Positions 1 to 32,000 of a stretch of 32,000 bases of DNA are shown in pieces (within the stretch, counting starts at the first letter, position 1; every line of letters starts with the position of its first letter). The position numbers and the translations under genes were made by a program. Source of the stretch: an uncultured Lentisphaeria bacterium. GTDB taxonomy: Bacteria > Verrucomicrobiota > Lentisphaeria > JABSQK01 > JAJFLO01. The notes under the pieces were generated by a model, which saw only the letters and a list, made by a program, of their open reading frames with translations, was not told where the DNA came from and did not search any database. The stretch spans positions 30,001-62,000 of the forward strand of contig OX638337.1 in the NCBI GenBank assembly GCA_951812855.1, in the 5' to 3' direction.

Positions 1-1332
1 GTTCAATTTAAAATTGCCTGAAATAATCAACCGCGGTTCCAGGTCATGACTGAGAATAGGTTCAATTTGCATGCTCGGGGTTAAGTTAATTGAAATGCCT
101 TTAAGCGTAAATATTCCCGATACCGTTACTGGTTTCAGTTCACCAAAGGAAAGGGGTTTTCCATCTCCTTGAGTCGATTCAATAACAAATCTTGAATCCG
201 GATATTTTTTTGTATTTAGAAATATCCGTCCCTGCAGCGCCTTGTCTAAGTCCGGGTCGCCCATTGATAATGATTTGGGATCAATGACAAATTGCCCCCT
301 AGAGTTATTAATGGTGAGATCAGGATTTAAGGTGAATCGTGCAGATCCCTGTGTGGCAGCTCCTGAATAAATATCCAGGGGGGCTGGAAATCGTATTCTC
401 AGAATGGGTGGTTGGTCCTGACTGATTTCATCTAAAACCCATTTTTGCGGCAGGGTAATATTTGTAAATTCAGGCATGGTATTGTTTTTCGCCGGTGCAG
501 GCGGGAGAACAAGTCCGAGGTCTTCCCAGGATACGACAGGAATCGACGTACTGACGGCGTTGAATCCATCACCTGTGTTTGTTGTTTTAATGGTATCGGC
601 AACGGCTTTTTCCAGTAATTTAGCTGCTTTTTCAAACAATTTTCTGCGTTTTTTCCAGGGACCGGTCAAGGGTGTTTTTTTTAGTTCGTAAACAGGTTCT
701 TTGCAGTGAAACTGGGAGAATAACGCCAGTGAAAGACAGAGTGTTCCATTGTCAGCATGCCATGGATAAAAATCCATATAAAATCCGCGGTCGGACCGAC
801 CCAGTTTGCTTTCCTCAACAAACTTAAATTTTCGAAAACTCTTTTTAAGAACGTCTAATGACTCCTTCACAAACTCATCATGGTTATACCCTTTCGGAAT
901 GGTTCCTGTAACGGGGACAATTTTTATGGGTGACCAGATGCGTGTCCTGCCAAGATTCCAGATTGGGATCGTATTTCGAATGTTTAATTTTTTAGCCTGG
1001 GCAACATACCTGGATGTTTGAATAAAGTTTTTTATTCGTGGAAGCGTGTTCGTTCGCCCCTGGTATATGGATCGGCCGCGATAATTTTGAAAAACGATTA
1101 ACGGTGTGATGGTAATTTCGGCAGGTGCCCCTGTTTCGCTGATATCCAGTACTGACAGTTCGAGAATTCCTTTTGTCGAAAGATCTTTTATTGCATTGAG
1201 CTGTTTGTTGAATTCATTACTGACGGCAGATTTATTATTTTCGACAAATACAATTAATTGATCCTGAGCCGTGAGGTCCGTGGTCTGCAAGACTATCGCG
1301 GTAATAAATATGAAAACAGTGTGTTTTTTCAT
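1..1332 (-). CDS. Secreted protein with C-terminal YceI-like domain (partial; 3-prime end lies beyond the window edge)
   Basis: This ORF is missing from the supplied track because it is open at the window edge. My manual minus-strand translation from the ATG at 1332-1330 stays open to base 1 (444 codons). The N-terminus MKKHTVFIFITAIVLQTTDLTAQD looks like a signal peptide. The distal part (DPDLDKALQGRIFLNTKKYPDSRF...VSGIFTLKGIS) resembles YceI. The start lies 2 nt after the stop of the upstream YceI gene. Confidence 0.6.
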   Translation of the reverse strand, partial: MKKHTVFIFITAIVLQTTDLTAQDQLIVFVENNKSAVSNEFNKQLNAIKDLSTKGILELSVLDISETGAPAEITITPLIVFQNYRGRSIYQGRTNTLPRIKNFIQTSRYVAQAKKLNIRNTIPIWNLGRTRIWSPIKIVPVTGTIPKGYNHDEFVKESLDVLKKSFRKFKFVEESKLGRSDRGFYMDFYPWHADNGTLCLSLALFSQFHCKEPVYELKKTPLTGPWKKRRKLFEKAAKLLEKAVADTIKTTNTGDGFNAVSTSIPVVSWEDLGLVLPPAPAKNNTMPEFTNITLPQKWVLDEISQDQPPILRIRFPAPLDIYSGAATQGSARFTLNPDLTINNSRGQFVIDPKSLSMGDPDLDKALQGRIFLNTKKYPDSRFVIESTQGDGKPLSFGELKPVTVSGIFTLKGISINLTPSMQIEPILSHDLEPRLIISGNFKLN

Positions 1333-1334
1333 GT

Positions 1335-1961
1335 TTATTTATCTGGAGAAGCACCCACAATTCCGAAAGTAATATCGATCTTTTCAGCAACAACGGTATT
1401 GTCCATATCCGGTTTGATTTTAAATGCTTTGCGATCAATAGAGAAATTGGTTTGCAGGATAATTAAATCACCGGTCCCCTTATGGTTGCGTGCATTCAAT
1501 TTTGCTTTTTGATAGCTTAGTTTTATAGGAACGGCCATTTTTTTTGTTTTCCCTTTTAATGTAAACTCTCCTTTAGTTACTAAGCTGTATCGAATGTCCG
1601 ATTTCTTTTTAACCTCTGAGATTCCGGTAATTTTATATTCTGCAGTCGGATATTTTTCGACGTCTATCCAATCCTCTCCATGTAAAACCTGAGTCATTCG
1701 TTTATTGGTTGTATGGATTCCGGCTGCTGCTACAATAATTTTTCCACGAGTATCCTGCGGTTTGTCAGGATTGAAGGTGATCTCTCCGGAAATATCAGAA
1801 GCGGTACCTGATATTGGTTCAATATCGGAATAGAGCTGAAATGACATACTGTTGACGCCTTTCGGATCTTTGAAATCATATGATTTCTGTGCATAGGTAC
1901 TAATTGCCAAAATGGTTAACATGAGATTGAATTGGATGAGTTGTTTTTGTTTGACAGTCAT
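1335..1961 (-). CDS. YceI-family periplasmic polyisoprenoid-binding-like protein
   Basis: 208-aa ORF with a signal-like N-terminus (LMLTILAISTYAQ). It shows a YceI-like pattern (GEFTLKGKTKKMAVPIKL, EDWIDVEKYPTAEYKI). Confidence 0.8.
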   Translation of the reverse strand: MTVKQKQLIQFNLMLTILAISTYAQKSYDFKDPKGVNSMSFQLYSDIEPISGTASDISGEITFNPDKPQDTRGKIIVAAAGIHTTNKRMTQVLHGEDWIDVEKYPTAEYKITGISEVKKKSDIRYSLVTKGEFTLKGKTKKMAVPIKLSYQKAKLNARNHKGTGDLIILQTNFSIDRKAFKIKPDMDNTVVAEKIDITFGIVGASPDK

Positions 1962-2066
1962 GATTAATTTTCCTGTTTTTTCGGTTAATTTTATCCCGGG
2001 GGCTTTATGTAAAACGTAAGAGTTTATTTTTTATTGTAAGTGGAGTTTATCAAAAAACGTTGTGTC

Positions 2067-2573
2067 TTATACAGAAATATTAAGTTGGAACGCGTTTGCA
2101 TGCCAACTGTTGATTACGGAAACTTCCCATCTGTTTTCGCGAAATTCCTTCAGGCTCTGGATTGTGTTGTTAAAGACAATTGTGCTTTGATTGACGCTGT
2201 TATTATTTATAAGTTGCTGAAACTCATCGCGCGGTACTGCTTTGACTTGTTGGTTGTCTTTGTAATAAACCAGATTTTGATTTAATGCATTGATTGCGTG
2301 TTTCTTGTTCAGGGATTTAAATACTTTGACACTTGAATCAATCGAACAGCCCGAGACGTTTTGATTTGCATCCGGGCAGAGGATGACAAACTGATCATAA
2401 ATGACAGAAAACCCTCCCCGAACAGGGATACCGTGGGCGTTCCAACTGTCCATAAAATGATTCAGAGCATCGTCAACGATACTGATTTGACTTTCCGTGA
2501 GTTGATTTTCAAATCCGTATATCCAGATTCGTGAGGAGTCAGAAAATTCAGGAAAAATAGTTTTGTTATTCAT
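2067..2573 (-). CDS. Conserved hypothetical protein (function unknown)
   Basis: 168-aa ORF abutting the rhodanese gene (stop of 2574..3137 adjacent to the start at 2573). I can name no catalytic motif. Confidence 0.5.
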   Translation of the reverse strand: MNNKTIFPEFSDSSRIWIYGFENQLTESQISIVDDALNHFMDSWNAHGIPVRGGFSVIYDQFVILCPDANQNVSGCSIDSSVKVFKSLNKKHAINALNQNLVYYKDNQQVKAVPRDEFQQLINNNSVNQSTIVFNNTIQSLKEFRENRWEVSVINSWHANAFQLNISV

Positions 2574-3137
2574 TTAATACACCGCGTTGTAGGTTGGGTT
2601 CAGATAATTCCATTCTCTACTGTGAGTATGAGCATCTTTTGTTGGAATATTTTCTCCGTTTTTTTCTTTTTTATAAAATTCACCGTTTACTAAACTCCAT
2701 GCTAAAATCCCGCCGATCAAATTATACATATTCGGGAATTGTTTGTTCATTGTCTCGACATAACGTCCACTGCGTTCTCCGACAGTGCAATATACGATGA
2801 CTTTTTTAGCAGATAAATTCTGATTTGCATATTTTTTCTCAAATTCACGTCTGGAAATGGCATTTGGAAGTATGGAAACCTCCATCTCATCAGAATTGCG
2901 AACATCGACCAGAATGATATTGGGGTCCTTAATGGTTCGTTTTAGGCGTTTTGCTGTAATAACCGGAATGTGTCTATCTTTATTGAGTTGACTGAACAGT
3001 CGATGAATTTTATTTTTTAATTCGTTTATTTCATCAATCTGTGATTGTGATTTTTTGATGGGGATTTTGTCATCAGAAAATATTTTTCCGGAGAAAGGAG
3101 ATATGATTAACCCGACTATGATGATGAATTTGTACAT
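2574..3137 (-). CDS. Rhodanese-domain sulfurtransferase, secreted or membrane-anchored
   Basis: Hydrophobic N-terminus. Rhodanese active-site loop CTVGERSG (CX4R type) near the C-terminal third. Confidence 0.75.
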   Translation of the reverse strand: MYKFIIIVGLIISPFSGKIFSDDKIPIKKSQSQIDEINELKNKIHRLFSQLNKDRHIPVITAKRLKRTIKDPNIILVDVRNSDEMEVSILPNAISRREFEKKYANQNLSAKKVIVYCTVGERSGRYVETMNKQFPNMYNLIGGILAWSLVNGEFYKKEKNGENIPTKDAHTHSREWNYLNPTYNAVY

Positions 3138-3267
3138 GGTGTTTTGAATTCCATTTTAATCATGAATTTAATGCACAAGCTCTATTTCGGGGGAAATATA
3201 AAAGAAACATTGATTAAGATTATGAATTATGATTGAGACTGTGATTAGGGATTAAGGATTAGTCTTC

Positions 3268-3759
3268 TTATTTTGAAAGGATTAAAGGCTTTAAGTTCAG
3301 TTTAGTACGTTCCTGATTTACTTTTTTCATGAGGTTACTATTTGATGCTAAAATTTTATTCAATTTTCCAGTACTGACAGTTAACTTTTTTGCTGCAAGA
3401 CTAATTTTCCACTGAGCGGACGAAAATGCATCTAAAATAGCGGCGATGAAAAATGGATAACGTTTGTCGTTTTTCCCGATAGACCAGGAATCCGACCATG
3501 GTTCAGCATTTTCCTTCCTGATGGACAGTGCAATTTCTAATCTTAGTTTTTTTAATGCTTCTTTTTTGTTTTGATGCTGTGACCGGCTCGATATTGCATA
3601 GGCACTGATATGTTCGTTATTAAGGGTGATGGTGATGCGAACTGCTGAATCCGTTGTATTGCGATGCTGACCACCCGGACCTGAGGCCCGGTACATTTCT
3701 ACTCGACATTGTTTTAGTAATTCGGAATCATTTGAGTTTAATAGATTGTCGCGCAGCAT
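3268..3759 (-). CDS. GGQ-motif RF-1 domain protein (ArfB/peptidyl-tRNA hydrolase-like)
   Basis: SGPGGQHRNTTDSAVRI is the class-I release factor/ArfB GGQ catalytic motif. The protein is 163 aa. Its start lies 2 nt downstream of the truA stop, in the same orientation. Confidence 0.75.
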   Translation of the reverse strand: MLRDNLLNSNDSELLKQCRVEMYRASGPGGQHRNTTDSAVRITITLNNEHISAYAISSRSQHQNKKEALKKLRLEIALSIRKENAEPWSDSWSIGKNDKRYPFFIAAILDAFSSAQWKISLAAKKLTVSTGKLNKILASNSNLMKKVNQERTKLNLKPLILSK

Positions 3760-3761
3760 AG

Positions 3762-4586
3762 TTAATCCGCCGTATTTAACAAAGCAAGAAACGGCAGTCC
3801 GATTAATTTATAATTATCCAGTTCTATTTTTGAATAGAATATTTTTTCAAGATAAAGACCCTGAGCCGGTGCTGTATCAAATCCGTTATTTCTATTTTTC
3901 AATTTAAGAATCTTTTCAGGACTCAGGAGATTGTTACTGGAAGATGTTTTTACAAAGTAACCCACCAGTCTTCTTACCATTTTATACAAAAAGCTGTTCC
4001 CCGTAATTGATATGACGATGAATTTTCCAAATGTATTTATATTAATATTATAAATTTCTTTAACATAATCAATATTCGGTGTATTTGATACAGCGGAAAA
4101 TGTGGTGAAATCATGTTTCCCGATTAATTGCGAGGCGACTTCTTTCATTTTGTTAATATCCATTGTATAGGGTACCTGCCAGCATAAGTCACCCATAAAC
4201 GGTGAGTGAAGTTTATCTGTATAAATCACATAACTGTAGGTTTTGCCTACCGCATCGAATCGTGCATGGAACTCAGGTGGCATAATCTCAATTTTCTGAA
4301 TACGAATATCCCCGGGCAAGGCATGATTTAATGCGGTTAATGCGTTTTCCGGCTGAATGGGAGGATGGTCCGGTGGAAAGAAGGTTACCATTTGTGATAA
4401 GGCATGTACACCGGCGTCGGTTCTGCTGCATCCGAATACTCGTGTTTCACCCGGGAACAGGCTTGAGAGTTTTTCTTCGATGTGGTGTTGAATGGTAATA
4501 TCGTCGGGCTGGATTTGCCAACCTGAATAGTAACTGCCTCGATATGCAATGGTAAGTAACCAGTTTAACTTTTTCGGTTGATTCAT
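3762..4586 (-). CDS. truA: tRNA pseudouridine(38-40) synthase
   Basis: Catalytic motif CSRTDAGVHA, a size of 274 aa and TruA-like sequence throughout. Confidence 0.9.
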   Translation of the reverse strand: MNQPKKLNWLLTIAYRGSYYSGWQIQPDDITIQHHIEEKLSSLFPGETRVFGCSRTDAGVHALSQMVTFFPPDHPPIQPENALTALNHALPGDIRIQKIEIMPPEFHARFDAVGKTYSYVIYTDKLHSPFMGDLCWQVPYTMDINKMKEVASQLIGKHDFTTFSAVSNTPNIDYVKEIYNININTFGKFIVISITGNSFLYKMVRRLVGYFVKTSSSNNLLSPEKILKLKNRNNGFDTAPAQGLYLEKIFYSKIELDNYKLIGLPFLALLNTAD

Positions 4587-4666
4587 GATTTTTCAGGAGT
4601 GATTTACAGGAGCTTGAAGTATAATTGAATTGATCATACAACTAACGATCCCAACTCCCATATCTC

Positions 4667-5383
4667 TTAGACATCTAAGTAAAGGATTACACCACAGTTT
4701 TCACATTGATCGAAGCTGGATTTTCTTAGACTTGCCTTTATCTGAGGTGTAACCTTGAGGAAACAGCCGCCACAATTTTCGCCTTGAAGCGGAACAACGG
4801 CTTTTACGAACGAATTACCTGATGAGCGGCGTTTTAAAAGTCTTAGATAATTATTGAATAATTCTGGTGGGATTGTTTCGGAAAGACTTTGACGAACTTC
4901 TTTAAACTTTTCAATTTGGATCTTACAATTTTCATTGCGGGTATCCAGATCTCTTATGGAATTTTCGATACGGGATTTTGTTGCTTCGAGGTTTTTTGCG
5001 GCTTTCTCTTTACTTGCTTTGCTCTCTTCGAGTTTTTCCCAAAATACCAATTGTTTGTCTTCGTGCTGTTCTATTTTCTCGTTGAACTGTTTAATTTCCT
5101 TTAATACAGCTTTGTATTCATCATTTTTTTTAATCGATGCAGATTTGTTTTGCAAATTAAGAATTTTGTCCTTTAAGGACGCAATTTCTATTTCCTCATT
5201 CTTAATATTCTTTTCAATATCCAGGTAATTGTTTTTTGCAGTATTCATTGCATCTTCTGCTTCGCTCATTAGATGCTTTACTTTCTCTTTTTCTTCAGGT
5301 ACGGATTCAATTTGCATTTTTAAATTGAAAATCCGAATATCTTTATCTTGAATTTCAAGAAGTTGTTCGATTGTTCTGTCCAT
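4667..5383 (-). CDS. Coiled-coil protein with C-terminal C4 zinc ribbon (DUF164/zf-RING_7 type)
   Basis: Long Lys/Glu-rich heptad-like region followed by CGGC...CENCG. I prefer the internal ATG at 5383 (MDRTIEQLLEIQ) over the track start at 5434, which adds a hydrophobic, non-conserved-looking leader. Confidence 0.7.
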   Translation of the reverse strand: MDRTIEQLLEIQDKDIRIFNLKMQIESVPEEKEKVKHLMSEAEDAMNTAKNNYLDIEKNIKNEEIEIASLKDKILNLQNKSASIKKNDEYKAVLKEIKQFNEKIEQHEDKQLVFWEKLEESKASKEKAAKNLEATKSRIENSIRDLDTRNENCKIQIEKFKEVRQSLSETIPPELFNNYLRLLKRRSSGNSFVKAVVPLQGENCGGCFLKVTPQIKASLRKSSFDQCENCGVILYLDV

Positions 5384-5727
5384 ACCGCAGCGGTGCCTTT
5401 CATTGGTCAATAAAAAAGTCAATACAATAAACATTCTATTTGAATAAACAATTTATCTTCTTTGTTTATTTGATCTGACACTCAGGTTCAATTTGCACCG
5501 ACCCCTGCGTCGACATGATAGTTTTTCGAGGTATAACATACTCTGTTACCTGTGGTCGAGCAGATGGCCGGATGTTATAGAAATATTTGGCATCTGATTT
5601 TATGGTATTCATAATCGAGTACATTTACATTGTCCATGAGTTATTGGGCAGTTGATCTATTCCTGAGGAGTTATTCAGAGTAACTGTCGTAACTGAAAAC
5701 TGTTCAAATTATATCAATCTAAAAAAT

Positions 5728-6564
5728 GTGTCAGGAAATTCATTGAAGAAATTTTCATATTTTAGAACGGCATGCAACGGGTTTAGAAACGTAAATAAGA
5801 ACTGCATCCAAAGAGTGCTTTTAATCTGTTTTACCATCCCGTTAATACTGTTGAACGGTTGTGCTGATTCGTCGATTAATGAAATCGTAAGGGAATCACT
5901 GAATTTTGCGAAAACAGGTGATAACAGAGGTTGGAAAAAGGCATTGAAGAATGTTGAAATCTGTATCCGGCGCGGCGTAAAAAACAGCGATCTGATTACA
6001 TTTTATATTTTATGCCTTTCTCGAACTGGAAATGATGGTAAAGCGTTGGAAACCGGTCTCGAATTAGTATCCCGGGACCCGAATAATTTTCTGGGTAATT
6101 ATTTAATTGGAAAACTCTATTTTGATCGGGAGAATTATCCAAACGCCTTACCGTACCTGCAAAAGTGCAGGGAATTAAATCCTGACCACCTCAATACACT
6201 GATTTTATTACTGAAAACAGCTGCGAAGTTAAATTTACCCGTGCTCAAAGAACTCTATATACAATTATTAACTTATGATGAGTTCAAAAAATCATTTTTA
6301 GTGTATAATAATTTGGGGTGTTGGTATGCAAATCACGATGATTTCCCTCATGCCTTTAGTAATTTTTCTCAGGCTCTGCAATATTCCAATGGCCATCCTC
6401 TGGTATTCCTGAATATGGCAATTCTTAATGATTACGGCCTGAATAATGAAAAAGTTGCACAACGATACTATCTTAATTTTCTGTATAAAGCAAAAGATAA
6501 TTATCCTGATAAATCCCAAAAAGTATTAGCCCGGCTGCAAATAATTGGTAAAAAGTGGGAATAA
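5728..6564 (+). CDS. TPR-repeat lipoprotein
   Basis: Lipobox-like LILLNGC after a hydrophobic stretch. TPR-like repeats (LGNYLIGKLYFDRENYPNALPYLQKCRELNPDH). GTG start as listed in the track; the true start is uncertain. Confidence 0.6.
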   Translation: MSGNSLKKFSYFRTACNGFRNVNKNCIQRVLLICFTIPLILLNGCADSSINEIVRESLNFAKTGDNRGWKKALKNVEICIRRGVKNSDLITFYILCLSRTGNDGKALETGLELVSRDPNNFLGNYLIGKLYFDRENYPNALPYLQKCRELNPDHLNTLILLLKTAAKLNLPVLKELYIQLLTYDEFKKSFLVYNNLGCWYANHDDFPHAFSNFSQALQYSNGHPLVFLNMAILNDYGLNNEKVAQRYYLNFLYKAKDNYPDKSQKVLARLQIIGKKWE

Positions 6565-8405
6565 TGTTTGAGCAGACAAAAGATCGAATTAAAGAATCAC
6601 TTGATATTTCCGACGTAATCAATTCATACATTCCGTTGAAACGGTTTGGAAACAATTATAAGGCATTATGCCCCTTTCATTCCGAAAAAACACCGTCATT
6701 CTCAGTAAACACTGAAAAACAGATATACTATTGTTTCGGCTGTCAAAAAGGGGGTGATGTATTTCAATTTGTTATGGAATATGAGCAGATTGATTTCTTC
6801 AACGCACTCAAAATACTATCCGAACGTGCCGGTATTCCGCTCCCCGAAAAAAGGTCTGACTGCGAGTCCACTTCCAGTGGGAATAAGAAAGATGAATTAT
6901 TGAAAATCAACCATCTACTCGCAACATGGTTTCATGAGAATCTGGTGAGCAATAATGGAAAATCCGCCCTGGATTACATTCTTAACCGCGGCGTCAGTCA
7001 GGATGTTTTGAATACATTTGCTATCGGATTTGCTCCTGAATCCTGGGATAATGTTTTGAGATGGGGGAAAAAAAATGGATTCAGTGTTGACAGCCTGCTG
7101 CAAGCCGGGGTTTGCGTACAGAAAACGGATTCAGGGAATCAAAATTCGGTGTATGACCGCTTTCGAAATCGGTTAATGTTTCCAATATGGAATGAATTAG
7201 GCAAGGTTATAGGGTTTAGCGGACGTGTATTGGGAAAAGACGATACAGGCGGAAAATATATTAATACACCAGAGACACTGGTTTTTCATAAAGGCAAGGT
7301 TTTATATGGACTGAATCTGGCCCGGTCCGGCATTAAAAAACATGGATTTGCATTGGTTTGTGAAGGTCAAATGGACGTCATAGCATGTCACCAATCCGGA
7401 TACACAAATACAATTGCACCAATGGGAACTGCTTTTACTGAAGCCCAGGCACGGCTGCTGAAACGGTATACTGATCAGGTAACGTTTTTATTTGACGGAG
7501 ACGCAGCTGGTCAAAAAGCGGTTATAAAAAGTATTGACTCATTTTTACCGGTTGGTTTGTCTGCAAAGGTTGCGGTCCTGGAAAACGGCGAAGACCCTGA
7601 CACACTGGTACGCGGTGGAAATACCGGTCGTTTGAAAGAAAAGATCGACAATGCCATCGATTATTTTGTTTATCGCATGAACATCGAGCTGTCACGCCAC
7701 GATCAAAATACACCATCCGGAAAAACCACCATAACAGAAAATATATTAACCGAATTACTTCGAATCGAGAGTCTTGTTGCACGCGGAGAGTATTGTCGAA
7801 TTCTTGCAAAACGTTTGAATATACCTGAGAATACTGTTCTGCAGGAATTGAAGCGGATAATAGGCAAACGAAATAAACCGGCATTTTCTTATGGAACTGA
7901 CAATAGCGGGCCCGGCGTTGAATCAAATCCAAATCAAATCGACAGCGTTGAAAAACAAGCCGAAATCATACTCCTGGAGTTTGCAGTTTACTATAAAGAG
8001 TATGCCGAAAGGTTATTAAACGATTTGCCATTAAGATATCTCAGCGGAGGTGCTGTCGGCAGTGCACTGAACGAAATGTTAGCCCATACAGAGCAGGGAG
8101 AATGGCAGGAGGGCGTCTCAGCATTAATCAAAGACATGGGGGAACATCAATCACAGGACATTAACAAGGTTATAAATGATCCAGATTTAGGGACAGATAT
8201 GCGGTCGGAAAAATTGGAAAGAATTTATATAAAAAACTTATATGAAAAATTTTTATTCCGAAAAGTAAAAGCGAAAATGAAAGAGATTCAGGATCTGATT
8301 AATAAGGCCCCCTCTAAGAGTGCATTGAAAAAATTGAAAATTGAAAAAGCAAAACTGAATGAAGAAAGCAGACAAATCAGTCAGCGTCTAAGAAATGTGT
8401 CGTGA
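6564..8405 (+). CDS. dnaG: DNA primase
   Basis: Zinc-ribbon CPFHSEKTPSF...CFGCQKGGDV, then a TOPRIM region (VCEGQMDVIA, FDGDAAGQKA). The ATG at 6564 overlaps the upstream stop as TAATG, so I prefer it to the GTG at 6555. Confidence 0.92.
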   Translation: MFEQTKDRIKESLDISDVINSYIPLKRFGNNYKALCPFHSEKTPSFSVNTEKQIYYCFGCQKGGDVFQFVMEYEQIDFFNALKILSERAGIPLPEKRSDCESTSSGNKKDELLKINHLLATWFHENLVSNNGKSALDYILNRGVSQDVLNTFAIGFAPESWDNVLRWGKKNGFSVDSLLQAGVCVQKTDSGNQNSVYDRFRNRLMFPIWNELGKVIGFSGRVLGKDDTGGKYINTPETLVFHKGKVLYGLNLARSGIKKHGFALVCEGQMDVIACHQSGYTNTIAPMGTAFTEAQARLLKRYTDQVTFLFDGDAAGQKAVIKSIDSFLPVGLSAKVAVLENGEDPDTLVRGGNTGRLKEKIDNAIDYFVYRMNIELSRHDQNTPSGKTTITENILTELLRIESLVARGEYCRILAKRLNIPENTVLQELKRIIGKRNKPAFSYGTDNSGPGVESNPNQIDSVEKQAEIILLEFAVYYKEYAERLLNDLPLRYLSGGAVGSALNEMLAHTEQGEWQEGVSALIKDMGEHQSQDINKVINDPDLGTDMRSEKLERIYIKNLYEKFLFRKVKAKMKEIQDLINKAPSKSALKKLKIEKAKLNEESRQISQRLRNVS

Positions 8406-8459
8406 GTGTAGAAAAGCGGATGGAAGAGATAATATACAGTGCTGGGAATTCAGTGACAC

Positions 8460-9848
8460 TCAAAAAAGATCTGATGCAATTTTCTCTGCTGTGATTTTGG
8501 CATGGTGCACGCAGTCAGGGATCCCGATCCCGTAATACGAACTTCCAGTCAGGTAGATGCCCGGCAGCCTGGAAAGGACACTGTTCAAAGATGACAGCCA
8601 ATCACGATGCCCCACCTCATATTGGGGATTCCCGTTATGCCATCGAAAGAGTTTATGAAACAAGGGATCACAATTAATTTTTAATATGTCGCTGAGTTCT
8701 TTATTGACCAGATTCAGCAGTTCATCTTCGGGAAGGCTGACCAGATGGCTTTTCTCAGGGCCGCCGATAAAGGCCCGGATAAGTAAAACATCTTTTGGGG
8801 CTCGGTAATTGAATTTCCTGGATGCCAATGCACATCCCATTATGTTTCGGTTTTGCTTGAACGGTATTAAAAAACCTGAACTGTGAAGATCCAGGGATGC
8901 CGGGAGGTCAGAAAGTTTATATCCCAAAGTTATAGTGGCACTGGATGTATAGTGAATTTTATTCAGCAACTGAGCCAGATTATCTGAAATATCAGCGATA
9001 ATTTCAGTTGTATTACAGGCGGGCGTTGCAAGTACGACTGCGTCAGCATGATGTCGTTGATTTTTTGAATCAACAATGTCATACCCGGACTGTGTTTTTT
9101 TAATCGTTACTATCTGCATATTTGTTTTAATGTCACAGTCTAACTGATTGGTTAAGGATTCAATCAACTCATGCATTCCATTCTTAAAGCTCTTAAAGAC
9201 GGGGTTTTTCGACACACTCTTACCCTTTAATTGAGCGATGCTATTTATCAAACTGCCATGTTTACGCTCTAATTCGACGAGTTGTGGATATAGGCTGTGA
9301 ATGCTCAATTTCTCCGGTGATGCTCCGTAAATACCGGCCATTATAGGAGCGTAAATGGTTTCAAAAGCTTCATTGCCAAAATGACGTTTCAAAAAATCTG
9401 CCAAATTTTCATCTTGTTCTAATAGGCGGGGGGGCAAAAAAATGTCAGCCATCATTTGTACTTTTCCGGCAAATGACAGAGCAGTCATTTCGTAGACTGA
9501 TTCGAGCGATTCCGGTATGCCTGAATAGAGCCCCTGAGAAAGGGGGACTAATTTATTTTGACTGAGAATATGAAAGTCATTGTAACTGTTTATCGGAATT
9601 TGTTTGTCTTCAATATCCAGATCTCTGCACAGATCCAGGACACTCTGTTTGCGTGTTATAAAGGAATCCGGACCACCTTCAACAGTAAAATTATCGAATT
9701 TTTTTGTAACTATTTTTCCCCCGACATCATCGGACATTTCCATAACGTTACAGGTCAGTGGACAGTTTTTTTCTGACATGAATTTTTGCAGATAAAACGC
9801 TGTTGTTAATCCGGCGATTCCACCACCGATGATCGTGATCTGGGTCAT
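8460..9848 (-). CDS. hemY: Protoporphyrinogen/coproporphyrinogen oxidase, FAD-dependent (HemY type)
   Basis: N-terminal dinucleotide fold ITIIGGGIAGLTTAFYL. 462 aa. Adjacent to hemE. Confidence 0.85.
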   Translation of the reverse strand: MTQITIIGGGIAGLTTAFYLQKFMSEKNCPLTCNVMEMSDDVGGKIVTKKFDNFTVEGGPDSFITRKQSVLDLCRDLDIEDKQIPINSYNDFHILSQNKLVPLSQGLYSGIPESLESVYEMTALSFAGKVQMMADIFLPPRLLEQDENLADFLKRHFGNEAFETIYAPIMAGIYGASPEKLSIHSLYPQLVELERKHGSLINSIAQLKGKSVSKNPVFKSFKNGMHELIESLTNQLDCDIKTNMQIVTIKKTQSGYDIVDSKNQRHHADAVVLATPACNTTEIIADISDNLAQLLNKIHYTSSATITLGYKLSDLPASLDLHSSGFLIPFKQNRNIMGCALASRKFNYRAPKDVLLIRAFIGGPEKSHLVSLPEDELLNLVNKELSDILKINCDPLFHKLFRWHNGNPQYEVGHRDWLSSLNSVLSRLPGIYLTGSSYYGIGIPDCVHHAKITAEKIASDLF

Positions 9849-9943
9849 AATAATTAGTAACGGTTTTGGCCAAATTATTCGGGTGATTGGTGTTGCACCA
9901 GGGTTTAACTAAGAAAAATCAGAGTGTCCAAATGTAAGATGAG

Positions 9944-10987
9944 TTACGATGAACGTCCATAATCATGTACGAATTTAACAAGGTCAGCCACGTTTTGAAC
10001 GGGAGTTTCTTTAATGATCCCATGTCCTAAATTGAAAATAAATCCTTTTTTCATTTTAGTTTGTTCAAGAATTTTTATTGTCTGCCTCTCAATTTCAGAG
10101 GAATTGGTGAGCAGGGTTTTGGGATCTAAATTTCCCTGAATACAAAAATCATTTCCAAGAATCGACCAGGCGTCGCTGATATCGATTCTCCAGTCAATGC
10201 CAATAATATCTGCTCTGGTATCTCTTAAATCCTGCAGAAAGGGTGACGTGTTGGTCCCGAAATAGATGAATGGGATATCATTGTATGAGTCCTTGACGTC
10301 AGTTATGATTGAGTTGATATACGGCAGTGCGAATGTACAAAACTCATCCCGTGTAAGTGTCCCGACCCATGAGTCGAATAATTGTACAGCTTGTGCTCCG
10401 GATTCAATTTGGGATTTCAAATAATCCGTAATAACTCTGCTTAGCTTTTCCATGAGCATATGCCAACCCTTTTCATTATCCTTCAGACACGCTTTTACTC
10501 GCGAAAAAGATCGGGATGACTCGCCTTCAATTGCATAACTTGCAAGCGTAAAGGGTGCACCGGAAAAACCAATTAACGGGACTAAACCGTTGAGTTCCTG
10601 TCGAACTAACCGAATGGCATCAAGGGTGAAATGCATGATTTCAGTTGCCGGCGGTTCATGAAGTGCCTGAATATCTGTATTTGTTCGGATTGGTTTTAAA
10701 AAGCGGGGACCGTCACCCTTGACAAATTCTAATTCCAGTCCCATACCATCAAGAACCGGAAGGATATCTGAAAATATTATTGCTGCATCAAGTTCAAATG
10801 CGTTAATGGGCTGCATTGTAATTTCAGTTGCCAACCGGGGTGATTTTATCAACTCTAACAAGGAGTAGGATTCTCGTAATTTTCGATACTCGGGCATGTA
10901 TCGACCCGCCTGCCGCATTAACCAGACTGGAGTTTTGTCAACATCTTTTTGGCGGCAGGCATTTAAAAACCGGGTTTCTCGACTCAT
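9944..10987 (-). CDS. hemE: Uroporphyrinogen decarboxylase
   Basis: N-terminal PVWLMRQAGRYMPEYR signature. 347 aa. Confidence 0.92.
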   Translation of the reverse strand: MSRETRFLNACRQKDVDKTPVWLMRQAGRYMPEYRKLRESYSLLELIKSPRLATEITMQPINAFELDAAIIFSDILPVLDGMGLELEFVKGDGPRFLKPIRTNTDIQALHEPPATEIMHFTLDAIRLVRQELNGLVPLIGFSGAPFTLASYAIEGESSRSFSRVKACLKDNEKGWHMLMEKLSRVITDYLKSQIESGAQAVQLFDSWVGTLTRDEFCTFALPYINSIITDVKDSYNDIPFIYFGTNTSPFLQDLRDTRADIIGIDWRIDISDAWSILGNDFCIQGNLDPKTLLTNSSEIERQTIKILEQTKMKKGFIFNLGHGIIKETPVQNVADLVKFVHDYGRSS

Positions 10988-11267
10988 TTAATCCACTCTC
11001 CCAAAATAGATTAAGGCACACGTAATGTTAGAATGGCTAATTATTTTGTCGGGTCTCAAAACACGCCAGTATAATCCGTTGTTATAAATGATACCACACC
11101 ATCATTTTTCCCCTATCATTGAATTATCATATTAGAATAATTTTCGCTGTGATCAGTGTACTTAACAGTATCCCTGATTTCAAATTAAAGAGTGAGTGCG
11201 ATGATTTGATTGTACTTTATAACGCTGCTGTCATACCGGTCATCAGCATTCTAATTCTGTGTAGAAT

Positions 11268-11792
11268 CTATTTGATAAGATTCGGCAGAAAATTCACGGC
11301 TTCTGATATACTTCTTACAGAATAGGTTGCGGATTCATTATTGTTTTCACCGATGAAAATTGTTTTACATCCAGCATTTTTTCCAGCGATAATATCTGAG
11401 TCTTTGTCTCCAATCATAAACGATCCGGTGCAGTCAATGGATAATTCATCGGCAGTATCAAGGATTAATTTAGGGCTTGGTTTTCGACACGAACAGTGAT
11501 TTTCAGGTGCATGAGGACAATATTTTATACTGGCGAGATGGACATTGAATGCTTCCAGAATGACAGAGAGTCTTTGATGCTGCAGCCGGACATCGGAATC
11601 TGCCATCATTCCCCTTCCGATCCCGGATTGATTGGAAATGATAACGATCAGATATCCTGAATTTGCCATGTCCGAAAGTGCCCGGCCGGCACCATTTATC
11701 AGCTCGACGTCATCGGGGTCCTTTAAGTAATGTTTATCGATGATGACAGTTCCATCACGATCAAGGAACACAGCTTTTTTTACGTTGTCCAT
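11268..11792 (-). CDS. gmhB: D-glycero-D-manno-heptose 1,7-bisphosphate phosphatase (HAD family)
   Basis: HAD motif I FLDRDGT. Zn-binding CPHAPENHCSCRKP typical of GmhB. Lies next to the heptose kinase gene. Confidence 0.85.
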   Translation of the reverse strand: MDNVKKAVFLDRDGTVIIDKHYLKDPDDVELINGAGRALSDMANSGYLIVIISNQSGIGRGMMADSDVRLQHQRLSVILEAFNVHLASIKYCPHAPENHCSCRKPSPKLILDTADELSIDCTGSFMIGDKDSDIIAGKNAGCKTIFIGENNNESATYSVRSISEAVNFLPNLIK

Positions 11793-11795
11793 TTA

Positions 11796-12800
11796 TTAAT
11801 TTTTAAAACTGTTTAACAAACTCTTGTTATCTACCGGAACCGTTCCCGCCTTACCGACAACAATACCTGCAGCATGATTTGCAATGGCAGCTGCCTCTAA
11901 AGGTTTGGCCCCGGCTAATAATGCTGACATAAACGTGGCAATAACCGTGTCGCCAGCTCCTGAAACATCGAATACTTCCTGTGCCAGAGTCGGAATATGA
12001 ATTGGATTTTTACCCTTTTCGAACAACGCCATACCTCCCGGTCCAAGGGTGATAAGCAACATCTTTTCAACGGATTTTGATAGAAGTTTATCGCCGACCT
12101 TAAGTAACTTTTGATCATCTCTAATGGGAAAAACCGATGGTGTGAGATATTCTCCGGCCAGAGCAAACGCTTCCTGACGATTTGGGGTAAGCAAGGTTAT
12201 TCCCTTCATTTTCAGTTCATTTCCGGGGTGTGGATCAAGTGCGACTGGAATACACCTTGACTGTGCCGGTTTTATAATTTTTGAGATGAGAGAATTTGTG
12301 ATAACTCCTTTATTATAATCTTCGATAATTAACGCATCGAGTTTTCCGTTCTCAATTGAATTGGTTATTGATGCAATCAATTTACCCGTTAGTTCATTAT
12401 TGATATGCGAGGCAATTTCATCATCAATTCTGGCGACTTGCTGATTGTTGGCAATCAGTCGGGTTTTCACAGTTGTTATTCGTGTTTTGTCAACAATCAG
12501 ACCATCGGTATTGATATCTGATTTATTACATAACCGGGTCAGTTCAGCACCGTCGGAATCCGCACCGATTATACCAAACCCTATTGCCTGAACACCGAGT
12601 GATGATAAATTCCGCAGCACATTTGCAGCACCACCCAGAGTCGTTGTTTTATTTTGTACCTGAACAACAGGCACAGGTGCCTCGGGCGAAATTCTGCTGG
12701 CATGACCCCAGATATATTTATCAAAAATAATGTCCCCGATTACGCCAATATGAAATTCGGAAAAACGATTTATTAATTTATGAGCACGTGATTTATTCAT
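11796..12800 (-). CDS. hldA: D-beta-D-heptose 7-phosphate kinase (RfaE domain I type, PfkB family)
   Basis: PfkB signature DVSGAGDTV. 334 aa, kinase domain only. Sits in the LPS-core cluster with gmhB and waaA. Confidence 0.8.
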   Translation of the reverse strand: MNKSRAHKLINRFSEFHIGVIGDIIFDKYIWGHASRISPEAPVPVVQVQNKTTTLGGAANVLRNLSSLGVQAIGFGIIGADSDGAELTRLCNKSDINTDGLIVDKTRITTVKTRLIANNQQVARIDDEIASHINNELTGKLIASITNSIENGKLDALIIEDYNKGVITNSLISKIIKPAQSRCIPVALDPHPGNELKMKGITLLTPNRQEAFALAGEYLTPSVFPIRDDQKLLKVGDKLLSKSVEKMLLITLGPGGMALFEKGKNPIHIPTLAQEVFDVSGAGDTVIATFMSALLAGAKPLEAAAIANHAAGIVVGKAGTVPVDNKSLLNSFKN

Positions 12801-12808
12801 GATATGTT

Positions 12809-14164
12809 TTAGTCTTTTCCCCTGGTGTCGTTTATTATGTCCTGTAATAATCGGATCGTTTTATCAGTGGCACCTCTGTTTTTATCAACAATAGATTTTG
12901 CTTTTTCACCGAATATTAATCGTTTATCAGGATTCTCTATCAGGTCTTGAATCGCGTGGTGTAATTCTGTCTCATTATTAACCTCAATACATGCATTCTC
13001 TGATTTAAATAATTTAACAACATCTCTAAAATTATACATGTGCGGGCCAAATAAAATTGGTTTTCCAAACAATGCAGGTTCAATAATGTTATGTCCCCCT
13101 TTATTTTCGGCTAAACTCTTACCGACAAATACGATATCGGACAGATTCAGATAGTGTAACATTTCTCCCGTGGCATTTACGATCAGAATTTTAGTCCTGT
13201 TTGTATCATGGTCTGTCTGGACAGCAGTGTTATTGGTATTGAGTCTGTTGCCTAATTCTGAAGCAAGCACATAGTCACTATTCTCTTCGTTTAAGAGTTG
13301 TTCTATTTCAGCGGTTCTTTCGATATGTCTCGGGATAATAACAAGCAATAAATCCGGATATGTTTCAGCGAGTGATTTTAGCACGTGGATCATTATTTTT
13401 TCTTCGCCGGGATGGGTGCTTGCTGCTGTAAAAACGATCCGGTTTGAATTATTGCATAGATGATCTATAAACCTCGGTGCATCAGGCTTGGACAGAGACG
13501 CAATTTGATCAAACTTCATTGTATTGCAGACAACAATTTTATCCGGACGCTTAGAAATCAATGCGATTCGCCTGGCATCCTCTTTTGTTTGAGTGCAAAT
13601 GACAGTAAATTTTGCAAAAATATGTTTGAAAAAAAAACGATATTTTTGATATCCTTTAGCTGAATTATCAGACATTCGACAATTGACGATGGCTGTATCA
13701 ATATTTTTTGCAGCGGCAGTTGTTATGAGATTAGGCCAGATTTCAACTTCAAAAATAATAACCATGACAGGTTTTATGATGCTCAAAGCACGCCTGGTGA
13801 ATATGAAAAAATCCAATGGAAAATAGATCGGTATTATTCGGTCATTTTGTTGCCTTCCGGCAATGGATTGTCCGGTGCTTGTGGTTGAAGATAATATAAA
13901 TTGTACGTCGTTATCCCGTTCGCACCATTCATTTATAAAGGTTAGTGCTGCAACTGTTTCACCAACGCTGACCGCATGAATCCAAATGGGTTTTCTGCAT
14001 GCGTTAAATTGCCGTTTTTTCCCCGATGAATACACACTGAATCGTTCCCAAAATCCATTTTGATAATTCCCTCTGCGTTTCAATCTGTAAAAAAATACGG
14101 GGAGATATAGCAAAAAAAGGATTGGAAACAGGACATTGTATATAAGTAATATAAATTTTACCAT
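12809..14164 (-). CDS. waaA: 3-deoxy-D-manno-octulosonic acid (Kdo) transferase
   Basis: N-terminal membrane anchor and the characteristic WIHAVSVGE motif. 451 aa. Confidence 0.88.
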   Translation of the reverse strand: MVKFILLIYNVLFPILFLLYLPVFFYRLKRRGNYQNGFWERFSVYSSGKKRQFNACRKPIWIHAVSVGETVAALTFINEWCERDNDVQFILSSTTSTGQSIAGRQQNDRIIPIYFPLDFFIFTRRALSIIKPVMVIIFEVEIWPNLITTAAAKNIDTAIVNCRMSDNSAKGYQKYRFFFKHIFAKFTVICTQTKEDARRIALISKRPDKIVVCNTMKFDQIASLSKPDAPRFIDHLCNNSNRIVFTAASTHPGEEKIMIHVLKSLAETYPDLLLVIIPRHIERTAEIEQLLNEENSDYVLASELGNRLNTNNTAVQTDHDTNRTKILIVNATGEMLHYLNLSDIVFVGKSLAENKGGHNIIEPALFGKPILFGPHMYNFRDVVKLFKSENACIEVNNETELHHAIQDLIENPDKRLIFGEKAKSIVDKNRGATDKTIRLLQDIINDTRGKD

Positions 14165-15000
14165 ATCGTTTTGTGCTTAATGGATTTTAATGACGGAAGT
14201 TTCTTTCGAACATTCATAATTTCTTTTTTTGAAAGTGTTTCACTAATATAACCTTCATTTTCAGCCAGTGAGGAAATTACTGAACCCCAGGGATCAATTA
14301 CCATTGAATGACCGTAGGCTCTGGTATTTATGCTCTCATTTAAACCGCATTGATTGACACCTGCAACATAATACTGATTTTCAATTGCCCTGGCTTTCAG
14401 TAACACTTCCCAGTGTGATTTTCCTGTGAATTGAGTAAATTCAGACGTACAGAGCACAAGATCAGCACCTGTATACGCACGAAACAGTTCGGGGAATCTT
14501 AAATCATAACATATGGTTAAGCCTATGTTCCAGTCATTAACCGAAATTAACATCGGTTTATCTCCTGTATCAAATAATGCACGTTCGTTAATGACAGCCG
14601 TATCATAATTGAGTTGGAACAAGTGAATTTTTTTGTAATTTCCAATAACTCTTCCAGATGCATCGATCACTAATGAGGTATTATACAGCTTCCCGGAATA
14701 AAAAATGGGCAGTCCTCCCCAGACAATGGTTGATTGATACCGAATAGAGAATTCACTTAATTCATCAATAAAGAAATTTTCTTCTTTTGCAAATGTTTTA
14801 ATTTCCGCATAATTTCCACGAAATAATGTATGTTCCGGAAAAATGATCAGATCACACTCTTGATTCCGGCATTCTTCTAATAAACCAATTATTATAGATC
14901 GATTATGCCGGCAGCTGTTTGTTGATGATAATTGGGACAAAAAAATTGATAATAAACTCTGACCGGATTCATCTTTTGCCTTTGTTAAATGTGTTGTCAT
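14158..15000 (-). CDS. Carbon-nitrogen hydrolase (nitrilase superfamily)
   Basis: E-K-C triad contexts IIFPEH, YKKIHLF and LTICYDLRFPE. Overlaps waaA by 7 nt. Confidence 0.8.
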   Translation of the reverse strand: MTTHLTKAKDESGQSLLSIFLSQLSSTNSCRHNRSIIIGLLEECRNQECDLIIFPEHTLFRGNYAEIKTFAKEENFFIDELSEFSIRYQSTIVWGGLPIFYSGKLYNTSLVIDASGRVIGNYKKIHLFQLNYDTAVINERALFDTGDKPMLISVNDWNIGLTICYDLRFPELFRAYTGADLVLCTSEFTQFTGKSHWEVLLKARAIENQYYVAGVNQCGLNESINTRAYGHSMVIDPWGSVISSLAENEGYISETLSKKEIMNVRKKLPSLKSIKHKTIW

Positions 15001-15113
15001 AGTATCTTAGTTCTGAATTATACAAGTTAATCAGGCTTTGAACAGCCCTGTACCGGTGGGTGAATCTGTTTTTCCTCGTTCTTGTAATTAATAACATCAA
15101 ACGGTAATATCGA

Positions 15114-16088
15114 GTGAAATACTACATTAAAAAAGCTAAATCTGTTATTCAGACTGAAATTGACGGTTTAAATACTGTCAAAGATAAATTGGATGACTCT
15201 TTTGTTCAGTTGGTTGATTTATGCCTGAAAACACGTAGAGATGATGGCAAAATCGTGATTTGCGGTGTTGGAAAAAGTGGTTATGTCGGAAGAAAAATAG
15301 CAGCTACACTGTCCAGCACGGGATCGCCGGCAGCATTTCTCCATCCCGTAGAAGCAATGCACGGAGATCTTGGAATCGTTCATCCAAAAGATATTCTGCT
15401 GGCATTCAGTTACAGTGGTGAAACCCATGAACTCCTTACAGTATTACCTGCAATAAAACGATTTAATATACCCATTGTTGCGGTTACCGGAAATCCTGAG
15501 TCAACATTGGCGAACCTGTGTGATTTAGTTGTGTCAGCATCAATCCCCAGGGAAGCCTGCCCATTTAATCAGGCACCCACCACTTCGACGACATGTCAAA
15601 TGGCTTTAGGGGATGCACTTGCGATGGTATTATTAGATACACTGGATTTTACATCTGAAGACTATGGCAAATTTCATCCCGGAGGTTCCATTGGTCTTGC
15701 TGTTACATTGATTGTGAAAGATATGATGCGCCAGTCTGAGCGCTTTGCCGTAACCACAGGAGATACAACGGTCAAAGATGCGTTGGTTTTGATGACCAGG
15801 TGCCGATCCGGTTCTGTCGTGATTATTGATGATAATAAAAAATTATGCGGAATCTTTACAGACGGAGACCTAAGACGGCATATTCAAAAAGAACTGAATA
15901 TATTCGACCATCCTGTCAGTGAGGTTATGACTGAAAATCCAATTTCAATCAACGAAAATATACTTGCCATAGAAATTCTAAAAATATTGGAAACTCGGGA
16001 AATCGATGATATCCCTGTCGTTAACAACAATGACGATGTTGTCGGATTGGTTGATATTCAGGATTTAGCCAAATATAAGCTGATGTAA
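15114..16088 (+). CDS. kdsD: Arabinose-5-phosphate isomerase (SIS domain + tandem CBS domains)
   Basis: SIS motif VICGVGKSGYVGRKIAATLSSTG, followed by a CBS pair. GTG start. Confidence 0.88.
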   Translation: MKYYIKKAKSVIQTEIDGLNTVKDKLDDSFVQLVDLCLKTRRDDGKIVICGVGKSGYVGRKIAATLSSTGSPAAFLHPVEAMHGDLGIVHPKDILLAFSYSGETHELLTVLPAIKRFNIPIVAVTGNPESTLANLCDLVVSASIPREACPFNQAPTTSTTCQMALGDALAMVLLDTLDFTSEDYGKFHPGGSIGLAVTLIVKDMMRQSERFAVTTGDTTVKDALVLMTRCRSGSVVIIDDNKKLCGIFTDGDLRRHIQKELNIFDHPVSEVMTENPISINENILAIEILKILETREIDDIPVVNNNDDVVGLVDIQDLAKYKLM

Positions 16089-16188
16089 ATCCATGGTTGT
16101 AATCTCACCCTTTATGCCTTCTGTACCCGGGACAATTCAACCGTTGAAAAACAGATCAGAAGAACTATCCCGAGTCAAACCAAGGACA

Positions 16189-16214
16189 CCCCTTTGAAAA
16201 TCCCCTTTGAAAAT
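16189..16214. repeat. Perfect 13-bp tandem duplication (CCCCTTTGAAAAT x2)
   Basis: Read directly: 16189-16201 is identical to 16202-16214. It is bracketed by the 7-bp inverted repeat AGGACAC (16183-16189) / GTGTCCT (16218-16224). It sits at the left edge of the island and abuts the DUF262-HNH stop codon. Confidence 0.95.
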
Positions 16215-16222
16215 CGAGTGTC

Positions 16223-17308
16223 CTATTCGCCTGATTTTCGACGGTTGCAATCCTTGCATAGCATCTGGCAGTTTTCGGCAATGGTCTTTCCGCCCTTGGT
16301 CCACGGCGTGATATGGTCGGCTTCCATTTCTTCTAATTTAAAATGCTCATTGCACCTCGCACAGGTGCCCTTTTTCTGCTCATACGCCTCTCGCTTTTGC
16401 TTATCTGTAAAGGCACGGACGTTTAGATGTTTTTCTTCTCCTGTCAGCAGATAGGCATAAATGCCTTTTTTACTGGTTACATCCTCATCTTCCATCAATT
16501 TTGCAACCCGTTTTTCTAAGGCATCCGGGTCGTATGTTTCATCTTTGTAGGTATTGTAAAAGTCTCCCCACCGCAAGCCTTTCATTTCTTTTTTACGGTA
16601 ATTCGGGAAAGTCTTTTGCGTCCACTCAATAACCCTTTGAAAATAATCCCACAGTTTTTTTGCATCGGACTCGTGTTGATGTGTACCCATATACTCTTCT
16701 ATCGTGCCATTGCTGAACCATTTGATGGCTGTCTCCAGATAGTCCTGTCTGATGGGGCTGCCGCTTAGGTATTTGTTACCCACTGGATAAGCAGGACAAT
16801 CCGTTTTGCTGAAATATCTTTTGGCATCGGTTACCCAAGAACCATGATAAACCGCATTTCGCAATTCCTGGTCGGTCAGTTTTTCGCCAGCGATATTGAT
16901 AGTCTTGAACCATTCCAGTTTTTCGCTGTCGGTGCCAGTGCATTGATAAATCATTAATTTATAATTTAAGATTTTTTCTTGTTCGTCATCTTGTAAACTA
17001 TAAAAATATCTTTTTTCAACAGAAAAAACACCCTTTACATATCGGCAAATGGAGACCGTGCGCTGTTGGCCGTCAATAATCTCAAAATTGTCATCACCAC
17101 GCACGGCCCAATACATGACATTTAATGGAAAGCCTTTGTTTATGGTGTCAATAACGGCATCGCGCTGTGCCTCTTTATAGATAAACTCACGCTGATACGG
17201 CGGGCGAATATCCAGCTTGCTGCCGTAGCCCTTAGCGCCGTTTTCCTGGTTGTCTTCATAGCCGTCTGCCAATTCGCGAACGGTTATCTCTTTGAGTGTT
17301 ATATCCAT
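16223..17308 (-). CDS. DUF262 (ParB/GmrSD-N-like, DGQQR motif) - HNH endonuclease fusion; candidate type IV / modification-dependent restriction nuclease
   Basis: IRPPYQREF and IIDGQQRT are the DUF262 signatures. The C-terminus CARCN...ADHITPWTKGG...NCQMLCKDCNRRK is a classical HNH zinc-finger nuclease motif. Confidence 0.8.
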   Translation of the reverse strand: MDITLKEITVRELADGYEDNQENGAKGYGSKLDIRPPYQREFIYKEAQRDAVIDTINKGFPLNVMYWAVRGDDNFEIIDGQQRTVSICRYVKGVFSVEKRYFYSLQDDEQEKILNYKLMIYQCTGTDSEKLEWFKTINIAGEKLTDQELRNAVYHGSWVTDAKRYFSKTDCPAYPVGNKYLSGSPIRQDYLETAIKWFSNGTIEEYMGTHQHESDAKKLWDYFQRVIEWTQKTFPNYRKKEMKGLRWGDFYNTYKDETYDPDALEKRVAKLMEDEDVTSKKGIYAYLLTGEEKHLNVRAFTDKQKREAYEQKKGTCARCNEHFKLEEMEADHITPWTKGGKTIAENCQMLCKDCNRRKSGE

Positions 17309-17441
17309 TTATTTGCCGCTCTTTTTTTGATAGTGTGCTTGACTTTATATCATTGCCAAATTCAGTTCAATTGTTGTTTCACTGCTGGTATCGTCCGCAA
17401 ACTCCTGATTCAAAATATCGGCGATTAACTCGCCACTCTGC

Positions 17442-17834
17442 TCAACGAGCTGCTGTTTTTTTGCGATCTTGTTTTTCAGTTGCAAGCGTTTTTGCCACTT
17501 TACTAAACTCTCTTACTTTGGCAAAGGTCTCAATAATCTGAAGCGTGGCTTTGGTCGCCTCTTTTGATTTGAGAATGGTTGCCAGCATATACAAGCCCTT
17601 TTCGGTAAATGCCTTGGGAAGTTTTACTTTTCCTCCCTTTGAAGTCGCATTTTGCGACTTCAAAGTATTTGTGTCCTTTTGATGAGATAAAATCACATTT
17701 TCTGATTGTATAGCAAGCGCAGGCCGTTCTGTAGTGGTTTTGTAGCTTGAATCGGGGCATGTAGGACAGCGTAGATAAAGGCAAGAATCTGTTCTGGGGC
17801 GGACGATTTTGCGGGTAAGGTTTTTTATTAGCAC
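17442..17834 (-). pseudogene. Chimeric remnant: C-terminal half of an ORF6N/KilA-N-type DNA-binding domain preceded by unrelated sequence
   Basis: SKGGKVKLPKAFTEKGLYMLATILKSKEATKATLQIIETFAKVRE matches the distal half of ORF6N-type domains, but the usual N-terminal half is absent. The ORF ends just after an A7 run (T7 on the plus strand at 17456-17462). A7 to A6 would extend it by about 36 codons, to 17345. A different frame at 17753-17797 encodes a fragment of another protein family. Confidence 0.5.
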
Positions 17835-17861
17835 GGAAATCGGGTGTGAAATTTGCGGTTT

Positions 17862-18794
17862 TTAGACGGAGAAATCTAAGTAGTAGGTTTCATTGTCTAT
17901 CTTGTATATTGTAACTTCTTTGCGACCGTATCTTTCTAAGTCTTCTACTCTGACCCGCTCCCCATATTCTACGCCTAATCTATTTCTAAAATATCTACCC
18001 ATAATGCTATTGTTTTCGGTTGTGTGGATGGCCTTTCCTTGCTCTTGTGCAACAACGCATATCATCGAAATATCATCGTCAGTTAGGATGGTAAATGGCA
18101 CTCCCAAAGGAGGTAAAATATTCCTCTCACGCTCTTCTATGGGAACAGGAATGTAAGCTTGGTCTAGGTTTCTGCCTTTTCTTTGCCCCCAATTTAGCCC
18201 AGCCTTTTCATGTACTTTGCCTTCCCGATTTTTTTGAGTCATGTAAAGAGGAAGGGTAACGCTAGGCAATTCTTTATTGCTTATTGCAGGATAATCTATT
18301 TTCTCTGGAATGGAAAAATGTTGATCTAGTTCGTGGGCATTACAAAATGCAGTTCTTTTGCGTGTTTTCTCTATAAATTTGAATGCTTTTTGCGGGTCTG
18401 TTATCGCCAAAACTTCTTGTTGTTGGGAGGGTAAAAATCCGTTGCTTGTGTAGTTCGCAGATCCAACATAGGCCGCGATAGGATTTTTTTCATTACTAAA
18501 AAGATAAACTTTGGCATGAACAGATGGCGAGCAAATTAAATAGTCGCAAACAAAATTTTTGTATATTTTGCATACTTGACAGAATCCTAAATGCTTTGGT
18601 CTGTCTATAGCGTTTTTTAAGGACATGCCAATCGTTAAGTGTATTTTTGCCTCGATATTATTGTTCTTAAGTTCTAGTAAATGTTTATCTGCCATAGATG
18701 GAGACGCATAACCAGAGACGATATCTAGTTTTGTGGCTTCATTGTTAAGAAATGGTTCAAGTAAAATTTTTGTAAATAAGTTTTCACTTAACAT
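17862..18794 (-). CDS. Type II restriction endonuclease, NgoFVII/BfiI-like (N-terminal PLD/HKD nuclease + C-terminal DNA-recognition domain)
   Basis: PLD-type HxK...GSxN motif in VHAKVYLFSNEKNPIAAYVGSANYT. The C-terminal LNWGQRKGRNLDQAYIPV...TDDD...MGRYFRNRLGV...YGR pattern is typical of the NgoFVII C-terminal domain. The start overlaps the C5-MTase stop by 7 nt. Confidence 0.78.
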   Translation of the reverse strand: MLSENLFTKILLEPFLNNEATKLDIVSGYASPSMADKHLLELKNNNIEAKIHLTIGMSLKNAIDRPKHLGFCQVCKIYKNFVCDYLICSPSVHAKVYLFSNEKNPIAAYVGSANYTSNGFLPSQQQEVLAITDPQKAFKFIEKTRKRTAFCNAHELDQHFSIPEKIDYPAISNKELPSVTLPLYMTQKNREGKVHEKAGLNWGQRKGRNLDQAYIPVPIEERERNILPPLGVPFTILTDDDISMICVVAQEQGKAIHTTENNSIMGRYFRNRLGVEYGERVRVEDLERYGRKEVTIYKIDNETYYLDFSV

Positions 18795-19888
18795 GGTGCG
18801 ATGCCGTATTTTTGCAGTGCCGTGAGGATTGCCCGGCAGATGACTTCTACGCCTTTTGGTGGCACTGCCATGCCGATTTGGCGGCGGACACTTTCTTTAC
18901 CACCGATAAATTCAAAGTTGTCGGGAAAAGTTTGTAGCCTTGCCCTTTCTCTATTTGTCAACGCTCTCGGTTCTTGCCAATGATAAACATGCGTTCCACC
19001 TCCACCAGAGCCTGTGACAGTGTAGGCAGGTTTGGATGGATCAAGTCTTTTGTAGATTTGACTGATAGCCGCCTTGCTTTTTAATTTTAATTTTAATTTT
19101 TCAGGAAGTTGGGCATTGAATGCGTTTTGTCCTGGTTTTATATGTTTTAGCCTTTCTATGACTTGCTTTGACTGCGTTGTAAAATCGTGGTTTAGGGCAT
19201 TGGGTTGTAGAGGCGGTGATTCTAGTGCTTCCTTACAGGTTATTATTTTCGTTTCGTTCGGTTGTGGGTGTTTGAAATCTATTTTTATGTCGTCTCTAAA
19301 TCCGACAATTATGATGCGATGGCGGCGTTGCGGCACGCCGTAATACTCAAATTTGTAAAGATTAGTGTGAATGTTGTAGCCACATTCTTGGATAGCACAA
19401 CAGATCCTTTCAAATGTGTCTTTGTTGTCGGCAGAGAGAAGGCCGCCGACATTTTCGGCTATAAAAAATTGAGGCTGGAAATGTTCAAGTGCTCTTACGC
19501 TGTGCATATACAAGCTCCCGTATTTTCCTTGAATACCTTTTTGCTCGCCTACTACGCTGAAATCGTTACATGGAAAGCCGAAAAACAAACCGTCAATAGG
19601 GTTAAAATCATCAAACTCTAGCGTGGAAATGTCAGCACATCGAACTTTACTGTTCTCTATTTTGATGTTTTTTCGGAAAGTTTCGCAAGAGTCTTTATGG
19701 TAGTCACAAGCCCAGATGTGGGACATTTTATAGGACTTGTATTGTGCTTTTTCTGCGCCTAATGCCATTCCACCAGGCCCACTGAATAGCTCGCCTATTT
19801 TGAAGGTGTTTTTGACAGATTGTTCTTGACTGCCTTGATAATCTTCAGTTAGTTCTTTGATTGAAATTTCTTTAAGCGTTATTTCCAT
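18788..19888 (-). CDS. DNA (cytosine-5)-methyltransferase
   Basis: All canonical C5-MTase motifs occur in order: FSGPGG (I), GFPCNDFS (IV), ENV in FIAENVGGL (VI), QRRHRIIIVG (VIII), TFPDNFEF, RQIGMAVPP (X). It has an unusual N-terminal extension of about 30 aa. Confidence 0.92.
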   Translation of the reverse strand: MEITLKEISIKELTEDYQGSQEQSVKNTFKIGELFSGPGGMALGAEKAQYKSYKMSHIWACDYHKDSCETFRKNIKIENSKVRCADISTLEFDDFNPIDGLFFGFPCNDFSVVGEQKGIQGKYGSLYMHSVRALEHFQPQFFIAENVGGLLSADNKDTFERICCAIQECGYNIHTNLYKFEYYGVPQRRHRIIIVGFRDDIKIDFKHPQPNETKIITCKEALESPPLQPNALNHDFTTQSKQVIERLKHIKPGQNAFNAQLPEKLKLKLKSKAAISQIYKRLDPSKPAYTVTGSGGGGTHVYHWQEPRALTNRERARLQTFPDNFEFIGGKESVRRQIGMAVPPKGVEVICRAILTALQKYGIAPC

Positions 19889-19891
19889 TTT

Positions 19892-20499
19892 TTATATTTT
19901 TTGATTTTGAGACTCATCTTTTTTTAAGGTAAAACTCCCTTTTGTCATTCTATCAGTAAAGTAATTGCCTTTTAATTCGTTATCTGCTAACTCCAAAGTA
20001 ACGGTGCCATAATGTTTGATTAAATCATCTGCTATATTGTCTGGATTATTAAAATAATTATAAATAAGCTCATCTTTATTATTCTCTGCTCGGATAAGAC
20101 AATTAATAACCACACTTCTGGATTGTTTAAAATTAGCGTTGATAGTAATATCAGTTAAAGTTTGTTTAATAGTAATCTTTACTTTAAATTTTTTGTTTTC
20201 AACATCTTCCTTATAAGTGCTTCTTCCTTATAAGTGCTTCTTCCTTCTCCGCTCCATTTTCCGCTAAAGTTTGGGATTTGTTCTTTGATGATAGGTAGAT
20301 GGAAAAACCACTCTGACAAGCAATTAAAAATAACAAAATGATTTATCAACAAACTAAAAGTAAAAATAGTTAAAGCCGTTGATATATCGTTTAAAAAAAT
20401 ATTTAAAAACCCAGTTAAGCAAAAAGTAACTAAAAAAGACAGAACAAGGGAGAGTGTGAAAGCATAATACTCTACTTTAAAATTTTTGAGATATTTCAT
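19892..20499 (-). pseudogene. CBASS effector, 2TM + beta-strand-rich C-terminal domain (Cap15 / S-2TM-beta-like), frameshifted by a 17-bp tandem duplication
   Basis: The two track ORFs 20179..20499 (two hydrophobic helices, then FSGKWSGEGRSTYKE) and 19892..20113 are joined into one 591-nt (196-aa) ORF with no stop if one copy of the 17-bp repeat is removed. The start overlaps the CD-NTase stop as ATGA. Confidence 0.7.
20207..20240. repeat. Perfect 17-bp tandem duplication (TTCCTTATAAGTGCTTC x2; 6 further matching nt follow)
   Basis: Read directly: 20207-20223 is identical to 20224-20240, and 20241-20246 (TTCCTT) repeats the unit start. 17 is not a multiple of 3. Confidence 0.95.
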
Positions 20500-21353
20500 C
20501 CTGTTACATACTCAATGACTTTTTTGAGAAATTGATGGCAATCTGTTAAATTCCATTTTGTGCTTTCATCACCAAATAAAGGTTGAATCTCATTCTGACA
20601 TTTTAAATTTTTTAAATCATTATCTCGTAACCAATTTAAACAATTAGCCAATAGAGAAGTAAAATAACTTTCATTAAATTTATCATTTGGCACATTGTAA
20701 ATTAAACATTCTACAAAGTAGGAAGGTGCTAAGCTTTCATCTATCCAATTTTCTTTAATCATCTGCCTTTTAATATTTTTAAAAATTCGCACCATCTTTT
20801 TATAATTTCCTGTTCTGCTATTCTTTTCTTCTCCATTTTGTTTATGGATTTTAGGATAGTTAATAATCTCACCTTTTGAGGATTGTATTTTTATTCCCTC
20901 ATAGTATTGCTTTTCTCCACGGTCATAATGATTTTTGTATTGAAAACAAGGTACTAAATCTACATTTTGCCAATGCTCACCTCTTAAATGTAATTCAATA
21001 CATTTATTTTTTTCTTTGTAAGAAATTCTTTCTCTGTTTAAAACACTTTTAATTTCATTTCTGAGTGCTTCTTGAGTGTAACTGCTTGGATTGTTATAAA
21101 TACTTGGATTGTAGTTATAGTTATAGTAAAAAGTCTCATTAAACTGTAAAATAATATCTATGTCACCATCAGCCCAGATATTCGTATTATTGGCAACAGA
21201 TCCTTGTAAATAAATTTCAAAATTATTTGAATTATTAAAACAAACACCTCTAAAAATATCCTTTACTTTATCGTAAGTTGCTGTATTTTTATTGAGCTGA
21301 ACACGGTTTGCCCAAGTTGCTAATTGTTGTTCTTGTATTGTTATATTTGTCAT
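20496..21353 (-). CDS. cGAS/DncV-like nucleotidyltransferase (CD-NTase, SMODS-type) of a type I CBASS
   Basis: Pol-beta NTase signature LQGSVANNTNIWADGDIDIIL (GS...DxD). Third acidic residue context NVDLVPCF. SMODS-like APSYFVECLIYNVP. Followed by a translationally coupled 2TM effector gene. Confidence 0.8.
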   Translation of the reverse strand: MTNITIQEQQLATWANRVQLNKNTATYDKVKDIFRGVCFNNSNNFEIYLQGSVANNTNIWADGDIDIILQFNETFYYNYNYNPSIYNNPSSYTQEALRNEIKSVLNRERISYKEKNKCIELHLRGEHWQNVDLVPCFQYKNHYDRGEKQYYEGIKIQSSKGEIINYPKIHKQNGEEKNSRTGNYKKMVRIFKNIKRQMIKENWIDESLAPSYFVECLIYNVPNDKFNESYFTSLLANCLNWLRDNDLKNLKCQNEIQPLFGDESTKWNLTDCHQFLKKVIEYVTG

Positions 21354-21358
21354 TATAA

Positions 21359-21449
21359 CCTCTTGTTTTTGATGATGATTCTAAAATATGGAGGATCGGG
21401 AGAAAATTTTCCACAAATGCAAGCAAGATCTTAGATGTCAGTGATTTTC
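21359..21449. repeat. 91-bp direct repeat, copy A (leader of the CBASS operon)
   Basis: Gap-free alignment with 23034-23124 at a constant offset of 1675 gives 84/91 identical by my base-by-base count. Contains the 10-bp perfect palindrome GAAAATTTTC at 21402-21411. Confidence 0.9.
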
Positions 21450-21454
21450 ATTTT

Positions 21455-21934
21455 TTAGTCTTTATTATATTTAGAAAGATCAATATCTTTCCGTTTTAGC
21501 ATTTCAAAAGTATCGACACAATCAATATCAAATTCTTTACAAATATTTGGTATTGAAGCTTTTTTAGCACCTTTCCCTAAAAAATTTTCGTGAGTGACAA
21601 TTACAATATTATATTCTTTAGCAACACACACTAACAAATAATCAGCTACATTTAGAAATTTACCAGCCTGTTCTGAGCTATAGTTTTTATAAATATAGTC
21701 AGATAACATTTGTTGGTTAGTTAATGGTTTATCATAAGAAAAAATTTTTACCGCCTTAACAAGATTCTCTAAAGTATCTTTATCTTTACCTTTGCGGATT
21801 TCGTCTTTAACTTCTTGTAAAGTAAAAATATCTTCTTCTTCTTTTAAGTATTCCCAAAAACTGGAAACTATCTTTTCTTGATAATATCGTCTATAAGCCT
21901 CAATGAATACGTTTGTATCTAAAAGATATCTCAT
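21455..21934 (-). CDS. DUF4411 PIN-like nuclease-fold protein
   Basis: The N-terminus MRYLLDTNVFIEAYRRYY...FWEYL is the PIN-like / DUF4411 signature. The ATGA overlap with the upstream ImmA gene suggests translational coupling. Confidence 0.75.
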   Translation of the reverse strand: MRYLLDTNVFIEAYRRYYQEKIVSSFWEYLKEEEDIFTLQEVKDEIRKGKDKDTLENLVKAVKIFSYDKPLTNQQMLSDYIYKNYSSEQAGKFLNVADYLLVCVAKEYNIVIVTHENFLGKGAKKASIPNICKEFDIDCVDTFEMLKRKDIDLSKYNKD

Positions 21935-23031
21935 AAAGGCAAGCCAAGTTGGCGATAATATTTATTAAAAGTCTCTCCCTTCAGCCCCGTAAGACTATAG
22001 GCATCTCTGTAAAGAGTTTCGCCTGCTAAAGTAGAATGAACTACACGAAGTAAAAAAGTCTCTCCGCCTGCTTTAAATGGGGCAGTACGATAATAATCGC
22101 CTCCACTGCCTTTAGATTTTATTCTTTGTATATTTTCTATACAATCCTTCCATTGCCTTTGAAATTCATATTCTCTAATTAAACTGGATTGTTTTGCTTT
22201 TATCAAAACAACAAAAACACTTATTTTAAATTTTTTTGCTATCCCCTCTATATTGTCAATATTAAAATATTCTTTTTTTAATTCCTTTGCAGGTAATAAA
22301 ATTTCTGATGCTATCTTATTACATGTTTTCTCCGTTTGTAAATGATATGTTCCGTCTAAAGCACTTTCATTTAAAAATAAGTGTGCCAGTTCATGGATAA
22401 GAGTAAAAATTTGACTGGATTTATAATCCCTGCCATTAATAAAAATTGCAGGAGCATATTCATCAAACAAACAAAATCCCTTAAATTCCTCTCTGTCCAA
22501 TCCTCTGCTGGTATTGCTCCCCACCACTCCATTTCTTATAATTAAAAATTCTTTGTCATCGAGTTTCTTTATTAAATTACTTAAAAAATCTTCTTGTGTC
22601 CTGCTCTCACTTCGTAATTTATCTATATCTAATAATCTTTTTATTTCAGTAATTATTTCTTTTTCACCTGTATATTTATAAGAAAAAATTTTATCCTCGC
22701 CATCTTGTATCTTTTGTTCTCTTAACCAATTTTGTTTTCTTTGAGAATCATAAATAGTTTCTAAAAGGTTAATACCTGGTTTTTCTAATTCTTTATTGTT
22801 TATTGTTCTAAAATCAGGAATAGGCAATTCTTCTTTTGGTGGCTCGGAAAGGAATAAATAACCATAAGGAACATAAAATTTTTCAGCTATTTTTTTTATT
22901 TGTTTTTCGGTAGGTTGAGACTTTCCTTCTTCCCAATCAGGATATTTACGAGAAGCAATTTTTTTTACAGCCTCTTCTAAACTGAGTTCAGCCCGCTCTC
23001 TTGCCCATTTTAATAATTCTGGATTAACCAT
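21931..23031 (-). CDS. XRE-type HTH fused to an ImmA/IrrE (COG2856) zinc metallopeptidase
   Basis: N-terminal LKWARERAELSLEEAVKKI is HTH-like. HEXXH zinc site in LIHELAHLFL. 366 aa. Confidence 0.8.
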   Translation of the reverse strand: MVNPELLKWARERAELSLEEAVKKIASRKYPDWEEGKSQPTEKQIKKIAEKFYVPYGYLFLSEPPKEELPIPDFRTINNKELEKPGINLLETIYDSQRKQNWLREQKIQDGEDKIFSYKYTGEKEIITEIKRLLDIDKLRSESRTQEDFLSNLIKKLDDKEFLIIRNGVVGSNTSRGLDREEFKGFCLFDEYAPAIFINGRDYKSSQIFTLIHELAHLFLNESALDGTYHLQTEKTCNKIASEILLPAKELKKEYFNIDNIEGIAKKFKISVFVVLIKAKQSSLIREYEFQRQWKDCIENIQRIKSKGSGGDYYRTAPFKAGGETFLLRVVHSTLAGETLYRDAYSLTGLKGETFNKYYRQLGLPL

Positions 23032-23033
23032 AG

Positions 23034-23124
23034 CCTTTTGTTTTTGATGATGATTCTAAAATCAGGAGGATTGGGAGAAAATTTTCCACAAATGCAAGCA
23101 ACATCTTAGATGTCAGTAATTCTC
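23034..23124. repeat. 91-bp direct repeat, copy B (leader of the ImmA-DUF4411 operon; overlaps the last 4 codons of the GHKL gene)
   Basis: See copy A. The palindrome GAAAATTTTC lies at 23077-23086. Confidence 0.9.
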
Positions 23125-24987
23125 TTTCTTAATAATATCTAAAAAAGTTTTATTACGTGCTCGAGCGTTAGAGATAACCTCTTCTGCAGATATTACATAA
23201 AGGTACAGAGATAATTTTTCATAGTATTTGAAATAAATCTTTTCCCTGGTTGAGAATAACAATTTGAAATCATCATTCTTTAGTTTTTGCTCAAAATCAT
23301 CACCTATATTGGTAATCAAGTAATACCAAACGTTGTTTAACTTTTCTGCTCCTTTGAAGCTGTTAGCATATTCTCTTATCTCCTCTAATCCAGCGAATTT
23401 CTTTTTTCCATCTATATTTAAAGCCTTGAGTTCTATAATGACCGCATTATAATTGCCTTCTTCTTTCTGGAAAAATATTGAAATGTCCGGTCTGCCCCGG
23501 TCTTGATTATTTGATTGAGGGAATATTTTTTTTAAACTTTCTTTTATACTTTTTTCGCTGGCTGCATAACTATAACTCATAAATTTATCGTCAATAAGCC
23601 AAATATTATTTTCTGCAGGACCAAGATATTTTTTACTTCCTTTTTCGGTATCTGAACCTCTCTCCATCAATAAATTATGCAGCACCTTTTCCTTTCCGTT
23701 GTGCTTTTGACTTAAAGTTTCTAATTCTGATATTATTTTATCTCGCATTAAAATATATTCTGTCAGTTCTTGACCTGCTAATGTGCTTGCTTTTTTAAGC
23801 AATTCATTACTTCTATATTTTTTACCTTCCACTTCCTTTCTGAAAGATTGTTTTTCTTTTAAAAATTTTTCTTCGGCTTGTTTAATAATATTTTCTTGTT
23901 TGATCAAGCCTCCTAAATAATTTATATCTCCAAGATAATCTACTAAATGTAAATGTTTACGTTTAATTCTTTTAATTATTTCTTTATACTCGTCTTCTAA
24001 TTCTGGAAATTTTTCTTTTAAAATAGTTGCAATCTCCTGATCTAATCCTTGATTGATCATCTCCCAGGAAAAATCGCCAAACAATGTATCTTTTGCTTGA
24101 TTAGGGTTCATGGAAAAATCATTCCTCTCATTATCTACTTTATCATCTAAAAAATCAGAGGATAATAAAAAGATGATTTGACATTCATCTATCGGATTAA
24201 TGGAAAAATTTTTATTTTTATCTTTAAACCTACAAACTGTTCGGGAATTAGCACAGTAGAATCCTCGCATTTTGTTCAAATCCTTTAAACTCAATTCTTC
24301 TATGGAGTAATTTAGAATAAATTCAACATCCTGTTCTCTTGTATCTTTTATGTTGAATGAATGTTCTTCAAAAGTCGGTAAATCGGACGTTTTAATATTA
24401 GCTTCGTCATTGCTGTCTTTATTTTCTAAAGTAATGACAATGTTGGAATCCCTCTTTAAATACAATAACGGCAACAAATGACTATATAGTTTATCTCTCA
24501 CTGCTTGAATGGAATAAAAACTATTTATCTTTGGGTCAATACCATTGAATTCTATTGTAGTTTTATTGTTTTTTATATTGTTTTTTTCAACTTTTGTTAT
24601 ATGCTTTTCTTCTTCAAATTTTTCGCTAAAATTTATCTTGACGAGTTTTTTCTCTTCTTTTACTAAACTTTCTATCTTAATATCTGAGAAAATTTTTAAG
24701 AAGGAAATTCTTCCTATTCCTTTACATCCTAAATCTATTTTTTCTTTCGTGCCGTATTCACAAAAAGACTCAATATTTTTATCTGTAAAACCCTTGCCAT
24801 TATCAATGACAGAAAGTTTTTCTAAACAGGTTTTTTCTTGCTGTAATGATAATTCATTATAATATTCTATACGGATTTTTATATCAGTTGCTTCTGCTTG
24901 TATGGAATTAGTAACTGCCTCTTGCAGAACGGTCAACGGGTTAACTTTTTTAAGATTAGAAACCATTCTAGGGAGATTGATTTTCAT
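23113..24987 (-). CDS. GHKL (HATPase_c_3 / MORC-MutL-like) ATPase fused to a C-terminal PD-(D/E)xK nuclease-like domain
   Basis: Bergerat-fold motifs occur in order: N-box EAVTNSIQA, G1 VIDNGKGF, G2 GCKGIGRISF. A long Lys/Glu-rich middle region follows. C-terminal GRPDISIFF then about 18 aa then VIIELK gives a PD...ExK arrangement. Confidence 0.7.
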   Translation of the reverse strand: MKINLPRMVSNLKKVNPLTVLQEAVTNSIQAEATDIKIRIEYYNELSLQQEKTCLEKLSVIDNGKGFTDKNIESFCEYGTKEKIDLGCKGIGRISFLKIFSDIKIESLVKEEKKLVKINFSEKFEEEKHITKVEKNNIKNNKTTIEFNGIDPKINSFYSIQAVRDKLYSHLLPLLYLKRDSNIVITLENKDSNDEANIKTSDLPTFEEHSFNIKDTREQDVEFILNYSIEELSLKDLNKMRGFYCANSRTVCRFKDKNKNFSINPIDECQIIFLLSSDFLDDKVDNERNDFSMNPNQAKDTLFGDFSWEMINQGLDQEIATILKEKFPELEDEYKEIIKRIKRKHLHLVDYLGDINYLGGLIKQENIIKQAEEKFLKEKQSFRKEVEGKKYRSNELLKKASTLAGQELTEYILMRDKIISELETLSQKHNGKEKVLHNLLMERGSDTEKGSKKYLGPAENNIWLIDDKFMSYSYAASEKSIKESLKKIFPQSNNQDRGRPDISIFFQKEEGNYNAVIIELKALNIDGKKKFAGLEEIREYANSFKGAEKLNNVWYYLITNIGDDFEQKLKNDDFKLLFSTREKIYFKYYEKLSLYLYVISAEEVISNARARNKTFLDIIKKENY

Positions 24988-25040
24988 AATTTATAACCTT
25001 TTTTGCTGGCACAGTTCAATGATAAATGGCGCAATGTCTT

Positions 25041-26036
25041 TCATTTTTGCGAGTCTCTGTTGCGGATGATGATTCTATTATAGATATTACGTCCATTTAT
25101 TTTTGTTAAGCATTCATACCCAATCCATCTTGCTGAGTTTGCTATCCCCAAAATCTCAAACTGATCCGGATTATATTTATCCATAAAGGTAATGGGTACG
25201 CCCATAGCACCGGCGTAGTCCATAGGGATTTCTTTTACCTTACTCACTTCAATGGCATCGTAGTTATCGTATGTTGGATAGTCGGCAGGCGTGTATTTTT
25301 TGTAGAGGATAAGTTCTTCATGACGTTTTTGGTGGTCTAAGTTGGTAAACCAGTTGATACTTCCTTTACTAAAATACTTCGTGCCGTTTTCTATTTTCTT
25401 CCGTGATTCGGTTTTTATATCGTAGTTGTCAGGGACGCGAAACCATTTTGTGCCGCCGTTATCATAACCGAGCCAGATTTTATTTTCTTTTATGAGCTTA
25501 AAAATTTCCTTGTAAGTGATTGCATTTTGATCTCCGATTATCACAAACTTCTTATCGTATTCAACAAGCTGCGACACATATTCACGAAACAGTGAGAACG
25601 GCGGGTTGGTAACGACAATATCGGCTTGCTCTAACAGCTTAATTGCCTCTGGACTGCGAAAATCGCCATCGCCTTTGAAGGCTTTAACACCTATCTCCTC
25701 CGGATCAGGTACTTTGTTGTGGTTTTTGTCGCCTTCGTATTCCAAATAGATGGCCTGTTCACAGTCGTGCTGACTGAATAAATCCATATTTTGATTTTTA
25801 TAGCAGGCGGTGATGAGTTTTTTTAAGCCGAATGCCTCAAACCCGTATGAAAAATAATGAAAAAAACCGCTGATACGCGGGTCATCGCAGTTGCAGTAAA
25901 CCGTTTTGTTTTTGAAATGATGCCAGTAGTGTTTCAGCTCATTTTCAATATCGGACAGTTGCGTATAAAACTCATCTTTTTTGGTGTTTTTGGCGGCGTG
26001 TAGATTGGTGTTTTTAGTTGCCTTGCTCATGGTCAT
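25041..26036 (-). CDS. N6-adenine DNA methyltransferase, EcoRI-methylase-like family
   Basis: Catalytic motif IV VVTNPPFSLFREY (NPPF). N-terminal KDEFYTQLSDIE...VYCNCDDP, and C-terminal YDNYDAIEVSK...MGVPITFMDKYNP, as I recall for this family. Confidence 0.78.
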   Translation of the reverse strand: MTMSKATKNTNLHAAKNTKKDEFYTQLSDIENELKHYWHHFKNKTVYCNCDDPRISGFFHYFSYGFEAFGLKKLITACYKNQNMDLFSQHDCEQAIYLEYEGDKNHNKVPDPEEIGVKAFKGDGDFRSPEAIKLLEQADIVVTNPPFSLFREYVSQLVEYDKKFVIIGDQNAITYKEIFKLIKENKIWLGYDNGGTKWFRVPDNYDIKTESRKKIENGTKYFSKGSINWFTNLDHQKRHEELILYKKYTPADYPTYDNYDAIEVSKVKEIPMDYAGAMGVPITFMDKYNPDQFEILGIANSARWIGYECLTKINGRNIYNRIIIRNRDSQK

Positions 26037-26470
26037 ATAGCGATGTTGGCAGATTGTATGTCAAGTGCAGGCCGTTAGCAAGAAGCAAGGTTAAGGGAAG
26101 TTGTTGTCTTGCCTTCTCTCCCCCCTTTTTGGTTGGCTGTCGCAATTGTTACTATTGACATTTTGAGTTAAATACTTTCTAATTTTCTTTATTCGTCAAT
26201 CACTATTTTACAAAGAGTAAACATAATAAACAAGCCAGTTTTCAATATTGTTAAATTTAGATTTTTTTCTTGACACTACATACATGTCTTAAAATAAATA
26301 TGTTTTAAGTACTTATGATTCGAACACTCCTTTATCATTTTCCAAATGGAATTGACGAATTGTTAAGCGATTGTGATTCTGTGCTTAAAAAGTTATTCGA
26401 CTTAAATGAGCTTTACAGTCATTGTAAAAAAGTTCTTACACGTTGATTTCTAAATACTCGACCCGTCAGA

Positions 26471-27580
26471 TTATAGATAGTGTCTGTCGACTCGGTTACC
26501 AATCGAACAAATAATCTCGTAGGATATCGTATTTTTTGCATCGGCCCACTCGTTGACTGGTATTGAATTGCCCAGACATTCGACTTGGTCTCCAATCGCT
26601 GCTTCCGGGACATGAGAAATTTGAATCGTTGTATAATCCATTGAAATTCTGCCTAAAACGGGACATCGCTTTGCCTGGAGATAAAATGCACCATTATTAG
26701 AAATGGCGATTGGTACACCATCAGCATAGCCGGCTGAAACCGTTCCCACTCGAGTGGGGCAGGGTGTTTTGTAGGTTTTGCCATAGCCGATTTCGGTTTG
26801 CGGGGGTAATATTCGTATTGCGACTAAGCGGGCTTTAACGGTGAAAACCGGGGATAGTTTAATGGACTGAGCACCCTGAAAATCAAATACGCCATATAAA
26901 TTGATTCCGGTTCTCACCATAGAAAATGGGGGTTTACAGGATTCCGGAATATTATTAATACCATCGCTATTGGCTATATGAATCCATTTAAAAGTAATAT
27001 TTTTTTGGTCGAGTAATTCAAGGAGTGTCTTTATTTTTTTTATTTGTTCCAGAGAAAAATCCCGATTATTATATGCCTGGGGAAAATGAGTATAGATTCC
27101 AGTGCAGTTTAAGCCGGGTAATTTAATTGTATTCTCAATTATTTTTTGACTGTCATTGTATAAAATTCCCAACCGCCCCATTCCGGTATCTATAAGATAA
27201 TGGCATTCGAGAATTTTGTTCTGCCTTACAGCCTCACTGCTTAATTTTACGGCAGTTTGCAGATCTGTAATTGGTGCAATAAACCCCATTTCCACGATCA
27301 TTGGAATTTCATCATCAATGATACCTCCGAGCAGTTGTATCGGTTTACCAAAATGAGAAATTGATATTGCTTCTTTAACATCAGCAACCCCGAAAGAATA
27401 AATTCCAGTGTCGGACAGTGCCTTTGCAATTTCAACTGCTCCGAGACCGTAGGCGTTTGCTTTCAGTACTGCCATTACTTTCAAAGGCGATACTTTATCT
27501 GATATTAGGTCAAAATTTGATTTAATTTTGTTTAGGCTGATTTCCACCCAAACTCGTGAAGCAGCAGTTTTATTTGTCAT
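26471..27580 (-). CDS. alr: Alanine racemase
   Basis: PLP-lysine motif AVLKANAYGLG. 369 aa. Overlaps nth by 4 nt. Confidence 0.9.
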   Translation of the reverse strand: MTNKTAASRVWVEISLNKIKSNFDLISDKVSPLKVMAVLKANAYGLGAVEIAKALSDTGIYSFGVADVKEAISISHFGKPIQLLGGIIDDEIPMIVEMGFIAPITDLQTAVKLSSEAVRQNKILECHYLIDTGMGRLGILYNDSQKIIENTIKLPGLNCTGIYTHFPQAYNNRDFSLEQIKKIKTLLELLDQKNITFKWIHIANSDGINNIPESCKPPFSMVRTGINLYGVFDFQGAQSIKLSPVFTVKARLVAIRILPPQTEIGYGKTYKTPCPTRVGTVSAGYADGVPIAISNNGAFYLQAKRCPVLGRISMDYTTIQISHVPEAAIGDQVECLGNSIPVNEWADAKNTISYEIICSIGNRVDRHYL

Positions 27581-28245
27581 GAAACATAATCAGATTTATA
27601 CGGATAATTGCAGAAATCAAAAACTCTGCAGTCGGTACACAGTGGTTTTCTTGCCTTGCATGTATAGCGGCCGTGAAGAATTAAGTAGTGATGTGCTGGT
27701 TTAAGGTGAGCTCCGGGAATTTTTTTCAACAATATTTTTTCGGTAGCTTCGGGTGTTTTTGCGTCTGCTAATCCCACCCTGTTTGCGACTCGAAAAATGT
27801 GGGTATCGACGGCTAATGCAGGCTGATCATACAAAACATTCAGGACAACATTTGCTGTTTTTCTTCCAATGCCGGGCATTGATTGTAAATCCTCTCTATT
27901 ATCCGGCACGACATTATTGAATTTTTCTTTAATTAACTGACAAATCCCAATTATTGATTTGGCTTTATTTTTATACAGCCCGATCGAGCGAATGCTGTTG
28001 CGAATCCTGTCTTCTCCAAAGTTCAGATAATCTTCTGCTGTCCTGCAATGTTTCCATAATCCGGGAGTTGCTTTATTTACAGCTTTGTCTGTGCACTGTG
28101 CTGAGAGCACAACGGCGATGACTAAGTCTAACGGTGTCGACCAGTTTAATTCGGATTCCGGGACGATGTAAGAACTCAGCGTGTCAAAAAAATTCTTTAT
28201 TCTGGCTGAATTTAACGGTTTCGGTTTTTTTACTTTGACAGTCAT
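27577..28245 (-). CDS. nth: Endonuclease III (DNA glycosylase/AP lyase)
   Basis: HhH-GPD element LPGIGRKTANVVL. C-terminal 4Fe-4S cluster CKARKPLCTDCRVFDFC. Confidence 0.92.
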   Translation of the reverse strand: MTVKVKKPKPLNSARIKNFFDTLSSYIVPESELNWSTPLDLVIAVVLSAQCTDKAVNKATPGLWKHCRTAEDYLNFGEDRIRNSIRSIGLYKNKAKSIIGICQLIKEKFNNVVPDNREDLQSMPGIGRKTANVVLNVLYDQPALAVDTHIFRVANRVGLADAKTPEATEKILLKKIPGAHLKPAHHYLILHGRYTCKARKPLCTDCRVFDFCNYPYKSDYVS

Positions 28246-28276
28246 TGAGTTATCATGGTATTGATTATGTGCCAGT

Positions 28277-29611
28277 TTAAAATACTGAAAGCAATACGCC
28301 GGCAGCCACTGCAGAGCCGATGACTCCGGCTACATTTGGTCCCATTGCATGCATCAGCAGGAAATTTTGCGGGTCTTCTTCACTGCCTATATTTTGGGAT
28401 ACGCGGGCAGCCATCGGTACGGCAGATACGCCTGCAGATCCAATCAACGGATTGATTTTTACAGTAGAAAATTTATTCATTAACTTTGCCATAATTAATC
28501 CGAACGCGGTTCCGACTGAAAATGCTGCGATCCCCAATGATAAAATCCCGATCGTTTCGATATTGAGGAATTCTTTGGCGGATAATTTAGATCCGACTCC
28601 AAGTCCCAGAAAAATAGTGGTGATGTTAATCAACGGATTCTGCAGGGTATCTGATAATCGATCTACAACACCGCTTTCCTTTACCAGGTTGCCGAACATG
28701 AAACATCCTATCAACGGTGTTGCTGAGGGAAGTAAGAGTAAGCAGATAATTAAAACTGAAAGCGGGAATAGAATCTTTTCAACTCTACCGACATGTCGCA
28801 GCTGCTTCATTCGAATTTTACGTTCTTCCGGTGTTGTCAACAGTTTCATAATCGGAGGTTGAATAATTGGAACCAAAGCCATATAAGAATAAGCAGCAAC
28901 CGCGATGGATCCCAACAGACGCGGTGATAATTGTGATGCAAGGAATATCGCTGTTGGACCGTCAGCACCGCCAATAATTCCGATAGAAGCGGCATCCTTG
29001 AGTGAAAAGTTGATGCCGGGGACATATTCTGTAAGTATCAGTGCCCCAATTAACGTGAAAAAGATACCAAATTGTGCAGCGGCACCCAAAAGAATGGTTT
29101 TTGGATTTGCCAGAAGCGGACCAAAATCAGTTAATGCTCCAACACCCATAAATATTAATAACGGAAACACACCGGTTTTGATGCCTGTATTGTAAACGAT
29201 ATAGATCAGACCGCCATCATCGCTGATTCCGGCCAATGGGATATTACTCAGAATACATCCGAATCCAATAGGTACCAGTAATAGAGGTTCGAATTTCATT
29301 GCAATTCCCAGATACAAAAGTGCTAACCCGATACAAATCATCAGGAATCGTCCTGTTCCCTCAGTCCAACTGCCTTTGTTCATAGAAATGAATGATGAAA
29401 TTCCGGTGCTTTCCCAAAGATTCCGTATAAGTTGTTTCAAGGAGGGCAGTGATTCTGTGTCAGAATATGACGACTCAGCGTTTTCGTTAGAAGCAGGAAT
29501 CTCAGAATGATTATCATAGATTTCTGCACAGGTATAGTTGGAAGACGATCCCATACCAATGCATAATACAGCAGTGAGGACAGTGACAGATAAAACTTTA
29601 AAATTCAGCAT
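28277..29611 (-). CDS. oadB: Na+-transporting oxaloacetate decarboxylase, beta subunit
   Basis: Polytopic membrane protein of 444 aa with OadB-like sequence ([17 protein letters not shown]-like segments). Lies in a cluster with the alpha and gamma subunits. Confidence 0.85.
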
Positions 29612-29739
29612 CGATTTTCTATTAATTTATACGTTGTTATGAATTACAAATATTAGATATGTATCTAGTTTATCCGGTTGAAATAATTTCAGAATTGTCA
29701 GAGTGTCTTGCCGGTTACCTACAATATTTTCGGTAATTG

Positions 29740-31557
29740 TCACATTGTGGCTAATAATTGTCCTGCTTTAACAAGATCACCCTGAACAACTTCAACGGTT
29801 GCAATTGAACCGGAAACTGGTGCGACAACATTAGTTTCCATTTTCATTGCTTCTAAAACGATGATGGTGTCGTTTTCTTTAACCGTATCTCCCGGGTTAA
29901 CCAGAACTTTATAGACATTACCCGGTAAATTCGCGTTTATCTCTGTATTTCCATCTGAACCTGCTGAATCAGCCGGAGCGGGTTCAGCCGCTTTGACCGG
30001 TTGAACAGTTTGGACATCTCCGGTTTCTTCTTTGACCTTTACTGAATAAGCTTTGCCATTGACTTCTACCGTGTAATTGGCCGGATGTCTCGTTCGAGAC
30101 ATATTTTCTGATTCCTTCTGTACGGGTGCCGGAGTTGATTTTTCTTCTGGTTTATCTTTGGAGACTTTGCGGACATTGATCTGCATTTTTCCTTTTAGAA
30201 AATCAATACCTTTATTCCCTCCGGGAGTTGCAAGTGCTCCTGCAATAAAAATGTTTTCATCTGTTTGTTCCAACCCTTCGTCTTTTAATAATTTTCTTGC
30301 TCTTGGAATTCCAGGTTCCAAAACAGAAAGTGGATCACCTTCCAGGGGTGGTTTTCCAAGTTGTTCTTCGGCAATTTTTACGATTTCAGGGTCGGGTTTT
30401 ACGGGAGTTCGGCCGAAGTATCCGAGTACCATATTTCCGTAACCATCGGTAATTTTTTTCCAGGGTCCCTGAGTTACGTTGGCGTAGGCCTGTTGAAAAT
30501 AAAATTGGGAAACTGGAGTTACTGAGGTTCCAAAACCGCCTCTGGCGACACATTCAGCCATGGCTTCAATAACCTTTGGGTAAAGATGCAGCGTCCCGGT
30601 ATCACGCATCATCATGGTATTTGCAGTCAACGCACCACCCGGCATCGGTGATAAAACGACTTCTGATGATACGGATAATGCCTCCGGCGGGAAAAAATAA
30701 TCTTTCATACATTCCTTAAAGACAGAATTGGCTTCCAGAATTTTCTTAACATCAATATCAATACAATAATCCGTTCCTTTCAGTGCATGCCACATTGAGA
30801 TCATATCAGGTTGAGACGTCCCCCCTGAAACAGGTGCACGGGCCAGACATATTCCATCGCATCCCCCGTTAATCGCTGCTAAATATTGGGAAATCCCTTC
30901 TGATGAGGTGTCATGCGTATGATGCCAGATTATGACATTTTTACCCAGTAATTTCCTGGCACCGGAAATCGTGTCATATACTTTCTTTTGATTACTTGTT
31001 CCGGAAGCATCCTTAAAGCATACGGAATCATATGGGGTTCCTGAATCAATAATTTTCTTTAGAGTATCCAGATAAAATTGTGCATCATGAGCACCTTCAC
31101 AACCGGGAGGAAGGTCCATCAGCGTGACCACAATCTGGTGATGTAAACCTGCATTTGAAATACATTGCCCGGAATATTCCAGATTTCGAACATCGTTTAA
31201 TGCGTCAAAATTGCGGATATGTGTAATACCATGTTTTGCAAACAGTTTTGCATGAAGATCAATCATATCCCCGGGTTGAGCAGATAAGGCAACAACGTTA
31301 ATCCCCCGGGCGAGGGTTTGCAGTTTTGCATCGGGTCCAGCGGATTCACGAAACCGGTCCATCATATCAAATGCGGATTCGCCACAGTACATAAAAAGAC
31401 TTTGGAATCGTGCACCGCCTCCAGCTTCAAAATGGTCTATGCCAGCTGCGACTGCAGCTTTGACAGCGGGCAAAAAATCGTCCGTTAACGCTCTGGCTCC
31501 GAATACGGACTGAAAACCATCACGAAAGGATGTATCCTGGAATAATATTTTCTTCAT
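29740..31557 (-). CDS. oadA: Oxaloacetate decarboxylase alpha subunit (carboxyltransferase + biotinyl domain)
   Basis: N-terminal pyruvate carboxyltransferase TIM barrel (DTSFRDGFQS). C-terminal biotin attachment motif EAMKMET. Confidence 0.9.
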   Translation of the reverse strand: MKKILFQDTSFRDGFQSVFGARALTDDFLPAVKAAVAAGIDHFEAGGGARFQSLFMYCGESAFDMMDRFRESAGPDAKLQTLARGINVVALSAQPGDMIDLHAKLFAKHGITHIRNFDALNDVRNLEYSGQCISNAGLHHQIVVTLMDLPPGCEGAHDAQFYLDTLKKIIDSGTPYDSVCFKDASGTSNQKKVYDTISGARKLLGKNVIIWHHTHDTSSEGISQYLAAINGGCDGICLARAPVSGGTSQPDMISMWHALKGTDYCIDIDVKKILEANSVFKECMKDYFFPPEALSVSSEVVLSPMPGGALTANTMMMRDTGTLHLYPKVIEAMAECVARGGFGTSVTPVSQFYFQQAYANVTQGPWKKITDGYGNMVLGYFGRTPVKPDPEIVKIAEEQLGKPPLEGDPLSVLEPGIPRARKLLKDEGLEQTDENIFIAGALATPGGNKGIDFLKGKMQINVRKVSKDKPEEKSTPAPVQKESENMSRTRHPANYTVEVNGKAYSVKVKEETGDVQTVQPVKAAEPAPADSAGSDGNTEINANLPGNVYKVLVNPGDTVKENDTIIVLEAMKMETNVVAPVSGSIATVEVVQGDLVKAGQLLATM

Positions 31558-31673
31558 TTTATTTCCCTCATTTCATCTCATTGACTTTTAACAATTCAGA
31601 CACGTGTTACGCAGTAACAATGCCCGATTCTTCATTCTGTATGTCCGGTAACTCTATTCAAGTTAAATCCAGG

Positions 31674-31931
31674 TTAATTTTCATTTCGATAACGTGATAT
31701 CGCAGCACTGATAATCGCGGTTAAGGCAGTGTCGTTTTCGTTATCATCTGAAATTGATTTTTGGCTTTGAGAAGCCATATCGATTCGACTCTGATTTTCG
31801 AACGCGATTTCTTTTTCAGTATATCCTTTAAGAACCCGTGCAGATAATTCGACAACACCGTAAAGTATAAGGAGAAAAATAAAAACGACTCCCATCCCCA
31901 GGAGCATTAGCTTAAAACCTTCAATAATCAT
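31674..31931 (-). CDS. oadG: Oxaloacetate decarboxylase gamma subunit
   Basis: 85-aa protein with a single N-terminal TM helix (GFKLMLLGMGVVFIFLLILY), directly upstream of oadA in the typical oadGAB order. Confidence 0.7.
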   Translation of the reverse strand: MIIEGFKLMLLGMGVVFIFLLILYGVVELSARVLKGYTEKEIAFENQSRIDMASQSQKSISDDNENDTALTAIISAAISRYRNEN

Positions 31932-32000
31932 ATTGTCGAATACTGTTTTAATGTTGATTTGTGGTTCAGAAAAAATGTAATAAATAATACGATATACTAA

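Follow-up and report, generated by a model that had tools for sequence, protein, structure and literature searches.

An anti-phage island between kdsD and alr of a Lentisphaeria bacterium, probably one restriction–modification pair pried apart

Defence islands are common, and bring together co-oriented, tightly packed immune genes amid housekeeping genes, with atypical base composition and alleles that differ between strains; their assembly without a mobile-element enzyme is poorly documented. Immune genes can also lodge inside a restriction–modification (R–M) system, as does prrC, an accessory defence gene within the type Ic EcoprrI locus (PMC12707154). The characterised nucleases that join a DUF262 domain to a His-Me domain, GmrSD, BrxU and SspE, are modification-dependent or modification-sensing (PMC12707154). 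Among proteins with a GHKL ATPase domain, the paraMORC group was placed in R–M operons by Iyer et al. 2008 (PMC2292703), and VcSduA of Vibrio cholerae, a Shedu nuclease of the GHKL type, has demonstrated anti-phage activity (PMC12137116).

We describe here a 10.4-kb island on the chromosome of a small-genome, Victivallales-like Lentisphaeria bacterium, at positions 16089–26470 of a 32-kb stretch of DNA (the window). In content it is an ordinary defence island of a known kind; what is unusual is how legibly its assembly can be followed. It is probably best read as one R–M pair pried apart, in which an EcoRI-family methylase (M) and a DUF262-HNH nuclease (R) would form the frame as the outermost genes. 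As in EcoprrI, an R–M system has further immune genes lodged between its genes for modification and restriction; the host here, however, is a pair of type II-like genes, and it encloses several complete systems where EcoprrI has a single gene.

Gene content of the island

The features from flank to flank are as follows.

15114–16088, plus strand: KdsD, left flank, housekeeping
16223–17308, minus strand: DUF262 (ParB/GmrS-like NTPase, DGQQR motif) plus HNH endonuclease, intact; putative R gene of the split pair
17345–17834, minus strand: decayed ORF6N (KilA-N-like) gene, frameshifted into ORFs 17442–17834 and 17345–17485
17862–18794, minus strand: NgoFVII-type PLD restriction endonuclease, overlapping the C5 methyltransferase gene by 7 nt
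18788–19888, minus strand: C5 cytosine DNA methyltransferase, M gene of a second R–M pair
19892–20499, minus strand: Cap15 two-TM CBASS effector, split into ORFs 20179–20499 and 19892–20113
20496–21353, minus strand: CBASS CD-NTase (oligonucleotide cyclase), intact
21455–21934, minus strand: DUF4411 PIN-domain nuclease, putative toxin, overlapping the ImmA gene by 4 nt
21931–23031, minus strand: HTH plus Peptidase_M78 (ImmA/IrrE) protein, RmrA-like antitoxin or regulator
23113–24987, minus strand: GHKL ATPase, transducer domain and C-terminal PD-(D/E)xK-like nuclease domain, 624 aa
25041–26036, minus strand: EcoRI-family N6-adenine DNA methyltransferase, intact; putative M gene of the split pair
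26037–26470, minus strand: 434-nt spacer upstream of the EcoRI-family methylase, candidate promoter for the array
26471–31557, minus strand: Alr–Nth–OadB–OadA, right flank

An earlier note on this DNA had proposed a multi-module defence island between kdsD and alr with every gene on the minus strand. Pfam and PADLOC, by which the content was re-identified, bear this out and reproduce each of its domain calls: from 16223 to 26036 there are only defence genes and only the minus strand is used. Two things escaped its gene list, namely the frameshift in the CBASS effector and the ORF6N pseudogene. The order of transcription is EcoRI-family methylase, GHKL, ImmA, PIN, CD-NTase, Cap15, C5 methyltransferase, NgoFVII, ORF6N and DUF262-HNH, and a consensus-type TTGCTA-17-TACAAT at 26081–26053 is a weak candidate for the promoter of the array.

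Unlike the usual defence island, this one has yielded neither a mobile-element gene nor a tRNA anchor. No integrase or transposase family was matched by the island genes in Pfam, PADLOC or NCBIfam, a tRNA search found none, as the note had supposed, and an Rfam search matched zero families. The note had also seen no convincing flanking direct repeat; this stands for the flanks of the island, where we found none, but a 101-nt direct repeat lies inside it. Further differences from the usual kind are that the island sits within one R–M gene pair and retains apparent scars of earlier junctions, and that both sampled strains have it, with no empty site known: among the nearest genomes (KdsD 51–62% identical, no synteny) there was no empty or simpler kdsD–alr site.

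The second R–M pair has the features expected of an NgoFVII-type system, a PLD-family endonuclease with a B3-like domain (Pfam RE_NgoFVII 1.2e-32; RE_NgoFVII_C, the B3-like DNA-binding domain, 4.2e-35) beside a C5 methyltransferase (Pfam DNA_methylase 3e-76; PADLOC MTase_II 1.4e-114). Domain content and gene order agree with NgoFVII, although the C5 methyltransferase here has a foreign 26-residue N-terminus. The ORF6N remnant lies next in the order of transcription and precedes DUF262-HNH. It matches the Pfam ORF6N profile over positions 49–86 only, the N-terminal half of the domain being unrecognisable, and PADLOC PDC-S05 at 2.2e-24; tblastn with an intact ORF6N protein from another locus (L084) recovered its two parts in different frames.

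The outermost methylase and nuclease

The EcoRI-family methylase matches Pfam EcoRI_methylase (4.9e-132) and PADLOC MTase_II PDLC03297 (2.7e-124), both over the full length, has an NPPF motif and ends in YNRIIIRNRDSQK before the stop codon. The DUF262-HNH protein matches Pfam GmrSD_N (5.3e-18) and HNH (3.5e-13) and PADLOC REase_II PDLC03418 (2.1e-146), and belongs to a family of more than 8000 homologs of ~360 aa that are ~70% identical across phyla. In IMG/VR an EcoRI-family methylase adjoins the DUF262-HNH homolog on the same strand at 44 of 48 loci; with the methylase as query, the nuclease comes next in 54/80. Elsewhere the stop and start codons of M and R usually overlap, and at 24 of 41 loci no more than 14 nt separate the stop of M from the start of R; in the island 7732 nt lie between them, and four further immune modules (~7.7 kb), all in the same orientation, are wedged into this space. 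No other gene of the window reaches the GC3 that these two share (0.470 for the methylase, 0.475 for DUF262-HNH).

The assignment of DUF262-HNH as a type II endonuclease rests on the PADLOC model and gene context, since the characterised DUF262 enzymes are modification-dependent or modification-sensing. Like GmrSD, BrxU and SspE, it has an HNH-type nuclease behind a DUF262 domain that bears the DGQQR motif. In contrast to them, its nuclease domain is a classical HNH (PF01844), not DUF1524, its family is nearly always found beside an adenine methylase, and PADLOC classes it with type II endonucleases. That a methylase is its usual neighbour argues against a modification-dependent role, and we regard it as a putative type II-like endonuclease paired with the EcoRI-family methylase. 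Judging from their families, both R–M pairs of the island would cut unmethylated incoming DNA.

The pairing of M and R is statistical, not obligate, as illustrated by one locus (L216) in which a 74%-identical DUF262-HNH gene follows ORF6N with no methylase within 10 kb. This exception, together with the type IV or modification-sensing character of the known DUF262 nucleases, would suit a plainer history, in which cassettes landed independently at a hotspot, the methylase and the nuclease are unrelated, the latter standing alone as a GmrSD-like type IV enzyme, and the AT-rich DNA between them came as one later insertion. The step in composition is real and neither a recombinase nor an att site turned up, two findings that fit such accretion. 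However, the frequent adjacency of the two families and the GC3 of 0.47 common to both genes argue against it, as do the junctions described below, and we consider it unlikely.

Composition and junctions of the AT-rich block

In 500-nt windows, G+C is 0.40–0.44 over 16.0–19.75 kb, 0.27–0.33 over 19.75–25.0 kb and 0.39–0.41 over 25.0–26.0 kb. The AT-rich block that the earlier note had placed at ~19.9–25.0 kb, from counts on single lines, is therefore real by sliding-window G+C, with its steps where they had been put; at a resolution of 80 nt the left step lies at ~19820, within the first 26 codons of the C5 methyltransferase ORF, and the right step in the 53-nt spacer between the EcoRI-family methylase stop and the GHKL start. 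The block (19892–25005, 5.1 kb) has 29.2% G+C, while all other 5.1-kb windows of the 32 kb have at least 36.4% and up to 42% (mean 39.2%, 152 windows). GC3 is 0.18–0.30 in Cap15, CD-NTase, PIN, ImmA and GHKL, 0.33–0.39 in NgoFVII and the C5 methyltransferase and 0.30–0.42 in the core genes.

Low G+C might simply express the amino-acid or codon bias of these protein families, in which case the block would be as old as its neighbours. A GHKL homolog at another locus (L084) is indeed AT-rich too (27%), but the genome that carries it is ~30% G+C overall, so that the gene matches its own host. Moreover, in the island GC3 falls over five unrelated families and regains the host level at the block edges, and a fragment of HNH type at the left edge has 31% G+C against 46% in the resident copy. 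We hold this explanation, already disfavoured, to be very improbable. The GHKL, ImmA–PIN and CBASS modules would instead have come from a low-G+C donor, in which all three may already have lain inside an AT-rich copy of the same M…R pair. The donor's pair is suggested by two methylase 3′ scars, before ImmA and before CD-NTase, and one nuclease 5′ scar, which are found at these places:

19811–19888, minus strand: candidate nuclease scar, the first 26 codons of the C5 methyltransferase ORF; left edge of the AT-rich block
21355–21455, minus strand: direct repeat copy A, 101 nt, 90% identical to copy B
23030–23130, minus strand: direct repeat copy B, 101 nt
24988–25040, minus strand: 53-nt spacer with the right edge of the block, made up of a GC-rich 36 nt, then AAAAAAGGTTATAAATT, then the GHKL start

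At the left edge, BLASTP aligned the first 26 residues of the C5 methyltransferase ORF with the N-terminus of the resident HNH protein (13/26 identical, 20/26 positive, E 1e-5), a match backed by a DNA alignment. The methyltransferase domains begin only at residue 28–29 (Pfam, PADLOC), after this segment, which was probably once the 5′ part of a DUF262-HNH gene of AT-rich composition. Copy A of the repeat holds the last seven codons of a GHKL gene (KMKITDI and stop) and a methylase 3′ end (...YFRIIIKNKRL and stop), whose TAA overlaps the CD-NTase ATG (TAATG). Copy B holds the GHKL 3′ end and the 3′ end of an AT-rich EcoRI-family methylase gene (...DFRIIIKNKRL) that runs into the ImmA start codon. 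Because it translates to ...YFRIIIKNKRL before a stop, the repeat matches the C-terminal motif of EcoRI-family methylases, which reads YHRIIIKNKRL before the stop in the second methylase of L084; when the AT-rich block was shuffled, the motif was matched once in 300 shuffles. Both methylase ends are likely scars of a second, AT-rich copy of the M–R pair, and AAAAAAGGTTATAAATT at the right edge may be a third, a weak reading, since its agreement with the 3′ end of the third L084 methylase extends over just 12 nt. All of these scars are short, 12–25 codons for the methylase and 26 codons for the nuclease.

That methylase 3′ ends and a nuclease 5′ end bracket AT-rich DNA speaks against independent landing of cassettes, and the block is itself composite: the 101-nt repeat flanks ImmA–PIN, so a single event did not produce it. 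The nesting of an AT-rich block in a GC-richer island, proposed in the earlier note, is supported because the block sits between a normally adjacent M and R and is bracketed by scars of the AT-rich pair; that the surroundings are also older would be a matter of inference. The GC-richer shell exists but is not a single unit, being made up of the split M…R pair, the C5 methyltransferase/NgoFVII pair and the decayed ORF6N gene. On our preferred reading of a pair pried apart, the island would grow and change by recombination rather than by a mobile-element enzyme.

Embedded modules, strain alleles and a possible docking site

The GHKL protein (Pfam HATPase_c_3 1e-12) has an AlphaFold2 model with pLDDT 85, whose best Foldseek matches are the ATPase–transducer modules of SMCHD1, MORC, GyrB and MutL (E 3e-12 to 1e-8). 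Its family comprises 1361 cluster representatives at E<=1e-30 (clusters at 50% identity). E23, N27, D62, G64, G66, G90, G92, D501, E519 and K521 are invariant in 33 homologs; the last three form a D-ExK motif in the C-terminal domain, where the strand–helix pattern fits a restriction-endonuclease fold. A few family members match HSDR_N_2, NucS_C or UL24 weakly. The architecture appears paraMORC3-like, with GHKL, transducer and a C-terminal domain bearing a conserved D...ExK, and like paraMORC3 (Iyer, Abhiman and Aravind 2008, PMC2292703) the family is sporadic in distribution and either neighbours R–M genes or stands alone; membership of the island protein is judged from architecture alone. 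By family, it would act as an ATP-gated DNase. An N-terminal GHKL ATPase and a C-terminal PD-(D/E)xK nuclease in a single protein are also found in VcSduA. A Shedu identity was nevertheless rejected: DUF4263 was absent from the 33 members at E<=1, PADLOC gave no match for the protein, Shedu included, and a fold search of the C-terminal model against the PDB gave no significant match.

Since the EcoRI-family methylase lies directly upstream of GHKL in the island and in L084 (there with a 4-nt overlap), as it does in the sibling strain L083, it might serve that gene; the working pair would then be a paraMORC3-type R–M system in which the methylase shields host DNA, with DUF262-HNH independent or redundant. 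The placing of paraMORC proteins in R–M operons (PMC2292703), R–M genes within 4 kb in 38 of 77 GHKL loci, and recombinant patches in both the methylase and GHKL in the strain comparison are in keeping with this. Against it, base composition changes just at the boundary of the two genes (GC3 0.47 versus 0.26), and more distant GHKL homologs adjoin many different R–M types or none, with no constant partner, one standing alone (L214) and another lying between hsdS and hsdR (L213, P0004). We think such a pairing unlikely, and retain DUF262-HNH as the probable partner.

The ImmA protein (Pfam Peptidase_M78 3.4e-13 and HTH_19) and the PIN protein (Pfam DUF4411 3.1e-31, PIN 3.8e-6) resemble RosmerTA, whose RmrA antitoxin is paired with toxins that vary, in domain content and gene order, although the DUF4411 PIN toxin matched no PADLOC RmrT model, only PDC-M11A (5.9e-7). 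From these families, the two would form a protease-controlled RNase toxin module. ImmA could alternatively be a CapH/CapP-like regulator of the adjacent CBASS, instead of or besides an antitoxin, with the 101-nt repeat as a shared promoter–operator: PADLOC matches capP at 2e-12, and the repeat, with a palindrome, GAAAATTTTC, present in copy B, and a TAGAAT −10-like box, stands upstream of both operons. Yet the best PADLOC matches are to RmrA (1.9e-17, with at least 12 RmrA models matched), the ImmA gene overlaps the PIN gene as is typical of toxin–antitoxin pairs, and gene scars account for the repeat, inside which alone the palindrome occurs; this regulatory role is quite improbable.

The CBASS is of type I, with a CD-NTase (PADLOC Cyclase PDLC00788 2.3e-74; NCBIfam NF053871 1e-62) and a single effector overlapping it by 4 nt; there are no ancillary genes, Cap2/Cap3 included. 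In its domains and the order of its genes it agrees with a type I CBASS with Cap15, except that Cap15 is frameshifted in the island strain. Both halves match the PADLOC 2TM effector, the C-terminal half also Pfam Cap15_CD_rec (4.6e-11), and the frame is broken by this feature:

20210–20226 and 20227–20243, minus strand: 17-bp tandem duplication in Cap15, a GAAAGAAGCACTTATAAG-type unit, GAAGAAGCACTTATAAG, present twice

The sibling strain lacks the duplication and its Cap15 is intact; removing one 17-bp copy restores a 196-aa Cap15 identical to the sibling's. Judged from its family, this CBASS would disrupt membranes and so kill infected cells, and the duplication is predicted to inactivate it here, which would be a strain-specific and potentially reversible loss of an abortive-infection effector.

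A wider and more tentative reading, to which we give less than even confidence, is that EcoRI-family methylase/DUF262-HNH pairs are a portable docking platform, in which genes are captured at the coupled M-stop/R-start by recombination between methylase copies. It is suggested by the L084 array, where three methylase copies (91–94% identical) each head a different effector, respectively GHKL, an AriA-like ATPase and DUF262-HNH; by the methylase 3′-end scars that precede captured genes in the island; and by what the M/R junction holds at other loci, namely Bro-N (7), TIR (2) and unknown proteins (3). If it is true, such defence islands could expand, reshuffle and spread with no integrase at all, and the uncharacterised junction proteins in L258, L272 and L294 would be candidate new defence genes. 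The M/R junction could also be used to look for new defence genes. Current views are not overturned; the value of the locus lies in the hypotheses it offers and in its use as a worked example, a readable record of a pair split by 7.7 kb, apparent scars of a second pair, a repeat-bracketed cassette and mosaic alleles in two co-existing strains. It also draws attention to two sizeable, experimentally uncharacterised families, DUF262-HNH with an EcoRI-type methylase (>8000 homologs) and the GHKL nuclease (~1400 clusters).

The mosaic alleles emerge from comparison with L083, a sibling strain from the same metagenome and the only close relative (98.8% identical), which has a matching set of genes in this position, with equally non-uniform composition rather than the uniform one that would have spoken against the proposal of the earlier note. 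Its GHKL and ImmA alleles are recombinant, and the methylase too carries recombinant patches: dS is 0.26 over GHKL residues 508–624 and 0.52 over ImmA residues 286–330, against 0–0.012 in core genes. The CD-NTase, in contrast to these, is 100% identical, and over segment 16089–21500 the strains differ by 2 SNPs and 1 indel, against an expectation of 19 differences (P 7e-6).

Composition and gene content of the island

The region between kdsD and alr (16089-26470) had been described in the earlier note as an AT-rich block nested in a GC-richer defence island. G+C content in 500-nt windows confirmed the step, with values of 0.40–0.44 at 16.0–19.75 kb, 0.27–0.33 at 19.75–25.0 kb and 0.39–0.41 at 25.0–26.0 kb. 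The block at 19892-25005 has 29.2% G+C, the minimum elsewhere among 5.1-kb windows of the 32 kb being 36.4%. As proposed, core genes flank the island, with KdsD to its left and Alr, Nth, OadB and OadA to its right, and the placement of the island genes on the minus strand holds for all family-matching ORFs of at least 100 aa within 16223-26036. The reported lack of mobility genes and insertion marks was borne out: no island gene matched an integrase or transposase family, tRNA and Rfam scans gave zero matches and no repeat flanking the island was found. The original gene list is correct in all its calls, since assignments from Pfam, PADLOC and NCBIfam agree with them, but it had missed an ORF6N remnant and a break in Cap15.

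Genes of the island, annotated from Pfam, PADLOC and NCBIfam
25041-26036, minus strand: EcoRI-family adenine methyltransferase, M (Pfam 4.9e-132)
23113-24987, minus strand: GHKL protein, 624 aa (HATPase_c_3; without PADLOC match)
21931-23031, minus strand: HTH and Peptidase_M78 protein, ImmA (PADLOC RmrA 1.9e-17, capP 2e-12)
21455-21934, minus strand: DUF4411 PIN protein (4-nt overlap with ImmA)
20496-21353, minus strand: CD-NTase (PADLOC Cyclase 2.3e-74)
20179-20499 and 19892-20113, minus strand: Cap15 in two pieces (2TM effector and Cap15_CD_rec matches)
18788-19888, minus strand: C5 methyltransferase (Pfam 3e-76)
17862-18794, minus strand: NgoFVII-type PLD restriction endonuclease (7-nt overlap with the C5 methyltransferase)
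17442-17834, minus strand: ORF6N fragment (PADLOC PDC-S05)
16223-17308, minus strand: DUF262(GmrSD_N)-HNH nuclease, R (PADLOC REase_II 2.1e-146)

In kind the island is ordinary, a defence island assembled from systems of known type. Its unusual features are the apparent presence of several systems inside one restriction-modification (R-M) gene pair, scars that can still be read, and dynamics at the level of strains. All genes share one orientation, with overlaps of 4 and 7 nt or gaps of 3–101 nt between them, an arrangement compatible with long transcripts from a putative methyltransferase promoter. A promoter and terminator scan returned counts no higher than those in shuffled sequence. The 434-nt spacer between M and alr holds a 43-aa ORF (26315-26446, plus strand) that matches no family and was predicted as a gene on the sibling contig as well.

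A probable split M-R pair and proposed scars of a second copy

R belongs to a very large family with unusual conservation: its homologs number more than 8000, almost every one is 360 aa long, and identity across phyla is ∼70%. Among 48 IMG/VR loci found with R, 44 have an EcoRI-family methyltransferase as same-strand neighbour, upstream in 41. In these 41 the M stop and the R start are separated by at most 14 nt in 24 cases (ATGA or TAATG overlaps being frequent), by 55–128 nt in nine, by 419 nt in one and by 1.06–1.24 kb in seven; a Bro-N gene (PADLOC PDC-S13) lies inside the seven large gaps, in those examined or clustered with them. When the methyltransferase was used as query (80 loci), the nuclease was adjacent in 38, followed a gap of 0.4–1.0 kb in 16 and was absent from 26. 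M and R of the window keep the usual order and strand at a separation of 7732 nt, and their third-position G+C (0.470 and 0.475) is the top of the window, core genes having 0.30–0.42 and the AT-rich block 0.18–0.30. We conclude that M and R probably belong together as halves of a single R-M module, with all the intervening genes inserted. The claim is limited by one counter-example (L216), in which an intact ORF6N gene precedes a nuclease of 74% identity and no methyltransferase lies within 10 kb.

Fragments of a further module can be read within the island. A 101-nt direct repeat (copy A, 21355-21455; copy B, 23030-23130; 90% identical) encloses ImmA-PIN, and on the minus strand each copy opens with the terminal codons of a GHKL gene and then runs on in a frame whose translation is ...YFRIIIKNKRL* (copy A) or ...DFRIIIKNKRL (copy B). 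This frame is the conserved C-terminus of EcoRI-family methyltransferases, as seen in MT2, a methyltransferase of a comparable array at locus L084 (YHRIIIKNKRL*), in locus L172 (YMRIIIKNKRI*) and in M itself (YNRIIIRNRDSQK*). The TAA stop of copy A overlaps the CD-NTase ATG (TAATG), a coupling like that at M/R junctions, and when the block was shuffled 300 times the scar motif came up once. At the other end, residues 1-26 of the C5 methyltransferase (MEITLKEISIKELTEDYQGSQEQSVK) match the N-terminus of R (MDITLKEITVRELADGYEDNQENGAK) with 13/26 identical and 20/26 positive positions (E 1e-5), and the stretch can also be aligned with the HNH gene at the DNA level. The C5 methyltransferase domain proper begins at residue 28-29, and the first 26 codons have 31% G+C, against 46% in the 5′ end of the resident HNH gene. 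The AT-rich block has the 3′ end of an AT-rich M gene at one boundary and the 5′ end of an AT-rich R gene at the other, and is probably what lay inside a second copy of the M-R module.

Other candidate scars were weighed. The sequence AAAGGTTATAA before the GHKL start is possibly a third M scar of a length too small for reliance, and 'MTNITIQE' at the CD-NTase start, considered as an HNH scar, is too short for judgement. We rejected 'MKINL' at the GHKL start as an HNH scar because the GHKL family has it natively. An operator lacks independent support, since the palindrome GGAAAATTTTCY is confined to the two repeat copies. A 25-nt motif, AACGGCCTGCRCTTG..ATACAATC on the minus strand, recurs with 22/25 identity upstream of M (26052-26076) and within the degraded 5′ part of ORF6N (17704-17728); among 216 loci searched it was found in the sibling strain only, and it may represent a promoter or operator common to both sites, or a further junction scar.

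The closest non-sibling GHKL homolog (54% identity) lies at L084, in a genome of ∼30% G+C, where the order is MTase-GHKL-ORF6N-MTase-AriA-like ATPase-MTase-DUF262-HNH (6813-15437). The three methyltransferase copies, each taken with the 140 nt upstream of it, share 91–94% identity, and each heads another effector: the GHKL nuclease, an AriA/OLD-like AAA_15 ATPase (PADLOC AriA 4e-68) and DUF262-HNH. Such an array may be what the donor of the AT-rich block looked like before internal methyltransferase copies were deleted. An 84-nt ORF6N piece is duplicated upstream of a RhuM gene in L084.

Further genes occupy the M/R junction elsewhere. A TIR gene (PADLOC PDC-S66 2.9e-40, ThsB-like) stands between the EcoRI-type methyltransferase and DUF262-HNH at L265 (5104-5865) and L285 (5058-5819), its start overlapping the M stop at L265. 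Junction proteins of 250–338 aa that match neither Pfam nor PADLOC families, at L258 (4969-5796), L272 (5128-6144) and L294 (4872-5624), are candidate defence genes. A bolder reading, which we consider less likely than not, makes the M-R pair a docking platform used by defence genes in general. Tandem pairs of EcoRI-family methyltransferase genes precede one DUF262-HNH gene at L240, L246, L276 and L278.

Divergence and decay between two strains

A search with KdsD yielded 80 genome loci, the best at 62% identity, from Lentisphaeria or Victivallales MAGs in which unrelated housekeeping genes lie downstream of kdsD; neither alr nor any island gene occurs within 10 kb of kdsD in any of the 80, a result uninformative on an empty site. 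The only close relative is the sibling strain contig L083, circular and of 1.94 Mb, from metagenome ERZ18545485, which carries the same ten genes in the same place with 98.8% identity over 18.9 kb. The note had held that relatives with this gene set in uniform composition would speak against a nested block; L083 shares the gene set, but its composition is the same mosaic, so the nested reading stands.

Differences between the window and L083 cluster in three genes: ImmA (94.1% DNA identity), GHKL (94.9%) and the EcoRI-type methyltransferase (13 differences in two patches). The divergence is mosaic, GHKL residues 1-127 and 401-507 being identical between strains and residues 128-400 having a dN/dS of ∼1.1. 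In GHKL residues 508-624 dS is 0.26 and in ImmA residues 286-330 it is 0.52, compared with 0–0.012 in core genes. Synonymous divergence of this order indicates that the high-dS segments were imported and are not the product of local mutation. Across 16089-21500 we found 2 SNPs and a 17-bp indel against 19 differences predicted from the core rate (P 7e-6; flanking core genes diverged by ∼0.35%), which suggests a recent exchange or sweep that made this part common to the strains later than their core genomes. The island behaves as a recombination hot spot. Close to the 3′ end of GHKL (23113-23135), a 1-nt indel makes the C-termini differ, with ...IIKKENY* in the window and ...IIRKRITDI* in the sibling.

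Two alternate contigs from ERZ18545485 (L001 and L002), 100% identical to the window, terminate at ∼16471 and ∼26408, the island edges. We dropped these ends as a sign of variability; since the two strains are almost the same over 16.1–21.5 kb an assembly effect is likelier, the assembler probably having been unable to phase the near-identical island interior.

A 17-bp tandem duplication (GAAGAAGCACTTATAAG twice, 20210-20243) splits Cap15; the unit is single copy in the sibling, and deletion of one copy in silico gives a 196-aa protein identical to the sibling's Cap15. CD-NTase is intact and identical between the strains. Since Cap15 is split only here, CBASS is predicted from the sequence to be off in the window strain alone, and slippage could conceivably reverse the duplication. 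ORF6N has decayed in the window strain and the sibling alike: its domain can no longer be recognised over the first half, and the C-terminal part lies in another frame. A carbon-nitrogen hydrolase gene (14158-15000; L083 19963-20804) is intact in the window (280 aa), and in L083 a 1-nt deletion (window position 14628) leaves ORFs of 150 aa and 131 aa.

Predicted modes of action and the GHKL protein

Judged by their families, both R-M pairs would place m6A and m5C on host DNA and cut unmodified entrants, with the DUF262 domain probably making the HNH nuclease NTP-dependent by analogy with GmrSD, BrxU and SspE. In CBASS, infection would lead to a cyclic nucleotide that activates Cap15 and so to membrane disruption, a path expected to be blocked in the window strain. 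Triggering of the M78 peptidase/HTH protein might release or activate the PIN RNase; alternatively, ImmA-PIN may regulate CBASS through the common upstream repeat. The GHKL nuclease would cleave DNA under the gate of ATP-driven dimerisation. IMG/VR searches with ImmA and with CD-NTase found zero relatives. Over ∼38 kb (the 32-kb window plus 6 kb of L002) GCSGC, GAATTC and AATT are not depleted; GCGC and CTAG are strongly under-represented there (observed/expected 0.34 each), but the sample is too small, and the test too unspecific, to tie this depletion to any R-M system.

The GHKL ATP-binding residues and D501/E519/K521 are kept in 33 homologs, and the AlphaFold2 model (pLDDT 85) resembles the ATPase-transducer modules of SMCHD1, MORC, GyrB and MutL. 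The C-terminal domain modelled alone (pLDDT 80) had no significant match in a PDB fold search, weak matches including PD-(D/E)xK restriction enzymes. In architecture and gene neighbourhood the window protein fits the description of paraMORC3 (PMC2292703). VcSduA, a GHKL-Shedu protein with experimental validation (PMC12137116), has a similar architecture, but the defining Shedu domain was not found in the window family: no member searched matched DUF4263, and with the non-significant fold search this led us to reject Shedu membership.

The family comprises 1361 cluster representatives at E≤1e-30. Recognisable R-M genes lie within 4 kb of GHKL in 38 of the 77 loci with neighbouring ORFs, and include C5/N6 methyltransferase fusions, HsdS, HsdR, type ISP, type III Res, type IIG and DUF262 proteins. 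One homolog (P0008) stands alone among housekeeping genes; another (P0004, 49% identical) lies within a type I R-M operon at L213 (3931-12821), with hsdS on one side and hsdR on the other. Downstream of the homolog at L213 lie SoFic, a C5 methyltransferase and a HinP1I-type restriction endonuclease.

Follow-up and report, generated by a model that had tools for sequence, protein, structure and literature searches.

The window, as the whole 32-kb stretch of DNA analysed here is called, carries on its minus strand four genes tightly packed head to tail, which encode a CD-NTase (cyclase), a Cap15 effector interrupted by a tandem duplication, a C5 cytosine DNA methyltransferase and an NgoFVII-type restriction endonuclease (Table 1). 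The first two form a two-gene type I CBASS, an anti-phage system, lodged in a defence island on the chromosome of an uncultured diderm bacterium whose genome measures about 1.95 Mb.

Table 1. Features of the CBASS operon and the surrounding defence island (positions in the window).
Feature	Position	Strand	Remarks
kpsF-like gene	15114-16088		island border
Perfect 13-nt tandem repeat CCCCTTTGAAAAT	16189-16215		2.1 copies; in the short gap between the kpsF-like core gene and the first island gene (GmrSD-N/HNH)
NgoFVII-type restriction endonuclease	17862..18794	minus	overlaps the methylase gene by 7 nt; last in the cyclase-cap15-methylase-endonuclease string
C5 cytosine DNA methyltransferase	18788..19888	minus	
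cap15 3' remainder, out of frame	19892..20204	minus	encodes strands 2-8 of the cyclic-dinucleotide receptor barrel
73-aa GTG ORF	19892..20113	minus	within the cap15 3' remainder
cap15 5' fragment	20179..20499	minus	106 aa: native residues 1-92, then 14 out-of-frame residues and a stop
Tandem duplication, first unit	20205-20221		TCTTCCTTATAAGTGCT
Tandem duplication, second unit	20222-20238		TCTTCCTTATAAGTGCT
Tandem duplication, partial unit	20239-20246		TCTTCCTT
CD-NTase (cyclase)	20496..21353	minus	285 aa, clade E-like, intact; stop overlaps the cap15 start by 4 nt (ATGA)
Putative leader/promoter region of the CBASS operon	21355..21445	minus	~90% identical to 23030-23120, upstream of the HTH-M78/DUF4411 operon
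alr	26471-27580		island border
Island contents			GmrSD-N/HNH enzyme; ORF6N protein; NgoFVII-type RM system; CBASS; HTH-M78 (RmrA/CapP-like) + DUF4411 PIN pair; 624-aa HATPase protein; EcoRI-type methylase

The CBASS operon and its neighbours

An earlier note on this DNA had described the locus as a CBASS with an intact cyclase, and both points hold. The cyclase matches the PADLOC model PDLC00788 over positions 2-293 of 297 (2.3e-74), its best PDB relative is CdnE 6E0K, and it aligns over its full length with both 6E0K and 6E0M (9e-40), with QGS, DGDID and VDLV falling at the catalytic GS / DxD / D positions of 6E0K. This full-length alignment and the retained catalytic positions liken it to the clade-E CD-NTases (CdnE; PDB 6E0K, 6E0M, 7X4F), an assignment drawn from best matches only and with a predicted product. 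Cyclic dinucleotides of the uracil-containing or di-pyrimidine kind are the products of CdnE enzymes (PMC10442399), and ligands of this class have also been reported for Cap15 (PMC10419184). In the genome_contigs collection the cyclase has no relative. Pfam and PADLOC found neither Cap2/Cap3 (E1/E2/JAB) nor HORMA/TRIP13 genes among the neighbours, and the system is therefore assigned to type I. As with known Cap15 effectors of type I CBASS, the cap15 gene lies directly downstream of the CD-NTase gene and overlaps it. Panoptes (mCpol + OptE), whose OptE belongs to the same S-2TM-beta effector family and has the same architecture as the effector of the window (PMC12657218), was ruled out as a candidate, the upstream gene being a CD-NTase and not mCpol. 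The two systems differ in sign: its nucleotide keeps OptE off, while Cap15 is switched on by its own, and by the logic of OptE the loss of the receptor could be lethal instead of silent.

The methylase gene is probably co-transcribed with cap15, since only 3 nt separate its start from the cap15 stop and no obvious Shine-Dalgarno sequence precedes it. A cap15 stop placed 290 nt earlier could lower expression of the restriction-modification genes through lost translational coupling or polarity. Promoter and terminator scanning returned sites no more numerous than in shuffled sequence, and we therefore infer the operon structure and polarity. One weak promoter-like site lies inside the 3' end of cap15 (19975-19947), in a scan that overall did no better than shuffles.

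Upstream of the cyclase, the intergenic space is taken up entirely by an element of some 90 nt, as it is by a second copy upstream of the HTH-M78 + DUF4411 PIN operon (21355-21445 and 23030-23120, minus strand). The two copies share without mismatch a 29-nt core, TTGCTTGCATTTGTGGAAAATTTTCTCCC, with 0 such matches expected by chance. The element matches nothing in Rfam, shows no significant RNA folding and contains no clear palindrome. A shared promoter or operator is one possible role, through which CBASS would be co-regulated in a manner like CapH/CapP.

Elsewhere in the island, the 13-nt repeat beside the kpsF-like gene may mark the island boundary. In the region 23113-26036, an adenine methylase of the EcoRI type (331 aa; PF13651, 5e-132), for which that region holds no recognisable EcoRI-like endonuclease partner, is followed by the 624-aa GHKL/HATPase_c_3 protein, which has no PADLOC match. 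Together they could constitute an uncharacterised methylase-linked defence pair. Outside the defence genes, the housekeeping protein OadB finds matches of 77% at most, in MAGs of about 2 Mb labelled 'Thermodesulfobacteriota' and Spirochaetia, and the DNA contains no uptake sequences of the Haemophilus or Neisseria kind.

The cap15 gene and its duplication

Tandem Repeats Finder reports at 20205..20246 a perfect tandem repeat with a period of 17, 2.5 copies, 100% matches and a score of 84, which is the top-scoring tandem array of the window. On the forward strand the array reads ...CAACA, then TCTTCCTTATAAGTGCT TCTTCCTTATAAGTGCT TCTTCCTT, then CTCC..., and its longest perfect tandem self-match is 25 nt, whereas 20 shuffled versions of the window gave 7-11 nt. 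The perfect 17-bp duplication that had been claimed at 20207-20240 is accordingly real by both the program and direct reading; the unit then given, TTCCTTATAAGTGCTTC, describes this repeat in a register offset by two bases, and the repeat reaches 8 nt beyond the extent then stated (TCTTCCTT). These additional 8 nt matter for the mechanism, because two copies of TCTTCCTT, separated by 9 bp, are already present in the one-copy sequence, and the stretch that was duplicated spans exactly from one of these 8-mers to the next. The coding-strand form of this microhomology is AAGGAAGA.

As found, the minus strand reads ...GRSTYKEEALIRKMLKTKNLK*, with the frame shifting after codon 92 and a stop at codon 107. 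Deletion of one copy yields ...GRSTYKEDVENKKFKVKITIKQ..., which stays open to the stop at 19892 and gives 591 nt, or 196 aa, the sizes calculated in the earlier note. Direct reading and translation thus agree with the earlier statements that the protein is truncated just past its two TM helices and that, with one copy removed, the frame runs without a stop into the downstream 73-aa ORF. The 106-aa product keeps TM helices 8-32 and 39-67 plus beta-strand 1 of the eight-strand barrel. In the 3' remainder, gene callers see only the 73-aa ORF, whose GTG lies inside strand 4 (residue 124) and which is left without strands 1-3.

The effector, formerly described as a 2TM CBASS membrane effector, is one indeed, and belongs to the Cap15 family by profile, sequence and structural comparison of the repaired 196-aa protein. 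It matches Pfam PF18153 (Cap15_CD_rec) at 1.8e-25 over profile positions 2-122/122 with residues 74-188, spanning the junction, as well as sixteen PADLOC 2TM effector models, the best of them end to end (3e-31), and by sequence the Yersinia Cap15 of PDB 7N34 (5.6e-5). An AlphaFold model built on 73 homologues (pLDDT 92.6, pTM 0.85) has helices at 8-32 and 39-67 and eight strands spanning residues 80-188, with the duplication junction (residues 92/93) in the beta1-beta2 loop; Kyte-Doolittle analysis places the peak centres of the two N-terminal TM helices near residues 18-28 and 43-52. The top Foldseek match of the model is again 7N34 (target-normalised TM 0.84, rmsd 2.0 A), and three Cap15 chains are its best PDB structural neighbours, with target-normalised TM of 0.80-0.84 and rmsd of 2.0-3.0 A. 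A pair of N-terminal TM helices and a C-terminal eight-strand beta-barrel receptor are thus shared with Cap15 of Yersinia aleksiciae and Escherichia albertii (Duncan-Lowey et al. 2021; PDB 7N34, 7N35), although YaCap15 is only ~21% identical to the repaired protein and the gene in the window, unlike it, is frameshifted.

In the S-2TM-beta family, signalling proceeds through oligomerisation and the 2TM element is obligately fused to the barrel (PMC12657218). This fusion is intact in the one-copy allele and broken after strand 1 in the allele of the window. Oligomerisation makes it conceivable that the separated fragments still interact, and a split cap15 might then work through ribosomal frameshifting, through TM and barrel fragments acting in trans, or as a new or dominant-negative TM-only protein. 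Such residual function is very improbable, given the obligate fusion in the family (PMC12657218), a remaining barrel ORF that starts within strand 4, a site where direct reading finds no slippery heptamer, and the family-wide lengths set out below. In principle, a TM-only fragment could keep some membrane activity.

The repaired protein is a member of a small metagenome-only subclade. Its nearest homologues, 48-50% identical, measure 195-199 aa, are colinear with it, and each follow a CD-NTase of 285-292 aa. Moreover, in the best 149 of the 752 family representatives retrieved by an exhaustive HMMER search, in which lengths were assessed, the median is 197 aa and 137 of the 149 fall within 170-235 aa. 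An N-terminal-only protein of about 106 aa occurs nowhere among these 149 except as the product of the window itself, and no orthologue in this set ends at the same point, an ending that would have spoken against a knock-out. In JGI metagenomes, a gapped DNA pattern across the repeat, with one or two copies allowed, found no match, and a Cap15 alignment search found only three distant loci (28-32% identity).

Two other cap15 genes are disrupted independently, each beside an intact CD-NTase, as seen by an effector-centred homologue search that is blind to broken cyclases. In L085 (Logan SRR32280804, 1177-1765), the T-run ACGGTTTTTTCC has gained one T some five codons away from where the duplication of the window lies, and the gene is split into 100 + 115 aa. 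In L093 (Logan ERR14057423, 942-1517), an in-frame TGA stands at an expected Trp and leaves 61 + 121 aa. Two further short cap15 matches were rejected as disrupted genes, being simply cut by contig ends. A reading of these cases as recurrent effector loss under selection was set aside, about 3 in 150 being an unremarkable pseudogene rate.

One-copy and two-copy alleles

An exact-sequence look-up found the predicted 196-aa protein in a public collection, so that the intact-length protein is real and encoded by a sister strain. The one-copy allele lies on contig ptg000035c (1,941,460 bp) of ENA assembly ERZ18545485 and has exactly 17 nt fewer at the site of 20205..20246; the one-copy locus (L084) also displays the 8-bp microhomology of the ancestral state. 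The same assembly holds the two-copy allele on ptg000694l (27,876 bp), a contig 100% identical to window 10179-30499, and the two-copy allele is found in addition on a 1,947,381-bp contig in NCBI and ENA. Across all three contigs, one with one copy and two with two copies, the cyclase protein is identical, and from window 21503 to 17886, covering cyclase, cap15, methylase and endonuclease, the 17-nt indel is the sole difference between the strains. One copy is taken as ancestral, since all outgroups are colinear with the one-copy form.

These contigs also bear on whether the duplication could be an assembly or consensus artefact of a genome with a single copy. Both allele-carrying contigs may derive from related data sets, which would lend such an error some room. 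Against it stand the presence of the two-copy allele on both the 1,947,381-bp contig and the separate 27,876-bp contig, contig names (ptg...l / ptg...c) that suggest long-read assembly, and the correct resolution of the one-copy allele on another contig of ERZ18545485. Furthermore, long-read consensus errors do not typically take the form of an exact, non-homopolymer insertion of 17 nt bounded by microhomology, which has the signature of slippage. An artefact is accordingly highly unlikely.

Divergence between the two strains is uneven along the island. It amounts to about 0.4% (0.41%) in the housekeeping flanks and to 5.7% in the HATPase and HTH-M78 genes (window 22000-25000 vs L084 5500-8500), where in-frame indels of 9, 6 and 9 nt also separate the strains. 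Over the 6-kb block of CBASS, RM, ORF6N and GmrSD genes (16000-22000), 4 SNPs occur vs 24.5 expected from the flanks (Poisson 4e-7), which suggests that the block was recently exchanged by recombination or that its neighbours are under diversifying selection. From the near-identity of the block it follows that the duplication is younger than the last common ancestor of the block, itself younger than the strain split. Although ERZ18545485 contains both alleles, each belongs to a haplotype of its own, set apart by SNPs at a distance of 1.3 kb and by neighbours 5.7% divergent. SNPs at window 21503 and 21514 are among these differences. Because the alleles are linked to these different haplotypes, the polymorphism is one between strains and not demonstrably one within a clone.

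A separate difference concerns a CN_hydrolase gene, which in L084 (15482-16323; window 14158-15000, indel at 14634) is split by a 1-nt deletion into 150 + 131 aa. The split may reflect either a genuine pseudogene or a consensus error at a homopolymer.

Probable recent loss of the effector and the case for a switch

In its normal state, the system would respond to infection with synthesis of a cyclic dinucleotide by the clade-E CD-NTase, probably one containing uracil, as the relatives of the enzyme suggest. The 196-aa Cap15 would bind this signal, oligomerise and disrupt the inner membrane, and the infected cell would die. Accounts of Cap15 in PMC10419184 and PMC12657218, which draw on Duncan-Lowey 2021, describe a receptor that binds the cyclic dinucleotide and drives an oligomerisation that breaks the membrane. 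With the frame lost after codon 92, the anchor and one beta-strand would be kept and the signal receptor lost. We infer from this that the CBASS of this strain is a null allele, in which the signal is still made and its execution is lost.

The mutation itself would have arisen by replication slippage between two 8-bp direct repeats (AAGGAAGA, 9 bp apart), which duplicated 17 bp. An 8-bp direct repeat 9 bp apart, with a duplicated unit that runs from repeat to repeat, is a textbook footprint of replication slippage. A recent, one-off loss-of-function mutation of a known system, by a duplication known from assemblies, is on this evidence very likely the correct explanation. For direct repeats under 200 bp, PMC7063769, citing Bzymek and Lovett 2001, describes a RecA-independent rearrangement governed by homology and proximity. 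Since the product has 25 bp of perfect in-register homology, its precise deletion should be easier than the forward event; precise reversion by slippage would therefore be mechanistically possible and likelier than the forward duplication.

A rival explanation is a reversible ON/OFF contingency switch, in which a population would toggle its CBASS by gaining and collapsing the 17-bp duplication and so hedge the cost or autoimmunity of an abortive-infection effector against protection from phage. The 2.5 perfect tandem copies offer 25 bp for slippage, and the coexistence in one metagenome of ON and OFF alleles within an otherwise identical operon is a state that a switch would produce too. Precedents exist in S. 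pneumoniae cap3A, where a small in-ORF tandem duplication is described as the off state and its precise loss as the on state (Waite 2001, via PMC11163986), and in R. solanacearum phcA, with duplication off and collapse on (Poussier 2003, via 10.1101/2023.04.27.538605). In those genes, however, switching was watched in culture within a clone, whereas cap15 is seen as two fixed alleles on different haplotypes. A small duplication in S. aureus agrA, AV3, showed no detectable reversion (PMC6686034), and no report of CBASS phase variation by duplication and collapse was found in the literature searched.

The site itself further argues against such toggling. The ancestral sequence has only the 8-bp microhomology, of a kind that is common: the window contains 36 direct repeats that measure 8 bp or more and are spaced 8-30 bp (about one per kb), and this operon alone has five. 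In homologues L085-L087 the microhomology is not present, and the intact cap15 allele has no conserved standing hypermutable repeat tract such as defines a contingency locus. In addition, the haplotypes that bear the alleles can be told apart, the window haplotype has two copies on both of its contigs, and a 3-copy allele was not seen. A switch of this kind is consequently unlikely. The more specific proposal that the duplication is the OFF state of a bet-hedging device, from which Cap15 is regained by collapse when phage pressure returns, and whose duplication might also affect the RM genes downstream by way of polarity, is likewise unlikely. The evidence as a whole leans against an evolved switch.

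Recent loss of function thus remains the preferred reading. Neutral loss is its simplest form and a third option omitted in the earlier note, which had offered selection against autoimmunity and a reversible switch. Relaxed selection or a mild cost of the toxic effector is favoured as the reason for which the allele became fixed, the two being inseparable. The case is a clean, ordinary gene knock-out, and a genetic switch is not demonstrated. Nor does it add a new mechanism, CBASS with Cap15 and slippage duplications being well known and pseudogenised defence genes common. Its value lies in being a natural and well-documented example of the loss of a costly, suicide-type immune gene, caught early, while intact and broken alleles still share one community and stand one mutation apart. 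Such a matched pair of alleles offers a convenient way to weigh what a CBASS effector costs against what it brings, and it equally suits the question of whether small duplications serve as reversible off-switches for defence genes.

Follow-up and report, generated by a model that had tools for sequence, protein, structure and literature searches.

The locus described here resembles two characterized systems. In VapBC52 of M. tuberculosis (Rv2515c/Rv2514c; PDB 9VZY/9VZZ), the antitoxin undergoes self-cleavage triggered by ssDNA and the toxin cleaves tRNA, activities that have been reported for VapBC52 only (PMC13273310). The gene combination to which VapBC52 corresponds, HTH-DUF955 with DUF4411, was predicted as a three-component toxin-antitoxin (TA) system by Matelska et al. 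2017 (PMC5499597). The second system is the CapH/CapP pair, which is encoded upstream of the CBASS core and divergently from it, with one shared promoter region between them (Lau et al. 2022, bioRxiv 10.1101/2022.04.27.489752).

A VapBC52-like module beside a CBASS operon

Our analysis covered a 32-kb stretch of DNA, hereafter the window. Pfam and PADLOC upheld the identities originally proposed for the GHKL ATPase, HTH+M78, DUF4411/PIN, CD-NTase and Cap15 genes, which are listed here together with two restriction-modification (R-M) genes of the window:

25041-26036, minus strand: intact EcoRI-family methylase (type a), C-terminus ...IYNRIIIRNRDSQK
23113-24987, minus strand: GHKL ATPase, 624 aa; its open reading frame ends inside repeat copy B
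21931-23031, minus strand: HTH + M78 (ImmA/IrrE) peptidase, 366 aa; VapB52-type antitoxin homolog
21455-21934, minus strand: DUF4411 PIN-like protein, 159 aa; VapC52-type toxin candidate
20496-21353, minus strand: CD-NTase (CBASS cyclase), 285 aa, from Pfam and PADLOC
19892-20499, minus strand: Cap15-type 2TM CBASS effector, with a frameshift in this strain
16223-17308, minus strand: GmrSD-N/HNH nuclease, in relatives the usual partner directly after the EcoRI-family methylase

The GHKL, TA and CBASS genes form a low-GC, compositionally foreign block (27-31% GC versus 37-43% for everything around). The frameshift in Cap15 results from a 17-bp tandem duplication (20243-20210), and the gene is intact in the sister strain (196 aa).

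A phmmer comparison aligned residues 1-252 of the HTH-M78 protein with PDB 9VZY_A (E 1.5e-16), an entry that we checked to be the VapBC52 deposit, and Pfam returned Peptidase_M78 (3.4e-13) along with a weak HTH_19 match. The DUF4411 gene (Pfam, 3.1e-31) lies directly downstream and overlaps the antitoxin gene by 4 nt, and this pairing is kept in 72 of 87 related loci. The FR motif of VapB52 (F75/R76) is represented by F74/R75, invariant in an alignment of 23 sequences and aligned to the DFR of 9VZY_A. The C229 switch of VapB52 was not recovered in a single pairwise HMMER alignment, where the Cys of 'teglcd' falls opposite a gap in 'nesal.d'; this cysteine is a feature of the mechanism and not a criterion for family membership. 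The PADLOC capP model also matched the peptidase domain of the HTH-M78 protein (2e-12, residues 179-279, with the HEXXH at H213-H217), and the RmrA models fitted it better than capP. Judged from these sequence comparisons, HTH-M78 and DUF4411 together are homologous to VapBC52 and do not form a typical CapH/CapP regulator.

R-M genes are commonly associated with the HTH-M78 TA module, and R-M or defence genes make up about 12 of the 31 co-oriented downstream neighbors of HTH-M78/DUF4411. An EcoRI-like methylase and a GmrSD/HNH nuclease, both of which also occur in the window, stand beside the TA genes in five of the seven closest TA orthologs. The CD-NTase clade of the window was found near HTH-M78 in 0 of 87 related loci (in a search of the flanks limited to that clade), and an HTH-M78 gene occurred in 0 of the 4 closest CBASS loci.

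A repeated segment ahead of two operons

The TA cassette is flanked by two direct repeats inside the foreign block. The original prediction had described a gap-free repeat of 91 bp at a constant offset of 1675, and a repeat search of the 32-kb window confirmed that the pair is real and slightly longer: 101 nt at 90% identity, gap-free, with the same offset. The borders of the copies lay where they had been proposed, but the 'start' and 'end' given to them were reversed relative to transcription, since all of the genes lie on the minus strand. The two copies and their parts are as follows:

21355-21455, minus strand: repeat copy A, the whole gap from the DUF4411 stop (21457-21455) to the CD-NTase ATG (21353-21351)
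23030-23130, minus strand: repeat copy B, from the last GHKL codons to the HTH-M78 start codon
21398-21455, minus strand: distal part of copy A, carrying GAAAATTTTC (21411-21402); the 13-bp palindrome is broken by one mismatch
23073-23130, minus strand: distal part of copy B, carrying ACATCTAAGATGT (23113-23101, 13-bp palindrome), TTGCTTGCATTTG and GAAAATTTTC (23086-23077)
21353-21397, minus strand: 3' end of a type-b EcoRI-family methylase gene, preserved as a fossil in copy A, DPPYFRIIIKNKRL-stop; its TAA overlaps the CD-NTase ATG
23028-23072, minus strand: 3' end of a type-b EcoRI-family methylase gene, preserved as a fossil in copy B, NPPDFRIIIKNKRL-W; the former stop TGA is now TGG
21378-21383 (copy A) and 23053-23058 (copy B), minus strand: TAGAAT, the best -10-like hexamer, putative, formed by the fossil codons F-R-I

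Identity between copies A and B rises to 95% over the central 80 nt, and the 28-mer core occurs exactly twice in the window against 0.00 expected. There is no other long repeat within the 32 kb. Both copies are unchanged in the sister strain, which indicates that the arrangement is stable.

Beyond the pair, neither the window nor the collections of genomes, metagenomes, viral contigs, plasmids and phages yielded a real copy. The exact 22-mer core had 0 matches in 185k species genomes, and blastn of the repeat against the plasmid collection returned none. Matches to the exact 19-mer core (17 in metagenomes, 1 in a viral contig) were dismissed as chance, the sequence around the core being about 27% identical. 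Three short blastn matches to phages were obtained, and the best of them, a chance match, fell within protein-coding sequence of an uncultured megaphage.

The gene-proximal 45 nt as the fossil end of a methylase gene

One reading frame is open for 28 codons in both copies, ending in DPPYFRIIIKNKRL-stop in copy A and in NPPDFRIIIKNKRL-W in copy B. These endings closely resemble the C-termini of type-b EcoRI-family methylases, of which 120 end in ...DVPYARIIIKNKRL/KKL and seven end exactly in PYARIIIKNKRL. Copy A matches 12 of 14 residues of the methylase C-terminal motif P-Y-x-R-I-I-I-K-N-K-(K/R)-L and has a stop codon in register, and copy B matches the same motif except that its stop has mutated to TGG. 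The strict motif followed by a stop was found in 0 of 300 simulated windows. Furthermore, the DNA register of the repeat is that of the true methylase-to-HNH junctions of loci L003 and L085b, in which the downstream ATG lies at the methylase stop, and the ATG of HTH-M78 (23031-23029) occupies the place that the ATG of the following gene has in intact CTATGA junctions. The same fossil is present directly upstream of the ATG in two TA orthologs, L003 (RIIIKSKRL-stop) and L002 (KMIKNKRL-stop). A weaker version precedes the closest CD-NTase ortholog (L107), with a score of 32 that exceeds all 111 background regions. On this sequence evidence, the gene-proximal 45 nt of each copy are the fossil 3' end of an EcoRI-family methylase gene. 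Its degree of preservation fits selection on translation initiation and equally a recent event.

The likeness ends with the tail. The distal 66 nt showed chance-level identity to seven methylase genes, gene-wide local scores against these seven yielded one p=0.01 that was not significant after multiple testing, and an extension of the homology into the distal ~55 nt was accordingly rejected as chance. Nothing similar to these distal ~55 nt was found in any related locus compared. Attempts to decide from upstream similarity to which of the two genes the leader is native gave ambiguous results as long as the 3' block common to both had not been identified as the tail of a methylase. Upstream of the GHKL gene, a third occurrence of TAGAATCATCATC (25065-25077) was considered as a shared promoter motif and rejected; it lies inside the intact type-a methylase gene, where coding constraint on the conserved motif YxRIIIKN explains the match.

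Palindromes and promoter signals

The 10-bp palindrome GAAAATTTTC occurs in both copies where it had been predicted (21402-21411 and 23077-23086). It is not significant, given that an inverted repeat of equal or greater length appears in 79% of shuffled versions of the 120-nt region, and it is absent from the orthologous upstream regions examined. The smaller ATCT-A-AGAT palindrome is likewise present, and in copy B alone it extends to the 13 bp of ACATCTAAGATGT. Palindrome enrichment upstream of the HTH-M78 family was weak (8 of 75 regions at p<=0.05). A C.Csp231I-type operator (CTAAG-N5-CTTAG, PMC4321490) was set aside because the leader contains only CTAAG-N6-CTTGC. Scans for sigma-70 promoters and terminators gave counts at shuffle level and no call inside the repeats; TAGAAT, a putative promoter element, went unlisted by the sigma-70 scan because its -35 is weak.

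Origin and possible function of the repeat

The repeats are probably a duplicated junction segment left by recombination-driven insertion of a cassette, which incidentally gave both operons the same 5' flank. Such an origin had been one of two readings originally proposed, in which the repeats were cassette boundaries left by insertion or recombination, and it gains specific support from the methylase fossil with its stop/ATG junction, from the bracketing of the TA genes by the repeats in a foreign block, and from duplicated flanks in three related loci (L004, L013 and L065). In L004, the 3' end of hsdS is duplicated around an AAA_13 gene and ends at a start codon. The TA pairs of L013 and L065 lie between repeats that are GC-rich or hairpin-bearing, have extra partial copies, resemble genome-specific elements and may represent a different phenomenon.

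Under this explanation, the segment would be composite, with its gene-proximal 45 nt derived from a decayed type-b methylase 3' end that includes the overlap between the stop and the next start. In intact relatives, such a junction joins the methylase to its GmrSD/HNH nuclease. The first gene after the junction is the VapB52-like antitoxin in copy B and in the two closest TA orthologs, and the CD-NTase in copy A; it is because an antitoxin or a CD-NTase, and not the nuclease, comes after the junction that the repeats most likely mark cassette boundaries, at which defence cassettes entered an R-M operon by recombination. A unit of segment plus TA genes may then have recombined by homology into a resident segment ahead of CBASS, through a Campbell-type event or unequal crossover, and TA genes bracketed by two copies of the segment are the arrangement expected from such an insertion. 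This may have taken place in the low-GC donor from which the GHKL-TA-CBASS block came. The fossil would have been kept because it carries the translation-initiation region of the downstream gene and possibly, in its R-I codons, the -10 box TAGAAT. As a by-product, the two operons would have come to share one 5' flank and probably their expression signals. Neither an empty site nor a single-copy allele turned up among the related loci; the recombination mechanism and the order of events are inferred, and the insertion or duplication may have run in either direction.

The other reading proposed at the outset was that the palindrome is an operator for the HTH of the M78 protein, which would control CBASS in the manner of CapH/CapP. 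Restated for a VapB52-like antitoxin, the HTH would bind a distal site, either GAAAATTTTC, overlapping the -35 of a TAGAAT promoter, or ACATCTAAGATGT, and repress its own operon together with CBASS, and ssDNA-triggered self-cleavage would free the PIN toxin and derepress CBASS. We regard this as possible but less probable. It would be consistent with the 100-nt 5' flank that both operons share up to their ATGs, with the position that GAAAATTTTC would occupy from about -40 to -31 of the putative promoter, and with the frequent placement of the HTH-M78/DUF4411 module at the head of defence operons; CapH/CapP do regulate CBASS, and 15 systems with a CapH-CapP fusion have been described (bioRxiv 10.1101/2022.04.27.489752). 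A 29-nt block bearing the palindrome is identical in both copies of both strains, and the HTH domain is invariant between the strains in a protein that is otherwise mosaic, but the block that is invariant between strains measures 300 nt and is not specific to the leader. Against the operator stand also the shuffle result for the palindrome, the small number of family upstream regions with a significant one, the absence of the distal part upstream of any TA or CD-NTase ortholog examined, and the lack of a sigma-70 call at the repeats. Moreover, VapB52-type antitoxins of this kind keep company with DUF4411 and, in the loci compared, never stand beside this CD-NTase clade elsewhere, nor do the closest CBASS relatives contain HTH-M78. 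That the HTH controls both operons is possible but finds no positive support in our analysis. Any regulatory part of the repeat could be precisely the distal ~55 nt, in which the palindromes lie. The operator would be compatible with an origin of the repeat as a recombination scar.

Two other explanations appear far less plausible. That the copies are two island members of a genome-wide REP/MITE-like intergenic element is very unlikely: although elements resembling genome-specific repeats flank the TA pairs of L013 and L065, the 32-kb window holds only two copies, each directly adjoining a start codon and oriented with the gene, real copies were not encountered across the collections searched, the gene-proximal half is a recognisable gene fossil, and a stable hairpin is absent from both strands (fold z-scores +0.56 to +1.53). 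Least credible, and already disfavoured, is a structured RNA leader (riboswitch, attenuator or sRNA) common to both operons. The location of the segment directly 5' of two start codons and its duplication at high identity would suit such a leader, but in both copies each strand folds with a weaker minimum free energy than shuffled sequence does, the terminator scan found no terminator-like site, and no mini-ORF is kept between copies A and B. A search of 19.5-26.5 kb against Rfam with a cutoff of E<=1 gave two unrelated sub-threshold matches, neither of them inside the repeats.

If the repeat is only a scar of recombination, the locus would be an unusually legible record of defence-island assembly, in which cassettes were inserted exactly at a methylase/nuclease junction and the tail of the old gene was kept as a ribosome-binding region. 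A broader and rather speculative extension, which we consider doubtful, is that the methylase-tail stop/start junction is a portable docking module: a cassette such as a VapBC52-like TA pair or a two-gene CBASS would travel with the tail fossil, which would supply both a translation-initiation region and recombination homology into resident methylase/nuclease operons, where duplicated tails would be left behind as boundaries; defence islands would be built in an integrase-free but integron-like manner, and here the duplicated segment would also wire CBASS to the TA promoter. Should methylase tails recur as boundaries in other genomes, they would define a simple homology rule for the landing sites of defence genes, and fossil gene tails before start codons would offer a search handle for cassette limits. 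If the segment also holds a VapB52-like operator, an ssDNA-sensing TA switch would have been tied to CBASS through promoter duplication and not through a dedicated CapH/CapP pair.

Comparison with known systems

With VapBC52, the predicted TA module of the window shares an N-terminal Xre-type HTH, an IrrE/ImmA HEXXH domain, the DFR motif and a downstream DUF4411 PIN gene. It differs in being flanked by a duplicated junction segment and in abutting a CBASS operon. The likeness to CapH/CapP lies in the combination of an HTH with an IrrE-family M78 peptidase that adjoins a CBASS operon; in contrast to CapH/CapP, the gene of the window runs in the same direction as CBASS, a PIN toxin gene and a second copy of the 5' flank lie between the two, and its homologs are not CBASS-associated (none of the 87 loci, for this CD-NTase clade). 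L004 offers a parallel for the architecture, in that a duplicated 3' end (~86-100 nt) of the upstream modification or specificity gene lies on either side of an inserted gene and stops at a start codon, but the gene family there is Type I hsdS and not an EcoRI-family methylase, and one of the L004 copies is still inside an intact gene. The methylase/GmrSD-HNH junctions of L003, L085 and L086 match the proximal 45 nt in register, with an ATG overlapping the methylase stop; unlike them, the repeats of the window have lost the methylase body, and the gene that follows is the TA antitoxin in copy B or the CD-NTase in copy A.

Two copies of one segment in a defence island

The only family of long direct repeats in the 32-kb window consists of copy A (21355-21455) and copy B (23030-23130), which a repeat search aligned over 101 nt at 90% identity, gap-free and at the constant offset of 1675 originally described; a 28-nt core occurs exactly twice in the window, against 0.00 expected. 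Copy A is the entire gap between the DUF4411 and CD-NTase genes, copy B begins inside the last GHKL codons, and each abuts a start codon, in agreement with the predicted placement before the CD-NTase and HTH-M78 (HTH-ImmA) genes. The 10-bp palindrome described in both copies is present at 21402-21411 and 23077-23086, but is unremarkable in such AT-rich DNA, with 79% of shuffles of the 120-nt region containing an inverted repeat of equal or greater length. Every gene around the copies lies on the minus strand, in the following order of transcription.

Genes and repeat copies in transcription order
26036-25041, minus: EcoRI-family methylase, first
24987-23113, minus: GHKL ATPase, followed by copy B
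23031-21931, minus: HTH + M78 peptidase, directly after copy B
21934-21455, minus: DUF4411 PIN, followed by copy A
21353-20496, minus: CD-NTase, directly after copy A
19892-20499, minus: Cap15 effector, split
Successive genes after Cap15, minus: C5 methylase, NgoFVII-type nuclease, ORF6N, GmrSD/HNH nuclease

The GHKL, HTH-M78, DUF4411, CD-NTase and Cap15 genes (19892-24987) have a GC content of 27-31%, whereas the chromosomal flanks have 39-41% and other island genes 37-43%; the stretch from GHKL through both repeat copies to CBASS (CD-NTase and Cap15) is therefore a single compositionally foreign block. A perfect 17-bp tandem duplication (GGAAGAAGCACTTATAA twice, 20210-20243, minus strand) throws Cap15 out of frame; a sister strain from the same sample has the gene intact (196 aa), so CBASS has probably lost its activity in the window strain alone.

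A fossil methylase tail

The exact 13-mer TAGAATCATCATC occurs three times in the window (0.08 expected). The third occurrence, first seen as a weak third repeat match, lies at 25065-25077, within the 3' end of the intact methylase coding sequence and 78 nt before GHKL begins, and codes for the conserved methylase C-terminal motif Y-x-R-I-I-I. It is preceded by TATAAT and could also serve as a GHKL promoter. In the frame of this motif both copies stay open over 28 codons, with DPPYFRIIIKNKRL-stop at the end of copy A and NPPDFRIIIKNKRL-W at the end of copy B. The intact EcoRI-family methylase of the window is of type a; 120 homologs of the type-b methylase in the related locus L085 end in ...GIVDVPYARIIIKNK(K/R)L, seven of them in exactly PYARIIIKNKRL. 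The strict motif with stop appeared in none of 300 simulated windows. A common DNA register (AGAAT.AT.ATCAAAA...T-ATG) unites the methylase-to-HNH junctions of L003 and L085b, the regions upstream of the HTH-M78/DUF4411 pair in the window and L003, and copy A, with the downstream ATG at the position of the methylase stop in the aligned junctions. Because the C-terminal motif, stop and ATG register match real methylase junctions, the gene-proximal 45 nt of each copy are a fossil (type-b) methylase tail with its stop/start junction. The fossil is more decayed in L002 and weaker in L107, the closest CD-NTase ortholog. The distal ~55 nt, bearing both palindromes, showed chance-level identity to methylase genes and no match in the related loci compared.

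L085 (8189-10510) carries two tandem EcoRI-family methylases of different C-terminal types before a GmrSD/HNH nuclease, one like the intact methylase of the window and the fossil-like one directly before the nuclease.

The toxin-antitoxin pair and related loci

The family of the HTH-M78 protein is very large and spans several phyla; residues 1-252 of the protein, DFR motif included, match chain A of the VapBC52 deposit (PDB 9VZY; E 1.5e-16). [quoted passage not shown] (PMC5499597). Since DUF4411 accompanies HTH-M78 in 72 of 87 related loci, the two form a conserved predicted toxin-antitoxin (TA) pair. The pair is habitually placed at the head of restriction-modification (R-M) or defence operons: among 31 loci, 6-7, drawn from several phyla, have Type I HsdR as the next gene (L007, L039, L045, L005, L042, L030, L031 and others), sometimes overlapping the DUF4411 stop, and elsewhere an EcoRI-like methylase, HsdS, N6-methylase or AAA_21 gene.

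The closest TA orthologs (55-65% identity) adjoin an EcoRI-like methylase and a GmrSD/HNH nuclease, both also found in the window, in otherwise different chromosomal surroundings. The nearest relatives of this CBASS consist of only two genes, minimal cassettes of which some lie beside or within Type III or Type III-like R-M operons. In L108 (3881-10197) CBASS lies between methylase and Res helicase, 29 nt past the methylase, and in L107 (3-1180) the C-terminus of a methylase of this type comes before it.

Duplicated flanks also bracket inserted cassettes in L004, L013 and L065. In L004 the conserved 3' end of Type I hsdS is duplicated (3229-3314 and 5846-5931; 86 nt, 94%) around an AAA_13 ATPase gene inserted a short way upstream of HTH-M78, the duplicate ending at a start codon. 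The methylase and GHKL pair of the window has an echo in L004, where a 703-aa GHKL ATPase comes after a C5 methylase. In L013 and L065 the TA pair lies between repeats of 81-160 nt: 142 nt, 100% identical, in L013 (Verrucomicrobiota; 764-905 and 2781-2922), and 81 nt, 93%, in L065 (Flavobacterium; 3693-3773 and 5592-5672). These repeats are GC-rich or hairpin-bearing, stop short of start codons and are accompanied by additional partial copies close by, and look like genome-specific repeat elements.

Variation in the sister strain

The same island occurs on a second contig of the sample (L111), with copies A and B identical to those of the window. Since they sit in a 300-nt invariant block that includes the HTH domain, this identity is no specific evidence of constraint on the leaders. 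The flanks are 99.7% identical, and DUF4411, CD-NTase and both leaders identical or almost so; GHKL (23113-24987) differs by 5.3% and HTH-M78 by 6.5%, the latter in its C-terminal part (21931-22250). The differences form mosaic patches, mostly non-synonymous (49 in one 200-nt patch), which suggests that these two proteins either recombined with divergent alleles or are under diversifying selection. A 1-nt indel at ~23132 (9900 in L001, the window's own locus), where copy B has its 5' edge, shifts the end of the GHKL protein, so that the two strains end in ..KKENY-stop and ..RKRITDI-stop, at different stop codons both inside the repeat; copy A keeps ..KITDI-stop in the GHKL frame. Downstream of the island, CN_hydrolase is one intact gene in the window (280 aa; 14158-15000) and falls into two pieces in L111 (150 + 131 aa; 18023-18864).

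Origin and possible role of the repeat

We consider it rather probable that the two copies stem from duplication of a junction segment, as a unit of segment and TA pair recombined by homology into a resident segment before CBASS, or the reverse. The fossil would have been retained because it contains the ribosome-binding region (AAGG/AGAGG) of the downstream gene, and perhaps a -10 box, TAGAAT, made of F-R-I codons. The predicted reading as cassette boundaries is supported by the methylase relic, the junction register and the foreign composition, which, like the gene identities, are observed; the recombination route, the order of events and any promoter activity are what we infer.

Alternatively, though this is very unlikely, the repeat may belong to a genome-specific family with further copies in the source genome. 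In the collections searched, which do not include the source genome, the common intergenic element that the original prediction named as its own refutation was not encountered: the 22-mer core matched none of 185,579 species genomes, and metagenome, viral, plasmid and phage collections held no other copy. Matches to a 19-mer core (17 metagenome, one viral) were attributed to chance, with ~27% identity beyond the core, and phage matches were short, the best within a coding region. There was no Rfam match and no stable RNA fold, both copies folding worse than shuffled sequence on both strands.

A shared control site for HTH-M78, compatible with a junction-segment origin, is a less likely addition. 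In its favor, the -35 position of the putative TAGAAT promoter would coincide in part with the palindrome, and the proposal is biologically plausible because the TA module heads R-M operons in ~12 of 31 loci; however, it lacks statistical or comparative support. CapH/CapP genes are divergent from CBASS, with a promoter region in common and 15 fusions known (bioRxiv 10.1101/2022.04.27.489752), whereas the HTH-M78 gene of the window is co-oriented with CBASS. A CD-NTase of the window's clade was near none of the 87 HTH-M78 loci, and HTH-M78 was at none of the four closest CBASS loci, which argues against the CapH/CapP-like control first proposed.

TA modules of this kind, CapH/CapP-type CBASS control and defence-island mosaicism are already known. 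What is new is the finding that half of the shared 'leader' is a gene fossil, one that also stands before orthologous cassettes; this suggests that methylase/nuclease junctions may serve as a homology-based docking site for cassettes.

Follow-up and report, generated by a model that had tools for sequence, protein, structure and literature searches.

A divergent paraMORC3 / VcSduA-type GHKL ATPase–PD-(D/E)xK nuclease, probably a stand-alone anti-phage protein, encoded in a Lentisphaeria defence island

The stretch of DNA analysed here (the window, 32,000 nucleotides) carries a gene for a 624-aa protein that joins a GHKL ATPase to a PD-(D/E)xK nuclease, and we consider it likely, with a probability of about 0.8, that this protein belongs to the paraMORC3 or GHKL-Shedu (VcSduA-type) family and acts on its own as an anti-phage nuclease. 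The observations made directly on the window protein and its relatives are its domain architecture and folds, its invariant catalytic residues, its homology to the VcSduA clade, the lack of an obligatory partner gene and the mobile and defence-island contexts in which these genes reside. The first-pass annotation had presented the architecture as a candidate for an undescribed and uncharacterised one, which did not hold: paraMORC3 was defined computationally in 2008 (Iyer, Abhiman & Aravind, Biol Direct 2008, PMC2292703), a Shedu 1D variant of this design was listed in 2023 (Gu et al. 2023), and VcSduA was validated experimentally in 2025 (Adams et al., Nat Microbiol 2025, PMC12137116). With the architecture predicted in 2008 and the anti-phage activity of a relative established in 2025, the 'novel system' flag was removed, and what is new is a divergent member of a known family.

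The gene is a real, complete ORF with an ATG start, as had been proposed for positions 23113-24987, and we add that it lies on the minus strand. Ninety full-length homologues of it were found. Its features, in window coordinates, are the following.

23113..24987, minus strand: the whole ORF, from an ATG start through 624 codons to the stop; encodes a paraMORC3 / VcSduA-type fusion of GHKL ATPase and PD-(D/E)xK nuclease
24523..24987, minus strand: Bergerat (GHKL) ATP-binding domain, aa 1-155, from Pfam HATPase_c_3, AlphaFold2 (AF2) secondary structure and Foldseek matches to SMCHD1/MORC/GyrB/Hsp90
24907..24921, minus strand: motif I / N-box, E23-x3-N27; both residues invariant in 77 sequences, E23 being the equivalent of VcSduA E27
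24790..24804, minus strand: motif II / G1 box, D62-N-G-K-G66; G64 and G66 invariant, D62 kept in at least 90%
24709..24723, minus strand: motif III / G2 box, K89-G-I-G-R93; G90, G92 and R93 invariant, K89 in at least 90%
24073..24522, minus strand: predicted beta-rich transducer (S5-like / 'N24') domain, aa 156-305, from AF2 and Foldseek
23704..24072, minus strand: predicted helical connector of about 120 aa, aa 306-428, the only truly helical 'linker' in the AF2 model
23116..23703, minus strand: C-terminal PD-(D/E)xK (restriction-endonuclease fold) nuclease domain, aa 429-624, from a separate AF2 model
23689..23691, minus strand: E433, first acidic residue of the E-D-ExK signature, invariant in 77 sequences
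23485..23487, minus strand: D501 of the 'RPD' motif, invariant
23425..23433, minus strand: ExK motif, E519-L-K521, invariant; K521 is the equivalent of VcSduA K557

The Bergerat motifs that had been read from the sequence are present in canonical order, as E23xxxN27 (EAVTNSIQA), D62xGxG66 (VIDNGKGF) and G87CKGIGR93, and their likeness to HATPase_c_3 is matched by a Pfam HATPase_c_3 hit over aa 19-139 (E 1e-12). At the other end of the protein we recovered the quoted C-terminal strings as E433KVLHNLL, N461IWLIDDKF, R499PD501ISIFF and V516IIE519LK521; the spacing of 18 aa given for this region is right as the distance from D501 to E519 but not as the gap between the quoted strings, which is 9 aa. 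In a conservation alignment of the GHKL nuclease family (77 sequences, mean identity 32%), E23, N27, G64, G66, G90, G92, R93, E433, W463, D501, E519 and K521 are invariant in all 77, and so are L408, Y411 and R415 of the helical connector. Since the key residues are invariant at such a low mean identity, the GHKL and nuclease motifs are not there by chance.

Where the original description went astray was between the two enzymatic domains, which it had joined by a linker of some 350 aa, rich in Lys and Glu and thought likely to be a coiled coil. In the AF2 model of the whole protein (pLDDT 85.6, pTM 0.74) most of this region is instead predicted to be a transducer domain: aa 100-155 form the rest of the Bergerat fold, residues ~160-300 a beta-rich domain with strands at aa 184-276 (pLDDT ~80-96), and only residues ~308-427 are helical, with helices at aa 308-326, 329-344, 364-388 and 394-427. 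The transducer domain carries the motifs C245-A-N-x-R249 and N286-E-R288, of which R249 and R288 are conserved in the 77-sequence alignment. The paraMORCs lack the MORC S5-domain motif GhXhhpXXRhl (Iyer et al. 2008, PMC2292703).

When the whole-protein model was searched with Foldseek, SMCHD1, MORC2/3/4, GyrB/ParE 43K and Hsp90 were retrieved with E values from 4e-12 to 1e-8 over ~320-450 columns. The targets aligned are two-domain GHKL ATPase modules, and on that basis and that of the AF2 model the beta-rich domain would be the transducer expected of a paraMORC3 protein. Further matches of the ATPase module include HtpG and TRAP1 besides Hsp90, and these would fit a different view of the protein, an abortive-infection toxin whose GHKL domain, acting like Hsp90, would detect proteotoxic stress or a phage protein and unleash an indiscriminate nuclease that kills the cell. 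Hsp90-like GHKL N-terminal domains have been suggested to sense misfolded proteins, and some Shedu proteins (PD-T4-8) have been proposed to act by abortive infection (Gu et al. 2023). The strongest structural neighbours, however, are the DNA-acting GHKL proteins SMCHD1, ParE/GyrB and MORC, and the protection given by VcSduA is non-abortive, holding at all MOIs tested with no collapse of the culture (PMC12137116), so that we regard a toxin of this type as quite unlikely.

That the GHKL ATPase is fused to a PD-(D/E)xK nuclease was borne out by Pfam, by the AF2 topology and by the invariant catalytic residues. Modelled separately (pLDDT 89.7, pTM 0.86), the C-terminal domain is predicted to run helix(E433)-strand-strand(D501)-strand(E519xK521)-helix-strand, which is the PD-(D/E)xK topology, with the invariant E433, D501, E519 and K521 placed on it. 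Its Foldseek matches in the PDB were not significant (E 0.012-0.15, TM ~0.3); restriction-type nucleases make up the top 8 and 10 of the 14 best of these weak matches, among which are EcoO109I, FokI, PaqCI, McrC, Cdn1, XisH and AspBHI. PADLOC, NCBIfam and PDB sequence searches with the whole protein gave nothing informative beyond the GHKL N-terminus, Pfam, run with a threshold of E<=10 on the C-terminal and middle parts separately, returned only a sub-threshold VRR_NUC match (E 0.084), and an HMM profile of the C-terminal domain had NucS as its sole match among PDB sequences (E 1.6).

The resemblance to Shedu noted in the first-pass annotation was apt, as published work classes the GHKL plus nuclease design as type 1D Shedu, the 'enzymatic N-terminal domain' class, in which variants with HATPase_c_3 and a transducer-like N24 domain are listed (Gu et al. 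2023). The models built for canonical Shedu do not reach the window protein: PF14082 (SduA_C) gave no match to it, even at E<=10 on the isolated nuclease domain, and no PADLOC v2 model matched, the SduA models included. As a control, a canonical Shedu scores E 1e-25 with Pfam SduA_C and up to E 4e-170 with 20+ PADLOC SduA models, and the same Pfam and PADLOC models gave no match either to a VcSduA-like protein of V. fluvialis. In hhalign the nuclease domain aligned weakly with canonical Shedu nuclease domains; the alignment spans 88 columns at a probability of 46% and a pairwise E of 2e-4, and the D, ExK and Q motifs fall in register. No Shedu structure appeared in the Foldseek top 50 for the nuclease domain, and a second, word-indexed profile search for homologues stayed within the family and found no PF14082-annotated protein.

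The relative that has been studied at the bench is VcSduA (A1552VC_00276, AWB73059.1), encoded on VSP-II of the WASA lineage of Vibrio cholerae, which alone protects both E. coli and V. cholerae from phage and whose protection is abolished by the mutations E27A and K557A (Adams et al. 2025, PMC12137116). In BLASTP the window protein matched VcSduA aa 1-399 with E 7e-13, and E23 aligned with E27. The C-terminal 274 aa of VcSduA were compared through its V. fluvialis homologue (63% identity); this protein matched over aa 10-617 (E 2e-22), with K521 in VIIELK aligned to K556 in VVEIK556. For the same homologue hhalign gave a probability of 100% and E 9e-53 over 588 columns, and identity to the VcSduA clade is 21-25%. 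Members of the window subfamily also stand within the VcSduA HMM table of Adams et al., namely Gilliamella GYM75_RS11605 (30% identity over 413 aa, E 4e-31) and proteins from Campylobacter infans and Denitrovibrio. By these alignments the window protein is a divergent full-length homologue of the VcSduA clade in which the equivalents of the essential glutamate and lysine, E23 and K521, are kept. The sufficiency of a single gene, the need for the ATPase Glu and the nuclease Lys, and non-abortive protection are known for VcSduA only. The ATPase and nuclease point mutants suggested when the window was first annotated are of the kind already made in VcSduA (PMC12137116).

GC content drops locally (0.29 versus 0.40), and this low-GC block, with the gene in it, lies inside a defence island; the island had been proposed before, and its neighbours agree with it, comprising a methylase, an HTH-M78/PIN pair, CBASS, a C5 restriction-modification pair and a DUF262/HNH restriction enzyme. 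Homologues elsewhere keep similar company, their neighbours being rich in restriction-modification, MADS, transposase, DarT, KAP and McrBC genes. The family is patchy over more than 10 phyla, with 215 of ~185,000 species representatives carrying it (~0.1%), and 1,355 cluster representatives (50%-identity clusters) match it at E<=1e-30. The closest homologues come from metagenome assemblies, and the relatives include Bacteroidota and Rickettsiales; a search of phage records for homologues found none.

Transposases and integrases often adjoin the homologues, as they might if the protein were a housekeeping or mobile-element factor, either a MutL/MORC-like ATPase for repair or DNA compaction or a nuclease serving its element through addiction or plasmid exclusion. 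The GHKL plus transducer module does resemble those of MutL, MORC and SMCHD1, NCBIfam returns a weak MutL N-terminal match, and the 2008 paper speculates about other functions gained by stand-alone paraMORC3 proteins (Iyer et al., PMC2292703). That MutL match (TIGR00585), however, covers aa 17-77 only and reaches 21.9 bits against a cut-off of 180, which leaves the protein outside MutL, and it has no MutL C-terminal domain. An extremely patchy distribution across many phyla, the surroundings of the gene, a low-GC island with known defence genes in it, and the anti-phage activity of the validated homologue VcSduA all argue against this role, and any plasmid targeting would still be defence. We judge it very unlikely.

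The single-protein system described in the first annotation is supported by the lack of a conserved partner gene. We clustered 797 ORFs from 81 homologue loci, and the commonest neighbour family was present in only 6 of the 81, so the hypothesis of a conserved partner was rejected.

One neighbour in the window deserves separate consideration. On the same strand, 53 nt upstream of the GHKL gene, positions 25041-26036 encode an EcoRI-like adenine methylase (Pfam EcoRI_methylase, E 5e-132), and a scan found no terminator-like site between the two; promoter-like sites occur at chance level, and the single terminator-like site sits inside the methylase gene. The two genes could form a restriction-modification system in which the methylase shields host DNA and the ATP-dependent GHKL nuclease cuts unmethylated DNA. 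The same adjacency, with a 4-nt gene overlap, is found at the locus of a 54%-identical homologue, other members are embedded in type I operons or immediately follow type III res genes, and paraMORCs have been placed mainly in restriction-modification contexts (Iyer et al. 2008, PMC2292703). Several lines of evidence nevertheless make such a pair unlikely. The methylase has a better cognate in the DUF262/HNH protein at 16223-17308, an end-to-end match to the PADLOC Type II REase model (E 2e-146), and it more likely belongs with this restriction enzyme, 7.7 kb away, than with the GHKL gene. In the locus L095, 9 nt separate a DUF262/HNH gene from the copy of this methylase that precedes it, and the three methylase copies of that locus (93-95% DNA identity) stand ahead of three unrelated genes, so adjacency to this methylase is not specific to GHKL genes. 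The methylase has a GC content of 0.40, the GHKL gene one of 0.29. The EcoRI-type methylase is absent from the commonest upstream-neighbour families at 72 GTDB loci, several loci carry no methylase of any kind, and its linkage to the GHKL gene was seen only in the window, a sister genome and the one 54% homologue among the loci examined. VcSduA, moreover, works alone in E. coli (PMC12137116). The idea of a methylase partner, which had been taken seriously after the P0003 locus, was downgraded once a likely cognate restriction enzyme had been identified and the methylase had been seen in triplicate.

A related proposal would set the Bacteroidota/Rickettsiales-centred subfamily apart as a non-Shedu GHKL-clamp lineage with a RecB/NucS-like nuclease, working with restriction-modification modules as an ATP-dependent 'second nuclease' that tells self from non-self by host methylation. 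We hold this to be improbable. The contexts cited for it are the EcoRI-like methylase in the window, operons of types I and III at other loci, and the near-identical methylases of L095, each before a different nuclease.

If the window protein is, as we favour, a stand-alone anti-phage nuclease, two protomers would dimerise through their N-terminal GHKL domains upon ATP binding, as in MORC, MutL, GyrB and Hsp90. The transducer domains and helical arms may then close round a cavity that captures DNA, and ATP binding and hydrolysis would allow the pair of C-terminal PD-(D/E)xK domains to cleave the invading DNA held there. The expected outcome would be direct restriction of the phage and not killing of the host cell. 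We infer the dimeric clamp from this analogy and from the published AlphaFold3 dimer of VcSduA, for which a tetramer model was reported to be poorly supported; canonical SduA is a tetramer (PMC12137116). DNA as the substrate, the trigger, and the discrimination of self from non-self by the GHKL nuclease are putative elements of the same scheme.

Defence-system censuses undercount GHKL-Shedu/paraMORC3 genes, because this 1,355-cluster subfamily is missed by both PADLOC v2 and Pfam SduA_C. To our knowledge there is no solved structure, known trigger or defined DNA substrate for any member of the class, and a compact 624-aa protein that is modelled with confidence would be a sensible choice for biochemical work. 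The loci are also of interest in themselves: the island in the window has defence genes nested between the apparent methylase and restriction genes of one type II system, and the related locus, where tandem near-identical methylase copies separate different nucleases, is a tidy example of island growth.

Among known systems, the window protein shares with MORC, SMCHD1, MutL and GyrB/ParE the fold and the order of motifs over the first ~300-400 aa. MutL and type II topoisomerases likewise couple a GHKL plus transducer module to a nuclease. The nuclease of the window protein, in contrast to those, has a restriction-endonuclease fold, and the protein lacks the C-terminal endonuclease/dimerisation domain of MutL as well as any TOPRIM, CW or chromatin-reader domain or SMC hinge. 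Canonical Shedu SduA (DUF4263 / SduA_C PF14082) is likewise a single-protein defence in which a variable N-terminal domain controls a C-terminal PD-(D/E)xK domain, but its SduA_C and PADLOC models fail on the window protein.

The published description of paraMORC3 matches the window protein well. It specifies GHKL and S5 domains followed by a C-terminal RE-fold domain with E-D-ExK, in stand-alone genes without a conserved neighbourhood, widely but sporadically distributed and prevalent in Proteobacteria and Bacteroidetes (Iyer et al. 2008, PMC2292703); the GHKL domain, the predicted S5/transducer, the E-D-ExK RE-fold and the stand-alone, sporadic occurrence are all seen here. Compared with VcSduA, the window protein is shorter than the members of that clade and lacks their inserts around the ExK strand. 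The two are collinear homologues, each a single polypeptide of ~620-670 aa in which a GHKL domain with motifs I-IV leads into a middle domain resembling a clamp, and helices then precede the PD-(D/E)xK nuclease at the C-terminus; both are encoded in defence islands without a conserved partner gene.

The gene proposed as a single-protein defence system is real, as are its motifs: the 624-aa ORF contains every sequence string that the first-pass annotation had cited, although the linker described between its two ends did not hold.

GHKL nuclease gene and its motifs (protein coordinates)
23113-24987, minus strand, GHKL nuclease ORF, 624 aa, ATG start
aa 23-31, EAVTNSIQA
aa 60-67, VIDNGKGF
aa 87-96, GCKGIGRISF
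from aa 433, EKVLHNLLMERG
aa 461-469, NIWLIDDKF
aa 498-506, GRPDISIFF
aa 516-521, VIIELK

The sole Pfam domain was HATPase_c_3 at aa 19-139 (E 1e-12, passing the curated threshold), leaving the other 480 aa unassigned, and PADLOC v2, NCBIfam and phmmer against PDB sequences gave no further specific match. A search of 5.8 billion proteins recovered 90 homologues, almost all full length (~600-700 aa). When 77 sequences were aligned (mean identity 32%), E23, N27, G64, G66, G90, G92, R93, L97, S107, L408, Y411 and R415 were invariant in the N-terminal and middle parts, as were E433, W463, S477, D501, E519, K521 and A608 in the C-terminal part. With this conservation, the motifs are not due to chance. 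The gene also contains an antisense ORF (24545-24862, plus strand, 105 aa, TTG start) with a low-complexity, Phe/Ser/Leu-rich product, most likely spurious and due to the high AT content.

A confident full-length AlphaFold2 model, built from the 77-sequence alignment (pLDDT 85.6, pTM 0.74), was divided as follows.

Parts of the AlphaFold2 model
aa 1-155, Bergerat fold
aa ~160-300, beta-rich second domain
aa ~308-427, four long helices
aa ~433-624, alpha/beta domain

This model contradicts the 350-aa coiled-coil linker previously proposed, placing there the rest of the Bergerat fold, the beta-rich domain and the four helices. In Foldseek searches of the PDB, 320-450 model columns aligned with two-domain GHKL ATPase modules, including SMCHD1 (E 4e-12), MORC4/3/2, ParE/GyrB 43K fragments, Hsp90/TRAP1, topoisomerase VI-B and MutL, identifying the middle domain as the S5-like transducer of a GHKL clamp. 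When aa 425-624 were modelled separately (pLDDT 89.7, pTM 0.86), the elements came in the order helix (E433), strand, strand from D501, strand ending E519-x-K521, long helix and strand, which is the arrangement of a PD-(D/E)xK core, and this topology suggests that the four catalytic residues cluster in space. Foldseek matches of the nuclease domain were weak (best E 0.012, TM ~0.3), but restriction-type nucleases (EcoO109I, FokI, PaqCI, McrC, Cdn1, XisH, AspBHI) nevertheless made up the top 8 and 10 of the top 14; VRR_NUC (E 0.084) and NucS (E 1.6) were sub-threshold sequence matches.

The family is large: when 1.84 billion cluster representatives were scanned in full with HMMER, 1,355 proteins matched at E<=1e-30 and 4,088 did so at E<=1e-3. 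It is also patchily distributed, with 215 loci among ~185,000 species-representative genomes from Bacteroidota, Verrucomicrobiota, Rickettsiales and other Alphaproteobacteria, Campylobacterota, Acidobacteriota, Planctomycetota, Clostridia, Melainabacteria and others. After calling and clustering 797 ORFs from 81 loci, every neighbour family besides the GHKL gene itself occurred in at most 6 of the 81, and the GHKL nuclease therefore has no obligatory partner gene. Its neighbours are typical defence and mobile island genes, with type III restriction enzymes (6), type IIG enzymes, type I specificity subunits, MADS components, HipA and DUF4276/AAA_21 on the 5' side, and IS1595 and Mu transposases, DarT, KAP NTPase and McrBC on the 3' side. 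Close relatives lie within a type I operon, next to genes for a phage lysozyme and an MmeI-like enzyme, after an integrase, or alone amid housekeeping genes. At several Bacteroidota loci (L014, L018, L019 and L039, also L007) a type III Res-like gene encoding 870-990 aa lies 21-101 nt upstream on the same strand, and at another locus (L096) the GHKL gene is flanked by hsdS and a split hsdR. Such recurrent siting within restriction-modification operons may reflect more than a shared location.

In the window, the gene lies within a low-GC block (0.27-0.31 vs 0.40) inside a defence island.

Defence genes of the window, in gene order, with the GHKL nuclease between the first two entries
25041-26036, minus strand, EcoRI-type adenine methylase
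21455-23031, minus strand, HTH + M78 (ImmA/IrrE-like) / DUF4411 PIN-like pair; PADLOC RmrA and CapP matches for the M78 protein
20179-21353, minus strand, type I CBASS, CD-NTase and Cap15-like 2TM effector; PADLOC Cyclase E 2e-74
17442-19888, minus strand, C5 cytosine methylase and NgoFVII-like (PLD-type) restriction enzyme, then ORF6N protein
16223-17308, minus strand, DUF262 (GmrSD_N)/HNH protein; end-to-end match to the PADLOC Type II REase model, E 2e-146

The HTH-M78 and DUF4411 PIN-like genes, directly downstream of the GHKL gene, share 4 nt and are probably a toxin-antitoxin-like or regulatory pair, which is not carried along with the GHKL gene at other loci. The CBASS effector is frameshifted by a 17-bp duplication (AAGGAAGAAGCACTTAT, ~20230-20246) and is intact (196 aa) in a near-identical sister genome from the same sample (L094). 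The C5 methylase and NgoFVII-like genes overlap by 7 nt, and the ORF6N-domain protein matches the PADLOC candidate PDC-S05; at L095, the locus of a 54%-identical homologue, the GHKL gene is likewise followed by an ORF6N gene. Between the window and the sister genome, DNA identity is 94.5% in the GHKL gene (23113-24987) and 94.0% in the M78 gene (21931-23031), against 99.5% for alr, 98.7% for the methylase and 100% for the CD-NTase in the flanks, a divergence that points to local recombination or diversifying selection.

The methylase lies only 53 nt upstream of the GHKL gene, and at L095 a methylase likewise adjoins it with a 4-nt overlap, as would be expected of a restriction-modification pair. 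We consider such a pair unlikely, however. L095 (4955-13437) has three methylase copies with 93-95% DNA identity, each before another gene (the GHKL nuclease, an AriA/OLD-like ATPase and a DUF262-HNH protein), and the DUF262-HNH protein is the likelier cognate. Moreover, GC is 0.40 in the methylase but only 0.29 in the GHKL gene, the most frequent upstream-neighbour families at the other scanned loci do not include EcoRI-type methylases, and VcSduA, an anti-phage protein of Vibrio cholerae, functions alone. The DUF262-HNH proteins of the window and L095 are 65% identical; the methylase and DUF262-HNH genes, 9 nt apart at L095 but split in the window by defence genes inserted over ~7.7 kb, resemble the M-R pair of a single type II system. 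Since the two further methylase copies at L095 each precede another nuclease gene, the arrangement suggests island growth via recombination at the methylase gene.

The reading we favour is a VcSduA-type GHKL nuclease. The claim that the architecture was undescribed fails, as it had been published three times. Iyer, Abhiman and Aravind (2008, PMC2292703) defined paraMORC3 by GHKL, S5 and a conserved C-terminal restriction-endonuclease-fold domain with E-D-ExK; the family occurs widely yet sporadically, is prevalent among Proteobacteria and Bacteroidetes, and its nuclease-bearing members are stand-alone genes without a conserved neighbourhood. The window protein and its family show all of these features. 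Gu et al. (2023) assigned such GHKL-bearing proteins to the type 1D class of Shedu. VcSduA (Adams et al. 2025, PMC12137116) is a single protein of 673 aa that combines GHKL motifs I-IV with a C-terminal PD-(D/E)xK domain; it gives >10,000-fold protection against T1-like Drexlerviridae in E. coli and protection against phage X29 at native expression levels in V. cholerae. Protection was abolished by E27A and K557A and was seen at every MOI tested, indicating direct restriction, not abortive infection, and the AlphaFold3 dimer of VcSduA forms an entwined clamp. These are exactly the experiments that the first-pass annotation had proposed.

Compared with the first 399 aa of VcSduA (from the preprint supplement), the window protein aligned over aa 10-305 (BLASTP E 7e-13, 25% identity), with E23 opposite E27. 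A tblastn search retrieved a V. fluvialis plasmid protein that is 63% identical to VcSduA and carries E27 and the ExK lysine at 556; it aligned with the window protein from one end to the other (BLASTP E 2e-22, aa 10-617; hhalign probability 100%, E 9e-53, 588 columns), with K521 opposite K556. The table of 543 VcSduA matches by Adams et al. includes members plainly of the window protein's own subfamily, namely Gilliamella GYM75_RS11605 (30% identity over 413 aa, E 4e-31), Candidatus Campylobacter infans CINF_RS08480 and Denitrovibrio DACET_RS03265. Because of these alignments and table entries, the window protein is, judged by sequence, a VcSduA homologue by the published operational criterion. 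The VcSduA-like clade has very many members (2,532 at E<=1e-10), from Vibrio, Klebsiella, Enterobacter, Proteus and Aeromonas; many lie on ~90-120 kb contigs, and many lack any precomputed Pfam domain.

Whether the protein is a Shedu as strictly defined by DUF4263 is less clear. A canonical Shedu is matched by Pfam SduA_C (E 1e-25) and >20 PADLOC SduA models (E 4e-170), none of which matched the window protein or the VcSduA-like protein, and a profile of the C-terminal domain (76 sequences) reached a profile-profile probability of only 46% against ten canonical SduA_C domains, with the D, ExK and Q motifs in register. For this reason we file the window protein as a paraMORC3 / VcSduA-type GHKL nuclease and keep "Shedu" as a literature label. 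On the V. fluvialis plasmid (NZ_AP028130.1, 1-5980; L083) a canonical Shedu gene (SduA_C E 1e-25) overlaps the start of the VcSduA-like GHKL nuclease gene by 4 nt, both following type I hsdM and hsdS.

In the best-supported account, ATP-dependent GHKL dimerisation would close the transducer domains and helical arms as a clamp round DNA, nucleotide-state changes would position or license the two PD-(D/E)xK domains, and invading DNA would be cleaved. Canonical SduA reportedly senses free DNA ends, a result attributed to Loeff et al. in 2025. For the window protein, the domains, the conserved catalytic residues, the VcSduA-clade homology and the absence of a partner gene are established, and we infer its dimeric clamp, DNA substrate and trigger; the need for both activities and non-abortive protection were demonstrated for VcSduA only (PMC12137116). 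The modest interest of the protein comes mainly from a subfamily overlooked by current detection tools. The earlier functional guess was a good one. The protein is a divergent new member of a known, experimentally validated kind (VcSduA / paraMORC3).
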